A stretch of 58,374 bases of DNA, counting the filler, from Dugesia japonica (taxonomy: Eukaryota): the NCBI GenBank assembly GCA_001938525.1. It is 5 parts of 5 records of this genome, joined end to end, with 100 filler letters (N's around TTAATTAATTAA, not from the genome) between each part and the next. Parts side by side here need not be neighbours in the genome. Positions count along the whole stretch, not along the records: positions 9,639 to 19,076 come from MQRL01643409.1; positions 19,177 to 34,349 come from MQRL01598183.1; 3 more parts are not named here. One strand, written 5' to 3'. This document shows positions 1 through 58,374 of this stretch, in pieces (the first letter of the stretch is position 1; each line of letters begins with the position of its first letter). The position numbers and the translations under genes were made by a program. The notes beneath the pieces were generated by a model. It was not told the DNA's origin. It did not search any database and was given only the letters and a program-made list of their open reading frames with translations.

Positions 1-828
1 AACTAAGATTGTTTAAAGATTAACCCAACTGACCAATCTTCAGAAAAAGTTAGACCAAGTCACCCAAAAATTACCCAATCAAAACAATCCCGAGGAATTA
101 TTTGATCAAATCACCTAAAAATTACTCTAAATCATTCAAATATTGACCATATTCTACCTCACCGAGAATGTTTTCTTTTTAAATCATCCAAAAATTACTC
201 AAATTAATCAATCCTGACCAATTTCGCCTAAATCAACCAAATATTACCAATCCCGAGAAAAAATTTAACCAATTACACCTTAATAAACCAAATATTACCA
301 ATCCTGGGGAAAAATTCAACCAATTACTCAGACTAGTCAAAAATTGGTTACAATCGACTTCACCGAGAAATTTTCTGACAAATTCGCCTGAACAATCAAA
401 AATTGACCTCATTCCACCTCACCGAATAAATTACCAACTAAACACAAAAGCAAAATTAAACACCACTATCAATTTATTTTTAAAAATTTATCCCCTTTTT
501 GAACTTCTTTAAAAAATTTTATACCCTTTTTAAATTTCTTTTAAATTTTTATGCCCGTTTTTGAATTTCTTTTTAATTTTATGCCCGTTTTCTTCATTGA
601 AAAATCAATGCGAGCAATGCGCCACTGGAGGGTGGGGGGTATAAAAATTTTTTTTCAAAGCCTATTTTAAATTGTATATGAAATTTTTTATAACATATTT
701 TAATTATTTTTTTCAAAGCCGATTTTTAATTGTATATAAAATTTTTTATAAGATTTAAATTTTTTTTTGCCGGGGGGGGGGTCTTCAATGAAAAATCAAT
801 GCGGGCAATGCGCCACTATCTACCTACT
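1..828 (-). mobile_element. Polinton/Maverick-like terminal region (subterminal degenerate repeats plus terminus)
   Basis: Ends ...CGCCACTATCTACCTACT at 828 (reverse complement AGTAGGTAGATAGTGGCGCATTG), resembling termini at 3602, 21289 and 31689. Bases 1-430 are a degenerate repeat array like the reverse complement of 21650-22500. TTCA(T/A)TGAAAAATCAATGCG(A/G)GCAATGCGCCACT is duplicated at about 593 and 784. Confidence 0.55.
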
Positions 829-1920
829 GTCCAGCACTACTAAAAATAATGCTAATAATGTCAATATATCGTCAATGGCATTTATGTCTAGAATAATCAA
901 TAATTTCGACATTTCTTGCCAACAATAATGACAATATTAATAATAGGAAAAATATTGATGTTATTAATTAATATCATAATGTTGTGACATAACCCGACTA
1001 GATTAACTACACAGATTGATATTAACTATAGCCAATATCGTTTGAACCACAAATAACTTATGAAATTAAACAGGAAACATTCCATAATAAATTATAATCA
1101 AATTGAACGATAAGAAAAAAACAAAAGCATTAAAATTAAATAAAATACAATATTCCAATAAAATGAACGAATTATGAATAAATCAAATGATAAACGAATT
1201 ATTAAATGATTTAATTGTTTTAAAGAATAAATTCATGGAATAATAAAATAATTTGCAACAAATCAAATCCGTTTACCAAAAATGGAATTATTTTTCAAAT
1301 TAAATCAACAAATGAAAATATGGGATATTTAAAAGAGTATAAATACCTGCGCAAAAATTAAAGAATTCAGAACTTTAGCGGAGAAATATTTTACGAAATC
1401 TGTTAAACCCAATCAATTAAGAATTTTTTTCTTTGTTAAGGAAATTGTTTAATCAGGATGATAATTGAATAAACTAATCAGTCAAATCAGTTTCCGTTCA
1501 AAACCAATTGTATCAACCAGTATAATAAGTCAGAGTAATCTGAGACTTATCTAATGGTCTAAATCCACGAGTCTAACGAATATTCAATATTAGTTATTAA
1601 ATATTTTAATCATTGATGTAAATCTATAACTTGAATTAATGTTTAATGATCATTTTACAAAAAGGTTCATTTAAAAATCAAAATAACATATAGAGCTTCG
1701 TTGTTAAATAAAATTATATTGATAGAAAATGCTTTACTGCATTTCATACGGTTTAATTTTTAAATAAACAAATATAACATAATCTCCATTCATTACCGGA
1801 ATCATCATAAACAAGGGCATCTAAACATCATCGAAAATTCTCATTTCTTTGCACTGTCTTTTTGACCAATAAATTAAAATTAGGTAATAATAATGTAATG
1901 CATATATCCATTCAGTACTT

Positions 1921-1992
1921 CAGCGGTTTCCAAACTGGGAGGCGCGGGCTATTGCCAGGGGAGGCGCCAAAAACTTTTTAAGAAAACAAAAA
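1921..1992 (+). mobile_element. hAT (Buster/Charlie-type) transposon left end, remainder in gap
   Basis: CAGCGGTTTCCAAACT matches the Buster/Charlie TIR start. The preceding 8 bp CAGTACTT fit the nnnTAnnn target pattern. The other end is not seen. Confidence 0.55.
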
Positions 1993-3601
1993 NNNNNNNN
2001 NNNNNNNNNNNNNNNNNNNNNNNNNNNNNNNNNNNNNNNNNNNNNNNNNNNNNNNNNNNNNNNNNNNNNNNNNNNNNNNNNNNNNNNNNNNNNNNNNNNN
2101 NNNNNNNNNNNNNNNNNNNNNNNNNNNNNNNNNNNNNNNNNNNNNNNNNNNNNNNNNNNNNNNNNNNNNNNNNNNNNNNNNNNNNNNNNNNNNNNNNNNN
2201 NNNNNNNNNNNNNNNNNNNNNNNNNNNNNNNNNNNNNNNNNNNNNNNNNNNNNNNNNNNNNNNNNNNNNNNNNNNNNNNNNNNNNNNNNNNNNNNNNNNN
2301 NNNNNNNNNNNNNNNNNNNNNNNNNNNNNNNNNNNNNNNNNNNNNNNNNNNNNNNNNNNNNNNNNNNNNNNNNNNNNNNNNNNNNNNNNNNNNNNNNNNN
2401 NNNNNNNNNNNNNNNNNNNNNNNNNNNNNNNNNNNNNNNNNNNNNNNNNNNNNNNNNNNNNNNNNNNNNNNNNNNNNNACTTGTAAATGATCACTACTGT
2501 TGGGTATTCAACAAAAGTTAATTTAAGTTTGAATTATGTTTTTAGTGCATTAATTAGATGTTTGGATTGTATGTAAATACAATATTTTATAATCAATATT
2601 TTAATCAAATTTTTATAAATATGGTATGTAAGTGATAATTATATAAATAACAAATACACGCCTTTACCAAATTAAATTGGGTGTATTTAACAATATATCA
2701 GTAAAAGCTAGAAGTAAATTTTTAAATTTCTATTTCAGCTTCGGCTTAGACCTCATTGAAATAAGAAATGGGTGAACAAATACTAAAATGAATTGATATT
2801 TAAACTGATTTCGGTTGCTTATATGTACATACAATACATATTTTATCCAAAATCAATAAAACCATTCCATAAAATTACATCAAAATCATTTCGTTGTTCT
2901 CATAATATTTATTCAATTACACATAAAATTGCTGAAATCAATTAATTTTTCTTGAAATATTTAATCCACTTTTAATTAGTGCTTTTTATTTACAATAATT
3001 GAGATTCTCACTGCTAAATTATAAATCGATTATTTGTCTACACAGTAAAAATAAAATTAATTTTAGTAACTTTGGGATTCCAGGCTTTTTGATGTTCATT
3101 TGTATAATATACTCTCTGGTTGTTATACACTTCTCTTTGTTGAAGTGGCAAGTGATTTGTAAATTAATGATTTTTTAAATATTCAAAAATATACTATCGA
3201 AACAAAATGACTTATATATAATTTTAATAGACATTAATCGCCCACTACCAACAATTTTCCTAGTTTAACTTGTTTTTTTTTCTTTTGTTAATGGAGATGA
3301 TTTTTCTAGTTTCACTAGAACTTCAAGTTCAGTTTCGGATTATTATTCTAGTAAAATATTCTAATATGTTTTGGAATTATTGTTTTGAAGTAACTTCATA
3401 ATACATTTTAATTAATTTTAGAAAAGTATTTTAATTAAATCTAGTAAAACATATCAAAATACTTTTCTAGAATATATTATTAAAATATTTTACAAAACAT
3501 ATTATAAATAATTTCTATAAATCACAGATATTTTAAAATATTATTAGAAATACTTTACTAGAATATATCATTAAAATATTACTAAAATACTTTTTATCAA
3601 T

Positions 3602-3640
3602 AGTAGGGGCATAGCGGCGCACCATACCAACCCCGGGGGT
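3602..3640 (+). mobile_element. Polinton-like left terminus
   Basis: AGTAGGGGCATAGCGGCGCACCATACC resembles AGTAGGAGGATACTAGCGCACGATACC at 21289. Confidence 0.45.
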
Positions 3641-4311
3641 GTGTTAGAAATTTTATTGGAAAAATAGACAAAAATAAATAATAACAAAACAATTATCCAT
3701 TATCAATCATCACATTTGTTTATCCTGAAGAGTACCTTTAATCATTCTCATTAGCATAAATGACATTGTTTAATGATTGACAATATTTTTTATTTGCAAA
3801 TTTTGATAATTCTCAACAAACTATTTAAAATTCAATCATTATTTGTGGTCCTAAAGAGGACCACAATTATTTTCATTGAATTATTGGCATTTAATTTCCT
3901 TCATTCCATTAAATGCTAGGAGAAATATTCGTCCATAGCATTGTTGAATTTTGATACAATTGGTTTGCGAAATATTTCTTCATCCAAAAATTCATTATAA
4001 AAAGGTTCTAAACCAAATAATTTCTTGATTCTTCCTAATTGTCATCAATAAAATTTGCGATCGAATTGCAAAAAATTATGATTTTTGTGTTTGCTGCAAT
4101 TATACCCGTTCCGAATTTCACATTGATTGAGGTGTCGTATGATCGACCTGTCATATTTATGATTTCTGGTGGCTACGAATGCAATGGAAGATTTTCAATC
4201 ACACATCCGCCATATTGATATTTGTTGGGTCCCATCTTATGAAAGTCCTGACGGATGGTTATATGGATGGGATTATTAAAATGCTCAGCGCAAAATTTGT
4301 CTTGCCAATAT

Positions 4312-4641
4312 CTAAATAAATAAAATTTGATTTATGTTTAAGTTTATATTCCCAGTTGAGCCAATAAATACTTTTGTCCGTTCAATAGAAAAAATGTATT
4401 TTCCAATTTGGATTAAATTTTGCTTTAGTCGGTTTCCCAATTTTTCAATAAGATTATTCTGTAATTTGGATTGCAATCTTATGTAATTCAAAGGTTTCTC
4501 TTCCACCATTTTCAATCCATCGTCAATAGTTTCACTATCCAAAAAACAAGACCAGAAACATCGATCTTCTACTTGTTTACGATAACCACTTTTCATTTTA
4601 AATCTATTTGGGACGGCTCTAAAAATTTTTGATAAATTCAA
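4312..4641 (-). pseudogene. Hypothetical protein fragment in a decayed minus-strand gene cluster
   Basis: 109-aa ORF with protein-like composition inside a run of interrupted minus-strand frames (about 3.8-6.55 kb). No recognised motif. Confidence 0.3.
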
Positions 4642-4831
4642 TATTTTTTTACCAACATCTTTATACTCGATACCTATAAATATTTTATATTAAATAAAGA
4701 TTTGTAATGTAATTGATTAATACTTTTTACTGTTAATTTTAATAATGAAATTGCTGATTGACACGATAAACCGATTTTGAACGTTAAAAAACATTCTGTA
4801 ACGTTATCTCCACCTGATTCCACTTCTTGTG

Positions 4832-5143
4832 TCATAAAAACTTGGACTTATCGTTTAAAATTTTCTGAAAGGTTTCATTTCTATTCTTAAAATGCCTCGA
4901 ACTTACATTATACCGAAAATTCCGATATCTTCGGTTTGTAACACGAGAACATCCACCACAAATGACAGCATTGAGTTTTGGATATAATTTGGATGTACAA
5001 GGCATTATTGATTGGAATTCATCGCCATCATCCAAATCTACATTATTATTAGGAAAAATAATTTCATTTTCGCGCTCAGATGACTGGAATACAGATTTTT
5101 GAATTGGTTCTTTATTAAACACTTTTTTGGTATCCTTCGTCAT
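4832..5143 (-). CDS. Hypothetical protein
   Basis: 103-aa ATG-initiated ORF with an acidic stretch and CxxC. No family recognised. Confidence 0.3.
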   Translation of the reverse strand: MTKDTKKVFNKEPIQKSVFQSSERENEIIFPNNNVDLDDGDEFQSIMPCTSKLYPKLNAVICGGCSRVTNRRYRNFRYNVSSRHFKNRNETFQKILNDKSKFL

Positions 5144-5180
5144 ACTTGATGTTCTAACAGTTTTTATAACTGAATATTAT

Positions 5181-5320
5181 TAGTTAATGAGTTACTCAAT
5201 AATATATATAGTTATTAAGTTATTCATTAATATATGTAGTTATTAAGTTGCTCAATAATATATATAGTTATGAAGTTACTCAATATATATAATTAAAGTG
5301 TTACTCAATAATATATATAT
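5181..5320. repeat. Minisatellite, about 28-bp unit x about 5
   Basis: Imperfect repeats of TAGTTATTAAGTTACTCAATAATATATA. Confidence 0.8.
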
Positions 5321-7952
5321 TTTTTATTTTACTAAATGACTAAATTTTGCTTGCTTTTGGTTTCGAAAATCCTATAGTATTTTGAAGATTTTAGTTTTTT
5401 AGAATAACTAAATCCAGTTTTTCATTCTTAAATCAAAACTATTTTAAGAATACTCGTCATTTTGAACATAGAAACTTATATTGAGTGTTTTAGTGATCTC
5501 TAGATCACCCTTATTGTTCTCATCCATGGTTTTTATTATAACTTCCAAATCCAAAGTTACATTATAAGAGGGTACATTTTTATTTGTACATAAAGATCCC
5601 AGGACGTTTGTTCTGAGCAGGATTCCTTTGTTTCATTATTTTAAACCTTCATCCTAACTACATAATGGCTCATATTTATCTTTATATTTATAATTGGTAT
5701 GTTCCATTTGCATGCGTTTCGCACATTTATTACAAAATAATTTAAAATATGACATTTTTACAGACACATTTACTAATTACATTTAAAAATTAAATGTAAT
5801 GTTTCTTTTTTGATTCCGGGTAAACTAGGCCAATAATTTTTCTTTTTATATTGTCTTTCTTATATTTCTACAAGCTTCGCATGTATCTTGTTCTTCGTGA
5901 TACGAATGATTTACTGTTATAACTTCATCGATATTGATTCCAGAAAAATTATATTTTTTTTACAAATTTATTTCGTTGCCCAGAATTTAGAAATATACCT
6001 CAATTTCGGATAAAGCTTTTCAAATAGATCAATAAATAGTTCATCATTTTATTCATGAAATTAATAAAATATACCTATAATAAATCAATAAAACTTTACT
6101 CTTCGTATTCCGCGACTGGCATTTTTCTTTAAACGTTTCCTATTTAAATCCGATTTCTTTACTTCTCTAGATAACTATTTCTTTCTAAATAACCATTTCT
6201 TTTGTATACGAACTACAATGTATATGATTCACTCGATTTCCATTAATTTTGTCCATTATAGCATTCGCAAAAACAGTGCCACTCTTATACTTTGTTATAC
6301 AAGCAAAACAATAAATTGCATACTGCAAATGCATTTTAAATCTAAATAGATAATTTAAAGAAATAGTCCAGAATCTAATTCTTCAATTTTCTGAATCTTT
6401 TTTATAACTATTTGATAATTTAAATCAGTTATCACAGCAATTTCTTTGACTGATTTTGTTAAATAAAATTTTTTTTATTTTGTTGAATTTGTCTTCATTA
6501 AGCTAGGAATTGTTTTCTTCTTTTTTATTGACATGATTTTTCATTTTAAATAATGTAGNNNNNNNNNNNNNNNNNNNAAACTATTTTTTGTAAAATAGTT
6601 ATTTATGAAATGCAAATAATTTTTAATGAAATCCCTTGTATATGCTGCTAAATTCAAAACATAACTAAATTTATATGCTAATTGAATTGCTTAAATTAAG
6701 TAATGAGGAAGTTCATAAAAATACAACTACAAAATACCCATGCCCAGGTAATAATAGTGTAATAATAATGTAATGCTTATGAGGTAAAAAATAGTGAGTT
6801 AGATGTGAGTTTGAAAGGAAATTATTAACATATAAATAATATAAATTCGAAATAAAATAGTTATTAATTATATAGCTCGAATGCTAACTGTAATTACCTC
6901 AACAACTAGTAGTTCTATAATATTTTATTAATTGCACTATAAATTGCACCTCAATTTAATGGGTTCTTTTATGATTTAAGGGACAATTTACTATTGTGTA
7001 AAATAGCCTATGCGAATTTTAACCCTTTTTTTATGATGTCAATTTGTTCGCCTATTAACACGGGAGTGGTTACGAAGTATATTATTTCCCCACTGATTAT
7101 TTTTTTGTTTATTTATTAAAAATGTAAATTACTTTAATCAATCCGAAATAAATCGATAACAATAAATTACACAATCAAAATAATAAAGTTGAAATTATAT
7201 ATATATACATGAATTTTGTCTATTTGAATCCAGGTTCGCCTAGATTCAGGCAATAAAAATACAATTATAATTATCAACTAAAATAATGATAACTATTTAT
7301 ACTGCAAATAAAAATTGCAACTCAATATATTTCAAATTTAAATATAATTTTTTCAAAAAAATCTGTGCTTGAAAGTATTTTACAGGCATATAAAAAAACA
7401 TTAATAAAAATAGTAGTAAAAAACAGGAATTACTAAATTTTGCGAATATAAACAGTTTATTAGTATTATTTTCTTCTTCTAAATGAGGATACAAAGAAAT
7501 ATTTGTAGGAATAGTGATTATTATAGATTATTATAATTGTCGAAAAAATAATAAATTAAAATACAATATTCTATACAACCTATCCTACAAACTAACATAA
7601 AAATTTGTCATTCATATCAAAATTTTATGTCAAATAAATTGAATCTTGCTCTGTAAAAGCACGAGGCTGTAATATGTGGTTATAAGCTTGCATGTACATA
7701 TATTTCTTTATTTTTTTAATCAACAGTTAGTTATAAGGTAGAAATTTATTTATTGATATTGGAAAAATCTTATATGATAATTTATTGATTATTATTTCAA
7801 AGCTGTGTGATATAACTTATTGACTATTAATTTTGATCGATTAGTCGAATAAGATAATAATTTATTTATTTTTAATTTTATAATTAACAGTTATCAGGTA
7901 GAAATTTATTCATTGCTATGTGATTAGTCGTAGCCTACGACTCGCAGTTGAT

Positions 7953-8083
7953 AGTAGATGTAAAATGGCGTTCGCCGATCAAGGTTGTATACCTTCACTA
8001 ACCTTACTATGTAATCTAGGAAAAAATAATGTATAGTAAATAAAAATAAACCATTTCTCGGCGAATACCACTTTACATCTACT
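7953..8083. mobile_element. 131-bp MITE-like element with 26-bp TIRs beginning AGTAG
   Basis: Left AGTAGATGTAAAATGGCGTTCGCCGA versus reverse complement of the right end AGTAGATGTAAAGTGGTATTCGCCGA. No TSD evident. Confidence 0.65.
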
Positions 8084-8656
8084 TGGGTTATTGGTTGAAT
8101 TTTTGAAATTTGAAAAATATAATTAAATTAAAAAAATAATAAAATGAAAGAATATACTTGTAATAATTGTAAAGAAAAATTTGACGGGAAAGTAAAATAT
8201 ATGAACATTTAGATAGAAATCGTTTTGACTTAAACTATTGTAAAACTGTTTTAACTTATGAATGAGAATTTGGATGTTGTAAGAAAAAATTAAAGATTAG
8301 TAAAAATAAGTTTAAAGAACATCAAAAATTATGTCTTATTAATAAATTTAAACCTCCAGGTGTAGTCTACACAAAAGAGGAAATTGAAGAAGCTCATAAA
8401 TATAATGTTAAAAATTATATTTTTAAGAATAATTATCAATATTATAAAAAATAAAACAGTAGATTTTTGTTATTAATATTTTACTAATCATAATCGTAAT
8501 CAATTGGCTGGTTTTTTGAATTTTGAAAAATATAAAATTAAAATAAACATGGTTAACAAAAATTTAAACAGAAACACAACACCTAAAAAATANAAATGGA
8601 AATAAAAACATGATAACAAATAAAATTTAAATAAACATATTTTTTATTATTAGAAA

Positions 8657-9186
8657 ATGGAAACAAAAATTAATCTTGATAATAATATTAATTTTCAACT
8701 TTTATATTTGAAAAATGATGTTTTAAGAATTTCACCTTCATCTGGTTCAATTAATAATTTAATNNNNNNNNNNNNNNNNNNNNNNNNNNNNNNNNNNNNN
8801 NNNNNNNNNNNNNNNNNNNNNNNNNNNNNNNNNNNNNNNNNNNNNNNNNNNNNNNNNNNNNNNNNNNNNNNNNNNNNNNNNNNNNNNNNNNNNNNNNNNN
8901 NNNNNNNNNNNNNNNNNNNNNNNNNNNNNNNNNNNNNNNTCTTCAGATGTAGAAATAATTAATGATCCAGGAATTTCATCAACAATATTAAATTTTGTAA
9001 CAACTAGTTCAACCTATAAAAATATTCATGGAGAATTATCAGGATGAATTCCAGATACGAACAAAGGAGATTTAGATGTAGAAGGTCTTGATACCAATCT
9101 TGGTTTTTATAAAAAGAAATTTGAAGGTTATTTTCCTTTGAAAAATTTATTTGGTTTTTTACAATGTTACAACAGATTGTTATATA
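8657..9186 (+). pseudogene. Polinton major capsid protein, N-terminal fragment (second copy)
   Basis: METKINLDNNINFQ...INDPGISSTILNFVTTSSTYKNIHGELSG*IPDTNKGD...KKFEGYFPLKNLFGFLQCYNRLLY aligns directly with the MCP at 57357-58000. Contains a stop and a gap and is truncated by an insertion. Confidence 0.85.
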
Positions 9187-9383
9187 TGTTGGGTATTGCT
9201 ACTCAACCAAAGATATTTATGGTTCGTAAGTTTGTAGCTATAAAAAAAACAATGTATTGATAAATTTTTGGATGTTGATTTTTCCCTTGTATGCTTATAC
9301 AAATATTATATAAAATATATGATTAACTGAAATGCTTTATAAATAGTGTAATATAATGTAACTGGGTCCTTATATAAATAACA
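9187..9383. mobile_element. Putative solo LTR (197 bp) inserted in the capsid fragment
   Basis: TGTT...AACA ends, flanked by 5-bp ATATA (9182-9186 and 9384-9388), with an internal TATAAATA. The TSD is low-complexity. Confidence 0.5.
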
Positions 9384-9428
9384 ATATAACAACCTTTATA
9401 ATACAATCCTTTATTTTTGGTGTATAAC

Positions 9429-9538
9429 TAGAGGTTGCAAAAAATCCGGATTTTCAAAAACCGTGGTTCCTGGTTTTTAATTTTTAGAAACTTGCGGTTA
9501 CGTTTCGGTTTTCCAAACTTTTTTTGTAAAAAAATCAT
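9429..9538 (+). mobile_element. Possible hAT-like transposon end
   Basis: TAGAGGTTGCAAAAAATCCGG start followed by AAACCG/CGGTT subterminal motifs, then a gap. Confidence 0.3.
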
Positions 9539-9582
9539 NNNNNNNNNNNNNNNNNNNNNNNNNNNNNNNNNNNNNNNNNNNN

Positions 9583-9594
9583 TTAATTAATTAA
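9583..9594. other. Artificial contig-joining spacer TTAATTAATTAA (also at 19121, 34394, 48038)
   Basis: Identical 12-mer with stops in all frames, embedded in similar-length N runs four times. Confidence 0.95.
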
Positions 9595-9638
9595 NNNNNN
9601 NNNNNNNNNNNNNNNNNNNNNNNNNNNNNNNNNNNNNN

Positions 9639-9734
9639 ATTTCTTTTTTATGGTTGTTTTTATCGTTTTATTTCTTTCTTCGGTTTGTTCACCACTTAGT
9701 GGGTGTTTCACTTCAACAAATCGCTCCCCGTCTT
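9639..9734 (-). promoter_or_regulatory. Polypurine tract (about 9724-9734) and start of 3' LTR (TG at 9718-9717)
   Basis: Minus strand reads TTCCGGGACGGAATTTAAAC-AAGACGGGGAG-CGATT-TGTTGAAG, a Gypsy-type PPT/LTR junction. The LTR is cut by the contig end. Confidence 0.65.
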
Positions 9735-9988
9735 GTTTAAATTCCGTCCCGGAATTTGCCATAGCTCGTACCCATTGCAGAACTTTTTTACCCTAATAAA
9801 ACCGACAGATTAAGGTAATTTTAAGGTCATTACCTGTCCATTGATAACACATGCAAATAAAAATTACTACATTATACATTTACTACGGTATACATCGATA
9901 CAGGTATAGTTCAGTTATTTACCAAGATCAATTAGTTATTATAGTTTAATAGTTAATTACAGTTTATTTACATCGAGCTTCCCTTGTT

Positions 9989-11143
9989 CTAATCTACTTC
10001 TTCCATTATGCTGCTCGGGATGTTGGTTCGGGGTTCAGACCCATATTTACGTAGTATTTCTGTCACGATCGAATGAGACAGGTTTCTTTTGAATTGATTA
10101 TGAGTCAATATGGAGGTTTTACTGTGTAGCTGGTTGGGCGCTGCAGGACCGAGTTGTTTACTCTGAGGTTCTTGTATTACCAATGGTACCGGTTTTCTAG
10201 NNNNNNNNNNNNNNNNNNNNNNNNNNNNNACCTGATCAATTATTTGGTTTATCCATTCCGGTATTTTGGATTTAACTGGAGTCAAACGGGGTTCCTGGAT
10301 TATTAACGGTGCGAATTGCCTTGGTATGCTGGACATTATTGGTTGCCATTCTGGAGCGGCTGGATTTAGGGTTGATTTAGGGATGTTTATGAGCCTCATG
10401 CTGGTGGAGTGTGGTAGAGCTGGTGTGACGATTGGATGAGATATAGGCCGGAACTTACTATGAGTTTGTTGTAGCTCTTAAATGGTTGAGAATTGTTCGA
10501 TCAGGTGTTGTTGTTTCTCTGCGATTTCTTTCTCTCTTTCTTGGCAGAGTGTTCTTAATTCGATAATTTCCTGTTCTAGAGCTTCTATATATTGTTGAAA
10601 GAATTCGTTCTTTTGTTGACATTCCTGGATTATGGATTCGAACTCAAAGGACAATTTTTCGATCCCAGCACGTACACCTTCTCTATTAGCTAAACTTGTC
10701 AGGAGTTGGTTTTCGGTGGAGAGGTGGTTCTTTTCAAATTGGGTGTTGAATAATTCTAATTTTAATAGTTGGGTATTTTCCCGTTCTATCGTCAGTTGGA
10801 ATTCCAATTCTTTGCATTTTGGTTCTATGTTTTCGTATTTACTTTTCCATTCGCGGGCCTGTTTTATTGCGTTTATTTTTGCTCGGTTGGCATCAATGTT
10901 GCTTTTGATATACTTTTGATGGGACTTGCAGGAACGGTTCTTAATTTCTAACGCCTGGCACGCTTTTTCTACTTGATTTTCTAATTTGTTATTATACTCT
11001 TGCAATTGCAAATTTGTGAGGGCATTGATTTTGGAATCGAGTTTTCATTTTAGTAATTCTGGTATTGTGGTCAAGGTTTGAGTTTGGGCCTGCAGTACTT
11101 GGATCTCGTGGCGTAAGTGATTAATTAAATTTTCGTTATTCAT
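9989..11143 (-). pseudogene. Retroelement accessory protein: long coiled coil plus Pro-rich tail with PAM2-like motif
   Basis: ATG at 11143 and ORFs 10478-11011 and 9989-10399 share one frame, separated by single stops. Heptad-rich N-terminal half; STLNPAAPEWQP in the C-terminal part. Confidence 0.7.
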
Positions 11144-11450
11144 TTTCTAAAATTAGAGAGAGGAATTATTATGATAAAATTTTGACAATTATAATATATA
11201 TAATTATTTACATATTTCATGTTATTTATTTAGTAATTTGCCCCTAATATTATACATTATTTACATATTTTAATCCTATTCTTTAATGAAATTTTATTCC
11301 TAGTGCCCGTCGTTTGATTAATTTTCGACACATAGGGCATTCATTTAAATTTATAGCACAGTTATAACATGTTTTGAAGTTTCCGCAGAGCAGGAATACA
11401 ACCTCTATGGTTTCGGTAAGACAGATAACACAATCGTGATCAAGCAATAC

Positions 11451-12479
11451 TCATTCTGGCTCATATTTTTTCTGAGGTTTTACTGATTGATGTGATAGTT
11501 GATATAGTTCATAGGGAGAAACTAGTTCAGTACCTCTTTCGGCGACCATCTGTTTCAGTAATTGTTGGGTGGTGAGCAGGTTTAATTTTAAAATAGATGA
11601 TAGTCGATTGGCCTGTAATTCCACTGCCATTTCTATTCTATGTTTGGACATGTTCCATTCTATTCTGCATGTGGTTGGTCTTATTGCTCCTTGGTTGACT
11701 GGGTTTAGTCCGGAGCATTTTGCTTGATGGAATAATTCGGAGGGTAAATTTTCTACTCCTTTTAATATCAAAGTTTCCCGTTGGCAAACGATGCATTTGA
11801 CGACTCGGTCATTGACCCTTTGTACTACTTATAATCCATCCAACGCCCTGTCTTTCAAGCTGGATAAGTCTATGAATGTTTTCTCTCTTTCCTCGATATT
11901 CCATCTCAGATCTTCTGGGAATGATACTACGGCTAGATTCTTTATTACTTTACAATATAACTTTTTTGTGTTTCTCCATTCTTCCTCGATTTCTAATCTT
12001 TTACCTTTGATTACTGTCGTTTGATTATTTACGTCCAAATCCAATAGAAATGGACATGTCGGGAAACATCGTTTGTGTACCTTATTTGGTACTTCGTGGC
12101 TGCCCCATTTGTATAGGATACCTTGGCAGTATATACATTTTACTCTATCTGGTCGCTCTTTGGTACCGGCATAGTAGAATTCTGATTTAGCTATGGTTTC
12201 GATAAGACCATGTAAATATTTAGGTAATTGGATTAATGATTGTTTCCTGACACTTTCGTCCCGGTACTTCTCATCGAATACTTTCATTACGCTATAACAC
12301 ACCCTTCTTCTGATAAAATTTTCCGGTGCAGCTAAGGTGTTACGATAGTGCATTATTTGTTGAGTTATCGGATTTTGCTGGATTTCTGATCGTCCATGGC
12401 TCATAACAAATAATTCGATATCCGGATCTTCCAACAATAGTCTAGCTTCTTCTATTGATAACTCAAAATTGAATTCCAT
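11451..12479 (-). pseudogene. BIR-domain (inhibitor of apoptosis-like) protein: one canonical and one degenerate BIR, no RING
   Basis: IAKSEFYYAG...DRVKCIYC-x16-H-x6-CPF is the canonical Cx2Cx16Hx6C BIR signature. The frame continues through one TAA (11829-11831) into ORF 11451-11771, giving a second BIR-like unit. Confidence 0.88.
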
Positions 12480-12699
12480 TATCTAAAAAAGGTACATTAC
12501 ATAATATTGTTTTTTATATTATTCCCATACCGTTATTTATTTAGGTGGTTTTCCCTTTTCTGACGTATATACCCATAAACATGCATATATATAAATATAA
12601 ATATTTTATTTGTTTATTTACTTATTTATTTGTTTATTCCTTTTTTATCTAGTTTTATCTATTTTATAAATTTTTTTTTTAACTTCCTCTCTCTTTGAT

Positions 12700-13374
12700 T
12701 TAGACGAAACTGACTGGGTTGTGGACACTCCGGGTCTTGAGTGTCTTAATTTCCCCTTTTTGTGAATTTACTATTTTTTTAAGGTATTCAATTTCTTTTA
12801 TCCGTTCGGACATTAGATCATGTTGTTTGGCTACCAACTCCATTGTATAGTTTTGCTTCTCTGCAATGTTTTCTAGCATTCGTCGATTTTCCACTAGTTG
12901 CTGACGACACATGAGGGTTTCTGCGTGGAGATTTTTGTTCTGAAGTTGTAGGATTTTATTTTTGAATTCCAGTTTGCACCACTCTAATGGTTTTGTTGTT
13001 ATTAAAGTTTGTATTAGTTGATTTTGATTTTGCTCCAGTTTTTCTAAACGTTGTTGAGTCCAGTGGGTTTGTGTCTTAGCACTATTCCACAATTCGCCCA
13101 TTGCTACGTTATGATTTTGCCAGATTTCGTTTATTGTTGTCTGTGTTAATAATTTGTCTGTACAGTTATTTGATTGCGAGAAATTTCTAGTAGGAGATGG
13201 GCTTGCATTAATCTGGGAATACCTGACTTCGTTTTCGGTGGTTATCTCTTTTCGATTCATTTCTAAATGTGAAACATTAATTAACTTCGTTGTTGTTTTT
13301 GTTCTATTTACATATTTGATAAGTATATTTATTTTTACATTATTTACAGGTGCTTTCCCCATATTTAACATACC
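12700..13374 (-). CDS. Retroelement accessory coiled-coil protein
   Basis: Open frame 12700-13536 with a Q/E/K/L-rich heptad C-terminal half. The 5' overlap with the env-like ORF is probably non-coding, so the true start is uncertain. Confidence 0.6.
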   Translation of the reverse strand, partial: GMLNMGKAPVNNVKINILIKYVNRTKTTTKLINVSHLEMNRKEITTENEVRYSQINASPSPTRNFSQSNNCTDKLLTQTTINEIWQNHNVAMGELWNSAKTQTHWTQQRLEKLEQNQNQLIQTLITTKPLEWCKLEFKNKILQLQNKNLHAETLMCRQQLVENRRMLENIAEKQNYTMELVAKQHDLMSERIKEIEYLKKIVNSQKGEIKTLKTRSVHNPVSFV

Positions 13375-14975
13375 ATTATACCCGGTGCCTGATAGTATCC
13401 GGCCCCGTGCACTGGTAATGTGTATGGTGGGTTTTCCAGTAAAATTCCATCGTAACTTGGTGGGGCGATAGGCAATTGCCGCTCCCTCTTTCGGTGGTGG
13501 GGTTTCTTTTTCTTTGGTTTTGAAACACATAGGCAAATAATACTAATTGATAATATTGCAATAATAACTCCTCCGATTCCTAACACATATCCGAGTTCTT
13601 GACTTCTTGTTAGTGGTAATGTGGTCGTAATCCTTATAGGGTCCATCGTAATTGTTTCTATACCTTCCTGGTGAATCGGTCTTGGCTCCATTTTGCGTAT
13701 ATTTGACATCCAGTCGTTCAGAAACTCCGCTCTTCTTACTTCCTTCCCCAGGTTTTCCGGTGTGGTGGTTGTTTGGATTTCGGTAGTAGTTGATAATTTG
13801 GGTATAGGTGTTGACATTTTGGTAATTTGCTTTTGTTTTCCTTGGGTTTTCGTTTTGGTTATTATATCCTGATTAATAACGGTGATGAACTTGAATCCGC
13901 TATATCCTCTGCTATCGAATTTCCATCCCCACTCATAGAGACTCTTGAGTGTATGTACTACTAATCTTTCTACGTTTTCTCTGAATTGCATGTGATATAT
14001 ATCCTTGTCCCTTTTTACCTGTAGAGGGTATGGTCCTGGTTGCCAATATGGTTTCCATCCTTTAAATTCTTGATTGGATATGGAGAGTATCCCATGACCT
14101 TGAATAATTGTTATGCTCTTCTGACCTAGATCTCTGCCTTTCTTATTCCACACAACCGCTCTGTACAACATGTGCTGCCATAACATGGTATGGTAAAGGT
14201 ATTCCTTCTTTGGACATATTTTAGTTAGCTCTCCTTCGTTATTTGTGGTTATCCATTCTTTGTACTTGAGGTTACTCTCCGAATAGGATAGTACAAGGTT
14301 CATTTCTTGGAGTTGTTCGATTTCGTAGTTTGCTTCATAGACCAATGGGCTCTTTTCATTTTTTAACGTTGCGTCCCAGAATTTTTCTACCAGCCAATTA
14401 CGGGCGTTAATTGACAATAGATTTACTTCNNNTGGTCCTTGACTGAAGAGTTGTATGATAATTTTCTTTTCTGCTTGATGTAGTTTAATCAACGTGCTTT
14501 TTTGGCTTTTGATTGCCGGATTTAGAGTTAGTTGCCCATAACTATAAAGTGCTTGGGTTCTTTGTTCCCTCCGCAGCCCGATATGACTTATTGTTACGGC
14601 GTGTAATTTCTTTTCCTTGATGAATATCCCATGTTCCGTTAGCACTGGTTCGTTTATCTGGCATTCTTGTCCACTGATTCTTTTTAGGATTATCATTATG
14701 GTTGCCAGTATGATTTGTCCACTGTGCATCCTATTCTGAGATACCGCTCGCGTTTGTGGTGTCGCCAAAGTAGGTAATGAGAGTCCTACTAAAATTATTC
14801 CGGTGATCCCATATAGCATTAGTGATATGGGAAGTCCTCTTTCCATATTTCTGATTAACCTCATTGTCAACCATATTAATATGCCATAGTCCCAATTTAT
14901 GTTGATTACTGCCCATAACATTAGAGATAATCTCATTATTATTTCTGCCGTATTCCTCTGTTCCTTTTCTTGCAA
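13365..14975 (-). CDS. Env-like membrane protein
   Basis: 536 aa at the env position. N-terminal hydrophobic segments, ectodomain, Thr-rich stalk, TM helix LGYVLGIGGVIIAILSISIICLCV, KPKKKK stop-transfer, cytoplasmic PPSY. No known fusogen family recognised. Confidence 0.7.
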   Translation of the reverse strand: MQEKEQRNTAEIIMRLSLMLWAVININWDYGILIWLTMRLIRNMERGLPISLMLYGITGIILVGLSLPTLATPQTRAVSQNRMHSGQIILATIMIILKRISGQECQINEPVLTEHGIFIKEKKLHAVTISHIGLRREQRTQALYSYGQLTLNPAIKSQKSTLIKLHQAEKKIIIQLFSQGPXEVNLLSINARNWLVEKFWDATLKNEKSPLVYEANYEIEQLQEMNLVLSYSESNLKYKEWITTNNEGELTKICPKKEYLYHTMLWQHMLYRAVVWNKKGRDLGQKSITIIQGHGILSISNQEFKGWKPYWQPGPYPLQVKRDKDIYHMQFRENVERLVVHTLKSLYEWGWKFDSRGYSGFKFITVINQDIITKTKTQGKQKQITKMSTPIPKLSTTTEIQTTTTPENLGKEVRRAEFLNDWMSNIRKMEPRPIHQEGIETITMDPIRITTTLPLTRSQELGYVLGIGGVIIAILSISIICLCVSKPKKKKPHHRKRERQLPIAPPSYDGILLENPPYTLPVHGAGYYQAPGIMVC

Positions 14976-15065
14976 TAGTTTCTATTTTGGTTTACTTGGT
15001 TCTATTTGCTCCGCTTCATCCGATATCCAGATCATTTTCCTTTTCTTTGCCCTTTTAGATGTTGT

Positions 15066-16498
15066 TCAGACTATTTGCTTTCTTCCCCCATCTTCTTGAC
15101 CTTGTACCTTTTTCTTTGTTGACTCTCTTTGTTTTTTCCATTTTCCGATGAGTTTTGTGATATCCGTCCTTGATGTTCTCTTTATCCTTTGCAATTCTAA
15201 TTCTGTATTTCCTGAATTTGCGGTAGGTAGACCCGTTTCTTGTTTTATTAAATTCTCTTTTTCCGGTATTAATCCTTCCCCGTTTTCTTCAAACTCAGCG
15301 TCCTCGCTGAGACTGTTCTTCTTCATCACTGTTTCCTTACCCCCTGGTAAAGGAGTTATTAGTGCTTTACTGAGCACCGTCATGGCTTGCTGTGATCGTA
15401 ATGGATAGCTATGTGATATATTTAGTTCCAAGCTTTCCGACTTACGTGGCCGACCTGGCCCTTTCCGGTCGGTCGAGGTGATCTCAGTGCTTGGTGCTGG
15501 TGTGGCTATTTCTGATGACGCCGCCTTCTTACACAGGTTGGCGTGGTATATTTTAGGTTTCTCCAATAAGTTTCCCTTTTTCCGAACCTTGAGATTAGTT
15601 TCTGTTACTTCAATCACCTCATACGGTCCTTGCCATGGTCTTTTTAATTTCGAAGTAGTGCCGACACAGATGTCTGGCAGATTGATTAATACCATGTCGC
15701 CTTTTTTAAAGGAACTTTTCATTGCTGATTTATCATGTAGATCCTTGTAGCTTTCCTGGTAGAAACCTACATTCTCCTTTGCCTGTTTCCAGATTTTCTG
15801 CATGGTTTCCTTGAAATTTGCCGCAAAATCCGTTTCGTCTTGATATTGTGTTATCGGTGGCTGAAATTCTAAGTCCATAGGCATGTTGCACTCCTTACCA
15901 TACATTAGACCGAATGGCGTATATTTAGTTGCCGGATGTACACTCATCCGATACGCGAATAAGCAAAGTTGAATATGTTTATCCCAATTATTTTGTTCNN
16001 NNNNNNNNNNNNNNNNNNNNNNNNNNNNNNNNNNNNNNTTAAATCGTTCCGTTAACCCATCCGTTTGTGGGTGGTAAGGTGAGGTTTGTAATTGGTGAAT
16101 TTTTAGGAAACTTGATACTTCGGCCAAAATGTTGCTCATAAAGTTCTTCCCTTGATCCGTCAATATTCTCTTAGGTGTACCATATCTACTGAAAATTTTT
16201 CGCACCAGGATATCTGCGATGATGGTTGCTTTCTGATTTTTCATAGGGAATGCTTCTGGAAATTTAGATAAGTAATCCATTATGGTGAGGATGTAGATAT
16301 TCCCGCTTAACGTGGGTGGTAGTGGTCCTACCACATCCATAGCAATGATTTCCATTGGTGCTGCTGGTACTGCAAGGGGTTTTAGTAGGGCTTTTACTCT
16401 TTTCCCTGTTCCTCTTCTGGCTGCACATATTTGACATTTAGCGATCCACTCTTTCACCGACTCCGTCATGTGTGGCCAGTAATATTTCTGTCTTAGTT
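15066..16498 (-). CDS. pol: Gypsy integrase with GPY/F motif and C-terminal extension
   Basis: YYWP..CxxC zinc-binding end, MDVVGPLP, TDQGKNF, SPYHPQTDGLTERF (DDE), WQGPYEV, then PGRPRK and HSYPLRS. Confidence 0.95.
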
Positions 16499-16747
16499 NN
16501 NNNNNNNNNNNNNNNNNNNNNNNNNNNNNNNNNNNNNNNNNNNNNNNNNNNNNNNNNNNNNNNNNNNNNNNNNNNNNNNNNNNNNNNNNNNNNNNNNNNN
16601 NNNNNNNNNNNNNNNNNNNNNNNNNNNNNNNNNNNNNNNNNNNTTCTTTAAATGCTCTTTCATCTTGGGCTCACATTCTAATTTTTCTAAATTGTAATTT
16701 TCCATATATTTCGTGATGGTCTTTATCTCCTCGTCGTCTATTTGCTC

Positions 16748-18826
16748 CTATTTCAATCCGTCGAAATTTCTATCTTCGGCTAAAATAAAATATACCATGC
16801 CTACTTTCTTTTCCAACAATTCGCGTAAGGTAAACGTTTCTGTATCTTTTGGTGTGTTGTCTGTAGCTTCTGGTCCGCCGATTCTGGACAGGCAATCGGC
16901 ATTGGAGTTTGCCTTACCGGTTTTAAATTTTAATAGGGGACAATAATCTTGCATTGCCAATTGCCACTTGGCCATTCTATTCCATCGCAGTGGTTTCTGN
17001 NNNNNNNNNNNNNNNNNNNNNNNNNNNNNNNNNNNNNNNNNNNNNNNNNNNNNNNNNNNNNNNNNNNNNTGTTTAGTGGCTTTTACAATAGCCATTATTT
17101 CTCGTTCTGTGGTACTGTAGTTTAATTCTGCTCCTTGAAATTTCTTGCTGAAATACGCTATTACTCTTTCTCTCCTTTGTTCATCCAATTGACTTAATAC
17201 TGCGCCCATCGCGTATCCACTAGCGTCGGTGGCTAGTATAAATGGCTTTTTAAAATCTGGGTGTACCAGAATTGGTGCTGTCAGCAATTTATCTCGTAAT
17301 GTTTCGAATGCCTGTTGTTGTTCCGGCCCCCATATGAATGCAGTGTCTTGTCTGACCAATTCTTGCATAGGTTTTGCGATTTTTGCAAAGTCCTTGATAA
17401 ATTTACGATAATAGTTTGCGAGCCCGAGAAATTCTTGTATTTTAAGCACACAATTTGGTGGTGCTAGATTTCGTATCTTCTCTGTGTTTCGCGGATCTGG
17501 TTCTTTCTCTTTATCAGATATGAGGTGGCCTAAATATGTCACCTTATTCTTGGCCCACTCGCATTTGGTAGGTTTCAGCTTTAAATTCCATTTACGCAAT
17601 CTCACGAACACACTTCGTAAATCATTGAGATTTCCTTCGAATGTTAGGGAGTAGATTAACAGATCATCGATATAGGCCATACATTGAGATATGCCGTGTG
17701 TCACGTAATTCATCATTCGTTGAAATGAAGCTGGGGCATTGGTAAGTCCAAATGGCATACGGATAAACTGATACAAATCCTTGCCTGTAGAAAAGGCTGT
17801 TTTTTCTCTGTCTTCTGGTTTGATCTTTATTTGCCAGTAACCGCTTCGTAAATCTAGTGTGGTGAATATTTTAGCATTACACACTAGTTGCAACAGTTCA
17901 TTGATATCCGGTAATGGGTATGTATCTTTCTTAGTCTGGGCATTTAATCTTCTGTAATCGATACAAAATCTTTGCGTCCCATCTTTTTTATCTACTAACA
18001 CCACTGGCGACTGCCAGGGTGAGCAGCTGGGTTCTATAACGCCGATTTTCACTAATTTGGCTGTTTCCTTATTTGCGAATTCTTTTTTCTCCACTGTCAT
18101 GGCATATGGTTTTTGTTTACATGGGGTTTCGTCTGTCAGTGGAATGGTATGCATGGTTGCGGTGCACATGCCTAATTCCTCATCGGTCCATGCAAAAATA
18201 TCTCGAAATTCCTCTAGTAATTGCAGTATCGCTTGTTTCTGATTCTCCGTCAAAGTCTCGGTTTCTACTTTAAATGTCCGATCGATTTCTGGTTCGGCGG
18301 CTACTTCGTCCCTTACGGCGGGTTCTGGTTCGATGGGTGTTAATGTGCCCATCCTGGAATTTGGCTTGATTTTGATGTCTTTTTCCGTGAAGTTAATCAG
18401 GCTGACTGGTATTTCCCCACTTTTATTTACGGTGGTTATTCCTCCTGCCGTAGGTAGTTCGTACTGGTGTGCAAATCCGTCATAAGGTTCAAAATAACTA
18501 TCTCCTTCATAAGCACTTTTGGTGCTGACCACACAATATACTTGACATCTACTTGGCACCAAAATTTCCTCTGTGGTAAATACCTCGTGATCCTTCACGT
18601 GGGTATATCCTTCCAATGATTGTAATCGTAATGTTGAGAAATTCAATATTCCATTTTTCATCAATACGGGAAGAATGTCTGTTCCTAAGATGCATTGTCC
18701 CATCATTTCTACTACAATCATATTATGTCTAATTTTATTGTCTTGGTACTCGACTTCACAGGTCAATTCCCCAAAAATTTTTAGACTACCACCATTAGCT
18801 ACATCTGCTGTAGTGTTCGTAGGCAT
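16748..18826 (-). CDS. pol: Gypsy Pol: protease C-terminus, reverse transcriptase, RNase H
   Basis: ILGTD; SPWQSPVVLVDKKDG, RFCIDYRRLN, LDLRSGYWQI, RMPFGLTNAPASFQ, YIDD; RNase H TDASG...NYSTTERE...ADCLSR. Confidence 0.97.
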   Translation of the reverse strand: MPTNTTADVANGGSLKIFGELTCEVEYQDNKIRHNMIVVEMMGQCILGTDILPVLMKNGILNFSTLRLQSLEGYTHVKDHEVFTTEEILVPSRCQVYCVVSTKSAYEGDSYFEPYDGFAHQYELPTAGGITTVNKSGEIPVSLINFTEKDIKIKPNSRMGTLTPIEPEPAVRDEVAAEPEIDRTFKVETETLTENQKQAILQLLEEFRDIFAWTDEELGMCTATMHTIPLTDETPCKQKPYAMTVEKKEFANKETAKLVKIGVIEPSCSPWQSPVVLVDKKDGTQRFCIDYRRLNAQTKKDTYPLPDINELLQLVCNAKIFTTLDLRSGYWQIKIKPEDREKTAFSTGKDLYQFIRMPFGLTNAPASFQRMMNYVTHGISQCMAYIDDLLIYSLTFEGNLNDLRSVFVRLRKWNLKLKPTKCEWAKNKVTYLGHLISDKEKEPDPRNTEKIRNLAPPNCVLKIQEFLGLANYYRKFIKDFAKIAKPMQELVRQDTAFIWGPEQQQAFETLRDKLLTAPILVHPDFKKPFILATDASGYAMGAVLSQLDEQRRERVIAYFSKKFQGAELNYSTTEREIMAIVKATKXXXXXXXXXXXXXXXXXXXXXXXXQKPLRWNRMAKWQLAMQDYCPLLKFKTGKANSNADCLSRIGGPEATDNTPKDTETFTLRELLEKKVGMVYFILAEDRNFDGLK

Positions 18827-18835
18827 TATGTTTTT

Positions 18836-19063
18836 TTATTCGGTTATTGCAATTTCATCGATAGATAACAGTGATATGGTGTCTCCGGTATCCACTAGAG
18901 CGGTTATGGGTCGACCGTTAATTTTAATGATAATAGTTAATACGGGTCCACCATTGAGACCTGCGCATACTACATTCGATGAGATATTACCGGCATTTGT
19001 TTGTGTTTTGCTTTTCCATCTGGGTTCTCTCTCCTGGAACCGTATCCAGTCATCCTTTATCAT
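18836..19063 (-). pseudogene. pol: Retropepsin active-site segment, frameshifted from the rest of Pol
   Basis: INGRPITALVDTG catalytic motif. The frameshift lies at an A-run near 18830-18838. Confidence 0.85.
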
Positions 19064-20189
19064 GGTGGTTGTATTGNNNNNNNNNNNNNNNNNNNNNNNN
19101 NNNNNNNNNNNNNNNNNNNNTTAATTAATTAANNNNNNNNNNNNNNNNNNNNNNNNNNNNNNNNNNNNNNNNNNNNAAATGGATAAATCTGATACATCAT
19201 TGAATAATTATTATTGCTGATTTAGCAAAAAATGAATCAATTTGATCCATAATTATTATTATTATTATTTTCTCTTAAAAATTATTTATATATTTACAAG
19301 AAAACCTTTTTTAGAAGTTAAATTGATTAATACGAGAACTCCTACACATAGAATTGTATTATATTTAATAATTTTTTGTCGAAAGTAATTCATTCTTTGA
19401 ATATTTTATTGAGGTAATAATTTTTTTTAACCCTCTCTTTTGATATATATAATTATAATAAGCTACATAATTAATTTATACGGGATATAAGTTACTTCTA
19501 CTTGTTGGGTGGAATCGACATAAGTTTTTACCCTTTTAAATATTTATAAGACTTATTGAGATAAATACTGTTACCTTCAACGATGTATAATAAGTAATAA
19601 AACCATAATAATTTATTTATGTCATTTTATCCATTCGAACATCCAACAAAATTATATTCGATACATTATGTACTTATTATAGTGACAAAATATTTTCAAA
19701 TTACCGAAAACTGAATTTTGAATAAATGCTATATGGAAATTTTATAAATTGCCAAAAAAGGAATTGGAATACCGTTCCAATACGCTGGGTTGAATACAGA
19801 CATTTATTTTTATTTGATTTAACTGTACGATTTCTAATATTATGTGACAATCCTTTTTCAATATATTTTTATTTACAATATTATTTTACCACAAACGTAA
19901 ATTGTTTATGAAATTTTCACTGAGAATTTTATGATAATAATTTATAATAACAATTAATGTAAATTTTAATTGAATGGAAAATTCTACAATCCATAATAAA
20001 AATTTTAGGTACTTGTCTTGAAAATTCATCAAAATAATCATTTAATTTAAATTTAATTGTGTTATTGATATTCAGAAAGTCAAGTTATTGTAGCATTGTT
20101 TATTCTTGCAAATTTCAACCAAAATGAATTTTTCGAAATTAATCCAGCTGGTGCATGATACGCATAGTAGCATTTCGTTTTTTTAATAG

Positions 20190-20640
20190 TGTGGCATTCT
20201 TTGAATGAAAGACTTTGTTCTAACAGTCATCAAAAGACCCTTTCCATAACAGATAAAGCGAGATGGCGTTGCCGTAGATGAGAATGTCATCTGGATATTG
20301 CTATCAAAAATGGTTCTTGGTTCCAAAAAGTTCATCATCATGTTATTCTCTTTATTTATTATTAGTCACATGAAATGGCGTCGATGTATTTTTGTGAACG
20401 TGAACTACGCATTTCCGAATCAACTGTGGTGGAATACAATAACTACTTGAAAGAAGTTTGTGCAGCGTTTATCATCGTGAGCTGTTCAACAGCAGTGAGT
20501 GTTTGGTGGTATATACCGTGAAACTCGGGATTGATTCTTATTTGAAGTACTTGACAGAAGTTCGGCAACGTTACTTCTCGTTATAATAGATTGTATCAGA
20601 CCTGGATCTATCATCATAAGTGATGTGGAGAAGCTAATCA
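20190..20640 (+). pseudogene. Merlin (IS1595/ISXO2-like) transposase remnant
   Basis: Across frameshifts: WRCRR*EC..IKNGSWF, STVVEYNNYLKEVC, QQ*VFGGIYRETRD*FLFEVLDRSSATLL..IIDCIRPGSIIISD. The first catalytic Asp segment appears deleted. Confidence 0.8.
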
Positions 20641-21288
20641 GAGATAGCGAATTTATGTCGTAATTATACTCACATGACGACATATTTAAATTGATTAAAG
20701 TTAATTTGGTATTCACGTTGAATAGTTTTAAAATTTTGTTTCTTTATTAAATTGCAATTTTCACGATATGATTAAATCGATCGAAGTTAATTTAACATCC
20801 ACTTCAAAGAGTTCATTTTTAATTTTTGTATTATTTAAATTAATCTGTTGAGAAACGGTGTGGAGTTAATAAGCAATACCGATCTAAGTATNTTCAAATA
20901 ATAATAATTGTATCCTAACATCTAGTCTAAACTCCGTTAAATCTTTAGGTTTCGTTAAAATTTAATTGCTTAGGGAAATTCTTGTAAAAACTCCGTTGGG
21001 GTTCGAGCAAGGAAGAAGTTTATTTCTTCTCTCGTTCGAATTTCAGGAGTGGGGACGAAAAAACGATAGGCCATAGGCCGAACAATAGTTGCCTTTAATG
21101 AATTATTAATAAATTTTGTATTTTCCTATCTCTATTGATTTTATCATCNCAGATGTACAAACTAAAAGGAGATTATGCATGAACAAAATCTAAGAAATAT
21201 CAATGACTTGAAATGAAATTAATTAAAAAGTACAAATCGAAAAACAAAATCAAAATTTACAATTTTCTGATAATTGGAATTATCGACT

Positions 21289-23700
21289 AGTAGGAGGATA
21301 CTAGCGCACGATACCACCATGTGTGCGAACCCCCCCCCATTAATGATGTAATTTGTGCGATTATCTGTAATTTGATTGTTTAATCTATGATGTAATTACA
21401 TCANCGGAAATTTATCCATCAATTAAATTTATTATGTAATTTTTAATTTTTAATTTTTTCAGGCTTTTTAGGCGGTAAAAAAATTTTCCTGCGGTTTTAG
21501 TTGGCAAAAAATTTTCCTGCGGTTTTAGTTGGCAAGAAATTTTCAAGGCTTTTTAAGCAGCAATTTTAGGATTTTTAAGCTGGAGTATTTTTTAGGCTTT
21601 TTAGGTGGCAAAAATTTTTTCAAGTTTTTTTTAGGTTTGGAATTTATTCGGTGAAATCGAATGAGGTCAATTTTTGATTGGTTCAGGTGAATTTGGTTGA
21701 CAATTTGCTCAGTGAGGTCGAATGAGGTCAATTTTCGGTTGGTTCAGGTGAATTTAGTCCAACATTTCCTCGGGATTGCTCGGTTAGGATAATTTTTTTT
21801 TGGGTGATTTGGTCGAATATTTTCTCGGGATCGAGCGGTTTGGGTAATTTTTGTGTGATTTGGTCAATTATTTTCTTAGTAATGGTTAATTTGGTTCATT
21901 TTTGTGCGATTTGGATGAAATTTCCCTCGGGAATAGTCAATTTGGGTCAGTTTTTGTACAATTTGGTCAATTATTTACTCGGTTTGGGTAATGTTGGTCA
22001 ATTAATTACTAGATATGGACGAACTTGGTTAATTATTTGCTCACAAGGGTAATTTTTAGGTGAATTTGGTCAATTATTTCCTTGGTAATGGTTAACTTGA
22101 TTAATTTTTTGGGTGAATTTGGTTAATTATTTAATCGGGATTGATTAGTTAGGGTAATTTTAGGGAAATTCGGTCAATTTGGGTCAGTTTTGGACGATTT
22201 GGTCAAATATTTGCTCACAGTGGTCAGATTTTGGTTGACAGTGCTCAGATTTTGGATGATTCGGTCAATTATTTTCTCAGTATGGATAAACTTAGTGGTT
22301 GGTTTTCGGTGGTTTTTGGAAAATGGTCAATTATTTGCTCACAAGGGTAATTTTTAGGTGAATTCGATCAATTATTTCCTCGGGTATGGTTAATTTGGGT
22401 CAGTTTAGGACAATTTTGTCAATTGTTTACCAAGTTTAGGTAATATTGGTTAATTACTTACTCACAAGGGACAGTTTAAGGTGAATTTGAGTGATCATTT
22501 TCTCGGGTTTAGTCAGCTTTGGTTGAATTTTAAGGAAATTCATTATTAAAGTCAAATTTGTTTAAATTTTAAAGTTTTTAAAAATTTTTAAGGGAATGTT
22601 TTATAGGAATTCTGGCAAACCTTTCATGTTGTTTAAATAATATTAAAATTTAAAATTTCTTGAATGAAATTTTCATGGGAGTCTGGGTGAACAGTCTAAA
22701 TTTTTGAAAAAATATGTTCTATATCTCAGATTTCATAGATTTTTATACCAAACTGCTGAGAATTTTACGGCGATCCTTTTACACAAACAAACATTTTTCG
22801 AAAACATTTTCCTTCTCAAATATGTTAAGAAAGTTTCTATTCGATAGAGAACGTTTCGTTGATTCCAAATATGTTAACCTAAAATNGCCAAAGTTAATAC
22901 TCGATGAAATAAATGGGATTTTGTGGTGAAAAATCTGAAATTTTAAATTTTTGTACTCAATTTTTTCTGTGAACATAACTCGTATGGTTTCAAATTTAGT
23001 ATTATTTCACTCAGGAGGTAAATGTGACTGTGCAAAGTTTAAATATCGTCTGGAGAAAAATGCTTCCTAACGAATATGTAAAACTGACCTCCCGGATTAT
23101 GGTAAGGAACCATCCATTAAGGACGTCCCTAAAAAATAGCACTTTTTGACATCCCCTCCCTCTTGCCACTTGTCCATTTCTAGGGCCCCCTGTTGTCCTT
23201 ATGTGCACCTTTGTGGAGACCCCCTCCCCCCATTCCGAGAAGACGTCCTTAATGGATGGTCCCTAAATTCTTCGAAAACATAACAAGTACCTCAAAATTT
23301 ATCGACTTCTATAGGAACTTTTACGATGAGTACGAATAACGCAGTTAAAAATCATCAAACCTCAAAGATAAAAAGTTATATTGAAAAAACAAGTACTTTA
23401 TTTAGAGTCACCAAGGAACATAAAAATATGATAATTTATTCGGTAAGGTCAATTTTGGGTAGTTTTTTAGATGAATTTAGATGAAATTTTACTCTTCACC
23501 TGTCATCAATTATCAGAACTCTTAACTAATGCTAAGACTTCAGAACTCTGAACTCTGTACACATAATGTTAATACTCTATACTCTGCCCACTAGATTTCA
23601 GTTATCAGTGCTCTGCTTACAGTACACTGATTTTTAGTTATCATTGGTGTTCTCACTTTTTACAAGTCTTTACTTTTGACTATCCCTTCAAATCGTCAGT
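21289..23700 (+). mobile_element. Polinton-like left terminus and long subterminal arm with degenerate tandem repeats
   Basis: Starts AGTAGGAGGATACTAGCGCA. TTGGTCAATTATTT-type repeat array at 21650-22500. Inverted homology to about 29750-31689. Confidence 0.55.
23106..23263. mobile_element. PIF/Harbinger-type MITE (158 bp)
   Basis: 22-bp TIRs GG(A/G)ACCATCCATTAAGGACGTC with one mismatch, flanked by TAA target duplication. Confidence 0.85.
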
Positions 23701-26700
23701 TGAAAGAGAAATAAAAAGTACTATGAGAAAGGGTGATTGATAGTCAACGTCACGTGCTCACTGTAAAGCAAAACATTAGAATGTTACTAGAAATAATCAA
23801 GAATTACACTGGAATGGAAGCATAAGTCTTGACCAATGCAAGAACTCTTTGGAAAAAGTATCACCGAAAAACAAAGACTTACACCATGATTAAAATAACT
23901 GAAGACGACATTTTTGGTACATGATTCGTTTTAAAATAAATATTTAAAGTAAAATGACTAGTCTTCTTTTTCTTGAAATAGTGAATCTGAGCAATAACAT
24001 CAAGACAGTTTTTCAAAGACGGGTTACCGGAAAGANCCGTATGAGCTTGAATAGATGGGAATAATTTACGAGACACTGTCAAATTCTTGCCGGCTTCGGG
24101 GTATCTACTCTTAGAAGATCAAGTGATGAAGACAGAAGAAATAGATTCCATATAAGAGTTAAAATAAAACATTGGAACCCAAAAGTTCGACCCAAAAAAT
24201 AACAATAAATATGATAAACCATCAAAAAACATGAAATATATCTTTTTATTAAAATTCCCTATGGTGTGGGACTTTTGTGACACACTGTATATATAGTGTG
24301 TATTATATACAAAAAAATTTAAAAATTTGAGATTTCAAATATTTAAATAAACTTGACAACCGACCAAGAATATTTATCTCAACATTTATTAATTTACTTT
24401 ATATAAAATATTTATAAACGCGAGAATATTTGCTATCTCAATCACTACAGAATATTTATCTTAATAACTTTTGTTACTTTAATTTCTACATGTCTTATAA
24501 ACGAAATGATAGTCGTTTTCCCAAATACAGCATAGTACTTTGCATTTGAAATTCTAGAGAAGATTTATTATCGCGAGAATTTCACTAGCCCCAATACTAT
24601 AAATTATTTATCAGAAGAACATTTATAATTTTGAAGATTTACTAATCCTTTAAGTGAGGTAGTCGCATTATTGAGATGTCTATATATAATATTACTTGTA
24701 AAGGTGCAATTAAATGTCAAATTTTAAATAAAATTAATAAGAGAGTTTGTAGATGATATGACTACTTGCTGCTGCTTGCTATCAGCCGAGAAAAATAAAA
24801 CAATACAAATATCGTCTGCCAATTTCATATAGCTGAAATATAATCATTGTTTTTGTAAGTCGTCATTCTTGTGTAGCCTTCATTTCTATGCTGTTGTTTA
24901 TTACTAATATTTTTGATGGCGAAGTGTCAAATATTATATACGTTAAATGAGACAATTGGTGCAAGTTAATAACGGAATCTTGACGCGAATCTTATATTAT
25001 TACCTCAGTCAAAAAAGTTTAGAAGATCAAAAAGGATCATGGCAAATTATGGTGACGAAGAAAAGGAATGGTTAGAGAAAACATGTTTTGATGATATGAA
25101 ACCCGAATATGATATTGATACGGATATTGAATATACTGATGATGAATATGAAGATCAATATGTATCAGAGAAAAGTAATAGTTATTTGAACTGAATCAAT
25201 CAATTAATTATTGATTTTAGAAATGGTTCTTGAGATATTGAACGATCCCTTCCCAAATATTAAAAATATTATGTATACTGGCAACAAAAGTATACTGGCA
25301 CAAAATCTAATTGTATACAGGAGTTAATATTGATTAATTGTTAAAAATATACTCAGACGAATAATTCAATTCTTCTAATACATATGACTGCTAAGCACGA
25401 TTAAGACTTGAATGGATTGTCCAACGTTTAATTAAATAAATATTAATCATTACTTTATTGTTTTGACATTATTATATATTTGGTATTTAATGTTTACTTT
25501 TATCTAAGTATCAAACTTAGTGATTAATATTCCTCGGTAGTGTTACTTGATTCTCCATAATATTTATATGATTTATAGCTCTTAATCGAATTAAAATTTT
25601 AATGTTTATCACTGTTGACCCATTTTTTACCTATTTCCCCTTCATTTATCATAAGTTTCCCCATTTTAGTGTCATTTTACCCATTTTCATACTTTACCCT
25701 ATTTTACCATGTTTTGCTCATTTTTACACTATTTTGCCCGATTTTGCCATATTTTCTTCATATTTATGTATTAAGTTTTGAATATCAATAATGACATATG
25801 GTTTATTTTATTGATTTATTACGTAATATTACAAGCCTTTGTTAATAACTAAGTGCTTAATTTATTGGATGATTCTGTAATATAACAAACCTTTATTAAT
25901 AACTCACGGTTTAATTTATTGGATAAAAGATTGATTCCTTTATAATTTTAGCACAATATAGGTTTCAACATGAAAAAAAATAGTTTTGTTGGGCTGCAAC
26001 AGCTAATTTAGAAAATAATTTTGAGTAATACTGAGAAAATTAGAGATAAAGAACCCGGAATGCGTTAGAAAGGATATTAAAATCGAAAATGAAAAGAAAT
26101 GAAATAGGATAGAAATAAACATTAATAAATCATTAATGAATTAATTGGTAAATAATAAAAATAAATATTATTAAACGAACTTACAAAATGAAACCGAAAT
26201 TAGAAAACGAGAAGTGATATAATAATTCAGAATAAAACAAAATNNNNNNNNNNNNNNNNNNNNNNNNNNNNNNNNNNNNNNNNNNNNNAAATAATTATTA
26301 AAACCAATAAATAATTAAATAAAATGATCGTAAGAAAATGTTAAGTCGGTAATCATGATAATAGATGCCCCAGAAAGATCGGCACACAAAGATAAAGATG
26401 TGAAAATGCAGAAGTGATTAATGTTAGAAGAATTAAATAAATTAAGGGTGAACAAATGGTTAAATTAAACTGATGACAGAAGAATTAAATCAAAGATGAA
26501 TAAATTGCTGAAATAAAATGTTAAAGAAAAGTGAATAAATAATAATGCTCAAGAAAACAATATAAATGGAATTAAAGCTCAGAAACCATAGCAATAAAAG
26601 TCAGAAATAAAAGGGTTTAAATTAAATAATAATTGATCGAATTGAAGAACTGAACGAAATGTCAAATGAAAAAGAATATATATTATTATTTATAATTTAG

Positions 26701-29082
26701 ATAATTGTTATACGAGTATAGATATAAAGAAATAATTATTATAATATAATAAAATAATTAAGTTAAGAAAGTATAGTTAAAACAAAAGTATTTTTATTAA
26801 AAGATTTTATTAAAATTGAACGGAAAATGTAGAAAAGAAATTTGTAATAAATTAGTATCATTATTATAATAAAAAATGTTAATAAAATTATTATAATATA
26901 AGTAGAAAAGATCATATTAGTAAAATAAAGTATTAAATATTTAAAATTTAAAAATATTATAACCTTGTAATTAATTTTATTATTATTAGTTAAATATTAT
27001 TATTTGTAAAGAAGGGATCGGAATATTGAGAAGAAAGTGATATATAGTGAAAAGGATTAAAAATTAAATTGGAATTAAATATTTGTAGTGAATTATTTAT
27101 ATATATTTATGGAAATATCGGTAATTATATCGGAAAAACAGAGTTTCCAAAATTATTATTTTAAGCGATAAATATTATTAAATTTATTATTATTCGACAA
27201 ATATAATTAAATTTGTTGAAAGAAGTAGAGTTTTGTAATAAAAATTATATGTAAAGAAAAAGAAAGGAATTTTAAATTATAATTAAATATTAATATTAAA
27301 TTTATTTATAAAGGATCATGTAATTATGCATATTTATAAGTGGAATGCAAAGATTCCAAAATTATTATTATCAATAATATATTATTTTTTGATTCGTGCA
27401 GTGCACATTTGAACAAGCAAGTAATTGTTGACATTTACAATTGTCTATGAAATGAAAATTATGTGTGTCGGGTGAGCACTGCACATTGTAATAGAAGATG
27501 AAAATTATATGTGTATCGGATGAGCACCGAGAAACACTGTAACATCTAAAAATCTATGATGCCGATTGAGTACCGGTAATCATATGTGAAAATAAAATTG
27601 TATACAAAAGAGCGAGAATCAAATGAAAAAATAATCATGACTAAATAGTCATTTATGTAGAATCTGCAGATGAGCACCGCACGATTCTGTAAATATTGAA
27701 GTGGACACCAACCCAGCTGTCAAAAAGTGACGATAAAAAATTAGTATAAAAGCATTGTGAAAATTACAATAAATCCAATCTCTTAAAAATTGCAACGATA
27801 ACTCTTGCTAATTTATTGTTAAAAATTGCAAGTAGTATTTACGACAATTTATCAGGAAACGGAAAGTAATTTTACTTTTTATTTATAAAATTTTATGATC
27901 GGAAGACTGGAACGATGTTTATCATTGACTAGAAACGCTGGCAACGATGGGTATCAGTGCTCAAAGATCCGATTAATGCGAGATTATTCACCATTGATTA
28001 TAAATATGTTATGAGAGTTAAGAAAGATGTTAATGAATAAAAGATGATATTATGTTAGCAAGGTTGATAGATGTTATGAGAGTTGTTGATAGTATAAAAG
28101 AGATGTTGATGGTTAATACGAAAGGAATGTTGGTCAATGAGAATAATTATTGGATAGATGTAGTGTTCATGATAATGATGTCGACAAACGTTAATAGAGG
28201 TGTGAGGATGGATAATGTTGCTGGTCGATAATGAGATGCGATTTAAAATGAAATGAGATGAATGAATTAGATTGTTGAATCCTAGAATTAAATAAGACTC
28301 GGTTTACTGATAAATATGGATACGTTGTGGTTGAATTCTATCTTTTATATTAACTTCTATATTTTTTTGTTGTTTTTTATTTTTAGCAAATTTTCAGCAT
28401 TTATCCTTATTTAACCTACTTACTCTTATTTAGCTATATTTTCCCTTATTTTCAAATCTTTACCTCTATTTAGCCATATTTTTTCTCTAATTTCTATTGG
28501 ATCTTAATCTTTAAAGAATGACATAGAGATAAAAGACAATAAGACTTAGTGATAGTGAATAAGAGTTGATATGACATGCTTCTTACTTAAAATAATTTAA
28601 CTATTTCAGTATATTTTCATCATCTGATTATCCTTCTGCCTCTTTGCTTGCTCATTGGTTTTATGGGTTTTGTTTTTCTATAGATATTCAATATTCAGAT
28701 GCATTGTTAGAAAATAAGGGTTTAACATGGAAAATACGGGTCTCATCCTTAAAAATATCTGATTTGTCATTAAAAATATTGATTTCAGCATTGAAATTAC
28801 GGGTGTAATGGAGAATACATATTTAATGGCAAATGTTGGTTTTATCATGAAAATATCGGTTTTAACAAGAAAATAATGAATCTAATGCAATTGAGACCAA
28901 GAAAGAGTAAAATAGTATTATCTACTTTTGTTGAAGGCATAAAATTTTGTNTGAAATTTACTCGAACCTTTTTCAAATCATTGAAAATTTACTAGAACTT
29001 TTCTAAAATCAAAAATCCTGTGTAAAAGAATAGGAAAATAATTCTAAAATTTACATGAACCTTTCTGTAATAATGATTCTAA

Positions 29083-29398
29083 TACTGTCAATATTCGTAC
29101 CGTGATAATACATTCATATAATTACTTAGTAAAAAATTGATTTATGTTAATACTCTTGAGGAAAGTATCTAAATATACACAATACTCGCTTTCAACACCT
29201 CTTGACATATACAATACTCGTTATCATCATTTATCTATTATACTGTCAATATTCATACCCTGATAATACATTCATATAATTACTTATTAAAAAATTGATT
29301 TATGTTAATACTCTTGAGGAAAGTGTCTAAATATACACAATACTCGCTTTCAACCGCTCTTCACATATACAATACTCGTTATCATCATTTATCTATTG
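29083..29398. repeat. Tandem duplication, 158-bp unit x2
   Basis: Units start TACTGTCAATATTC at 29083 and 29241 and differ by a few substitutions. Confidence 0.9.
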
Positions 29399-29749
29399 AT
29401 TATTCAGTTAATGGTTTAATTTTTTCAACGCTTATTCCATATAATCAGCTTTATAATTCACGCTGAATATATACCTTACAACCAATAACTGCTTAATTAT
29501 TCACATATTTTCATCTTAATATAAAAGATTACTTTGAAAATAGACCTTCTAATGTGTTTTATTAACCAATTAATCATCTACTTGGAACATATAAATTTAT
29601 TCAATCATTAAAGTTCTAATCAATTATTGATGAACTTATTATTAACCTTTCAAATAGAAATTCCTCAAATAAAAATTTTTTCAATCAAGGTAAAATAATT
29701 AATGAAAAATGTATGAGGTTTAAAAATTAATTAAACAGTACATTCACTA

Positions 29750-31689
29750 TTAGTGAAGAGAAAAAACATGCAAATAGCAGAAGAAAACCAGTGCACAGTG
29801 AGCAGAACATTGATGAATGAGGACTAGTAAACAGTGAGAAAACCAATAAGTGATACAAAATATCATTGAATAGTAAATCATTACCTAAGAGTCAAAAAGT
29901 AGATATGATTCAATATTGATTTTGACAGCGACCACCTAATTTTGACATTAATATTAGGAATTATCCAATATTTAATATTACTAGAAAACAACCTATACAA
30001 AATACTTGCTTTTTGGTTTATTTCATTAAGGATAACGTTTGACGATTATTATACTAATATTAATAAAGTTTATGTTTGTTTAATTGCATCAAAATTATTA
30101 AAAATCATGTGTTTAGAAAAATGATATATTCAGGCAAATGTTATGATGAAGATTGAAAATAATTGTATGATGAAAATTAAATCCGGTTAATTTTATTTAA
30201 TTAAAATTTTAATTGATTTTTGTAATGTGTTACTTATGATTTTAATTTAGATTTAGAGTCAAATAATAGGACTAATGATCCAAATCTCACGAATCGTGTT
30301 AATATGATGAACAATGACTTGAATAATTCGAATAATGCTCCAGATGTTATGAATTATAATGGAAAATGATACCAATTTCATGACACAAGCGTCAAATTAT
30401 ATGAATTTTGCTCCAGGTTTTAAGAATTATATAACAAATGTAATGAAATCAGGTAGGATTTATCGATTTTATTAAATGTTCGCTTTTTATTTTAATTATT
30501 ATTAAAAATATATGCTTTTCACATAATTTAACTGGTGAAATTTAAATTTATGACTTTAATTATGATTTTTATTGCTTCATTTACGATTAATTAAGTAATT
30601 ATGAATTAAATTTTTGATGATTAGTTTAAATACAATTAATTTATTACAAATTTAATGTTATCAATTTAATTTTCATATGATAACTTATAAATTTATGTGT
30701 TTACTTTGAATTTTAATCCATATCTGTTATGTACAACAAGGAAATTAAGCGCCAAAATTCAAAATTTACAATTTTTCGTGATAAAACCAATTGTATTTCA
30801 TTCCGTATAAACTTAAGTGATTTTAGGTTATATATTTGGACTCGGCGGAAAATTCTCTATCTAATAAGCTTGGTTGTTTCATGAAAAGATGAGAAAAATT
30901 TCGATTGAATTCTGTATCGATTGATGTAAAAATCTCGACAAAACGATTTTTCAAAAATTTTCGAACTTTGGTATGTTCATCCGGATTCCATAAAAAATTT
31001 GATTTAAAAATTTAAAAATCTGAAAATTTAAACAAAGATAACCTAATTACACCAATTTACCACAAAAATTTAAAATATCTTTAAAAAACTTGAAAATTTA
31101 AACAAAATTTGACTTATTCCATGAATTTCCGTAAAAATTCAACAAAAACTGACCAGGTCGAGGAAATTATCACTCAAATTAACCCAAAACTAACCTTTGT
31201 GCGTTGACAAAATCTACCAAAAATTAACCCAAGCTACCCATTATATGCCAGATTCGACCTCAACGAACTAATTCAGAGTAAATTATCACCCAAAAATCAT
31301 TTNNNNNNNNNNNNNNNNNNNNNNNNNNNNNNNNNNNNNNNNNNNNNNNNNNNNNNNNNNNNNNNNNNNNNNNNNNNNNNNNNNNNNNNNNNNNNNNNNN
31401 NNNNNNNNNNNNNNNNCAACCAAAACCTTTGAAAAAGTTTGGACTATATATAAAATTAAACCCATTAAGTAAAAAATTGTATGAAAAATCGTAGCTCATT
31501 TACGTAATTATTATAGAAATTGCACAAAAATTTTCTCCCAACTAAATACACGGGAAAATCGTAGCTCACTTACGTAATATTACCTAATATGATGTCATTT
31601 TTAATTCCCAACTAAATACATTAGAATTAAGTTTCATTACATCACTATTCCTAAGGAGAGGTTATACAATGCGCTACTATCTATATACT
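29750..31689 (-). mobile_element. Polinton-like right arm and terminus
   Basis: Ends CAATGCGCTACTATCTATATACT (reverse complement AGTATATAGATAGTAGCGCATTG). 30760-31200 is an inverted, diverged homologue of 22460-22960. Confidence 0.55.
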
Positions 31690-32470
31690 GCTGATAGCTC
31701 AGTAAATTTTACAATATATACAATATGCGAAACGAAAAATTTGTTATTATTTAAGCTAATTATAATCGGATGTATATGTGAAGCATATGGTCAGAAGATA
31801 AGTATTGAAAATACCACTACCGATATAAAATTTATGAACAAGGTAAATATTTATACTACATGTGGTACAATTATAGGATATTTTAATGTTTACCCAGATG
31901 AAATTTGTTTACTTCAAGCGTCAGTACTTAACAAACTTAAAGAAATGCATTATAGAAATAAAAAAGTAATTTTTCGGAATCTGAAAGCAAACAGCGAATC
32001 TAAATTTAAAGTCAATCATATCATGATAGACAGCGATAATAAATTTGTTATAAATCAAATAACAATAAATGTTTGGACAAAAGTAATCCAAAGTTTTGTA
32101 GAAATAGAGAAATTAGAAGAAATTTACATCTTCTGGATACGAATGAAATATATTAAAGTCAATAGGGGATTTTATGGAATTAATTCAGTAATGGTGGGTA
32201 CCTTAAACGGTTTGTGGGATATAAAACCTGACACGATATGTTGAATATCCTATAATAATTACATATCTTGAAAGATCTACTGATAACAATAAAGATATAC
32301 TGATGGACTGCACTTTTAACAAATAAACGCACTATACAGTTAGTTAATGAAATTAATAAAGTTACAGTTGAAGTCACCAACTATGCTATTAAATTGTACC
32401 GCAATGCTGATAAAAATAAACGAGTGGTCGTGATTTTTAATTCAAAAAATCAAAACAAAGCAATAGTGTG
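31690..32470 (+). pseudogene. Possible OB-fold (RPA/SSB-like) protein remnant
   Basis: Beta-rich ORF 31669-32244 continues after disruption as ILKDLLITIKIY*W...VTVEVTNYAIKLY, resembling the D-x4-I-x3-W OB-fold pattern. Confidence 0.3.
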
Positions 32471-32540
32471 AAAATAATCATTTGAAAATATTTGAAAAAA
32501 TATCAGCATAATTTGAAAATTTCTCCACTTAATAACTNTG

Positions 32541-32948
32541 TTGATTCATCCCAGCCATCACACTAATTTGAATCTTGACTCCAAATTTAATTATAATACT
32601 TCAACTGAAGATAAAAGCAATATTTACCCCAACACTAATTCCAATAAAACTAAATACTTGAATAATATAAATTCGAATGAAAATAGCTTTAAAAACAATC
32701 AATCTGGCTTCACCTTACATAATTCAAACTATAATTCTAATGATGATTTTTATTCTAATATTTATAATTCAAAAGGAGTTTCGAGTCCCAAAATTTATAA
32801 TGATACATTTAAACAAACGCCTAAAAAATTCGAAATGGCTAATAAATTCAATAATTTTGATAATTTTAATAATGATCAACAATCGGAATATGAATTTCAA
32901 GATTTAATTCAAGCGAAATCTAAGACAGTAGCAACCATATATGGTTAA
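32541..32948 (+). CDS. Asn/Ser-rich low-complexity ORF, possibly continuing the preceding gene
   Basis: 135-codon open frame with biased composition and no motif. Confidence 0.3.
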   Translation: MIHPSHHTNLNLDSKFNYNTSTEDKSNIYPNTNSNKTKYLNNINSNENSFKNNQSGFTLHNSNYNSNDDFYSNIYNSKGVSSPKIYNDTFKQTPKKFEMANKFNNFDNFNNDQQSEYEFQDLIQAKSKTVATIYG

Positions 32949-34575
32949 CAATAAATATATACCTATAATGATTTATACATGATTTATATATACCTATAAT
33001 GATACTCCTCGTAATTTTTTAATAATGCCATGAAAATAATTCAAAGACAATTATCGTGCGTGATGGTTATGCAAATAACTCTTCTTATTTCAAAAAATAA
33101 TGGGATCTCTATGAAAAACAATTATCGATTTATTACTACATCGCAAAACTACTACGAATTATACAGCTGAATAATCAGTTTTCAATCAATTCTTCATTCC
33201 CTTTGCTATAATGACATCGTCTGGAACTATTTTAATGATTCTTATATTTCAAACTTGTATCGAATTGTGAAATCAAATATGATCGCATGATGATGCAGAT
33301 TACTAGACAGCATATTATGATCACTCAAGTTTGATAATTCCATTGATAATATTTACTTATAACATGCACTTATTTAATTATTAATTTTGTTATTGAAAAT
33401 ATTTAAGATTTATCACATTATTCTATGATTAGTGTGTAATTACATTCATAATTTGAATCATTGAAGTATAACTTTAGCACATCTTATGAGATAAGCTATA
33501 CTGAAATCTTATGGGGATAGGAAAAATTCAAAATTTAAGCTATAAATAAAGTTGTTTTTAGTTTTTGATAATAATTCTATATTTCGACTTTGTCTTCTTC
33601 GGGAATTGAATTTTTAATATTGATATAGGTTTATTTTAAAANNNNNNNNNNNNNNNNNNNNNNNNNNNNNNNNNNNNNNNNNNNNNNNNNNNNNNNNNNN
33701 NNNNNNNNNNNNNNNNNNNNNNNNNNNNNNNNNNNNNNNNNNNNNNNNNNNNNNNNNNNNNNNNNNNNNNNNNNNNNNNNNNNNNNNNNNNNNNNNNNNN
33801 NNNNNNNNNNNNNNNNNNNNNNNNNNNNNNNNNNNNNNNNNNNNNNNNNNNNNNNNNNNNNNNNNNNNNNNNNNNNNNNNNNNNNNNNNNNNNNNNNNNN
33901 NNNATTTTTCTAAGTATATATGGATAATTCTCAAGTCTTGGTATAGTAATTAATAGTAATATCGATTTTTTTGAAATTTTAAAATGTATTATTGTTAAAT
34001 ATTTTTATGTACTACAAAGTCTTATAATAATTTTTAAATATTATTAATGTTGTCAAAATATATTACTGATTCTATAGTCATGTTTAAAAAAACAACAGAT
34101 ATTCATTATTAAAAACTATTATCAAAGTTTTATATATTAAAAATATCATCAAAATTCATATAAACGAAAATAAAGTTTTTAAAAATTAATATTACTCTCA
34201 TAAATGAAGTATTAGGATTCACAAAAGAAGATCAATCAAATTCATTCATTAATGACGATGATAGGAAAATCTCTTTAGATGTTAAATTCAGGGAACCCAG
34301 AACATACTTTGGATATTCAATCATTTTTTTAAAAAGACCAATTATTTTTNNNNNNNNNNNNNNNNNNNNNNNNNNNNNNNNNNNNNNNNNNNNTTAATTA
34401 ATTAANNNNNNNNNNNNNNNNNNNNNNNNNNNNNNNNNNNNNNNNNNNNTAAAATACTTTAATATCATAAAATAATCTTTTATAATTCTAATACTTTTAT
34501 CTTCACTTTTTTCAATAATATTTGACAGTTTCAGAAATAAATTTTAAAATAATATATATGTAATATATATAAAGA

Positions 34576-34731
34576 TTAAAAAATGTCAGACATTTGAAAT
34601 CCATGAATCGACCTTACAATATCAATCGAAATGTTCAATGATTCTGCAATTTCTTTGTTTGATCTTCCATCTTGAATCTGATTTTGAATCAGTGACACTA
34701 TCTCCTTTGTGATTATAGTCCTTTTCTTCAT
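34576..34731 (-). pseudogene. Helix-turn-helix fragment, probably a Tc1/IS630-type transposase N-terminus
   Basis: MKKRTIITKEIVSLIQNQIQDGRSNKEIAESLNISIDIVRSI fits an HTH pattern. Confidence 0.5.
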
Positions 34732-34800
34732 TCTTTTGCCATCATTTTTTAAAATCCTGTATAAACGGTTGGCATATATCAAATTACAAATTTACTGTCA

Positions 34801-35335
34801 AACTTAGTGTAAATCCTTCGTCAAGTTTATAAATACAAGTTTATGTAATACAAAATAATACAAATAGATTACAANNNNNNNNNNNNNNNNNNNNNNNNNN
34901 NNNNNNNNNNNNNNNNNNNNNNNNACGAGATATAAACTTCATCAGTATGTGGAATTATCTTTTTAACTTTACCTGGATATTTACAAATTAATTCTTTAAA
35001 AAACAAATGATTATCGTAACCAGATGCATTGTGAAAATAAAAAGATATAAATAAAATTTTTATTGATTTATCTTGTAAATTACATTTTGAATGAGAATAT
35101 CTTCTTAATTCCCCATTGAAATGATAGTGATCTAAAACTAGATTTTCAGTTATTGGTTTGTCACAATATCCACATTTTAAGTGAGCTTTCTCACTTTCCT
35201 CAAGTTTCGGAACTTCACCTTAAAATCTTTCGATTAATTTATTTTCTTTAATATCTTGTGTAACTTAGTGTAAATCCTTCGTCAAGTTTATAAATACAAG
35301 TTTATGTAATACAAAATAATACAAATAGATTACAA
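34801..35335. repeat. 74-bp identical direct repeat (34801-34874 and 35262-35335)
   Basis: AACTTAGTGTAAATCCTTCGTCAAG...TAGATTACAA occurs twice. The first copy runs into a gap. Confidence 0.85.
34925..35260 (-). pseudogene. Protein-primed PolB fragment (second copy)
   Basis: GEVPKLEESEKAHLKCGYCDK...VLDHYHFNGELRRYSHSKCNL...FHNASGYDNHLFFKEL...KIIPHTDEVYIS aligns with 49335-49630. Confidence 0.88.
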
Positions 35336-35359
35336 TTGTAATATATAGATTATAGATTA

Positions 35360-35483
35360 TTCATTTAAAATAAAAGCTTCGATCAAAAATTTTTTTGATC
35401 GAACCTTTTATATTAAATGAACCCAAAAAACGATCAATGGTTACGTCTAACAATTATTCTCGCAATAATGTGCAATTGTAAAG
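35360..35483 (+). mobile_element. Double-hairpin mini-element, diverged copy 1
   Basis: 5' fold-back TTCATTTAAAATAAAAGCTTCGATCAAAAA/TTTTTGATCGAACCTTTTATATTAAATGAA. TSD TTATAGATTA (35350-35359 and 35484-35493). Confidence 0.75.
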
Positions 35484-35620
35484 TTATAGATTATATATGT
35501 AATAAATAAATTTATTTATAAATAAAAACACTTATATTTGCAATAAAAAAATTTATATTTGCAATAAAATAATTTATATTTGTAATAAAAAAATTTATAA
35601 TTTGGAATAACCCTGTATAT

Positions 35621-35712
35621 TTCATCGAAGCCTTATCTTATTTTAATGAAATCTCAAATCCGATCAATGGTTAAGTCCAACAATTATTCTCACAATAATT
35701 GTAATTATAAAA
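35621..35712 (+). mobile_element. Double-hairpin mini-element copy 2 (5' hairpin collapsed)
   Basis: Matches the 3' part of the copy at 41831. TSD CCCTGTATAT (35611-35620 and 35713-35722). Confidence 0.85.
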
Positions 35713-36713
35713 CCCTGTATATATAAATTTCTTTAATTATTTTCTAAATGCTTTAAAACTCAGAGTAATTTTGGCTAAATCAATAAAATTTTTGTGTTAT
35801 TTAAAGTTTACTAAAATCTTTGTTTATTAAAACATTTAGACTCTATAAAGCATTAGGAATACCAATTTTTTTAAAAATTAATATAAAGAATAAATACTTA
35901 AAAATAAATTTGTTTTTAAAAACAAAAAAATATTTTATTTAAAAAAAATAATTAACAAGCAAAGATCAAAGTTGCTGTTCCTTTATTTTCAATATTTCGG
36001 CATAGTCATCTTCAGGAACTATTTTTCAGTAAATTCTTATTAGAAATTTTGATAGATTGGAAATAAATCTGAGTAAAATCAATTTTCATTGGTTTTTAAT
36101 TGTAATATAAAATTAAATAAACACTTTCTCGGTTAATTAAATAGATTTATCATAATACAGCTAGTCATAATTATAGTATATTCAGCCAATCAGATTGTGG
36201 TAAATTATTATCAGTGTATTAAGTTAGATTAATTCGTTGCAGTATAATATTTAAAGATATTTTAATCAAGATATTTATTTTTTTGTTTTAATTTTTGAAG
36301 TCTTTATTACTGAATTTTGAATTGTTGGATTCATCAGATTCAACATGCATTTATTCTAAGTGATATTTCGTTGGTTTGTAGCTACATGAAATATATAATG
36401 TCAAAGACAATGTTAATCAAATAATTAAAAAAGGACAATCAAATGTAACAAACTCATTGTATTTCGAAGTCTGATGATGAATTTAAAAAATATGATTTCA
36501 ATTAATTATAAATAGTAATGCAATAAATATATATAAATATGTATTTTTATTTTATTATTTTTTATTATCATTATTAAGACATAATAAAACAATTTTTTCA
36601 TAAAAGTTTATTGTACATAAATTTCACAATGAAACAATAAATATTTACAACCACGTCGCTATTCTTTATAAAGATTCCTGATTGACAAGTTCTTGAAACG
36701 ATAAGCTAAAATA

Positions 36714-37008
36714 TTACTTATTAAGTTTATTTATTTTTTTTACTCTATGTAGAGCATTTTCTATCATAGTTAGCTCAAATTTCTTCCATTGTTGAGCTGT
36801 CTCCATAGAATTGAAGGGCACTTCTTCATAACTATTCTTCAGCATATTAACTGTAGTGCTCACTAAACTGGCTGGCTTTCTAAGATTGAGTGCATATGCT
36901 AATCCTTCCACTATTTTTGTAACCTTTTTTGTGGTTCCCATCTGATATTTATATTCAGGTGTTCTTCGTTTTTTCCTTTCTAGGAGTGCATATCTAGCAA
37001 TTGAACCT

Positions 37009-37047
<39 letters not shown>

Positions 37048-37423
37048 GTTATCATTTTTTACCTGATTCATAGCATATATTCCTTTTTCTATATCCTTTT
37101 CCAATAAATTCCTATATTCTAGGATTTCACATTAATCTCTCGAATTCTTTTTGATGATATTTGTGCTCCGGAATCGCATTTATAATTCTTTCGGAAATTA
37201 GATATCTGCAATCATACAGATATGTGTCCATGTTGTTAGCGAGAATTGTGTTCAGGTTGAACGGGTACTTGTTGCTGGTTTCTGATTGCTGGTTTGCTAT
37301 TCTTTGAATATTGTCCCTCTCCTCCTTCATTTTATTTTCAATACTCACAGGTTGTATATCTACTATAGAATTCGACGGACCATCATCGAACAGTTTAATT
37401 TCAGGAGTTCTCATATTTGACAT
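36714..37423 (-). pseudogene. Hypothetical protein(s), probably one frameshifted gene, with (AAT)n poly-Asn tract
   Basis: Adjacent co-oriented ORFs 37127-37423 and 36714-37055 with an (ATT)n microsatellite at about 37011-37042. Confidence 0.35.
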
Positions 37424-37604
37424 TGCAAAATTAGGAAATAAATGAATTATGACATTTAGTTATATACTATATTACCTAATCAATAATAATATTGATCTGT
37501 ATTGCATGTCTTGCATTTATGCTGTTAATGTAATAATTGTATATATACATAATTTCAGTGATTATGAGACAAAATATAAACAAAACAAAGTTAGTACATT
37601 TATT

Positions 37605-38057
37605 TTAATATACATAAGTCTTAATCATATTTACTTCATCATAAAAATCTAAATTCTTCAAATCAGTTAATACTATTTTCCTTGAATGGAAAACATTCAC
37701 ACACAGAGAATTAAATTTAATTAATCGAAGACCAGGAAATATTTCCGGTTCATACATACAATTTGTATTTTCAGCCGATTTCTGTAAATTTATTGTCATC
37801 TTCAAGCAAGCTGTCACTGTCAATGATTGTATTTCATCAACAAATATTTTGAATGGAAATTCCTTTCTGTCTAATGGCTTTTTACAACCCATTATTCTAT
37901 ATTTTTTACTTGGAAATATGATTATTGTATACTCTAGATACTTTAATACACATTGTTTCAGCTTATAACCAAATCGAAGACCACCTAAGTTTTCTGTCGT
38001 ATGTCCTTTATAGTTTATATTCAATAACATTACAAAAAAACAGTGACTTATTTCCAT
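37605..38057 (-). CDS. Minimal, divergent TATA-binding-protein-like protein
   Basis: Repeat 1 end TIIIFPSKKYRIMG. Repeat 2 IQSLTVT...INLQK...MYEPEIFPGLRL...VNVFHSRKIVLTDLK, compare TBP YEPELFPGL...IF.SGK.VLTGAK. 150 aa, intronless. Confidence 0.8.
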   Translation of the reverse strand: MEISHCFFVMLLNINYKGHTTENLGGLRFGYKLKQCVLKYLEYTIIIFPSKKYRIMGCKKPLDRKEFPFKIFVDEIQSLTVTACLKMTINLQKSAENTNCMYEPEIFPGLRLIKFNSLCVNVFHSRKIVLTDLKNLDFYDEVNMIKTYVY

Positions 38058-41000
38058 CTATTTATAGTTTTTTAGTATTAAAAAAATCAATACACTTATT
38101 GATAAGTTATTTAAAATCATGTATAATACAGAAGCGATTTTAATTCTTATCAATCGATACACAAGTATGATAGTTGATGAAGTTTTGAAGATTTATTCGG
38201 ACACAAAACTATTGTCGACGATCGATAATAACTGACTTTGAAAACGTTATGGATGTTGAAGACACGCTTATTGTTTAACCAAATGTTAATTTAAATCAAA
38301 TGTAATGTTTAATAAAATTTTGGATTCTTATTTTTTTAATTTCCTTTCTATATGATAAATAACAAAAGAGATTTAATAACAATATTTATTTTTTTATAAC
38401 ATTAACAAAATTTACTAAAGAGAATATATTCTAACAATAAAATACATTTAACAATTTCCACACAATATTCTTGCTTTCACCTTTTATTTTATAGCCTTGA
38501 AGTGAAATATTTATACTTGCGGAACCGCTATTTGTAAGAGTGCATAAACTTTCTAAAACATAATATTTGACACTTGATGATCGAATCAAAAATGATTTTT
38601 CTTTAGAATTTTAGTTTCAATATCTGTATCAATAAATCTCAATTCATTTTTTAAGAATTCCAAATTGTAATCTGACAAATGGGTTATCATGTGTTAACTT
38701 TTTGAACCTTGACAACATCAATCATTTCATATCCATTATATATTATAACAGGATTGAAAATTCCTGAAATGAAATTAATGAAATAATCCAATAACAAAAG
38801 ATAACCTACATCGTTTGATCTTTTCTCACCAAATATTTTTTTGGATTTTGTTTCATTCTTCCTTGTTCATCAAACTGACTAGAAAAGTCAAGCATGCCTT
38901 TTAATCATCTCATTTGAGCTAGAATGTGTTCAACTTTCCTTCTACCTTCAGTAAATGTTTGCATTTCTTCTATTGTAACGTCAACTGGTTTTCCTTCATC
39001 GAGAGTACCAATATAACCGACTGAATACCATTAGTGTTTTTCTTGCTAATAGTATACAATTCTATATGAAATTTGATCGGATTATTTTGCTTATTGTATG
39101 TTATTCAGTTCTTTCAAGTACCCATTATTTTCGTATACCTGCATTCCAGCCCAACAAATGCATATAGCTTTAATAGACTCTTTGTGATATTAATAGCATT
39201 CACAATTCAAATATGTTTTGATGGTACGAGAATTAAAAAAAGATTATACAATATAAATTGTGAGAGATAAAAATCATTAAAATTTATGAACCTGAAATTT
39301 ACGAATCGTAAAATATTTAACAAATTATACATATTTGTTAAAGCAATGTTATTAAGATAATTTCCAATCAATAATATATTTATTAAAATTCATTTGAATC
39401 TTTCAATATCTATAATACTTTCTCTGAACTTTTTAACTTCCGAATTGCTCTTGCAATTTTTTTTATTCGAAAATAATATTTAAATTATTTTATGCCAACA
39501 TTAATAATAATAAAATAATTTCAAATGCTTAATTTATGAAACTTAATTTATAAAAAAAACCAAACATTTTAAAATAAAAATTCCGGTTTGTAAAAAATTC
39601 CAATATTTAATTAGTTATCCTTAAAATGAAAAAATAAGAATTACTAAATTTTAACGCTAAAAATATTTCAATACTTTAAAGTTTAGCCAGATGAATAATC
39701 ATGGTGTAACAAATTATACTTGAGAATCAGAGTACTTAAAAATAATTGACTTAAATTTAACAATTTAATGTTAAAAATGAAAATTTATAGTTTTCTAAAG
39801 TTAAATATTTATAATTTTCTGATAATTCGATTTAGTTAAACATGAGAAATGTAGTTCCGTGAAGAACTATCTAGTTGTCGACACTCGAATTTAAATGGAT
39901 ACGCCGACAAAAAACTAACACAATATGTATTATGACAACAAATATAAATTATTAGGCATGTAATTGGTTATTTAACTGATGTCAAATATAAATAATGATT
40001 ATAATAAATGAATAACTAAATTAATACGTTTGAATTCTTTGTAAATATTTATTTAAAATTTACAAAATATAATTTAGTTAAACGTATTAATAATTTAGTT
40101 TGATAAAAATTAGTCAAGACAAATTCAAGTGCGTGAGATTTTAGGGTTTCTCCGAGCTTTTGCTCCTATGCATATAAATACAGAAAATCCATACAGATAA
40201 TACATTATCGCCATAAAAGTTTTCAAATGGTGGGACTAAAATTTCATCATCACAAATAAATAAATATACTTTTATTTTATTTTTCTTTATTTTTTGATAT
40301 GTATTTTATGCAACTGTAACATATGTACCCCATTTAGTTTTTTAATTTCCAAAAAAACTTTATTTTATATGTATACATCTTATTTCCCCAACTAGCATAA
40401 TAACAAGAATTCATAAGAATAATTCTATCAACAATAACCATAATCGATTAAATAACGAGCTCTAGCTTCTTTATCAATCTATTTTTCTGTGATACGTGTG
40501 GGAGCAAGGTCCGTTCACATATTTTAACATAATGCGGCTCGATGATGAATTTTTCGAGCAGCTTGTGGTATCCCGTCTTCCTTGATCGGGCCAATGTTGA
40601 TATAACCAGCGTTCGGCCGCATCCATTCGACGTTGCTCATTTAATTCTGAATGGCAAATTCGACCTATCCACTAAGATACTCGAGTCGTGGTGATAAAGG
40701 TTCTTCAACCGGCGGAAAACCATTTGTTATGTCAAGGACCAATCTCCAACATTATGAGAAGAGAATATAAGTAATTTTACGATGAAGAATGAAGAATGAA
40801 TAACAAAAGTTAAATGACAAATAATTACAAGTGAAACAATTCCAGTAACTTTTACCAGGATGTCTATAGTAATTGTAAATTAGAAATCCAAAACACACAA
40901 CTCAACGGTTAAATGAATATTTATGAAAACGGGAGATAAGGCGTTTGGCAAAGCGCTGATGCGACTTCCGCGGTGCTCTCTGGTTGAAGGGATTGTGGCG

Positions 41001-41830
41001 AATAAGAAAAATTTGCACAATTCGAATTCCAGTATCGTGCTCGTTCGCGTTTGTAGGAATTCCTAATACGAAGTGTTTCGAGCAATATGGGATCCACATT
41101 TGTTCTTTCTGCCAGCATCCCAGTGCCTTCACTCAGATGTTCCCTTATCGGTATGCCTTTTTTAGTACCATCATCAAGGAGATTCAACTTCCATACGTGT
41201 TCATGGATCATGTCTGCTTAAACAGTAACTTTAATTCAGTATCGTTTTTAAAATAATTTAATGAATAAAATAGGACAGGCGAAAAATAAGATAACACAAT
41301 TTATTTATCAATCGAAAATATCAATAAACAAATTTATATTGTCAAATATCAGGTGGTTCCAAAGGGAACATCTCGGTAAAGCAAGCCAGATCGGTGTCGT
41401 CGGGGTACTCTATTTCCTCCGGATGTAAGACACGATCAATTAACTGGTAAAGGCGAGCCAGTTCCCTCTCGTGGCGAATGATCTGAAATATCATATGAGG
41501 TATACTTGGCATGGTCTAAAAGTAATGACAGGATAATTAACAAGTTGAAATCGCGGGGCTTCTGTTGCAGATAAGAGACGCCATACAAAAGAAAATTGGT
41601 GTGACCCTTGTTATAGATTGTAAATCGTACCTGAAGTCTGTTGATATTAACGATCACCAAAGTTAATAGTGATGATAGAAATAATCCTACTATTATTAGT
41701 AATGAAGATAATAAAGGTCAACTCAATTAATACTGAAGAAATAGTAATAATTATACTGTTAATAATAATCATAGCGATAATGGTAATAATGTTTCTAATA
41801 ATAACCCTAAAATAACAATAATAATAATAG

Positions 41831-41999
41831 TTCATTAAAATAAGATAAGGCTTCGATCAAAACAAAACAAAATTTATTTCTAAAAAAAGTTCAAATTTTG
41901 TTCTGTTTTGATCGAAGCCTTATCTTATTTTAATGAAATCTCAAATCCGATCAATGGTTAAGTCCAACAATTATTCTCACAATAATTGTAATTATAAAA
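41831..41999 (+). mobile_element. Double-hairpin mini-element copy 3 (most complete, 169 bp)
   Basis: 45-bp inverted arms (41831-41875 and 41893-41937, one mismatch). 3' stem ACAATTATT-CTCAC-AATAATTGT. TSD TAATAATAG. Interrupts an Asn-codon-rich tract. Confidence 0.9.
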
Positions 42000-43800
42000 T
42001 AATAATAGTGATTATATTAATGATAATAATAATCAATATGATAACAGCAACGATAGGGGTAATAGTAATATTCTTAATAATAATTATAATATGATATTAT
42101 TAACGATAACTATGCGTTGATAGGTGTAGAGAAACCATCATAGCAATGACGATAATATTCGTGTCAGAGACGACAGCGGTAACGCGACGAAATCGATAGA
42201 GTTGATTATTGCTACACCCTATCTACCGGGAATTACGAGTAATTGACATTACTTGCAATATTTCGTGGTTACTATAAATACAACATTATTGTCTAGCATT
42301 AATTTAGTTAGTGAACTTCTCCTGACTGCAGTATTCATTGTGTTTAATTTCCCTGCTAGGGTGTGTGCGTGGCAGTTTTTCTTATTAGATCATGACACTT
42401 ATCGTTATCGGTCGCTTGAATATGATTACACCTTGTCAATTGAATTAGTGGGTTCATGGATAATAGCTTCATAGTCGAGTTTGTGTTTACATAATTTATT
42501 ATGGGCGGAAAAGATGGTTACACATCTATTAGTTATTTATTCTTGTGGCGATATCAATTCACGACTTACTAGAATGCTTAGTTTGCTTAATCGTACCTGC
42601 CCCAATTGAATAGAGATATGTGATTATTAATATTTAATTTAGAAGTAATGTGGATCGCAAGGGAGAGAATTTTACTGCGACCTTAGATCAATTCAAAAAG
42701 TTTAACCTATACGCCATATAGTTTTCTCTAGAAATATAATAAATACATTTTTAGCATGAATTAATTTAGTTTCAAACATATTTAACAGAAATTCACCTCA
42801 TTAAAATATAAAAAGAAATCAAAATGCATGCTCACTATTTAAGTTTAATGATCTGCGGCCGAGATTGTTTTAATGGTTTCCTTTTTCCTCCTTTTCGGGT
42901 AGTGTTTCCTGATAATTAGTTGCTAATTCTGTTAGGTTATTGCTAATACAAGCTCTTATAGTTGATAATAATGAAAATTAGAAGAATATATCGTCTAAAA
43001 TTCGGGGGTTTTTATACTTTACTTATGCAACTCCGACTTGGTTCTAATTGGATCAATATTTTTAGATTTTCTCTGAGTTTTCATTCGTTCCTTTCTGCAT
43101 TTATATATTTTTTCTAATTCTTTCGTGTTTTCTTATTGGTGTTTATTTTTGGGTACCGCATGATTTTCATGTATTTATTCTTTGTTCTTTTCATGGCTTC
43201 TTATTGGTTCAATCTTCCTGACCCTTTCTTGACTCTTCTAAAAATGATACCTTTTAATTTTAGCAGAAATGAATTGCTTTTACTGATATCTATCCAGTTT
43301 CTGTTGTCTCGTCGTTGTTTGACCATTCTATGGAAAGTTATTCACATTTTTCCGATTTTCATGTCAATGACCTTTCTTTTTCGCATTAGTTAATTAATTT
43401 TTTCTTTATTATTTCTTAATTTCATTTCTCGATATTTTAATTTATTCAATTATAATTTATAATATTTCTTGATTATGGAGGGTCACTCCTTGCTCTTCGG
43501 TATTTCTAATTTATTTCTGAATATTTCTAATTAGTTATTTGTAATTATCTTCGTTTTATTTTTTTGATTAAAATTAATATTCAATTATTGATTGTCTAGT
43601 TGCTGGGGGTCTGCCATTTATTAGTTCTTCCTTTCAATGTTTTAACTGGTTTCTTTTCTTGGGTCCCTATTTCTTTTATCTTCGATAATCGGGTGTTTCA
43701 CCTCAACATTATGAAGCTGATATGTTCCTTGATTGTCCCATCTAATTATTTAGAGGCAAAGTTCAACTTGTCTATTCGAATAATAATAATCAATTGAATA

Positions 43801-44556
43801 CAAATTGGTAAGGTCCAAAGGTTAGATCGATAGTTTCCGCATGACTGAACTTACCAGCAAAAAAGAAATCGTTCCGAAGCTTGCCTTTACTCTCACGATA
43901 TAAAGTCGAACAATTTCTTTAACGTGTCGTGATATGTGATGAAATATATATTCGTTTCGATAATCGTAGGGGTTCATCTTTAGTTTGATAAACGTGAATT
44001 ACCAAAACAGAGTTTAAAGCTAAAATTCATCAAAAAAGATAATATTATCTGTTTGGTGGTCTAGCGCTGATAGAACAGCTTTTTAATAACCGGTCAATAC
44101 ATTACGGATGTCTACTGCAACCAATGGGACAACATGGTGAGATTGCTTAAGATTAAGCAGCCGAGATTAGTCATTAGAGACAGGCTAATTTTCTTGCAAG
44201 ACAACGCTCGACATCATGTTAACCTACCAACGCTACTAAAACTGCTGGGTTTTGAATTGGAAACTATCATTCACTGTATTCACCAGACATTGTTCCAACA
44301 CTATCATTTATTCCAGGCATTAGAAAACTTCTTAGTGGAAATATTATTGGAATCTGAAGAGACTGCAAAAAACTTCTTTCGTGATTTTAATTGCTACTAT
44401 CACCAGACATCGCTGCTTAAATAATCAAGTGGCAATTAAGATGTCAAAATTATGTCATTAGTTTTGATGCATATTCGAATAAATGTATTTTTGCTTGTTA
44501 AATAATAATCCGAAATTTTGATTAAAAATTCGACATTTCATACTTAATAATCTAAT
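43801..44556 (+). mobile_element. Mariner transposon, 5'-truncated and decayed
   Basis: GKVQRLDR*FPHD (WVPHEL motif), VVICDE, FLQDNARHH, YSPDIVP, YHLFQAL. TIR-like 3' end AAAATTCGACATTTCATACTTAATAATCTAA. Confidence 0.9.
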
Positions 44557-45775
44557 CTAAGCAAACTAAACACACTATAAACACATTGTAAAAATTATAA
44601 ATATAAATAAATAAATAAAGATTTACTGTTTTTGAAAGTTTGCATATACTGTTAGAACGTTAGACTTTGGTGTTTTGATATTCGAATTACTTGTACCGCT
44701 TTTCATTATTTAACTAATAATTTCTATTTGTCTAGGGGTATGCCTAAAATCCTCTTATCCTGGTTCAGTGCGACTTTGCGGTATCGCATCTTAATTATTT
44801 CATTACCGGGCAACATGTATATTGCTCATTCTTTCATTTCTATTTTTTAGAAAACCAAATTTGAAAGAAAAAAATTATTTTTCACTAACCATACATAGTC
44901 AAAAGGAATCAATAACAGTCTGCTGCTAAGATTTATTTTCCAGGCTTTATCATATTATACCTTCTGTATTCTCCTTCGCACTTGGTTCCCCCTTCGCTTG
45001 CTGGCAGGACAACCAGTGTCTTGAGCGTTGTGAAGAGTAGACTCTCTTTCCGCATAGATTTTAATCACTTTACTTCGCTACTTAATTCTCACTTTTCTTC
45101 CTTCCATTTCTTCTGGATGTTTAACATTAAACTCGTATTTAATGTTTCCTTCACCGATTTAGACACTTAATTAGACACTGTGTGTGTTTGATTGCAACGC
45201 CCTCATTTGTCAATCAAATCATCACCGGTTAGTGTGTGCGCGAATGAATTTACTGCACACCTCGAGTGGTGTTGATTGTGTGTAGATGAGCTGTCTCATC
45301 ACAAAAAAACTGCTAATGTTGAACCATGGGGTATCGTACATTTTAAATGGTTAGTGCAACTAATTGATCTTGTCATTGTGATTATTGTTGTCACGCCCGA
45401 TACTCCACCACTGGGTCCCTATGATCAATTCCTCTAATTTTCCATTTCACTTGGTTTTGTTGTCACCTCGTGTTTCAACTTCGCTTCCGCTGGAAATCTC
45501 CTTGAACCGGTCCTTAACAAATTTTCCATGAAATTATCAATAAAATCTCTTGCTGTTTATGTAACACATTTGACTGATTTCCAGACTTTTTATTATTTGT
45601 CATCATCTTTTCACGTTGGAACTTTCTAGTTGTCCACATTTCACTTGTCCTACTCTTTTGCATCGTACTACTTGCTGTCACTATTGACATTTCTGCCGTT
45701 TTCAGATATGTCTTCATTTTCGTTTCTGGTTTTGTCGGCTTTATTGTTGCTCGCGTTTGGCTGACATTTATTGGG

Positions 45776-45876
45776 TTTTATAATTACAATTATTGTGAGA
45801 ATAATTGTTGGACTTAACCATTGATTGCATTTGAGATTTCCTTAAAATAAAGAAAAGGCTTCGATCAAATTTTGAT
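45776..45876 (-). mobile_element. Double-hairpin mini-element copy 4 (truncated)
   Basis: Reverse complement of the 3' about 95 bp of the copy at 41831. No TSD found. Confidence 0.85.
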
Positions 45877-46090
45877 AAAAAAGGAGTTGATACAAACTCA
45901 GAATGAAAATAAAATTTTAAAGAAAAAAATAGAAAAAATAAAAAATATAAGTTTTTTTATTATTAATATTTTAGTAATCGTAATCATAATCGATTGGTTT
46001 TTGAAAATATACTTATAATAATTGTAAAGTAAAGTAATGGAAAGTAAAATGGAAAAGTAAAGTAAAGTAAGTATTTAATTTATTAATAAA

Positions 46091-46255
46091 ATGTCTTCTA
46101 ATATACAAAGATTTTTACAACCAGGTTCAACTGAAGAAGAATTTTTTAATTTATTAAAAAGTTATAATTTTAAAGAAAATTCTGTTTTAGCTTTTGCAAA
46201 GCAAAATAATGTAAATGAGAAAACAGTAAGAAAATATTTAAGGGAATTAAATTAA
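46091..46255 (+). CDS. Small HTH-like protein (54 aa; may continue by frameshift into a Q/P/N-rich tail)
   Basis: MSSNIQ...SVLAFAKQNNVNEKTVRKYLRELN fits an HTH pattern. Confidence 0.45.
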   Translation: MSSNIQRFLQPGSTEEEFFNLLKSYNFKENSVLAFAKQNNVNEKTVRKYLRELN

Positions 46256-46574
46256 AAGTACAGTTACTAAAACTTTAGAAAGGGGTGTTAATGGACAATA
46301 TAAATTTGTCTTTAAACCATAACTGCCAATCCCAAAGATTCCAATTCAAAATTCCATTAGACCCATTCAAAATCAAAATCACAAAGGGTCCCATCCTATT
46401 AGACCAGTTCAAATTCAAAATCCCAACGTGTCCCATCAAATTCAAAATCAAGAAACACAAGAAGTTCAAAAACCTATTATAGATTATCGAAAAATGAATA
46501 ATGATGACTTTATAAAATGTATGGAAAAAACTGTTCGCAGAAAATTATAGAATTTTGTTTTTTGAGTAAAGAAA

Positions 46575-46886
46575 ATGGCTAGTAAAAAAGTAGTTGTTGT
46601 TAAACCAAAACCACAAGAAGTTTTGACTATTAATACTTTNTATAATAGTATAAATAATTTAGCAAATCTTGAAAATTTTACTTTTGAAGAAATTAATAAT
46701 TTTGCTAAATGTGAAATTACAAGTAAAACAGCAAACAAATATTTAGCTGTTTTAAAAGATATTTTTTGTCAAGTTGAGAACTTTAAAGATAGCGAAAAGT
46801 TTAAAATATTATTAACAGTAATGTTTTCAAAATTTTGTGAATCAGAATGTAAAAGTAAATTAATAAATAGTTTATCTAAACAATAA
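46575..46886 (+). CDS. Hypothetical viral protein
   Basis: 103-aa ATG ORF preceded by an A-rich start context. Coding-like sequence continues past the stop. Confidence 0.4.
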   Translation: MASKKVVVVKPKPQEVLTINTXYNSINNLANLENFTFEEINNFAKCEITSKTANKYLAVLKDIFCQVENFKDSEKFKILLTVMFSKFCESECKSKLINSLSKQ

Positions 46887-48093
46887 CTTAGAAATGTAGA
46901 AATTATAAAACAACTAGAAAGTGATTACCAAAAAGATAGAGATGAACATAATAAATTAAGAGAACAATATAATTTAGAACAAAAACCTAAATTTTTAGAA
47001 CACCCTGGTTTGAAACTTTCCTTTATAAAATATGAAGATGATGATGACTTAATTATTTCAAATTTAGATTGTATTAACATAGCAAATGAAATTTAAAAAT
47101 ATAATGATAATTTATGTGAAAGATTAACTCGAGTAAAAGTTCCACAAGAATATGAAGATGAAATTAAAAGAGTTTATGCAGCTAAAAGCGAGAGCTAAAA
47201 TCAGAGCTAACTTAAATAAAAAATGAAAATAAAATCTTGAAAGAAAAAAGAACAAATAAAAAAATGTAGTTTTTATAAATAATTATAAATAAATTAATAA
47301 TGAGTGAAAATTGGGATTTATTTTTAAAAAANNNNNNNNNNNNNNNNNNNNNATGAATTAAAACAAGCTTGGGGATGGTGTCTTTTTAAACGGAAACCAG
47401 AAATAAATAAATCATTTATATTTATAAATCTATTAGAAATAATGTGGAAATGTAAATATTTATCAGATGAAGAAACTTCAAATTTGTTAAATTATCTAAA
47501 TAATTTTATTTTTAGTAATATTGATCTATATAATTTATTTTTTTATTATAAATAATTATATTATAAATTAATAATGATTATAATATTTATTTTTTTTTAA
47601 AACAGTTTATCTTCAAGAATTTTGTTTAGATAGTGTTGAAAAACCATTTTTACATTTGAGTGGTTTTAATAAATCTTGTAAATCATTTTCAGATATATGT
47701 TTAGATAATAAAAATCAATAGTGTAATATTACAAATAAAAAATATTTAGATTATTCATTAGAAAAGGCTGTTTTAAAATTATAAAAGATAAATCAATCAT
47801 TTATGGATAATATCAAACATTGTGATTTAAGAAACACATGTTATAAAAAAGATGTAAATTGTTATTCAGCAATAAATAAATGTGAACAATGCTATATTCC
47901 TTTTGATATTATTGTTTTAATAAATTTTGCTTTAATTCAATTAGGTATGGATTCAATTGTATTGAATTCATCAAAATATTCTTTATGTTTCTTNNNNNNN
48001 NNNNNNNNNNNNNNNNNNNNNNNNNNNNNNNNNNNNNTTAATTAATTAANNNNNNNNNNNNNNNNNNNNNNNNNNNNNNNNNNNNNNNNNNNN

Positions 48094-48166
48094 ATTTTAA
48101 TGAAATCTCAAATGCAATCAATGGTTAAGTCCAACAATTATTCTCACAATAATTGTAATTATACAA
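48094..48166 (+). mobile_element. Double-hairpin mini-element copy 5 (3' part, contig start)
   Basis: ATTTTAATGAAATCTCAAATGCAATCAATGGTTAAGTCCAACAATTATTCTCACAATAATTGTAATTATA directly after the gap. Confidence 0.85.
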
Positions 48167-51100
48167 TTGATTATGATCTAGAAATTCGTGACATCTTTAA
48201 AATGTATAAGGAGTATGAACACTTGGAAAGATCAATAAAAATGATTAATGAATTTCAAAAAGAAATTCTCGAAATTATTACCAAGTATTTTAATTATGGT
48301 AAAAAGATTATTGTCCGAATGAGTGTCAATGGTAATTATAATAAAGAAGTAAACGGTGAAAATGTTGAAAATATTTTTAATTCGTATTCAAATAATAAAC
48401 AATTTACTATTGCAAGTGAAATAAATGATGGAGTTGTTGATATTATAAATCAACTTCAAAGATTCATGGAAGATGAAGATAGAAACGAATCTGGATGGAA
48501 TTTAAATTATATAGTTGATTATAAAATTGAACTTTCTAAATATCAATCTTTAGCTGGAGCAACTTATCAAAAATTACTATTTTCAAAACCAGGTGTAATT
48601 AATATTCAAAACAAAGGTGAAAAATATTTTTTATTTCAATTTTAAATCACAAATATAGACTTAATAATCCAACTAGATTTGTAAAATATATTCCTCATTT
48701 ATCTGAATTAAAAACCAACGAAATTAAATTTCCAGTAAATATTTATGATGTTAAAAAATTTGAAAAATTAAATGATTGGAAAATAAATGTATTTACTGTA
48801 ACTGATTCCAAAATAATTGAACCTTTAATATATATTACATTAAGAAACTAAACCAAAACCTGAGCAGAATAAATGTAATTTATTAGTTTATACAAAACCT
48901 AGCGGGCCCCACCATTTTATTTTATGTAGAGATGTACAAGTATTTTTTACAAACAAAAAGAAATAAAAATTATTTATGTATTAGATGTATGAATTGTTAT
49001 CAAAGTAAAGATTTATTAACAAAACATCAAAAGGAATATATTAAATCATGAAATATCAAATATTACATTTCTAAAACATAATGATTATTATTTTCAAAAT
49101 TATTATTACAAAAATAAAATATCTTTAGTAGTTTATGGTGATTTTGAAAGCTGGACTAATAATAACCCCAACTAGCCCCACACAAAGAAACAAAAACCTT
49201 TATCACTTGGAATTTATGTAGTAAGTAAGCATCCACATTTAATGAAAAATGAAATATTCATGAACAGTTTTTTGAATTTTTAAATCAACTAAATAATGAA
49301 TTAAAAGATGTAAAAGAAAATCAATTAATATAAGATATTTAGGTGAAGTTCCTGAACTTAGAGAAAGTGAGCAAGCTTGCCTAAAATATAAATATTGTGA
49401 TAAATAGATGGGGTTTGAAAATCCAGTAATTGACCATAACCATTTCAATGGTGAATTTAGAGGTTATTTTCATTCAAAATGCAATTTACATGCCAAATCA
49501 ATAAAAAATTTATTTTTACTTTTTTATTTTCATGTTTCAGGTTATGATTATCATTTTTTTTCAAAGAATTAATTAGTATCCAAGTAAAATTAAAAAAATA
49601 ATTCCACATACAGATGAAGTTTACATTTCATTCCAATATGTAAACATTAGATTTTTGGATTCAGTAAGAAAGTAACCTTTTACATCAATTGAGAAAATGG
49701 GTGAAATGTTAAATTATTCTTGACAATATAATCATTTAAGAGCATTTAATCCTGCTCCAAAGAAAATATCATTTCCTTATGAATATGTAAAAGGAAATGA
49801 TATTAATCAAGTAATTGAATTATTAAAAAGTAACCATATTCCATCAAAAGAAGATTTTAATAATAAACTAAAACTAAAAAGAATATCAGAAAAGGATTAT
49901 AATGAATTTTTACAAGATTTAGAAAAACACAATAATTTATTTGATTATATGATGTATTTTATGAAACTAGATGTAATTATTTTAGTAGATTTTTTTGAAA
50001 ACTTCAGAGAAAAAATAGATCCTAGTTATTGTTATTCTGCACCAGAATTAACGTGGGCTGCAGGAACTAAATTTACCCAAGTAAAATTAAAATATGCACA
50101 AAAAAACGTATGATAGATTTATTAAAATAGAAAGAGGAGTTAGAGGTGAATATTCAGGTGTTTGTAGAGAAAGACAGGTCTTTTCAAATAATCAAAAATC
50201 AAATACTAGATTTGGAAGAACTAGACAATTAAATAAAGCACAAGTAGGTGATATATTATTTTCATTTATTAAAAATAAAACTGGTTCCTTCGGTAATGAC
50301 TTTAAAGGAGAGCAAATAAATAAAAAAGAAGAAACATTTTTAAAATATTTAGATGAAAATAGTCTATATGCATCTTGTATGACAAAACTGTACCAACAGG
50401 TGAAATCTATGAATGTCTTCCAGAGTCAGGATTTAAATTATACACCAGCAACAGACAAAATAAATTATATTTATGAAGTGGATTTAGAATATCCACTTGA
50501 AATTCATGAGAAAACTAAATATTTTCCTTTAGCACCAGATCCAATAAATATAACAAATGAAATGTTAAGTCCTTATCAATTATCATTTCAGAAAAAGTTG
50601 AGTAAAAAGAAATATTAAATTAACATTAAATCGATTTGATAAACAAAATTATATTATTCTAGGAAAAACACTAGATTTATACAAATCTTTAGGGATGAAA
50701 AATATAAAAAATCCATTCAAAATATAAAATGCCAACAAAACCATGGTTAAAGGATTACATTCAATTTAATATAATTCAAAGAAATGAAGCCAAACGAAAT
50801 AATAATGTTTTTGGAGATTATTTCTTTAAATTATTAAATAATGCTTTCTATGGAAAAACTTTAGAAACATAAGAAATAGATGTAATGTTGAAATTGTAGA
50901 TAATAATAGAGATTATCACAAATTCGCATGAAAAATTTATTTTAAATCTAGTAAAATATTTAGTTATAAAGAAACTTCGGAAACTCCTTTCAGTCGCTAG
51001 CGAATGCGAGCTCATGGACACTCGCAACCTTAGGAAGCATAATCTGCAGCAATTCATCTTTATAAAACAAGTTTAAAATATAATAAATTTCCATACATTG

Positions 51101-51696
51101 TTTTCATTATTTTAGAATATGCAAAATAAGTAATTTATGACTTTATTTATAATCAATTAGACAAAGAAATACCAAACAAGTATAAAATTCATTATAGTGA
51201 CACAGATTCTATCTTTGTAGAAATAATTGGTCAAGAAACTTTAAATAAAGTAGCAAGTTTATTAGGTAACAATTTATTTTAAATGAAAGATGAAAAACCA
51301 AATAATGAAATAGTTAAATGTAATTTTATTAAAGCAAAAAGTTATATTATTCAAGATTTTAAAGCAGGTAATCACAACGGACCCAAAAATATAGAAACAA
51401 AACATAAATGAGTTTCTAAAACTAATTAAATACGAATGGAAGAATATGATAAAGTTTTACATAATCCCAAAGAAATAATTTATGGAACTAATCATAGTTT
51501 AAAATCTCATAAACATAAAATAGAATTAGTTGAACAAAAAAAGATTGCTTTAACAGGATACGATGATAAAAGATTAATAGAAGACATTGGAATAAGAACT
51601 TGGCTACAAGGAAATAAATTTAAATGTGAAGTTTGTAATCAGTGGTATTTAAGGTTGGATAAATTAAAACGAAAATTAGAATGTACTTTATTATAA
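48167..51696 (+). pseudogene. polB: Protein-primed family B DNA polymerase (Polinton type) with endonuclease VII-like insert
   Basis: ESGW..YQSLAGATY..VINIQN; ExoI VYGDFES; VIDHNHFNGEFRGYFHSKCNL; ExoII FHVSGYD; RFLDS; FPYEY; motif A YLDENSLY; motif B KLLNNAFYGK; motif C YSDTDS; KIALTGYDDKR. Many stops and frameshifts. Confidence 0.96.
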
Positions 51697-51729
51697 AAAA
51701 AGATTGTGGGCGCGCGCACAAATTATTTA

Positions 51730-52338
51730 TTTCTTTAATTTATTAATTACTTTCTGTTGTTCTTCAATTTGATTTTCAAGTTTCTTTAAAATTTCATTAC
51801 TGTTATATTTAACTTCTTTTTTATTTTCATTTGAAATTAAATCTTTAACTTGTTTTACCATATTTTTACTAATAGATATTTCTTCATCAGTTAATACATC
51901 ATCTGATAAAGCTTTTTGATGAAATAAAAATAATTTGTTTTTAACAGTTTCTAATTCATGAATTAAANTTTTATACTTCTTCTTTTTAGATTTTATTTAA
52001 GATGCATTTAAAGTTCCAATTATGGGAATATAGGAAACTGATGTAGTTAAAATTATGGAAACTAATCCACCGACAACTCCACCAATACCAAAAGTTCCTA
52101 AAGAAAGTAAAACTGTTCCAGTTATTCCAACAACTGTTCCTATAAATATTTCTGTAAATCTTATTGAAGTATTTAACCTTGACCTTCTTTTATAAATCTT
52201 TTTATAATGATTAATTTTATCATCAATAAAATATAAATCTGATTCAAAATCTACTATTCTTAAATTTGATAATTTAGTCTTTAGATCTTGAATAGTGTAT
52301 TTTTTATGATTATGATTTTTTAGTAATTGATTAATCAC
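51730..52338 (-). pseudogene. Polinton-type membrane protein (Gly-rich TM hairpin plus coiled coil)
   Basis: Hydrophobic FIGTVVGITGTVLLSLGTFGIGGVVGGLVSIIL. Coding sense continues past the stop at 51997 with KALSDDVLTDEE. Confidence 0.55.
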
Positions 52339-52999
52339 TTAAAATAATAATTTTACAAATATAAATGTTTTTAGGTAAAATTAAAGTAACTCTATCTACA
52401 GTATATTTATCAGTTAATAGAATTTCTTTATATTCTATAAAACAAATAAAATTTTGTTTTTTAATAAAGTTAAATTCAAATATTTTTGGAGTGTTATTAA
52501 TCATTACATATATTTCAAAAAATGAAATATCAAAATATCCTTGAATTATAAAATAAGCTTTATCTCTTATTCTGTTTTTACGAAAATAAAGTTCTAATGG
52601 TTTTTCAAGGTAAAAATATCTTTTATATGCTGGATTGGTTATTCTTTCTTTCCTTTTTATTTTAAATAGTAGTATTAAAACATAATAAGTTGGTAGTCCA
52701 TTTACTACAATAAAAGTAGTTAATAAAAATATTAATACATCATTATATTTTCCGTAATTTTTAAAAGTGAGAAATGGTAAATAATTATTAATTATTTCTT
52801 TAAACATGTTTAACAACTTTTGTTCATAAAGTTTTTTAGATGAAGCTTGTTTTTTTAATTTATTAATGCAATCATTAATTTCTTTAACATGATCAATATG
52901 AAGATATTCTTTTATTTTATTAAATTCTTGTTCAGATGGAATTAAAGGATNNNNNNNNNNNNNNNNNNNNNNNNNNNNNNNNNAATTTAATATTTCCAA
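52331..52999 (-). CDS. Hypothetical viral protein
   Basis: 222-codon frame (contains a gap) co-oriented with the structural block. Confidence 0.45.
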   Translation of the reverse strand: MEILNXXXXXXXXXXXXPLIPSEQEFNKIKEYLHIDHVKEINDCINKLKKQASSKKLYEQKLLNMFKEIINNYLPFLTFKNYGKYNDVLIFLLTTFIVVNGLPTYYVLILLFKIKRKERITNPAYKRYFYLEKPLELYFRKNRIRDKAYFIIQGYFDISFFEIYVMINNTPKIFEFNFIKKQNFICFIEYKEILLTDKYTVDRVTLILPKNIYICKIIILSD

Positions 53000-53119
53000 A
53001 TCTGAATTAATTTTATTTAATTTTTCAGGAGAACAATAACTAGATAAATTATTAATCTCTTTTGTTAGTTTTGTAATTTTTCTAATCTCTTGTTTAACTT
53101 GTATATTTTTTAAATCGGT

Positions 53120-53368
53120 TTAAAAAGATTCACTAATAGTTTGTGTTAGCTCATTTAATTTATTTATTTTAATAATTAAATCGGCTTTATCTCTAATCCA
53201 CGATTTATTATTCTTCGTTAGCATTAGCGCATTTTCCAAAAGCTGTTTAATATCAATATTTTGATTTTTCAATTGATTTTTTAAATCAGAAACTTGTTTT
53301 TGTAATTTAGTAAAATATTTTAAATTTATAGCATCTAGTTCATTTTTTGGTTCATTAATAATTTTCAA
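53120..53368 (-). pseudogene. Hypothetical viral protein fragment (coiled coil)
   Basis: NEPKNELDAINLKYF followed by heptads. Confidence 0.35.
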
Positions 53369-53519
53369 ACAAGTAATCGAATATCCACTTTGATTAACAA
53401 ACCTTTTACCATTGTTTACAGATTCTAATTTTAATTTAGCAGTAACATGTTTTAATACTTGTGTATTATTTTGACTATTTAAAGTTTCTACAAATTTATT
53501 TATTTATTTTCTATACAGA

Positions 53520-53960
53520 TATTATACAATTTATTTTTTATAACTCATTTTGAATTAAGGTTGTAAATAATTTATTAAAAATTTCATCAAAAGGTTTAAA
53601 ACTAAGTGAATATAAAAAATATAAACATAATACTCTACAAACACTAGTTCCAAAAGGTTGAACTTGAATTTTGTTATAAACCGTTACATGTTTTTCAATT
53701 TCTTTAAAAAGTTTTAAACCAAAAGAATCAAACTAATAACTATGGACCTCTTTAGGGTTAGAAAAAGCAACCCAATGACTTTCTTTTTTATTTGAATTTT
53801 GATAATTAATAAATTTTCAGGCCCCACGGGGCCGATTTATTATCTTTCATTAATAATTAATCTTTCATTAATATTTCTATTTCTAAATTTAAAAAATCAG
53901 CAATAGAGTATAAATCAAAATTGGTTTTAGTATTTATTCCAAATGTTTTTAAAAAATCTA
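53520..53960 (-). pseudogene. Adenain-like maturation cysteine protease
   Basis: TNFDL...FINYQNSNKKESHWVAF...Y*FDSFG...YNKIQVQPFGTSVCRVLCLYFL gives catalytic H, D, Q and C in adenain order. Not in the ORF track because of stops. Confidence 0.88.
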
Positions 53961-54635
53961 AGATCCCTTACATTTTCTTATATAAACTAATAAAGAAATA
54001 GTTTCACCATCAAAATCTATAGGATTTTTATTTTCATCTATAATATTAAATTTTAAAGAATCAATAAATTTGAAGTTTAATCTTGAGTAAATAGGAGTTG
54101 AAAATCTTTCTATAATTTTGAAAACAAAACCAACAGTATTTACTGGGAAAGAATATAATAAATTCATTGGTAAGTTGTTGATATAATTACCTTTAACTAA
54201 ATTGCAAGTTAAAATTTTCATATTAATGTTTAAAATATCAACTTTATTTTCAGAATAATATTTTCCTGGTGAATATTCTTTAGGTAAAAAACCTAAGATG
54301 ATATGAAAAATTTATTTTATCAAACTTGAGAGAATGTTTTGTTGTTAAATTACATTTCTTTGTTGAAAGATCTGGAACAATTTCAATTCCATGATCTTTT
54401 AATTTACTAGAGATTTCTTTAATTTCATAAGCACCTTGTTCAATGGTTTTCTGTTCTTATTTTAAAATAAAAATATTATTTTTATTAGTAACATTAAAAA
54501 TTATATTATAACAACTAAAAGATAATAATGCCATTACAAAGTCAGAATCTAATTCTATTGGAAATCCTAAATCAACTTATAAATCAGACCTCGGAAGGCC
54601 CCCTTCTTTACCAACAACTAAAATTGATGAGACAT
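53958..54635 (-). pseudogene. Minor capsid (penton-like) protein
   Basis: FPIELD..ALLSFSCYNNIFNV..NNIF..GAYEI..LGF..CNLVKGNYIN..LYSF..IIDENKNPIDFDGETISL, the Polinton minor-capsid pattern. Confidence 0.8.
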
Positions 54636-54659
54636 TTTATTTATAGAAAATATTTATTT

Positions 54660-55467
54660 TTATAAACATTATATTTTTCTTTATTAATTAATTCTTGGTT
54701 TAATAATTCTTTACAAACAGATTTAATTTCTTTGTTTAAATTATTATGACCTGCTTTTATAGCTGAAATTATTAATGTTCATCTTTCAAATAAAGTTATG
54801 GGATCTGAATCACCTTTAGCTCGCATTCGCTCTCGATTGAAAGGAGTTTTATGATTTGAATTTAAACCATCACCTTTAATATTTTTAGGAGTTTCTTTTT
54901 CCGAAATTCGATCTTGCTCATAACTGAAAGGAATTTCTTTTTCAACAACTGGTTTTATAAAGTTTCTATAATATTTAGAATTATGAGAAATTCTAATATT
55001 TATTTTTTTTACATAAATATTTTTTGCTTCAAGATCATTACTTCCATTGCCTAAAATTAAATTCACGACTTCTTCAGAATAAGAAATTAGTTCTTGGTTA
55101 TTTAAAAACTATTTCTTTCCATTTTCTTCAAATAAATATATTATGGTTTGTGATCCTTTTTTATTAGGATAAATTATTTTTTAAAAGTTTTTATTATCAA
55201 TAACTTCTATTTCAAATATAAGTTTATTTGTATTAGATAAATTATCAATATTTAAATTAATTTTAGGAAAGAATGGTATTCTATTTTCAAAAGGATTTTT
55301 AGATTTTGTACCCAAGTTTTAATAGTAGGTTGTTGTTGTGTAGTTAAAACATATTGTAAAGTTTTTGATTCAATTACATTACCAGTAAATAAATTATCAT
55401 AATCATCTTGAGCTTTAATTAATTCTTTAAAAAATCTCATTCTTTCTGTTATTTGTTCACTATCCAT
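54660..55467 (-). pseudogene. Conserved Polinton core-type protein
   Basis: Starts MDSEQITER at 55467. C-terminal SDPITLFER*TLIISAIKAGHNNLNKEI..ELL resembles the DP..L..RL....AG.N...EI motif of Polinton proteins. Confidence 0.55.
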
Positions 55468-55469
55468 TT

Positions 55470-55990
55470 TATTCAGGATTTTCATGATGATTTTCATGAG
55501 AATTTTCATAAGGTTTTAAATATAAACCATCACCTTTTATTTTAACCTGTATTCCATTTTTAAAGCTTTAGTAATCATTTTCAATTTCTAGTTTAGTAAA
55601 CTATTTTTTAAATATTTATGACTTGAACTTCCTTGATAAGGTTTTAAGTAAAGTCCTGAACCAGTTTTATTTGCTTTTAATTTATTTTCTAAATCTTTTT
55701 TCTGTAATTCAACTAATTCTGTTTCTCTTTGTTTTTTAATTGTATCTATAAAATTACTTACTGTACTTGCCACTGCACTAGCTGTTCCAGCAACTGCAGC
55801 CGCAGCTCAAGCAGCAGTTGTTATTCCAGCGATTATCCTAGGAATTAATCCTAATAAAGGAAATAATTCACCTTCATGTTCTTTACCAAACGCTAATTTT
55901 TGTTTTATTTCTTCTTTAACTTTATTTCCAATCCAATAGTTTTTAGCATTAAATTTTACAGATTTACATGTATTTGAATTTACCAAATCA
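55470..55990 (-). pseudogene. Putative protease-processed membrane-active core protein
   Basis: HEGELFPLLGLIPRIIAGITTAA*AAAVAGTASAVAS amphipathic/Ala-rich segment, coiled coil, then two GxGLYLKPY repeats. Confidence 0.55.
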
Positions 55991-56045
55991 CTTAATTCTT
56001 GTTCTGATATAGAAGAAATTTTCTTTTAAAAAATAATAAAAAATA

Positions 56046-56615
56046 TTAAATATCAAAACAAAAGTTTCCTGGTAGGAAATTTTCACTCACTCTTATTGAC
56101 TTTCGCTCTCTTTGACTCTCACTCTCTTTCTTCTTCAAACAAATCACTGTTTTGAAAAGAACTTCCATTAAAACTTCAGCTTCTCTATCTAAATAGTAAT
56201 AATTATATTTAGTTTTCCAATGTAAATTTACATTATAGTCATATTCCATTTTACTTGAAAATATCTTACTGAATAAATCATAATAAACATTATCTTTATC
56301 AGTTTTGTTTAATTTAAAAAATATAAAACAGTTGGAATTATTTCGAATAGAGTTTTTATCTAAATGGAAATATGTTTGAGAAATATAAATTACATTACAA
56401 TTTACATGCCTTCCTCTAGTAAAATAAATTTTCTGGATTTCTTGATCTTTATCATTTACAACATCATCAAAAATTATTAAATTCTTTTTCTGTTTAGATA
56501 ATTTATCACAAGGAACAATTTCATTTGCTTTATTACTTAAAATCACATTTATCAATCTTGGGATAAAGTCTTGGTTTATTTTTTTAAGTAATATTTTATT
56601 AAAATTTTCAAACAC
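56046..56615 (-). pseudogene. A32/FtsK-like packaging ATPase lacking Walker A
   Basis: Walker B LIIFDD, FTRGRH, IYISQTYF, IRNN. Confidence 0.9.
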
Positions 56616-56681
56616 TTTTAGTTTTATCCATTTTATATGGAACTCTTTTGGGATTTTAAACTTGAAATTAATTATACAACT

Positions 56682-58000
56682 TTATTTTAAATCTAAACTT
56701 TCACCTCGTTTATTTTCAATCATAACAATTTTACTATTTGATAATTTCATTTCAATATGCCTTTCTTCTAAAATACACCAATATAAAATTCCTTTAAAAT
56801 CAGGATCTTTAGTTATATGTAAAGTTATATCTACGGTATTAATATTTAATTTATCGTCTTGGGAACTAACATCAAAACAAAAGATTGGATACAAATTACC
56901 AAACTCTTGTAATGATAACTGAGGTTCACAAAAGAACTCTTTACAACAATTTACATAATTTAAATGTGGAAAAATCATTTTATTATTATCAATATTAAAT
57001 TTACATTCATTTATTGGGTAATATGTATTATTTAATTGTACTTAAATACTTTTGAGAGAATGTTTTGTTGTAATTTTTTCTTTCTTTTCATTTTCAAAAG
57101 TTTTACTAATTTGTTGGATAAATAAATTATTATTCTTTTGATATGATATTTTTAAATCTTTTATTACAATAAATATATATCTTGGTTTATAAGTTAAATT
57201 ACTTAGTTTAACTGAATAATAATTTCCTGAATCTAAAGTTGTTTTTGAGGTAATTCTATTTAAAAAAGAAACTTGAATAGATTTATTTGTGTTGATTCTT
57301 TCCAATAGATTCACTTCCATTTTAGGAACTAATCTACATTCTGGAATTTGTAATTCTTAAGTTATTAATTTTAAAGTTGCGGTTTTATCTTTATCTCCAA
57401 AGAATAATAATTTATCTTCTATTTGTCGATTACATATAAATTCAATCTTTGTATTATACAATAATCTATTATAACATTGCATAAATCCAAATAAATTTTT
57501 CAAAGGAAAATAACCTTCAAATTTCTTTTNNNNNNNNNNNNNNNNNNNNNNNNNNNNNNNNNNNNNNNNNNNNNNNNNNNCATCAACATCTACATCTCCT
57601 TTGTTTGTATCTGGTAACCAACCTGATAATTCACCATAAATATTTTTATAAGTTGAACTAGTTGAAATGAAATTTAATATTGTTGATAAAATTCCTGGGT
57701 CGTTGATTGTTTCCACATCTGTAGATCCCAAAGTAAATCTCATTGATTTAAACAAACTTGGAAACCAATTATTTTAAAAAGTTATTTTTTCTCCATCTTT
57801 AACATCAATCTCTACTCTAAAATATGCCATTGAATTAGAAATATCTAATGGATTTGAAGATTGTAAATATTGAAAACTTATATCTTCAAAAGACTTAAAA
57901 TTATTAATTGATCCAGATGTTGGTAAAATTTTCAAAACATCATTTTTCAAAAATACATGTTGAAAACTAATATTATTATCGAGATTAATTTTGTATCCAT
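56682..58000 (-). pseudogene. Major capsid protein (double jelly-roll, Polinton type)
   Basis: ATG at 58000, with fragments 57357-57755, 57042-57320 and 56682-56978: NNWFPSLF..VETINDPG, PLKNLFGF, KPRYIFI, F..LYPIFCFDVSSQ. Confidence 0.88.
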
Positions 58001-58374
58001 TTTCTTTAGAAATGAAATAAAAAATTTATTTTTCTCAAGTTGTTAAATCATTTTGGTAAAAAATCTAGCCAGAAAAGTTAAATCATATACTGTATCAAAT
58101 TTATTAGATTTGTTGGGGCGAAACACCCCGAGGAACGATAATCCAAGTTAAAAGGGGTCACAAATGACCAGTACCAAATTAAAGAACCAGTGAAGAAGCC
58201 AGAATGAAAAAACCAGTCAATATTAAATAAGAAATTTAAAAGATCAAGTTCAATGTGATTAATTATAGAAATCACAGAATTATTAAAATTATGAAAGAAA
58301 ATAAAAAATCAAATGAAGAAATAAATATAAGAAAATAATAATTAATTTAAACGGAAAAATTAATTAAAATTGAG

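Follow-up and report, generated by a model that had tools for sequence, protein, structure and literature searches.

A decayed Ty3/Gypsy copy in Dugesia japonica with candidate accessory genes, including an IAP, behind its pol frame

The window analyzed here, i.e., the whole 58,374-nt stretch (filler included) of five joined Dugesia japonica records (assembly GCA_001938525.1), contains a contig (MQRL01643409.1, positions 9639-19076, flanked by two N-TTAATTAATTAA-N joiners) on whose minus strand all of the named parts of a Ty3/Gypsy element are found, which raises the question of how a retrotransposon might have come by, and might express, four further reading frames behind its integrase. The reading favored here, to which we would assign a probability of roughly 65%, is that the contig holds a degenerate member of a Ty3/Gypsy family present in many copies, whose pol frame runs on into a membrane protein; behind this come three accessory genes, each likely with a spliced message of its own, one of these being an IAP gene likely captured from a host.

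The Gypsy core and its cargo

The 9.4-kb contig represents the pol-to-3′ half of the element, in which protease (PR), a weak dUTPase-like segment, reverse transcriptase (RT), RNase H (RH), integrase (IN), a membrane ORF, CC1, a BIR-RING IAP, ORF4, a polypurine tract (PPT) and the LTR start follow one another (Table 1). It starts at PR, with the element upstream of it lying outside the window, ends before gag, the PBS, the 5′ LTR and the TSD, and includes no more than 80 nt of LTR. Eight in-frame stops make this copy a pseudogene; reading the stops within the four cargo ORFs as X bore out the four co-oriented ORFs that the initial annotation had placed downstream of the integrase. Five N gaps interrupt the contig (14429 to 10230 and 15998 to 14433 being gap-free), and the reading frames across those at 14430-14432, 10201-10229 and 16499-16643 are assumed.

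Table 1. Features of the element on the contig, from protease to LTR (positions along the window)
Feature	Position	Strand	Remarks
Aspartic protease	18836..19075	-	LVDTG at 18898; starts at contig end; in-frame stop 18836-18838; Pfam RVP 3.2e-4
dUTPase-like segment between PR and RT (weak)	18350..18496	-	Pfam dUTPase E 0.012
Reverse transcriptase and RNase H	16748..18000	-	YIDD at 17674; in-frame stop 16748-16750; Pfam
Integrase with C-terminal extension	15066..16498	-	H2C2, core, GPY at 15629; stop 15066-15068
Orphan membrane ORF	13365..14984	-	523 aa from ATG 14936; integrase frame; stop 14982-14984 ahead
Spacer 0	13261..13364	-	TGTAAATAATGTA 16 nt after stop; AATAAA; second TGTAAATA; TTTAG 2 nt before ATG
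CC1, coiled-coil-like orphan ORF, 186 aa	12700..13260	-	3.5-residue periodicity z 2.1
Spacer 1	12480..12699	-	five AATAAA; no exact TGTAAATA; TTTTTTAG 3 nt before ATG
Intronless IAP, 398 codons	11283..12479	-	stops 11829-11831, 11451-11453; BIR, C-terminal RING
Spacer 2	11144..11282	-	TGTAAATAATGTA 17 nt after stop; AATAAA; second TGTAAATA; CTAATTTTAG 3 nt before ATG
ORF4, 384 codons	9989..11143	-	stops 11045-11047, 10478-10480; N-terminal coiled-coil-like region; periodicity z 2.9
3′ untranslated region	9735..9988	-	TGTAAATA 16 nt after ORF4 stop
Polypurine tract AAGACGGGGAG	9724..9734	-	preceded by GGGACGGAA
Likely 3′ LTR, first 80 nt (TGTTG...)	9639..9718	-	cut by contig end; exact start putative

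Judged by its domain order (PR-RT-RH-IN), the element is a Ty3/Gypsy LTR retrotransposon, and its RT is, going by the PDB search, nearest to Ty3-type enzymes (best matches 4ol8, E 1.8e-82, and the Ty3-G Gag-Pol 7q5b, E 4.9e-82; the next at 1.8e-51 and weaker). Pfam recognizes RVT_1 (5e-33), RT_RNaseH_2 (6e-34), rve (2e-13) and Integrase_H2C2 (8e-8), with RVP slightly above its cut-off (21.4 vs. 20.7 bits) and the dUTPase-like segment below it (15.8 vs. 22 bits). A quick tree of 65 rows, which retained 64 of the 78 candidate rows, put the integrase into a four-row clade with P0002-P0004 (SH-aLRT 99), apart from the errantivirus rows L002 and L003; viral contigs gave no match when searched with the RT and, when searched with the integrase, two unrelated errantivirus-like contigs and one weak match. 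The PPT and the TG-initiated LTR, both of which had been noted on the same contig, are indeed there (9734-9724, with the TG at 9718), the only stretch to which RNA reads of diverged relatives could be fitted is 9701-9758, and the LTR segment is the deepest bin in three of four contig runs, which is a weak indication; no second LTR was found within the window. An LTR start at 9972 (AGAACAAGGGAAG...TGTAAA) was discarded, since its motif recurs behind the other ORF stops and the relatives have 9701-9758 in common.

That the cargo lies inside a complex Gypsy element, as had also been proposed, seems very probable, and is supported by the continuous contig, the common frame, the common base composition and the multi-copy nature of the cargo. 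GC content is 0.35-0.40 in the cargo and 0.40-0.41 in pol vs. 0.25-0.27 in the neighboring contigs, the corresponding AT skews being 0.21-0.36, 0.23-0.31 and about 0; in DNA run X1 (34,818 contigs, 30/30 bins) the cargo is repeated like pol, and run X8, which carries a second organism label (organism B), contributes 1,408 contigs in 30/30 bins of 9639-14429. An assembly chimera, or unrelated neighboring DNA, would have its openings in the five N gaps, in the best run containing only 0.37 of the cargo words and in the depth dip at 14364-14678 (889 vs. 15,631 and 55,879 alongside); the gap-free stretches, the frame shared across the integrase-membrane junction, the uniform composition, the repeated spacer grammar and the family-wide repetition, however, make it very improbable indeed. 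No contig bridging pol and cargo in another copy was seen among the listed pieces, which are shorter than 400 nt.

Contigs of other copies differ from the present one at the stops at 15068, 14984, 10480 and 11451, and at the one at 11045 in three of four runs. Since the listed substitutions show no bias towards the third codon position (23/23/20), selection on the proteins is not supported. The indel sites among those listed are all non-coding (18/18, non-coding sequence being 813 of 4,791 nt), and those of other copies cluster in spacer 0. AT-rich spacers are indel-prone in any case.

The proteins encoded behind the integrase

The membrane ORF lies in the integrase frame, two stops behind the integrase, and a full-length RNA of an intact element would be translated into Gag and a Pol-membrane polyprotein, to be cut after the integrase. 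Hydropathy places hydrophobic segments at aa 34-52 and aa 451-469, with a Thr-rich stalk, a basic stretch and PPSY at 492. Were it a true envelope fusogen, the family would be an infectious endogenous retrovirus, and the type I topology, stalk, basic stop-transfer stretch, PPxY tail and env position would all fit, as would the integrase of P0004, a close relative, which likewise continues into a hydrophobic segment. Such a role is nevertheless unlikely: the “env-like” surface protein of the initial annotation found no relative in Pfam or in sequence searches (one of near lengths only, one of aa 170-523 only), env and fusion proteins included, and it has zero N-glycosylation sequons, two ectodomain Cys and no heptad periodicity (z 0.2). 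In the parts of the literature consulted, moreover, several rotifer ORFs labeled “env” were found to encode enzymes (PMC5408684), and the Cer1 ORF in the env position an RNA-export factor (PMC10309623). The label “env” would describe topology only. Two single-sequence AlphaFold models (pLDDT 31.5 and 32.7) are unusable. With no relative among billions of proteins, the membrane protein may be a new type of surface protein.

The IAP of the initial annotation, on the other hand, held up well. Its BIR (C-x2-C-x16-H-x6-C, i.e., C115, C118, H135, C142) scores 45.6 bits against a Pfam cut-off of 22.9 (1e-11) and has PDB matches as well, and its C-terminal C3HC4 RING scores 41.1 bits against 27 (zf-C3HC4_3, 1.5e-10), with seven of the eight ligands retained in this copy and Asn at the His position. 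A decayed second BIR is possible, its score having been reached in 2 of 1000 shuffles, with no match in PDB. Baculovirus IAPs consist of two BIRs and a RING; they and cellular NAIP/cIAP/XIAP share the compact, intronless BIR-(BIR)-RING layout, whereas the second BIR here is at best a remnant, and the nearest relative to turn up was no viral gene but a cellular-looking exon. This relative (L001, a single 1,170-nt contig) matches aa 35-105 of the IAP (59% over 71 aa) up to a GTAAGT after FYYIG, at which the match breaks off, and is apparently intron-bearing, which suggests that the IAP was likely captured from a host gene. Viral contigs searched with the IAP gave no match, and a search for homologs, in which the stops of the IAP were read as X, yielded one generic mollusc IAP among 2,920 candidates. 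An anti-apoptotic function, predicted from this architecture, is slightly favored over its absence: the BIR-RING protein would dampen caspase-driven death and thereby keep the host cell of the element alive. The host manipulation named in the initial annotation is likewise a prediction.

As to the remaining two ORFs, for which coiled-coil and PAM2 proteins had been suggested, coiled-coil-like regions and a PAM2-like motif were found, but there are two such regions, and the motif shares its frame with the second. A stricter heptad score for coiled coils does not rise above shuffles, and CC1 and ORF4 have no detectable homology to each other (E 0.072). The frame of CC1 is open further upstream too (ATGs at 13530 and 13362), its start having been chosen partly for the TTTAG-ATG motif, and an Atlas search with it gave leads only. 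The Pro-rich tail of ORF4 contains the PAM2-like LNPAAPEWQP (10369-10340), in the same frame as the N-terminal coiled-coil-like region, with Trp at the position where the PAM2 consensus usually has Phe. Its pattern, defined post hoc, recurred in 1 of 20,000 shuffles, and its Pfam match (E 0.047, on a 47-aa piece) reaches 13.9 bits vs. a cut-off of 20. The PABP-binding regulator that the initial annotation had named as possible is a candidate, and that ORF4 would bind poly(A)-binding protein through this motif is a tentative prediction, somewhat short of even odds.

Spacers and the accessory messages

The starts of CC1, IAP and ORF4 each lie 2-3 nt after a TTTAG, and the three TTTAG-N(0-4)-ATG sites of the sense strand are exactly these starts (with a joint chance, calculated post hoc from the composition of the spacers, of 4e-7); only the position of the sites is unusual, as the antisense strand has three too. 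Three of the four cargo ORF stops have TGTAAATA 16-17 nt downstream, all five copies of which fall within the spacers (shuffle mean 0.35; 0/5000), and a 13-mer occurs twice (0/100 shuffles); Rfam gave zero matches. Starts and post-stop motifs together point to separately processed messages, and each of the three accessory ORFs is, as predicted from them, probably read from a spliced message of its own. The TTTAG sites would act as 3′ splice acceptors, for which a donor, most likely in cis, would lie in the missing 5′ leader, in the way known from retroviral subgenomic RNAs, and the post-stop UGUA/AAUAAA block would end or protect the accessory messages. The acceptor positions and post-stop motifs are exact and cheap predictions for RNA data. 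The family is near-silent in three RNA runs (1, 38 and 12 reads, 41 of the 51 being less than 90% alike), in which neither transcripts nor splice joints were seen, and no loose ends at the acceptors occurred among 24 of 690 rows of X9-X11, runs guessed to be RNA in which the spacers are covered as by DNA.

The same spacers could be read as those of an operon, with a 3′-end signal (UGUA plus AAUAAA) and, some 70-100 nt on, a trans-splice acceptor, so that a spliced leader would yield single-gene messages. The three internal spacers (104, 220 and 139 nt) all have AATAAA upstream of TTTAG-ATG, the motif sits at a fixed 16-17 nt past three stops, that of the last ORF included, and the spacing is comparable to that of nematode operons. 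An internal poly(A) site is used, moreover, by Drosophila MDG1-group elements, according to part of 10.1101/2025.03.14.642691. AATAAA, however, is common in A-rich spacers (20 occurrences on the coding strand), cleavage inside the element, if efficient, would destroy its genomic RNA, and no leader-bearing read was seen in the runs examined, which makes this arrangement improbable. Equally improbable is the fuller version, in which a Burro-independent Gypsy lineage would have built a trans-spliced operon of a pol-fused surface protein and three accessory genes, including a captured IAP and a PABP-binding regulator; if true, it would be a second, convergent IAP capture by an animal retrotransposon, and no description of such an expression strategy for LTR elements was found in the literature.

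Still less probable are internal promoters, in which case TGTAAATA would be a TATA-like or Forkhead-like site in the DNA and the ORFs would be transcribed unspliced. Foamy viruses and Oikopleura Tor elements have internal promoters, and the ATGs of CC1 and ORF4 are preceded, at 52 and 69 nt respectively, by second copies of TGTAAATA; but the motif also stands past the last ORF, at an equal distance from the stop and with no gene downstream, and the TTTAG before all three ATGs would be left unexplained.

Comparison with known systems

The bdelloid rotifer elements Juno, Vesta and TelKA are alike in having a dUTPase between PR and RT and captured ORFs past pol, coiled-coil and transmembrane types included, with ORF3s typically read from spliced messages; as far as excerpts of PMC5408684 go, they usually have one ORF3 (env, GDSL, DEDDy, CC or TM) and no IAP, PAM2 or four-gene array. 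Cer1 of Caenorhabditis elegans likewise combines a long polyprotein with a splice-expressed orphan ORF in env position, but its CERV is a nuclear factor, not a membrane protein, and no IAP cassette accompanies it (PMC10309623, in part). In insect errantiviruses (L002, L003), too, a type I membrane protein comes after a Gypsy pol; their env-like ORF, however, stands by itself and has many Cys and heptads, and their integrase is 36% identical and of another clade. Pfam and sequence searches found no baculovirus F-type env homology for the membrane ORF, which is in the integrase frame rather than separate. By env homology in these searches and by integrase clade in the quick tree, the element falls outside the errantiviruses.

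The closest parallel is with Burro1/GYPSM1 and Burro-2 to -4 of Schmidtea mediterranea (B-IAP), which the initial annotation was right to name as the family to compare with, a BIR/RING cargo and a PR-RT dUTPase having been described for Burro (PMC6431247 and PMC13465017, in part). These sources report BIR, RING-type and Smc (coiled-coil) motifs, a dUTPase-like region between PR and RT (E 0.012 here, below cut-off), a membrane protein in the polyprotein frame and decayed Burro fragments in Dugesia japonica itself (PMC6431247), as well as a Burro1 BIR-RING protein that shields stem cells against caspases (Lee et al. 2026, as cited in PMC13465017). The contig might accordingly be merely the 3′ half of a catalogued Burro-type or other planarian Gypsy family, the more so as everything upstream of PR lies outside the window. 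We consider this unlikely. By description, Burro is longer than 30 kb, with long LTRs, and has its domains, ankyrin, BCL2 and MATH among them, in one giant ORF1 of 4,873 aa, where a class I-like env stands upstream of PR, between it and the BCL2-like region (PMC6431247, in part). Here the 5′ half is absent; the membrane protein, for which no relative is known, comes after the integrase; the IAP, 2.6 kb behind the integrase, has an ORF to itself within the three-gene 3′ cassette, preceded by a spacer and with a start of its own; and Pfam detected neither ankyrin nor BCL2 nor MATH domains in the half that is present. BURRO1, furthermore, has been called highly abundant and active (PMC8532177, in part), unlike the near-silent family seen here. 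Two BURRO1 primers had zero matches in the window, which is uninformative for half an element, and Gypsy8 primers had none there either. No description of the layout was found in the literature outside Grohme 2018, Lee 2026 and Repbase.

An IAP cargo is already known from planarian Burro1, and what is new here is that the membrane ORF continues the frame of the integrase, that the other three ORFs start at TTTAG-ATG and that TGTAAATA recurs past three of the four stops; the initial annotation had missed these repeated start and post-stop signals. A further layout besides that of Burro, in which the IAP has a gene to itself, its intron-bearing relative can be traced and the expression signals follow regular rules, would demonstrate that death regulators have been captured by retrotransposons repeatedly, and that such elements can run multi-gene cassettes in the manner of complex retroviruses.

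The Gypsy element and its cargo

The element is genuine, occurs in many copies and shows more structure than the initial annotation had recognized, and the copy itself is dead. It is confined to one contig, 9639-19076, set off on each side by a joiner (44 N, TTAATTAATTAA, 44 N) and flanked by contigs unrelated to it, and its minus strand carries, by Pfam, a protease, a weak dUTPase-like segment, RT, RNase H and integrase, with the pol motifs LVDTG, YIDD, TDAS and GPY, and 4ol8 and Ty3-G Gag-Pol as top PDB matches of the RT-RH region. Gag and the 5' LTR lie beyond the contig end. The four ORFs proposed downstream of integrase are borne out once in-frame stops are read as X, as are the PPT and the TG-initiated LTR; no second LTR was found within the window. 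In RNA data, reads from diverged relatives match nowhere but at 9701-9758, which supports this stretch as the conserved PPT/LTR junction.

Features of the element and of the other contigs
Feature	Position	Strand	Remark
Polypurine tract (PPT)	9734-9724	-	sequence
Probable LTR start (TG)	9718	-	80 nt from TG to contig end
Conserved PPT/LTR junction (supported)	9701-9758		
Stops before membrane ORF	15066-15068, 14982-14984	-	
Membrane ORF	14936-13365	-	523 aa, integrase frame
Depth dip in membrane ORF	14364-14678		
CC1	13260-12700	-	186 aa
IAP	12479-11283	-	
ORF4	11143-9989	-	
TBP-like ORF	37605-38057	-	intronless, divergent; Pfam TBP 5.6e-10
Two orphan ORFs	37127-37459, 36714-37058	-	
Endonuclease VII-like Zn fragment	34869-35219	-	Pfam E 0.002, below cut-off
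Decayed Maverick/Polinton-like remains	48094-57773		polymerase-B-like pieces, + strand, by eye
Pox_A32 ATPase	56046-56681		5.2e-7
Segment recurring inverted	57455-57992, 8666-9186		
Satellite array, ~51 bp	21625-22530, 15-448		opposite orientation, two contigs
Mariner-like transposase fragment	44074-44424	+	by eye (FLQDNARHH); no Pfam match at E 0.05
Near-perfect inverted repeat, 45 nt	41831-41937		17-nt spacer; containing repeat also at 35620, 45766, 48094

That the cargo lies inside the element, as initially suggested, is favored by the composition of its ORFs, which is that of pol and unlike that of the neighboring contigs, by DNA run X1, in which 34,818 assembled contigs, mostly 90-99% alike, cover 30/30 bins of the element, by run X8 (other organism label; 1,408 contigs, 30/30 bins of 9639-14429), and by the indels separating this copy from others, which, among the sites listed, all fall in spacers, UTR or LTR (18/18). 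Counted against it are the lack of a contig bridging pol and cargo in other copies among the matches listed, and the 23/23/20 split by codon position of the substitutions listed. This copy has eight in-frame stops, at four of which other copies' contigs differ in all runs and at a fifth in three of four runs (among 80 of 1,123 rows listed, the remaining three stops lying outside these rows); because other copies differ there, the stops look private to one dead copy, and the family appears to retain its frames, including an integrase-membrane fusion.

The membrane ORF and cargo expression

Following two stops, the membrane ORF displays two hydrophobic segments, at aa 34-52 and aa 451-469, together with a Thr-rich stalk, a PPSY tail and two ectodomain cysteines. 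Its "env" label is a topology reading: there are no N-glycosylation sequons, no relative was found in Pfam, PDB or PHROGs, in 1.84 billion representatives, among 5,744 word candidates (restricted to similar lengths) from a 5.8-billion protein set, or, for aa 170-523, in the Atlas, and a single-sequence structure model gave no usable fold. At the dip, the depth of other copies falls to 889 vs. 15,631 and 55,879 in adjoining bins; this may mark the N-terminal ectodomain as the protein's most variable region, or filtered reads may be absent there. In P0004, a metagenome protein and close integrase relative, the frame extends at the C-terminus into a hydrophobic segment resembling a signal peptide, a hint that integrase-membrane fusion is common to the clade.

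Two patterns, both picked after inspection, accompany the cargo ORFs: the three TTTAG-N(0-4)-ATG sites that the sense strand has over 9.4 kb coincide with the CC1, IAP and ORF4 starts (3/3; the antisense strand also has three such sites), and all five occurrences of TGTAAATA are confined to spacers and the 3' UTR (five reached in 0/5000 shuffles). The membrane ORF, IAP and ORF4 have their first post-stop copy at 16, 17 and 16 nt, respectively. The CC1 start was placed partly by the TTTAG motif, and indels of other copies at 13285-13356 back the placement. The identical 13-mer TGTAAATAATGTA occurs twice among the post-stop motifs (0/100 shuffles), AATAAA lies closely downstream of them, and the exact motif is absent from spacer 1; in RNA it would correspond to a 3'-end element of the UGUA type or to a Pumilio site.

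A full-length RNA would yield Gag and a Pol-membrane polyprotein, and three spliced messages would yield CC1, IAP and ORF4. Separate messages could also arise by spliced-leader trans-splicing with internal 3' ends, or internal promoters could drive the cargo ORFs; cis-splicing from a leader missing on the contig is our first choice. The RNA-seq search initially suggested revealed no splicing in three runs, where 1, 38 and 12 element reads occurred in the 10.5-13.6 million reads covered per run (6-25% of its total), 41/51 being <90% alike. With reads so few and mostly diverged, the family is near-silent in these runs. Where the element is active, the IAP would blunt caspase-driven death in the cell, and ORF4 might engage PABP.

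Cargo proteins and the origin of the IAP

CC1 shows a modest 3.5-residue periodicity (z 2.1), and ORF4 has a coiled-coil-like region (z 2.9) before it becomes Pro-rich; the PAM2 identity given to ORF4 is putative, its LNPAAPEWQP reaching 13.9 bits vs. a Pfam cut-off of 20. The IAP is confirmed: it is intronless, with a canonical BIR, a RING and a possible decayed second BIR (score reached in 2/1000 shuffles). This BIR-RING gene suggests that the host is an AT-rich animal.

A metagenome scan with the IAP returned one relative among 48 pattern matches, the 1,170-nt contig L001, identical at 42/71 residues over aa 35-105, pre-BIR segment included. The match opens in a segment after TTTAG and closes at FYYIG, then GTAAGT, past which the remaining 269 nt hold stops in every frame and no further match. 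L001 626-901 is likely a cellular IAP exon of an AT-rich eukaryote, sharing the pre-BIR N-terminal segment with the cargo IAP. As the match reads as a cellular-gene exon, the cargo IAP, which is intron-less, was probably acquired from a host by retro-capture, as judged from one short contig that does not reach to direction or donor, and its composition likely converged on that of the element after capture.

Other contigs of the window and known elements

After the TBP-like ORF, possibly a viral or mobile TBP, come two orphan ORFs on the same strand; their contig also carries a Maverick-like polymerase fragment. The Pox_A32 ATPase lies inside the Maverick/Polinton-like remains. Endonuclease VII-like Zn fragments occur in Maverick polymerases.

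In a quick integrase tree (64/78 candidates kept), the element forms a clade with three metagenome proteins (48-52% by BLAST; SH-aLRT 99), whereas the errantivirus-like contigs L002 and L003 fall outside it. No description of the arrangement seen here was found in the literature searched, whose scope ends short of Grohme 2018, Lee 2026 and Repbase, and the available portions of PMC11410931, PMC13238120 and PMC6238403 add nothing on architecture. Among the sources available in part, ORF3 capture is described for rotifer elements (PMC5408684), an env-position ORF is treated for Cer1 (PMC10309623), and internal polyadenylation is reported for MDG1-group elements (10.1101/2025.03.14.642691). An IAP cargo within a Gypsy element is already known: Burro, compared here by description and not by sequence, carries, in the portions available, BIR, RING-type, Smc, ankyrin, BCL2 and MATH motifs, a dUTPase in the PR-RT interval, and env upstream of PR within one giant ORF1 (PMC6431247), and stem cell protection has been reported for the Burro1 BIR-RING (PMC13465017, likewise in part).

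Follow-up and report, generated by a model that had tools for sequence, protein, structure and literature searches.

Among the described systems, the planarian Burro elements are those closest to the locus reported here. They are over 30 kb long, encode a polyprotein of 4,873 aa, show env homology between gag and pol and contain BIR motifs, for which a meddling with host apoptosis and ubiquitylation has been proposed in the part of PMC6431247 that was available. Burro1 is the one retrotransposon with a captured IAP that is reported to help the host, and its B-IAP, which combines a RING with a BIR, is reported to shield stem cells against death through caspases (Lee et al. 2026, as cited in the available portion of PMC13465017). 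The presence of an IAP in an LTR element has, thus, a precedent. The LTR elements of bdelloid rotifers carry captured frames 3′ of pol, with env, a GDSL esterase and a DEDDy exonuclease as cargo, in the accessible sections of PMC5408684; those of PMC8532177 and PMC13238120 added nothing on cargo. In the literature searched, no other LTR element with the layout described below was found, and the supplements of planarian genome papers may include the present element.

As for the proteins themselves, the BIRs of IAPs recruit partners, and the RING ubiquitylates them as an E3 ligase; caspases and antagonists are the partners of type II BIRs, which are essential for anti-apoptotic action, and signalling proteins those of type I BIRs (excerpted text of PMC3972657).

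A Ty3/Gypsy Element with Four Frames 3′ of the Integrase

The window analysed in this work is a stretch of 58,374 nucleotides from Dugesia japonica, in which N-flanked TTAATTAATTAA spacers connect five pieces of the assembly. The IAP-type gene is found in the piece at positions 9639–19076, whose GC content, about 35–40%, is above that of the remainder of the window. The minus strand of this piece, on which all the features of the element given below are located, holds, in order, the end of gag, protease, RT/RNase H, integrase and four further frames, namely a membrane-protein frame, an unassigned frame, the IAP-type gene and a last frame. Protease-RT-RNase H-integrase is the arrangement known from Ty3/Gypsy elements, and it is the one observed here; the element belongs to a Ty3/Gypsy family with many copies and is one of the decayed ones.

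The end of gag and the start of the protease, with its DTG motif, are at 18836–19076, where the element is truncated by the assembly spacer. The pol frame (16748–18835) contains protease, a weak dUTPase-like stretch, RT and RNase H, as judged by Pfam (RVT_1, E 5e-33; RT_RNaseH_2, E 6.3e-34), the dUTPase-like stretch between protease and RT being below the cut-off (E 0.012). It is followed by the integrase at 15066–16670, in which Pfam recognised an H2C2 zinc finger and rve. These pol domains support the retroelement context that the initial annotation had given to the IAP-like gene. A search with pol retrieved distant Gypsy pols alone, with at most 49% identity among the 120 matches listed, which gave the family no name.

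In the env position, and in the frame of the integrase, a membrane-protein frame extends over 13365–14981, with signal-like and transmembrane stretches and hydropathy peaks at 49–56 and 461–472; a furin site and an N-glycosylation site are absent, Pfam and the PDB gave no match, and the Atlas no useful one. Integrase and membrane-protein frame (13365–16670) form one frame with two stops between them, both read otherwise in about all the contig depth, and the element family may be able to produce a fusion of pol and membrane protein. The tail of this joint frame carries a PPSY motif. The unassigned frame (12700–13542) has a coiled-coil look, judged by eye, with no match in Pfam and nothing usable from the Atlas. 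The last frame (9989–11143), of 384 codons with two internal stops, is located behind an acceptor-like TTTTAG (11152–11147); it appears coiled-coil-like and then proline-rich, and its two larger pieces gave no Pfam family above the cut-off. At the 3′ end (9651–9989), a purine tract at 9989–9978 and a TG at 9972 are likely the start of the 3′ LTR, which is cut by the spacer. These marks are found at the 3′ end only; the second LTR is absent from the piece, whose 5′ part was removed by the spacer.

Several other features were observed in the window. Broken frames at 56046–57773 (minus strand) matched the Pox_A32 packaging ATPase (E 5.2e-7) and a double-jelly-roll capsid (E 5.1e-10 and 1.1e-5), and are likely a remnant of Polinton/Maverick type; an inverted copy of this region, 85–91% alike, is found at 8666–9186. 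At 37605–38057 (minus strand), Pfam TBP (E 5.6e-10) identified a fragment of the domain of TATA-binding proteins, and a weak endonuclease VII match, below the cut-off (E 0.0032), is located at 34869–35219 (minus strand). A diverged satellite-like repeat of about 51 nt is present at 21630–22530 and 15–450, in opposite orientations in two pieces.

Layout of the IAP-Type Gene

The IAP-type gene (11283–12479) starts at the ATG at 12479 and comprises 398 codons plus the stop, interrupted by two premature stops, a TAA at codon 217 (11829–11831) and a TGA at codon 343 (11451–11453). From 12479 to 11283, it encodes an N-terminal segment, BIR1, a linker, a divergent BIR-like domain (domain 2), a helical linker and a RING. 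The ORF 11451–11771 of the initial annotation is in frame with this gene, begins at a Leu codon and represents a mere fragment of the interrupted reading frame.

BIR1 covers about residues 64–146 (12042–12290) and was recognised by Pfam (BIR, E 1.5e-12). Its zinc motif, C115, C118, H135 and C142 (12137–12054), has exactly the canonical Cx2Cx16Hx6C spacing that had been claimed for it, and BIR1 supplies the at least one BIR of this spacing by which an IAP is recognised. The predicted model of BIR1 has a pLDDT of 74–93 in blocks 71–140 and superposes on the BIRs of XIAP, cIAP and DIAP1 with Z about 12–13.5, including XIAP BIR2 (VIA Z 13.5, rmsd 2.0, 89 aligned). The model of the full-length protein has a mean pLDDT of 51 and is poor outside BIR1, with the RING under 50, and the fold searches made with it were filled by BIR1.

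Three predicted helices (residues 279–330, 11490–11645, pLDDT 57–76) are located in the position that UBA has in cellular IAPs. When compared with cellular IAP linkers, the present copy scored −0.7 bits, with shuffles reaching 5.6, and the relative P0002, described below, 34.5 bits; P0002 is the only one with a sequence match to cellular linkers, and Pfam UBA gave no match.

The initial annotation had stated that no RING follows, and this proved to be wrong. The same frame continues after the TGA into an IAP-type C3HC4 RING finger of 55 codons (11286–11450; Pfam zf-C3HC4_3, E 2.2e-12, 47 bits with a cut-off of 27). Seven of its eight ligand positions are kept in the present copy, the remaining one being a non-ligand residue. 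A C-terminal C3HC4 RING is, thus, part of the gene, behind a stop and with one altered ligand position in this copy.

Just 5′ of the ATG of the IAP-type gene, a splice-acceptor-like TTTTAG is found at 12483–12488. Only two of the 193 minus-strand ATGs of the element have TTTTAG just upstream, those of the IAP-type gene and of the last frame, each after an AT-rich spacer. Because of this acceptor-like site, the IAP-type gene would likely be made from spliced RNA, and the sequence suggests spliced sub-genomic RNAs for both frames, as for retroviral accessory genes. Three raw RNA runs, of which 6 to 25% was covered, gave 0 reads at 11700–11900; as these runs bore no sign of the organism, the result does not bear on expression.

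Domain 2, a Divergent BIR-Like Domain

Domain 2 (11703–11906) is split by the first stop. With the TAA read as X, its sequence is EEREKTF...ALDGLXVVQRVNDRVVKCIVC-x18-H-x3-C, with C229, C232, H251 and C255 (11795–11715) as candidate ligands. R-E-x-T-F, G, C-x2-C, H and C are invariant in the four family members covering this domain, and the spacing is Cx2Cx18Hx3C in three of them and Cx2Cx19Hx3C in the fourth, which differs from the canonical Cx2Cx16Hx6C. Since the odd spacing is common to all four, we regard it as an inherited trait and not as decay. Counted from the second Cys, the last Cys is about as far away as in a normal BIR, and the His is three places later than the canonical one, at a place where 96 of 430 canonical BIRs also have a His. 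The simplest account would be a shifted zinc ligand, such that the His precedes the last Cys by four residues rather than by seven. Cx2Cx18-19Hx3C is not diagnostic by itself, since it also fits 90 of 150 other listed matches, owing to an additional His within canonical BIRs.

The kinship with BIRs comes from profile comparison. The family profile of domain 2 aligned to that of 427 canonical BIRs with an hhalign probability of 95.9 and a score of 41.9, whereas the highest score among 100 column shuffles preserving the CxxC was 22.8; thus, the second BIR-like repeat that the initial annotation had seen hidden across the TAA is real. Pfam BIR matched domain 2 in two of the four members, with a best E of 0.0012. 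When the protein of the present copy, read through its stops, was submitted to Pfam, as had been proposed, BIR1 was found, whereas a second BIR and zf-C3HC were not; zf-C3HC gave no match in any of the four domain 2 segments either. The domain 2 profile against PDB sequences returned three matches at E ≤ 10, none of them a BIR. A conserved Cx2Cx18-19Hx3C domain is, therefore, without a Pfam match in half of its four members and weakly scored in the others, and IAPs of this sort are likely under-annotated as one-BIR proteins.

Domain 2 was also folded alone, on the four sequences. The best model has a mean pLDDT of 66 (46–51 in the other four), its order of elements, helix-helix-three strands, agrees with that of a BIR, and its His/Cys end, with pLDDT 45–53, does not resolve the geometry of the zinc site. 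Among 48,161 solved chains, 15 matched this model at Z ≥ 2 and all were BIR or BIR-like, 14 being IAP BIRs and the 15th Pml39 (Z 2.5). The matches are weak, with Z from 2.5 to 4.9, the best one having an rmsd of 2.9 over 66 aligned positions; Foldseek listed BIRs in 41 of 42 rows, none under E 0.43. Altogether, domain 2 is BIR-derived and probably BIR-folded, with putative zinc binding.

Other Copies of the Element and Decay of the Present One

All 30 bins of the piece received contigs from four runs, each of which contributed 7,736 to 34,813 records, for the most part with less than 95% similarity; the IAP-type gene, too, is present in many copies in every one of these runs. The element family is large and diverged, and contig depth is no measure of copy number. 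In the 201 bases from 11700 to 11900, 468 contigs of the DNA run X1 were aligned, 329 of them under 95% alike. At the TAA site, 33 contigs of this run have an open codon, corresponding to 2999.7 of 3045.8 of the summed depth (98%), so that the sense codon anticipated at 11829 in other copies does exist. The TAA is, therefore, private to the present copy and not a stop conserved in all copies, one of the two findings that, together, the initial annotation had named as refuting its reading. Stops of the neighbouring frames at 10478–10480, 14982–14984 and 15066–15068 are also read otherwise in about all the depth, which indicates that the present copy is decaying and that the family is open.

The two Cys codons of domain 2 showed no variant at or above 10%. 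This does not extend to the His and last Cys codons, which are close to the end of the stretch, as the variant rows of 11700–11900 include none within about 35 bases of either end. The other 17 variant rows of domain 2 comprise 6 synonymous and 11 non-synonymous changes; since they mix private and family changes, no claim on selection is made. Low-depth contigs in three runs skip 11349–11618 and 11671–12022, which corresponds to internal deletions in some copies. The product of the present copy could be at most a piece of 216 residues, ending inside domain 2, and the copy itself is dead and ordinary.

The IAP-type gene is intron-free, its strand and order are collinear with pol, and its base composition (A 0.38, GC 0.37) is similarly A-rich to that of pol (A 0.37, GC 0.40). 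Together with the many copies, these traits argue that it is part of the element. It could be objected that the gene was picked up once, by this copy alone, belongs to an adjacent repeat or was joined to the element during assembly, since no listed contig spans pol to the IAP-type gene in another copy, a complete LTR pair is absent from the piece and the window is made of five spacer-joined pieces. We consider such an accidental association very improbable, because the gene recurs in many copies in every run, has the strand composition of the element and sits within the single piece 9639–19076, between the integrase and the purine tract with its TG.

Relatives of the Encoded Protein

A search of 1.84 billion representative proteins gave 1,570 matches at E ≤ 0.001, and most of the 150 listed cover BIR1 only. 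The close family among these 150 consists of P0002, P0017, P0057, P0072, P0075 and P0127, which share with the present copy the segment before BIR1, BIR1 and the divergent domain 2. P0017, P0057, P0072 and P0075 are partial sequences. P0002 (UniParc UPI000602CAF0, 483 aa) aligned end to end with the present copy, with 36% identity over 406 columns (E 3e-82), as did P0127 (369 aa), with 26% identity (E 4e-33). Both are open at the two breaks and have Pfam BIR and RING matches, the RING being C-terminal as in the present copy; as they run through both breaks, the intact form should be about 400 aa long.

This length bears on the proposal of the initial annotation that the ancestor was a RING-less protein of roughly 340 aa. 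The TGA at 11451–11453 lies outside the stretch 11700–11900 and is not among the 40 variant rows listed out of 1,814 for the whole piece, which would leave room for a family that ends at the TGA as a two-BIR protein of about 340 aa, with the RING as a relic or reached by read-through only. We judge this very improbable: the reading frame runs on into the RING, whose score is 47 bits with seven of the eight ligand positions intact, P0002 and P0127 are open at the TGA, and four of the six internal stops counted in the element were seen as private. Thus, the RING-less ancestor is not supported, and a family protein of the BIR1-domain 2-RING type is preferred.

P0075 is encoded on a metagenome contig of 1,170 bases (locus L001, 689–940), in which the similarity stops at a GTAAGT followed by AT-rich DNA. 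This may be the intron of a host gene, as the sequence of this one locus hints, and, if real, it would point to a spliced host gene as the source of the intron-free copy in the element. A quick tree was computed from 19 whole proteins, made up of six family rows and 13 non-family two-BIR RING proteins (P0075, too short, was excluded). The six family rows were separated from the others by a branch with an SH-aLRT of 100, in a tree with long branches. Further members were sought in several ways. A word-index protein search with the read-through protein passed none of 1,919 candidates; the same search with the family alignment passed 4 of 6,131, with no new family member. None of three pattern matches in viral contigs was confirmed, and at least one family locus was found among the 592 metagenome stretches listed.

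Possible Function of the IAP-Type Gene

On the strength of the complete IAP layout and of the Burro1 precedent, we suggest, with a probability of roughly 60%, that the IAP of the intact element would be an anti-death ubiquitin ligase, dampening cell death where the element is active. According to this proposal, a spliced host mRNA would have been captured by the element, and intact copies would make the IAP from RNA spliced at the acceptor-like site. A partner would be recruited by BIR1 and possibly also by domain 2, which may hold zinc with its His four residues before the last Cys, and would be ubiquitylated by the RING, as in DIAP1 and the cIAPs, and the element would benefit through the survival of the host cell.

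Which partners could be recruited depends on the BIR type. A Glu before the zinc His is a mark of type II BIRs (available text of PMC8917759). In an assignment that rests on whole-protein alignment, this Glu was found in only one of the six family BIR1 sequences (P0002), versus 287 of 430 canonical BIRs, the other five having K, R, V or L; the groove Trp is kept in five of the six. In domain 2, both the groove Trp and the type II Glu are absent from all four sequences. The groove residues, thus, do not appear to support caspase or IBM binding. The IAP-like role of the initial annotation stays as the leading hypothesis, whereas its proposed binding of caspases or IAP antagonists comes out weaker.

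These residues are also the basis of the main rival explanation, in which the same gene of the same element would encode a signalling scaffold and ubiquitin ligase acting outside apoptosis through type I-like BIR surfaces, in innate-immune signalling or the removal of a restriction factor. The residues K, R, V or L that precede the zinc His in most BIR1 sequences and the missing groove of domain 2 would fit it, as type I BIRs bind TRAF/TAB1 and not IBMs in the sections available of PMC8917759 and PMC3972657. On the other hand, the groove Trp persists in BIR1, P0002, which is the closest listed relative, has the type II Glu, and the sole element-borne IAP tested is reported to guard against caspase-mediated death (PMC13465017, as far as its available part goes). 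A non-apoptotic ligase is, in our opinion, rather unlikely, and we retain the anti-death ligase as the working hypothesis.

Comparison with Known Systems

The BIR-BIR-(linker)-RING order of the present gene is that of the cellular two-BIR RING IAPs, of DIAP1 type or molluscan BIRC2/3/7-like (e.g., P0020 and P0030), and of baculovirus IAP-3 (P0159 cluster), the textbook example of this arrangement in a mobile genome. Unlike these proteins, it has a domain 2 with Cx2Cx18-19Hx3C spacing and a family-specific segment before BIR1. In the BIR-like domains of zf-C3HC/Pml39 type, the His is four residues before the last Cys, and domain 2 is similar to them in this position and in having Pml39 as its 15th structural match; it differs from them in that Pfam zf-C3HC does not match it and true BIRs rank higher.

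As for the element, it resembles the bdelloid rotifer LTR elements in its post-pol frames, in a membrane-protein frame in the place of env and in a weak dUTPase-like stretch in pol; its IAP cargo has no counterpart among the cargoes named in the available sections of PMC5408684. Like the Burro1/GYPSM1 giant Gypsy elements, it is a Gypsy-type LTR element with BIR and RING and extra frames. It shares with Burro the dUTPase-like stretch between protease and RT, weak in the present element, and the proposed protection of the host cell; the stretch is common to the rotifer elements as well, and a kinship with Burro may exist. Compared by description, the two differ in that the membrane-protein frame is here after the integrase, the region 5′ of the protease being outside the window, and in that the IAP is here a separate 3′ frame, with its own acceptor-like site and a second, divergent BIR.

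Tentatively, and at less than even odds, we propose that the locus stems from another capture of an IAP by an LTR element, independent of that in Burro1. The captor would be a Gypsy family of compact, retrovirus-like build with spliced accessory genes, whose BIR-BIR′-RING ligase would contain an undescribed zinc-finger BIR subtype and derive from a host gene lineage with the same domain. If so, buying the survival of the host cell would be a repeated strategy of retrotransposons and not an oddity of Burro. A differently built, many-copy element with a BIR-BIR-like-RING gene offers a second case, next to Burro1, in which to consider whether such buying of host-cell survival is common among elements, and whether it is selfish or mutual.

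Follow-up and report, generated by a model that had tools for sequence, protein, structure and literature searches.

Single-frame arrangements of Pol and Env are already known from the belpaoviruses and, as an env in frame with other domains, from planarian Burro elements. In belpaoviruses (Atlas virus of Ancylostoma ceylanicum, Cer13), Env occupies the C-terminal end of the Pol frame, in Atlas within a single Gag-Pol-Env frame, and hydrophobic segments and predicted cleavage sites precede the ectodomain; these are Bel/Pao elements with a YVDN reverse transcriptase (RT) and phlebovirus-like class II Gn/Gc (PMC9094657). The giant, gypsy-like Burro elements have a dUTPase-like segment between protease and RT and a BIR (and RING) cargo, and their F-like env lies between gag and pol in an ORF1 of ~4900 aa that also holds the BIR (PMC6431247, PMC13465017). 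A stem-cell-protecting role of the Burro IAP has been reported second-hand (PMC13465017). In the metazoan errantiviruses of Chary and Hayashi (2026), a gene for a type I membrane protein comes after a Ty3/gypsy pol and the elements are multi-copy, as is the case here, but all their Envs are either F-type, with a furin site and a fusion peptide, or gB-type, with cysteine bridges; that survey was seeded with F-type and gB-type baits, and its main text nowhere uses 'polyprotein', 'fused' or 'in frame'. Bdelloid rotifer LTR elements (Vesta, Juno, TelKA) likewise have a dUTPase between protease and RT and, in some clades, an orphan ORF3 bearing a transmembrane (TM) segment; these ORF3s, however, are separate ORFs of 210-230 aa, for which the relevant parts of that report describe no IAP or PPxY (PMC5408684). 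In the soybean copia element SIRE1, an env-like ORF stands in the pol frame behind one stop that is kept and suppressed (PMC2829016).

The locus described here, a decayed Ty3/gypsy element on the minus strand, lies in a window (the whole stretch of DNA analysed) of 58,374 nucleotides from Dugesia japonica. As in belpaoviruses, its env-like gene stands in an open frame with Pol, at the level of the family and site by site, the Gag part lying beyond the sequence. It differs from them in its Ty3-like YIDD RT, its orphan ectodomain with 2 Cys, its Thr-rich stalk and its three downstream accessory genes, and its env-like protein had no match to phlebovirus-like Gn/Gc in Pfam. With Burro, compared by published description, it shares the dUTPase-like segment (here below cut-off) and the BIR/RING cargo, whereas its env follows the integrase and is not F-like, and its IAP is a separate downstream ORF. 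Unlike SIRE1, its family has no shared stop.

The element and its state in this copy

Judged by domain order and RT likeness, the element appears to belong to Ty3/gypsy: in a Pfam scan its order protease-RT-RNase H-integrase matches that of Ty3/gypsy (Metaviridae), and in a PDB sequence search the closest solved relative of its RT is Ty3 RT (E 2e-78; retroviral RT, E 1e-39). Everything 5' of the protease, including any gag and the 5' LTR, is lost at a run of N (19077-19176), and no paired LTRs were found in 7000-23000 of the window. The features are as follows.

18839-19075, minus strand: aspartic protease, N-half, DTG motif (Pfam RVP, E 3e-4)
18350-18496, minus strand: degenerate stretch resembling dUTPase, lying between protease and RT (Pfam dUTPase, E 0.0013)
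17072-17992, minus strand: RT (YIDD) and RNase H (Pfam RVT_1, E 4e-33; RT_RNaseH_2, E 1e-33)
15069-16496, minus strand: integrase (IN) with H2C2, core and GPY motif (Pfam rve, E 2e-14; Integrase_H2C2, E 2e-8) and, from translation, a long charged C-terminal tail
14937-15068, minus strand: IN-env junction; its stops at 15066-15068 and 14982-14984 are private to this copy
14685-14930, minus strand: hydrophobic leader h1-h2-h3 (hydropathy)
13887-14669, minus strand: putative ectodomain of 261 aa, orphan, with 2 Cys and without an N-glycosylation sequon (homologue searches blank, predicted folds of low pLDDT)
13587-13886, minus strand: Thr-rich stalk (19 Thr in residues 351-450)
13512-13586, minus strand: C-terminal TM helix with two juxtamembrane Cys (KD19 2.78; the only confident part of the predicted model)
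13365-13511, minus strand: predicted cytosolic tail with polybasic stretch, PPSYDGI (13443-13463), NPPY (13422-13433) and stop
12700-13260, minus strand: accessory ORF A, 186 aa, orphan, preceded by an AT-rich spacer and an acceptor-like site (13263)
11283-12479, minus strand: IAP-like ORF with BIR, a second degenerate BIR-like stretch and RING (Pfam BIR, E 1.5e-12; zf-C3HC4_3, E 2e-12)
9989-11143, minus strand: accessory ORF C, with a helical N-half and a Pro-rich C-half, interrupted by two stops in this copy and preceded by an acceptor-like site (11147)
9972-9990, minus strand: purine-rich tract followed by TG, possibly a polypurine tract and the start of a 3' LTR (unconfirmed, sequence only)

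The dUTPase-like segment scores 18.9 bits against a Pfam cut-off of 22 and has a weak tblastn match to the same position in two fungal-type gypsy loci, L005 and L007. One of the integrase and RT scans was blank; the others retrieved 13 loci of 34-60% identity, none of which has a TM-bearing frame after the integrase; the single env match among them, in L007 (E 0.007), lies on the opposite strand and was rejected as a relative.

Across 2772 codons of element genes this copy has eight in-frame stops, six of them (18836, 16748, 11829, 11451, 11045 and 10478) outside the junction. The initial annotation mentioned neither these six nor an assembly N in one env codon (14430-14432). The 40 listed differences (of 596) show no preference for a codon position (13/11/16, p 0.62), as expected under neutral decay.

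The frame is most likely open from integrase into the env-like gene in sister copies

The integrase frame of this copy ends with TGA at 15066-15068 and meets a second stop, TAG, at 14982-14984; both share their frame with a stop-free stretch of 538 codons (13365-14981). The initial annotation was right about the two stops and the common frame, while the codon at 14975, which it gave as the env-like start, is TTG (Leu); the env-like ORF has its first ATG at 14936, from which it yields 523 aa. When eight stops are placed at random, two lie no more than 28 codons apart in 45% of cases. Two stops in this particular 44-codon stretch have p 0.004 at the copy's background rate, a clustering that, taken alone, would have favoured real stops.

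The stops were surveyed in other copies using contigs of four DNA runs from three studies at a threshold of 80%, contig depth being taken as the share that reads each codon and summed depth not being taken as a copy number. At 14984, a sense codon accounts for all depth in all four runs (64, 49, 42 and 27 contigs), and at 15068 for 99.4, 99.8, 100 and 100% of depth (12, 14, 14 and 4 contigs). Nearly all sister copies thus lack the stops, which are peculiar to this copy. Because both positions read sense at 99.4-100% of depth, the family frame is most likely open from the integrase into the env-like gene, with no read-through needed. This open frame is pieced together site by site, and with 40 of 596 differences listed, minority stops could be hidden; none of the 32 listed contigs, of 10186 pieces, crosses both stops, and two diverged contigs have 2-3 gaps where they cover part of the junction. 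A codon-by-codon check of the six high-share differences listed in 14937-15130 showed no new stop, and eight of nine indels listed in the IN-env frame form pairs that keep the frame on balance, all nine being confined to one or two contigs. Only 9 nt beyond the env stop, at 13356, insertions of 1-2 nt reach 58-70% of depth; the upstream frame extension of ORF A is therefore non-coding. The junction itself is purine-rich with a GC of 0.356, a coding-like composition, and no splice acceptor, AT-rich spacer or poly(A) signal was found in it.

The earlier suggestion of an ancestral Pol-Env polyprotein is accordingly supported: the junction is open at each stop site in nearly all other copies, the stops are not fixed, and no acceptor or spacer separates the two genes. 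The word 'ancestral' is too weak, the open frame being the common state in present-day copies, and the read-through product offered alongside it finds no support in a family without a stop to read through. That Env is made solely as a fusion does not follow from an open frame.

The env-like membrane protein

The leader comprises h1 (residues 3-28, KD19 1.38), which is weak and interrupted by polar residues, h2 (residues 34-54, KD19 1.95), the only segment of full membrane-spanning length, and h3 (residues 74-84, KD11 2.69), which is short and signal-like and precedes QECQ. Its topology is ambiguous between one and three membrane crossings. The h1-h2 block (14773-14945) still aligns in more distant relatives, and five listed contigs (392-493 nt) align only there. 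The ectodomain has no sequon, against 2.4 expected (p 0.09). In the 48-aa tail, where chance would give 0.005 PPxY motifs at the element's own composition, a PPxY overlaps a YxxPhi (PPxYxxPhi) with an NPxY close by; within PPSYDGI and NPPY, only one high-share difference is listed, and it is synonymous. From their sequence, these motifs would fit endosomal sorting or trafficking equally with budding.

No homologue of the env-like protein was found in an index of 5.8 billion proteins at near, longer and shorter lengths, in viral contigs or in metagenome contigs, and HMMER found no relative of residues 170-523 among 1.84 billion representatives. The lack of a match at longer lengths counts for little as evidence and carries no weight against a fusion. 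One ESM Atlas search was blank, and the best ESM Atlas match (0.86, bacterial, low recognition) was rejected, as were the one PDB sequence match (E 1.1, chance) and the only Pfam match, DUF3492 (E 0.02-0.05). The membrane protein thus appears to be an orphan in sequence searches.

Pfam holds F-type/gypsy Env families. None of them matched the env-like protein at E up to 10, and there was no PDB match to such Envs. The ectodomain of this decayed copy, in which a motif could have been lost, has no furin site R-X-K/R-R; a minimal REQR at residue 123 is followed by no hydrophobic peak. The heptad score is reached by 459 of 500 shuffles, leaving no heptad signal. gB-type Envs have several conserved cysteine bridges (PMC13524379), for which this ectodomain, with 2 Cys, offers no counterpart. 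The sequence of the protein thus carries no marks of an F-type or gB-type Env, and any fusogen role is hypothetical.

The initial annotation had thus rightly described a Cys-poor ectodomain unlike the F-type errantivirus Env, a Thr-rich stalk and a single C-terminal TM. Of its three N-terminal hydrophobic segments, the third is indeed signal-like, and the second alone is long enough to span the membrane; of its tail motifs PPSYDGI stands, NPPY being an NPxY and not a second PPxY. The structure prediction it proposed gave no usable ectodomain fold, two single-sequence AlphaFold models without an alignment (pLDDT 37.6 and 29.3) being uninformative.

Three downstream genes

Env is followed on its 3' side by two orphans and a BIR+RING IAP, the latter with PDB matches to NAIP/cIAP, two stops in this copy, an acceptor-like site at 12483 and no relative in the viral contigs scanned. 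Each of the three ORFs is preceded by an AT-rich spacer (GC 0.17-0.24) that ends in an acceptor-like site just before the ATG. All three sense-strand occurrences of TTTAG-(0-3 nt)-ATG sit at these ATGs; since the antisense strand also has three and 20 of 1000 shuffles reach three, position alone is informative, not the count. The heptad scores of ORF A and ORF C are not separated from those of shuffles (50/500 and 96/500) and lend no support to a coiled coil in either. A look-up listed no RNA data set with the sequence, and four raw RNA runs gave 50 reads in total, none at 99% identity and none on env.

Proposed mechanism and alternatives

Because sister copies lack the two junction stops, we favour, with a probability of roughly 60%, a family that encodes a Pol-Env polyprotein with a type I membrane protein of orphan sequence, whose likely role is to coat or route the particle. 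Protease, RT, RNase H, integrase and membrane protein would be translated as one polyprotein, from which the element protease and host signal peptidase would release the surface protein. The hydrophobic leader may act as an internal signal, placing the ectodomain in the ER lumen and leaving the basic tail cytosolic, where PPxYxxPhi and NPxY would recruit Nedd4-family ligases and endocytic adaptors and thereby sort the protein to endosomes or multivesicular bodies, at which particles could bud. The three downstream genes may be expressed from separately spliced mRNAs, in cis or in trans, and the IAP may keep the producing cell alive.

In place of an entry or particle-surface protein, a fused frame could instead deliver an accessory that modulates the host by bringing Nedd4-family ligases to targets at the cell surface or in endosomes, and that belongs with the IAP to one ubiquitin and cell-survival kit. 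The missing fusogen marks and sequons, the mucin-like stalk, the three sorting motifs, a BIR+RING ligase two genes away and the example of HSV UL56, a protein with PPxY for which no role in envelopment is shown (PMC7995964), would all suit such a protein, but it would sit in the usual place of env directly 3' of the integrase, its amount would be coupled to particle production by the fusion to Pol, and a 260-aa ectodomain probably exceeds the need of a ligase adaptor; we consider this doubtful. Less probable still is that the open frame is incidental, most Env being translated from ATG 14936 on a separate mRNA that arises from an internal promoter or through a weak acceptor. This ATG directly precedes the hydrophobic leader, the IN tail contains an acceptor-like site at 15344 (9/14 pyrimidines), and errantiviruses normally encode Env in an ORF apart from the others (PMC6431247). 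Unlike the three downstream ORFs, however, the junction lacks spacer, poly(A) signal and acceptor, and an incidental open frame would gather stops and frameshifts, none of which is present at high share among the listed differences. Read-through of real stops, for which the same frame, the short distance and the SIRE1 precedent (PMC2829016) speak, is very improbable and largely refuted, as both stops are missing from 99-100% of family depth and two serial stops would make suppression very inefficient.

Within the polyprotein reading, a more far-reaching version is possible, which we put forward tentatively and would not bet on: a third Ty3/gypsy envelope type, in which a Cys-poor orphan entry protein, neither F nor gB, would form the tail of a Pol-Env polyprotein and bring a late domain with it. 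The element would then resemble a complex retrovirus, making an apoptosis inhibitor and two further accessory proteins from mRNAs that are spliced or trans-spliced.

Implications

An orphan Env carried on the Pol frame would escape a survey seeded with F-like and gB-like baits, as was the broadest survey of invertebrate gypsy envelopes that we found. If the protein mediates spread, it would add to Ty3/gypsy an envelope type together with an expression strategy known from belpaoviruses, and would locate a late-domain-like motif in an envelope tail. The downstream IAP parallels that of planarian Burro and suggests that such elements have captured anti-apoptotic genes repeatedly.

An LTR-type retroelement and its surroundings

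Between roughly 19.1 and 9.9 kb, the minus strand of the window carries an LTR-type retroelement with a GC content of 0.34-0.40, compared with 0.18-0.33 in its AT-rich, repeat-laden, animal-like surroundings. Protease, RT, RNase H and integrase are arranged in Ty3/gypsy order (Pfam), and in a PDB sequence search the top match to the RT is that of Ty3 (E 2e-78). Because the assembly gap at 19077-19176 removed everything upstream of the protease, neither gag nor the 5' LTR is visible; a search around the element returned no LTR pair. Inside the gaps, a six-frame-stop linker (9583-9594, 19121-19132 and others) is flanked by 44-N runs, and the joins across them, including the 5' end of the element, are therefore artificial. 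This copy is decayed: it contains 8 in-frame stops in 2772 codons, six of them in pol, the IAP-like gene and the last ORF. The features discussed here are as follows.

18350-18496, minus strand: dUTPase-like segment, degenerate, lying between the protease and the RT (Pfam E 0.0013, weak, below the cut-off)
11283-12479, minus strand: BIR+RING IAP-like gene, a separate ORF with two stops in this copy (Pfam E 1.5e-12 and 2e-12)
13263, 12483 and 11147, minus strand: acceptor-like TTTAG, 2-3 nt before an accessory-ORF ATG (from the sequence)
56049-56681: A32 packaging ATPase, Polinton/adintovirus-like
56685-57041: double jelly roll capsid, Polinton/adintovirus-like
near 49.7-50.6 kb: polymerase-like pieces (by eye)
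37608-38057, minus strand: TBP-like fragment with no introns (Pfam TBP E 6e-10)
21600-22530: degenerate 51-bp tandem array; an inverted relative occupies 1-450, where the window begins
44074-44424, plus strand: Tc1/mariner-like transposase fragment (QDNA motif, by eye; no Pfam match at E 0.01)

Polinton/adintovirus-like remains occupy 46000-58374, 8666-9186 and 34869-35219, include an endonuclease VII-like piece and are partly repeated as an inverted copy at 8.7-9.2 kb. The TBP-like fragment is perhaps derived from a large DNA element.

The integrase frame is probably open into env at the family level

The initial annotation had placed two stops between integrase and the env-like ORF in one frame. 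Both (15066-15068 and 14982-14984) indeed share the integrase frame, and the next 538 codons are stop-free down to 13365; the start proposed at 14975, on the other hand, is a TTG codon, and the first ATG, at 14936, gives a protein of 523 aa. In 45% of random placements of eight stops, two lie no more than 28 codons apart, while two stops inside the given 44-codon junction stretch have a p of 0.004.

Four DNA runs, drawn from three studies (one run labelled as another organism, one possibly the source of the window), supplied 4143, 2809, 2464 and 753 contigs that were aligned to 13300-15450 at 80% likeness. At 14982-14984 a sense codon is present in all depth of all four runs (64, 49, 42 and 27 contigs); the window's own downstream stop was seen in none of them and is therefore either an assembly error or a rare variant that was dropped. 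For the integrase stop, the share of depth with a sense codon is 99.4-100% (12, 14, 14 and 4 contigs), which speaks against the read-through by the family that had been envisaged. Six high-share differences are listed for 14937-15130, and no new stop arises from any of them. Of nine indel rows inside the frame, each in one or two contigs, eight combine into net frame-keeping pairs and one is unpaired; one of the pairs adjoins the assembly N and is missing one partner in one run. Immediately 3' of the env stop, insertions of 1-2 nt occur at 58-70% of depth. Part of the integrase-env junction is covered by two diverged contigs, which show 2-3 gaps. The 40 listed differences (a further 556 rows lie outside the listing) are spread evenly over codon positions (13/11/16, p 0.62), the pattern expected when a single copy decays neutrally. 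Among the 32 of 10186 pieces listed none spans both stops, and we infer the open family frame site by site rather than from one molecule. Overall, a Pol-Env fusion at the family level is well supported.

An orphan membrane protein with putative sorting motifs

Of the three N-terminal hydrophobic segments originally described, hydropathy analysis supports a full-length one at residues 34-54 and a short, signal-like one at 74-84, whereas that at 3-28 is weak and split. The C-terminal TM is strong, and threonine makes up 19% of residues 351-450, in agreement with the annotated stalk and anchor. The ectodomain is, as had been stated, unlike F-type errantivirus Env: it has two cysteines, no strict furin site and no heptad signal, its score being reached by 459 of 500 shuffles. 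It also contains no N-glycosylation sequon, against 2.4 expected (p 0.09). The marks of F-type and gB-type Env, as given in the accessible part of PMC13524379, are absent from the ectodomain; fused elements may figure in the supplements of that paper. Searches of 5.8 billion clustered proteins in every length class, of 1.84 billion representatives (with residues 170-523), and of viral contigs, metagenome contigs, PDB sequences, Pfam and the ESM Atlas yielded no relative, and two single-sequence folds failed (pLDDT 37.6 and 29.3). Its envelope function is putative.

Five of the contigs listed belong to more distant relatives and align solely over the block of the first two hydrophobic segments (14773-14945), which fits a conserved processing role. 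The ectodomain start (14300-14740) is covered by fewer contigs, a hint at faster divergence, contig depth being no proof.

The tail carries PPSYDGI (PPxY) and NPPY as annotated, and also a polybasic stretch; NPPY is to be read as NPxY. The PPxY extends to PPxYxxPhi, with the NPxY downstream, and the sole listed high-share difference inside the motifs is synonymous. PPxYxxPhi resembles the ENaC PY motif, and NPxY resembles LDL-receptor internalisation signals. Endocytic and endosomal sorting is the simplest reading of these motifs; a budding (late) domain is possible. PPxY binds Nedd4-like ligases and is a late domain of Gag and matrix proteins, bluetongue NS3 has PSAP and PPxY, and HSV UL56 has a PPxY for which no role in envelopment was shown, all according to the accessible text of PMC7995964. 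That the frame is fused and the membrane protein nevertheless acts as a non-entry accessory appears unlikely.

Downstream genes differ from env in their spacers

Downstream of env follow three further ORFs, for a 186-aa orphan, the BIR+RING protein, which matches NAIP/cIAP (PDB), and a 384-codon orphan. Their spacers are 98-220 nt long with a GC content of 0.17-0.24, and all contain AATAAA. TTTAG-ATG occurs on the sense strand just three times, always at accessory-ORF starts, and two of these acceptor-like sites rank first and second among 258 YAG sites by pyrimidine content. These operon-like spacers could be spliced-leader trans-splicing sites. The element TGTAAATA is found five times (13348, 13312, 11265, 11212 and 9972, minus strand), exclusively in non-coding spacers or the 3' end, against a background of 0.3 per kb for its looser pattern; it resembles a Pumilio or CFIm site.

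The integrase-env junction, in contrast, is purine-rich with a GC content of 0.356, and neither an acceptor-like TTTAG nor an AT-rich spacer is present there. Expression of env from a separate mRNA is accordingly improbable. Since spacers and TTTAG sites precede the accessory ORFs and not env, separate-gene expression, by cis-splicing or spliced-leader trans-splicing, appears to be available to the element, yet unused for env. Reads from four raw RNA runs did not cover these sites. Stop-codon read-through, on which SIRE1 relies in the accessible part of PMC2829016, is highly improbable here, with both stops absent from 99.4-100% of family depth.

Comparison with known elements and a model for Pol-Env

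The sources compared here are cited for their accessible parts. Atlas and other hookworm belpaoviruses have Gag-Pol-Env in one frame; unlike the Ty3/gypsy element, they belong to Bel/Pao and their Env is of class II (PMC9094657). The dUTPase-like segment, also present in rotifer elements, and the BIR cargo, which the IAP-like ORF parallels, are shared with planarian Burro, but Burro has its F-like env between gag and pol (PMC6431247); the role of its IAP is known second-hand from a citing paper (PMC13465017). Small orphan ORF3s with a TM occur in rotifer elements (PMC5408684). In the literature outside Repbase and subscription journals we found no case of a Ty3/gypsy element in which integrase is followed by a fused orphan Env, and because those two sources lay outside the search, the family may already be catalogued.

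Starting from the observed layout, the motifs and the stop absence in sister copies, we infer the remaining steps of a Pol-Env polyprotein model, to which we assign a probability of about 0.6. Pol-Env would be translated from full-length RNA, and its leader would direct it to the ER, where one or three crossings, in either case an odd number, would place the ectodomain on the lumenal side. Integrase would be freed by the element's own protease, and the ectodomain N-terminus by signal peptidase, whose candidate cleavage points, picked by eye, follow residue 59 or residue 89. Guided by its tail, the protein would reach endosomal membranes and could there be picked up by particles, while the IAP would block the death of the producing cell.

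Follow-up and report, generated by a model that had tools for sequence, protein, structure and literature searches.

The window analyzed here, a stretch of 58,374 nt of Dugesia japonica DNA (GCA_001938525.1), contains on its minus strand, at 37605-38057, a 150-aa open reading frame (ORF) resembling the TATA-binding protein (TBP). The preliminary description attributed it to a mobile element or a mid-size DNA virus encoding its own TBP, which would either redirect Pol II or act as a decoy; the question is to what kind of genome this gene belongs, and what such a small TBP does there. We consider it fairly probable that the ORF is a decaying endogenous copy, and that the protein of the intact element serves as a late-gene switch, which would read TATAAAC(A) and recruit host TFIIB and Pol II.

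The ORF matches the Pfam TBP family (PF00352, E 5.6e-10) by its C-terminal repeat only (residues 75-135), and its matches among PDB sequences are TBPs, the top one being archaeal. The true start is most likely the Met codon at 38030, yielding a coding region of 141 aa (37605-38030, minus strand), because none of the six closest relatives (54-72% identical) starts more than one residue away from this Met, four of them starting at its equivalent or one residue earlier. The ATG at 38057 is less suitable, as it lies only 2 nt behind a canonical TATA box, TATAAATA (38059-38066, minus strand), to which we ascribe the likely promoter function for the TBP gene. Between this box and the Met codon at 38030 there is a putative initiator-like GTCACT (38042-38047, minus strand), labeled so by its resemblance to the Inr consensus. 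The TATA box would represent an early-type promoter, resembling the canonical TATA boxes observed for 19 of 41 TBP genes of the family described below.

The N-terminal repeat is invisible to sequence search and was revealed by a structure model (pLDDT 91), in which all 141 residues align with residues 66-235 of yeast TBP (Z 12.8-13.2, rmsd 2.3-2.8 A). Over TBP folds in general, 139-141 of the 141 residues are aligned with Z 12-13, consistent with the two-repeat saddle. Both half-repeats named in the preliminary description are thus present, and the protein is indeed too divergent and too short for a cellular TBP (21-29% identity, the core being shorter by about 25-30 residues).

A profile search identified 352 proteins of this compact TBP family at E<=1e-3 among 3152 candidates, and the hits of an unindexed search below 1e-30 fall into 21 clusters at 50% identity. 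The best 120 of the 352 proteins, mostly of 144-160 aa, were examined, and 116 of them were aligned with the window copy. Identity within the family ranges from 36 to 74%, the closest relatives of the window copy being compact proteins of the same length (54-74% identical). Protein-cluster look-ups returned no names for 17 proteins, and viral contigs searched with alignments of TBP, the likely capsid, ATPase and polB contained no relatives.

Equivalent positions are given in yeast TBP numbering; the superposition sets residue 4 as N69 and residue 6 as V71, and the profile alignment sets residue 32 onward. The stretch from residue 11 to residue 82 is free of helices in the model; the basic regulator patch is missing together with both helices of the N-lobe (H1 and H2), as seen both in the model and from the spacing of conserved residues. 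In particular, among the 117 aligned members the distance from N69 to F116 is mostly 35-37 residues, compared to 47 in TBP, and the one from F116 to N159 is mostly 30-31, compared to 44. The intercalating phenylalanines, proposed for inspection in the preliminary description, are retained at F116 (117/117), F190 (116/117) and F207 (117/117), while the one of the F99 region is missing, so that three of four remain. The glutamates contacting TFIIB are also conserved (E186 in 112/117, E188 in 117/117), both being present in the window copy; the roles of these residues and of helix H2 are taken as outlined in the text of PMC7221094.

The DNA face, with contact positions as tabulated in Table 1 of PMC12529657, is changed in both lobes. 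The N-lobe substitutions are V71N (115/117), V122R (117/117) and T124M (117/117), and N159S (114/117) and V161T (102/117) are also observed. In the C-lobe, I194R (114/117), V203C (116/117) and L205N (117/117) occupy the three specificity positions of the TBPm3 variant, as these are given in PMC1636458.

A tree was built from 109 rows, in which all 59 rows of the compact type group together (SH-aLRT 99), and the eukaryotic TBP/TRF rows form a separate clade (support 99). Two-lobed non-cellular TBPs are placed weakly between them (support 83-86), and may be, on this weak placement, the sister or parent group of the compact clade. Grouping of the window copy with the seven eukaryotic TBP/TRF rows is rejected (p-AU 0.021). 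As judged from these sequences, the compact family lies outside the eukaryotic TBPs represented by the seven rows, TRF2 and NCLDV TBPs being outside the sampling.

A metagenome scan confirmed 117 relatives, of which 80 were kept. Among them, 59 loci (L001-L059) were analyzed as the compact type, 20 others being archaeal-type, two-lobed or unassigned; a divergent compact member, L061, carries TATAAACA twice and was left out of the counts. At least one Polinton core gene is present in 20 of the 59 compact loci, and in 14 of the 21 loci of at least 3 kb. The A32 ATPase, rve integrase and adenain protease near compact TBPs were identified by Pfam, which gave only an endonuclease VII match on polB and no match on the putative capsid ORFs; the genes that we take to be polB and the major and minor capsid proteins are labeled so from their size and gene order. 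Three loci (L021, L025, L081) are near-complete Polinton elements carrying a TBP of this family. These observations support the compact TBP as a gene of a Polinton/adintovirus lineage at the family level, and the mobile virus-like element suggested in the preliminary description is borne out by the Polinton genes, the repetition in the host (see below) and the position outside eukaryotic TBPs.

No TFIIB-family match was found among 75 proteins from the loci and the window remnants (the elements being incomplete, with several ORFs without assignment), and the conserved TBP neighbors, clusters CL2, CL8 and CL5/CL1, match no family. In five loci (L007, L012, L022, L025, L030) the TBP-adjacent gene (clusters CL5 and CL1) looks spliced, two conserved ORFs being separated by an intron-like GT..AG stretch. 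The near-complete Polintons L081, L082 and L084 are binned inside bacterial MAGs and represent contamination of those genomes.

A second large class is formed by two-lobed TBPs of about 170 aa beside Polinton genes (L064, L066, L074, L082; proteins P0271-P0389; 110 matches), some of which carry the annotation "TBP 2-like" in oyster genomes. Asn occupies V122 in 89 and T124 in 91 of the 110, as it does in the herpesvirus protein ORF24. Like the compact TBPs, they are found beside Polinton integrase or ATPase (in the four loci seen). Unlike them, they keep both helices and F99, and their loci contain no TATAAAC box.

This box was observed in the upstream regions of element genes, which, among the regions listed, fall into two promoter types. 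Among the non-repeat 8-mers of 41 dereplicated loci, TATAAACA shows the strongest enrichment (84 occurrences compared to 27 expected). With L081 added, these loci contain 55 virion-module genes, 42 of which have TATAAAC in the sense orientation within 150 nt upstream; no gene has it in antisense, and the shuffled mean is 2.2 (maximum 8). The distance to the ATG is 17-119 nt, with the peak at 32-39 nt. The exact word is missing from 13 of the 55 genes, and the relaxed [TCG]ATAAAC from 5. TATAAAC occurs in 15 of 16 elements, across deep branches. It precedes only one of 41 TBP genes, and one of 17 genes from four other gene clusters, among which a canonical TATA is found for 12 of 17. Moreover, where TATAAAC overlaps coding DNA it is encoded by rare codons, ATA-AAC being used for 18 of the 29 Ile-Asn pairs located close to gene ends, compared to 6 of 57 elsewhere; the box being held inside coding DNA through rare codons, selection acts on the DNA.

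In the control loci, TATAAAC precedes one of 26 virion-module genes. The controls are four loci with two-lobed TBPs (L064, L066, L074, L082) and one partial locus where the TBP is not seen (L084), forming about three lineages related in pairs, so that Fisher p values for the box counts overstate the independence of loci. L082 and L084 have canonical TATAAAAG-type words instead, in L082 at matching places; the TBP of L082 has two lobes, the face of the N-lobe being near-canonical, and the polB of this locus differs in type from that of the compact-TBP elements. No box for the two-lobed class was found by eye in the five loci. The distribution suggests that the box and the TBP type co-evolved. 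Still, since the control lineages are few and also differ in the polB type, the box and the protein may merely share ancestry, one not reading the other. Upstream of many TBP genes without a clear TATA (L007, L012, L033, L041, L045, L046, L054), a TTGTTTTA-like word is seen at about 50-60 nt, possibly a feedback site.

The mechanism that we favor would proceed as follows. Host machinery would transcribe the TBP gene early from its canonical TATA box, the box being observed and the timing proposed. The mini-TBP keeps the saddle, three intercalating phenylalanines and the two C-lobe glutamates, through which it could bind TFIIB. The N-lobe of TBP touches the 3' half of the TATA box (PMC1636458), here AACA; lacking F99 and the helices, and carrying V71N, V122R and T124M, this lobe likely accepts or prefers C at position 7. 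The loss of helix H2 would allow escape from TFIIA, TAF1, Mot1/BTAF1 and Brf1. Finally, the virion-module genes (packaging and likely capsid) located behind TATAAAC would be fired late, "late" and the capsid labels being derived from gene order.

The chances seem to us about even for a broader proposal, that a widespread lineage of animal Polintons possesses an orthogonal Pol II core promoter. In that case a single regulator-proof mini-TBP of 16 kDa would read TATAAACA, ignoring host TATA boxes or being ignored at them, and would by itself recruit host TFIIB for the virion program, other Polinton lineages having differently rewired TBPs with boxes of their own. The 110 two-lobed relatives count against the favored mechanism, as their DNA face is also remodeled, yet no box has been found for them.

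An unlikely alternative is that the compact TBP has a separate job and TATAAAC is read by something else, such as host TBP (as a weak TATA working only after genome amplification), a forkhead-type factor of the host or the product of another viral ORF. The forkhead consensus is RYAAAYA, and ATAAACA fits it; the forkhead-type GTAAACA, at 40 occurrences in the 41 dereplicated loci compared to 38 expected, is not enriched, and a forkhead site was rejected as the box. The strand bias (42 versus 0) and the peak at 32-39 nt fit a core-promoter element. As for host TBP, the wild-type protein has been crystallized on a C(-25) variant (PDB entry 1qn3), while in the TBP selections described in PMC1636458 C at position 7 is disfavored, and the changes in the compact protein are located in the lobe that touches this half of the box. 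Another viral reader could be sought among the conserved neighbors without family match (CL2, CL8, CL5/CL1), and the confounding of the control comparison by lineage leaves room for any of these readers.

Of the two functions offered in the preliminary description, redirection of Pol II is favored by the TATAAAC box, and the decoy has lost ground. A decoy or repressor, soaking up TFIIB or blocking host TATA promoters and thus damping host transcription, is in our opinion quite improbable. It agrees with the retained TFIIB glutamates combined with the loss of one phenylalanine and of the co-activator surface, and the changes at V71 and V122 could weaken DNA binding. But it has no need for a DNA face in which new residues have reached 98-100% fixation across a family with 36-74% identity, and it leaves the confinement of the box to virion genes unexplained. 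A processed pseudogene of a host TBP/TRF in repeat debris, suggested by the intronless ORF, its surroundings, its damaging-looking substitutions and the absence of TRF2 from the tree, is extremely improbable given the compact relatives of the same length, their Polinton context, the very high depth in host DNA and the AU test, and the single-copy case within the host clade and without viral neighbors, named in the preliminary description as refuting, is contradicted by the same data.

Viral TBPs (vTBPs) are known in beta- and gammaherpesviruses, EBV BcRF1 and HCMV UL87 being examples other than KSHV ORF24. The latter is proposed to read variant TATA boxes on late genes using host Pol II (PMC12529657). 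The late-gene switch preferred here resembles it in the virus-encoded TBP fold and the polar remodeling of the DNA face, changes in ORF24 being listed in that source at V122, T124, V161 and L205. ORF24 differs in having 752 aa, keeping F99, reading TATT and acting in a six-protein complex, and it is reported there to be incompatible with TFIIB, whereas the compact TBP keeps the TFIIB glutamates, has about 145 aa (the window copy being a single domain of 141 aa), lacks F99 and two helices, and is paired with TATAAAC. By this analogy, the best reading is that the compact TBP works like ORF24, yet is outside that family and minimal.

Loss of the N-lobe regulator patch is shared with TBPs of NCLDVs and other dsDNA viruses; as described in the text of Ravarani et al. 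2020 (PMC7221094), these mostly occur with a viral TFIIB and have variable TFIIB glutamates, in contrast to the compact family, where these glutamates hardly vary and no TFIIB was found. Structure matches to the window TBP in BFVD are only 8-18% identical. Compared to cellular TBP (PF00352), the same fold is present at full length, including the C-lobe YEPExFP loop, but with three of four phenylalanines and with new, fixed residues at each of the three TBPm3 positions. In the legend of Fig. 5 of Starrett et al. 2021 (PMC8502044), one TBP-like gene is labeled in a MELD element whose PolB is adintovirus-like; the text covered there describes neither a family or structure nor a promoter box or function for it, and identity with the compact family cannot be told from the label. 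Beyond this label, the literature covered, with subscription journals, Repbase and figure images outside its scope, contains no account of the compact family or of the TATAAAC box.

The family bears on two problems of Polintons and adintoviruses, namely how the expression of their capsid genes is timed and whether these elements continue to act as viruses. The combination of an early gene and a late box is testable by binding assays and transcript-start data, and the late box provides a marker for finding tissues that run the virion program. A natural TBP without N-lobe helices and with a changed box also offers a test of which TBP parts Pol II initiation requires, and an orthogonal promoter system could be made of the mini-TBP and its box.

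The window copy itself is a relic only, pointing to the family. It retains every family signature residue. Its reading frame is still open, which counts against decay. At the same time, it deviates from the family consensus at 10 flagged columns, six of which are fixed at at least 90% (residues 24, 42, 44, 108, 117 and 123, counted from the Met at 38030), and its C-terminus is about four residues shorter than in its closest relatives. Among the 38 differences from other copies listed (40 of 103 rows being shown), 17 affect the third position of a codon, a share compatible with neutral drift (p=0.095 for the departure from neutrality). By these sequence features the copy is likely a decaying, diverged and probably dead member of the family.

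The compact family is highly repeated in the host. When contigs from host DNA runs are summed, the ORF attains a depth of up to 13,000 per bin, or 44,600 with finer binning (this depth not being a copy number), compared to 8-12 for contigs identical to the window copy; the flanks, mostly at 50-300, are far less repeated than the ORF. Three poly(A) runs of one study (X21-X23) cover the ORF to a maximum depth of about 40 and list no splice joints over it, and none of 92 and of 135 reads is at least 95% similar to the window copy. Run X24 has only 6 reads on the ORF, and run X20 no depth in the approximately 6% of the run that was read. Thus, other copies of the family are transcribed in the host, and the window copy was not seen transcribed; the transcribed strand is not given by the read orientation in these runs.

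The window is composed of five separate contigs, joined artificially by spacers of the form N44-TTAATTAATTAA-N44 (9539-9638, 19077-19176, 34350-34449 and 47994-48093), so that gene order across contigs is meaningless. The contig bearing the TBP spans 34450-47993. The preliminary description placed the gene in a run of co-oriented ORFs or remnants close to a Polinton polB fragment, and these features exist. Downstream of the TBP there are, on the same strand, a 98-aa ORF behind a TATA-like box, TATATAAC (37127-37423), and a 113-aa ORF (36714-37055); stop-riddled remnants are located upstream (38401-39231, minus strand). None of them matches Pfam families, cluster profiles or the loci of relatives. 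A GT..AG intron-like stretch is seen by eye at about 37010-37060, between the two downstream ORFs.

The polB fragment (34926-35213, minus strand), with an endonuclease-VII-like insert, is located on the same contig, 2.4 kb from the TBP. It is 78% identical to polB of a different-type Polinton on another contig (48094-58374) and only about 32% identical to polB of the TBP-bearing loci; resembling another Polinton type, it may belong to a different element and is weak evidence for the nature of the TBP's element, and its tie to the TBP may be incidental. This 290-nt fragment is the sole Polinton piece on the contig: the TBP is not surrounded by an intact element bearing core genes and terminal repeats, Polinton core-gene profiles have no match within 35.3-48 kb of the window, and no virion genes flank the TBP. 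Between the fragment and the TBP, at 35155-36300, there are short repeats of a family with very high copy number (depth up to 8e5) and inverted-repeat joints, likely a MITE-like element; the same family is seen at 41831-41999, 45766-45850 and 48094-48166.

The second Polinton (48094-58374) is degraded and occupies its own contig, with polB on the plus strand and a DJR-like capsid gene (PF21738), A32 ATPase and protease on the minus strand. It has no TBP match, and TATAAAC occurs only twice on its capsid strand. Elsewhere in the window, a Gypsy-type LTR retroelement (reverse transcriptase, RNase H, integrase and a weak dUTPase) followed by long ORFs occupies 10000-19076 on the minus strand, and one of these long ORFs encodes a BIR inhibitor-of-apoptosis domain (11829-12482).
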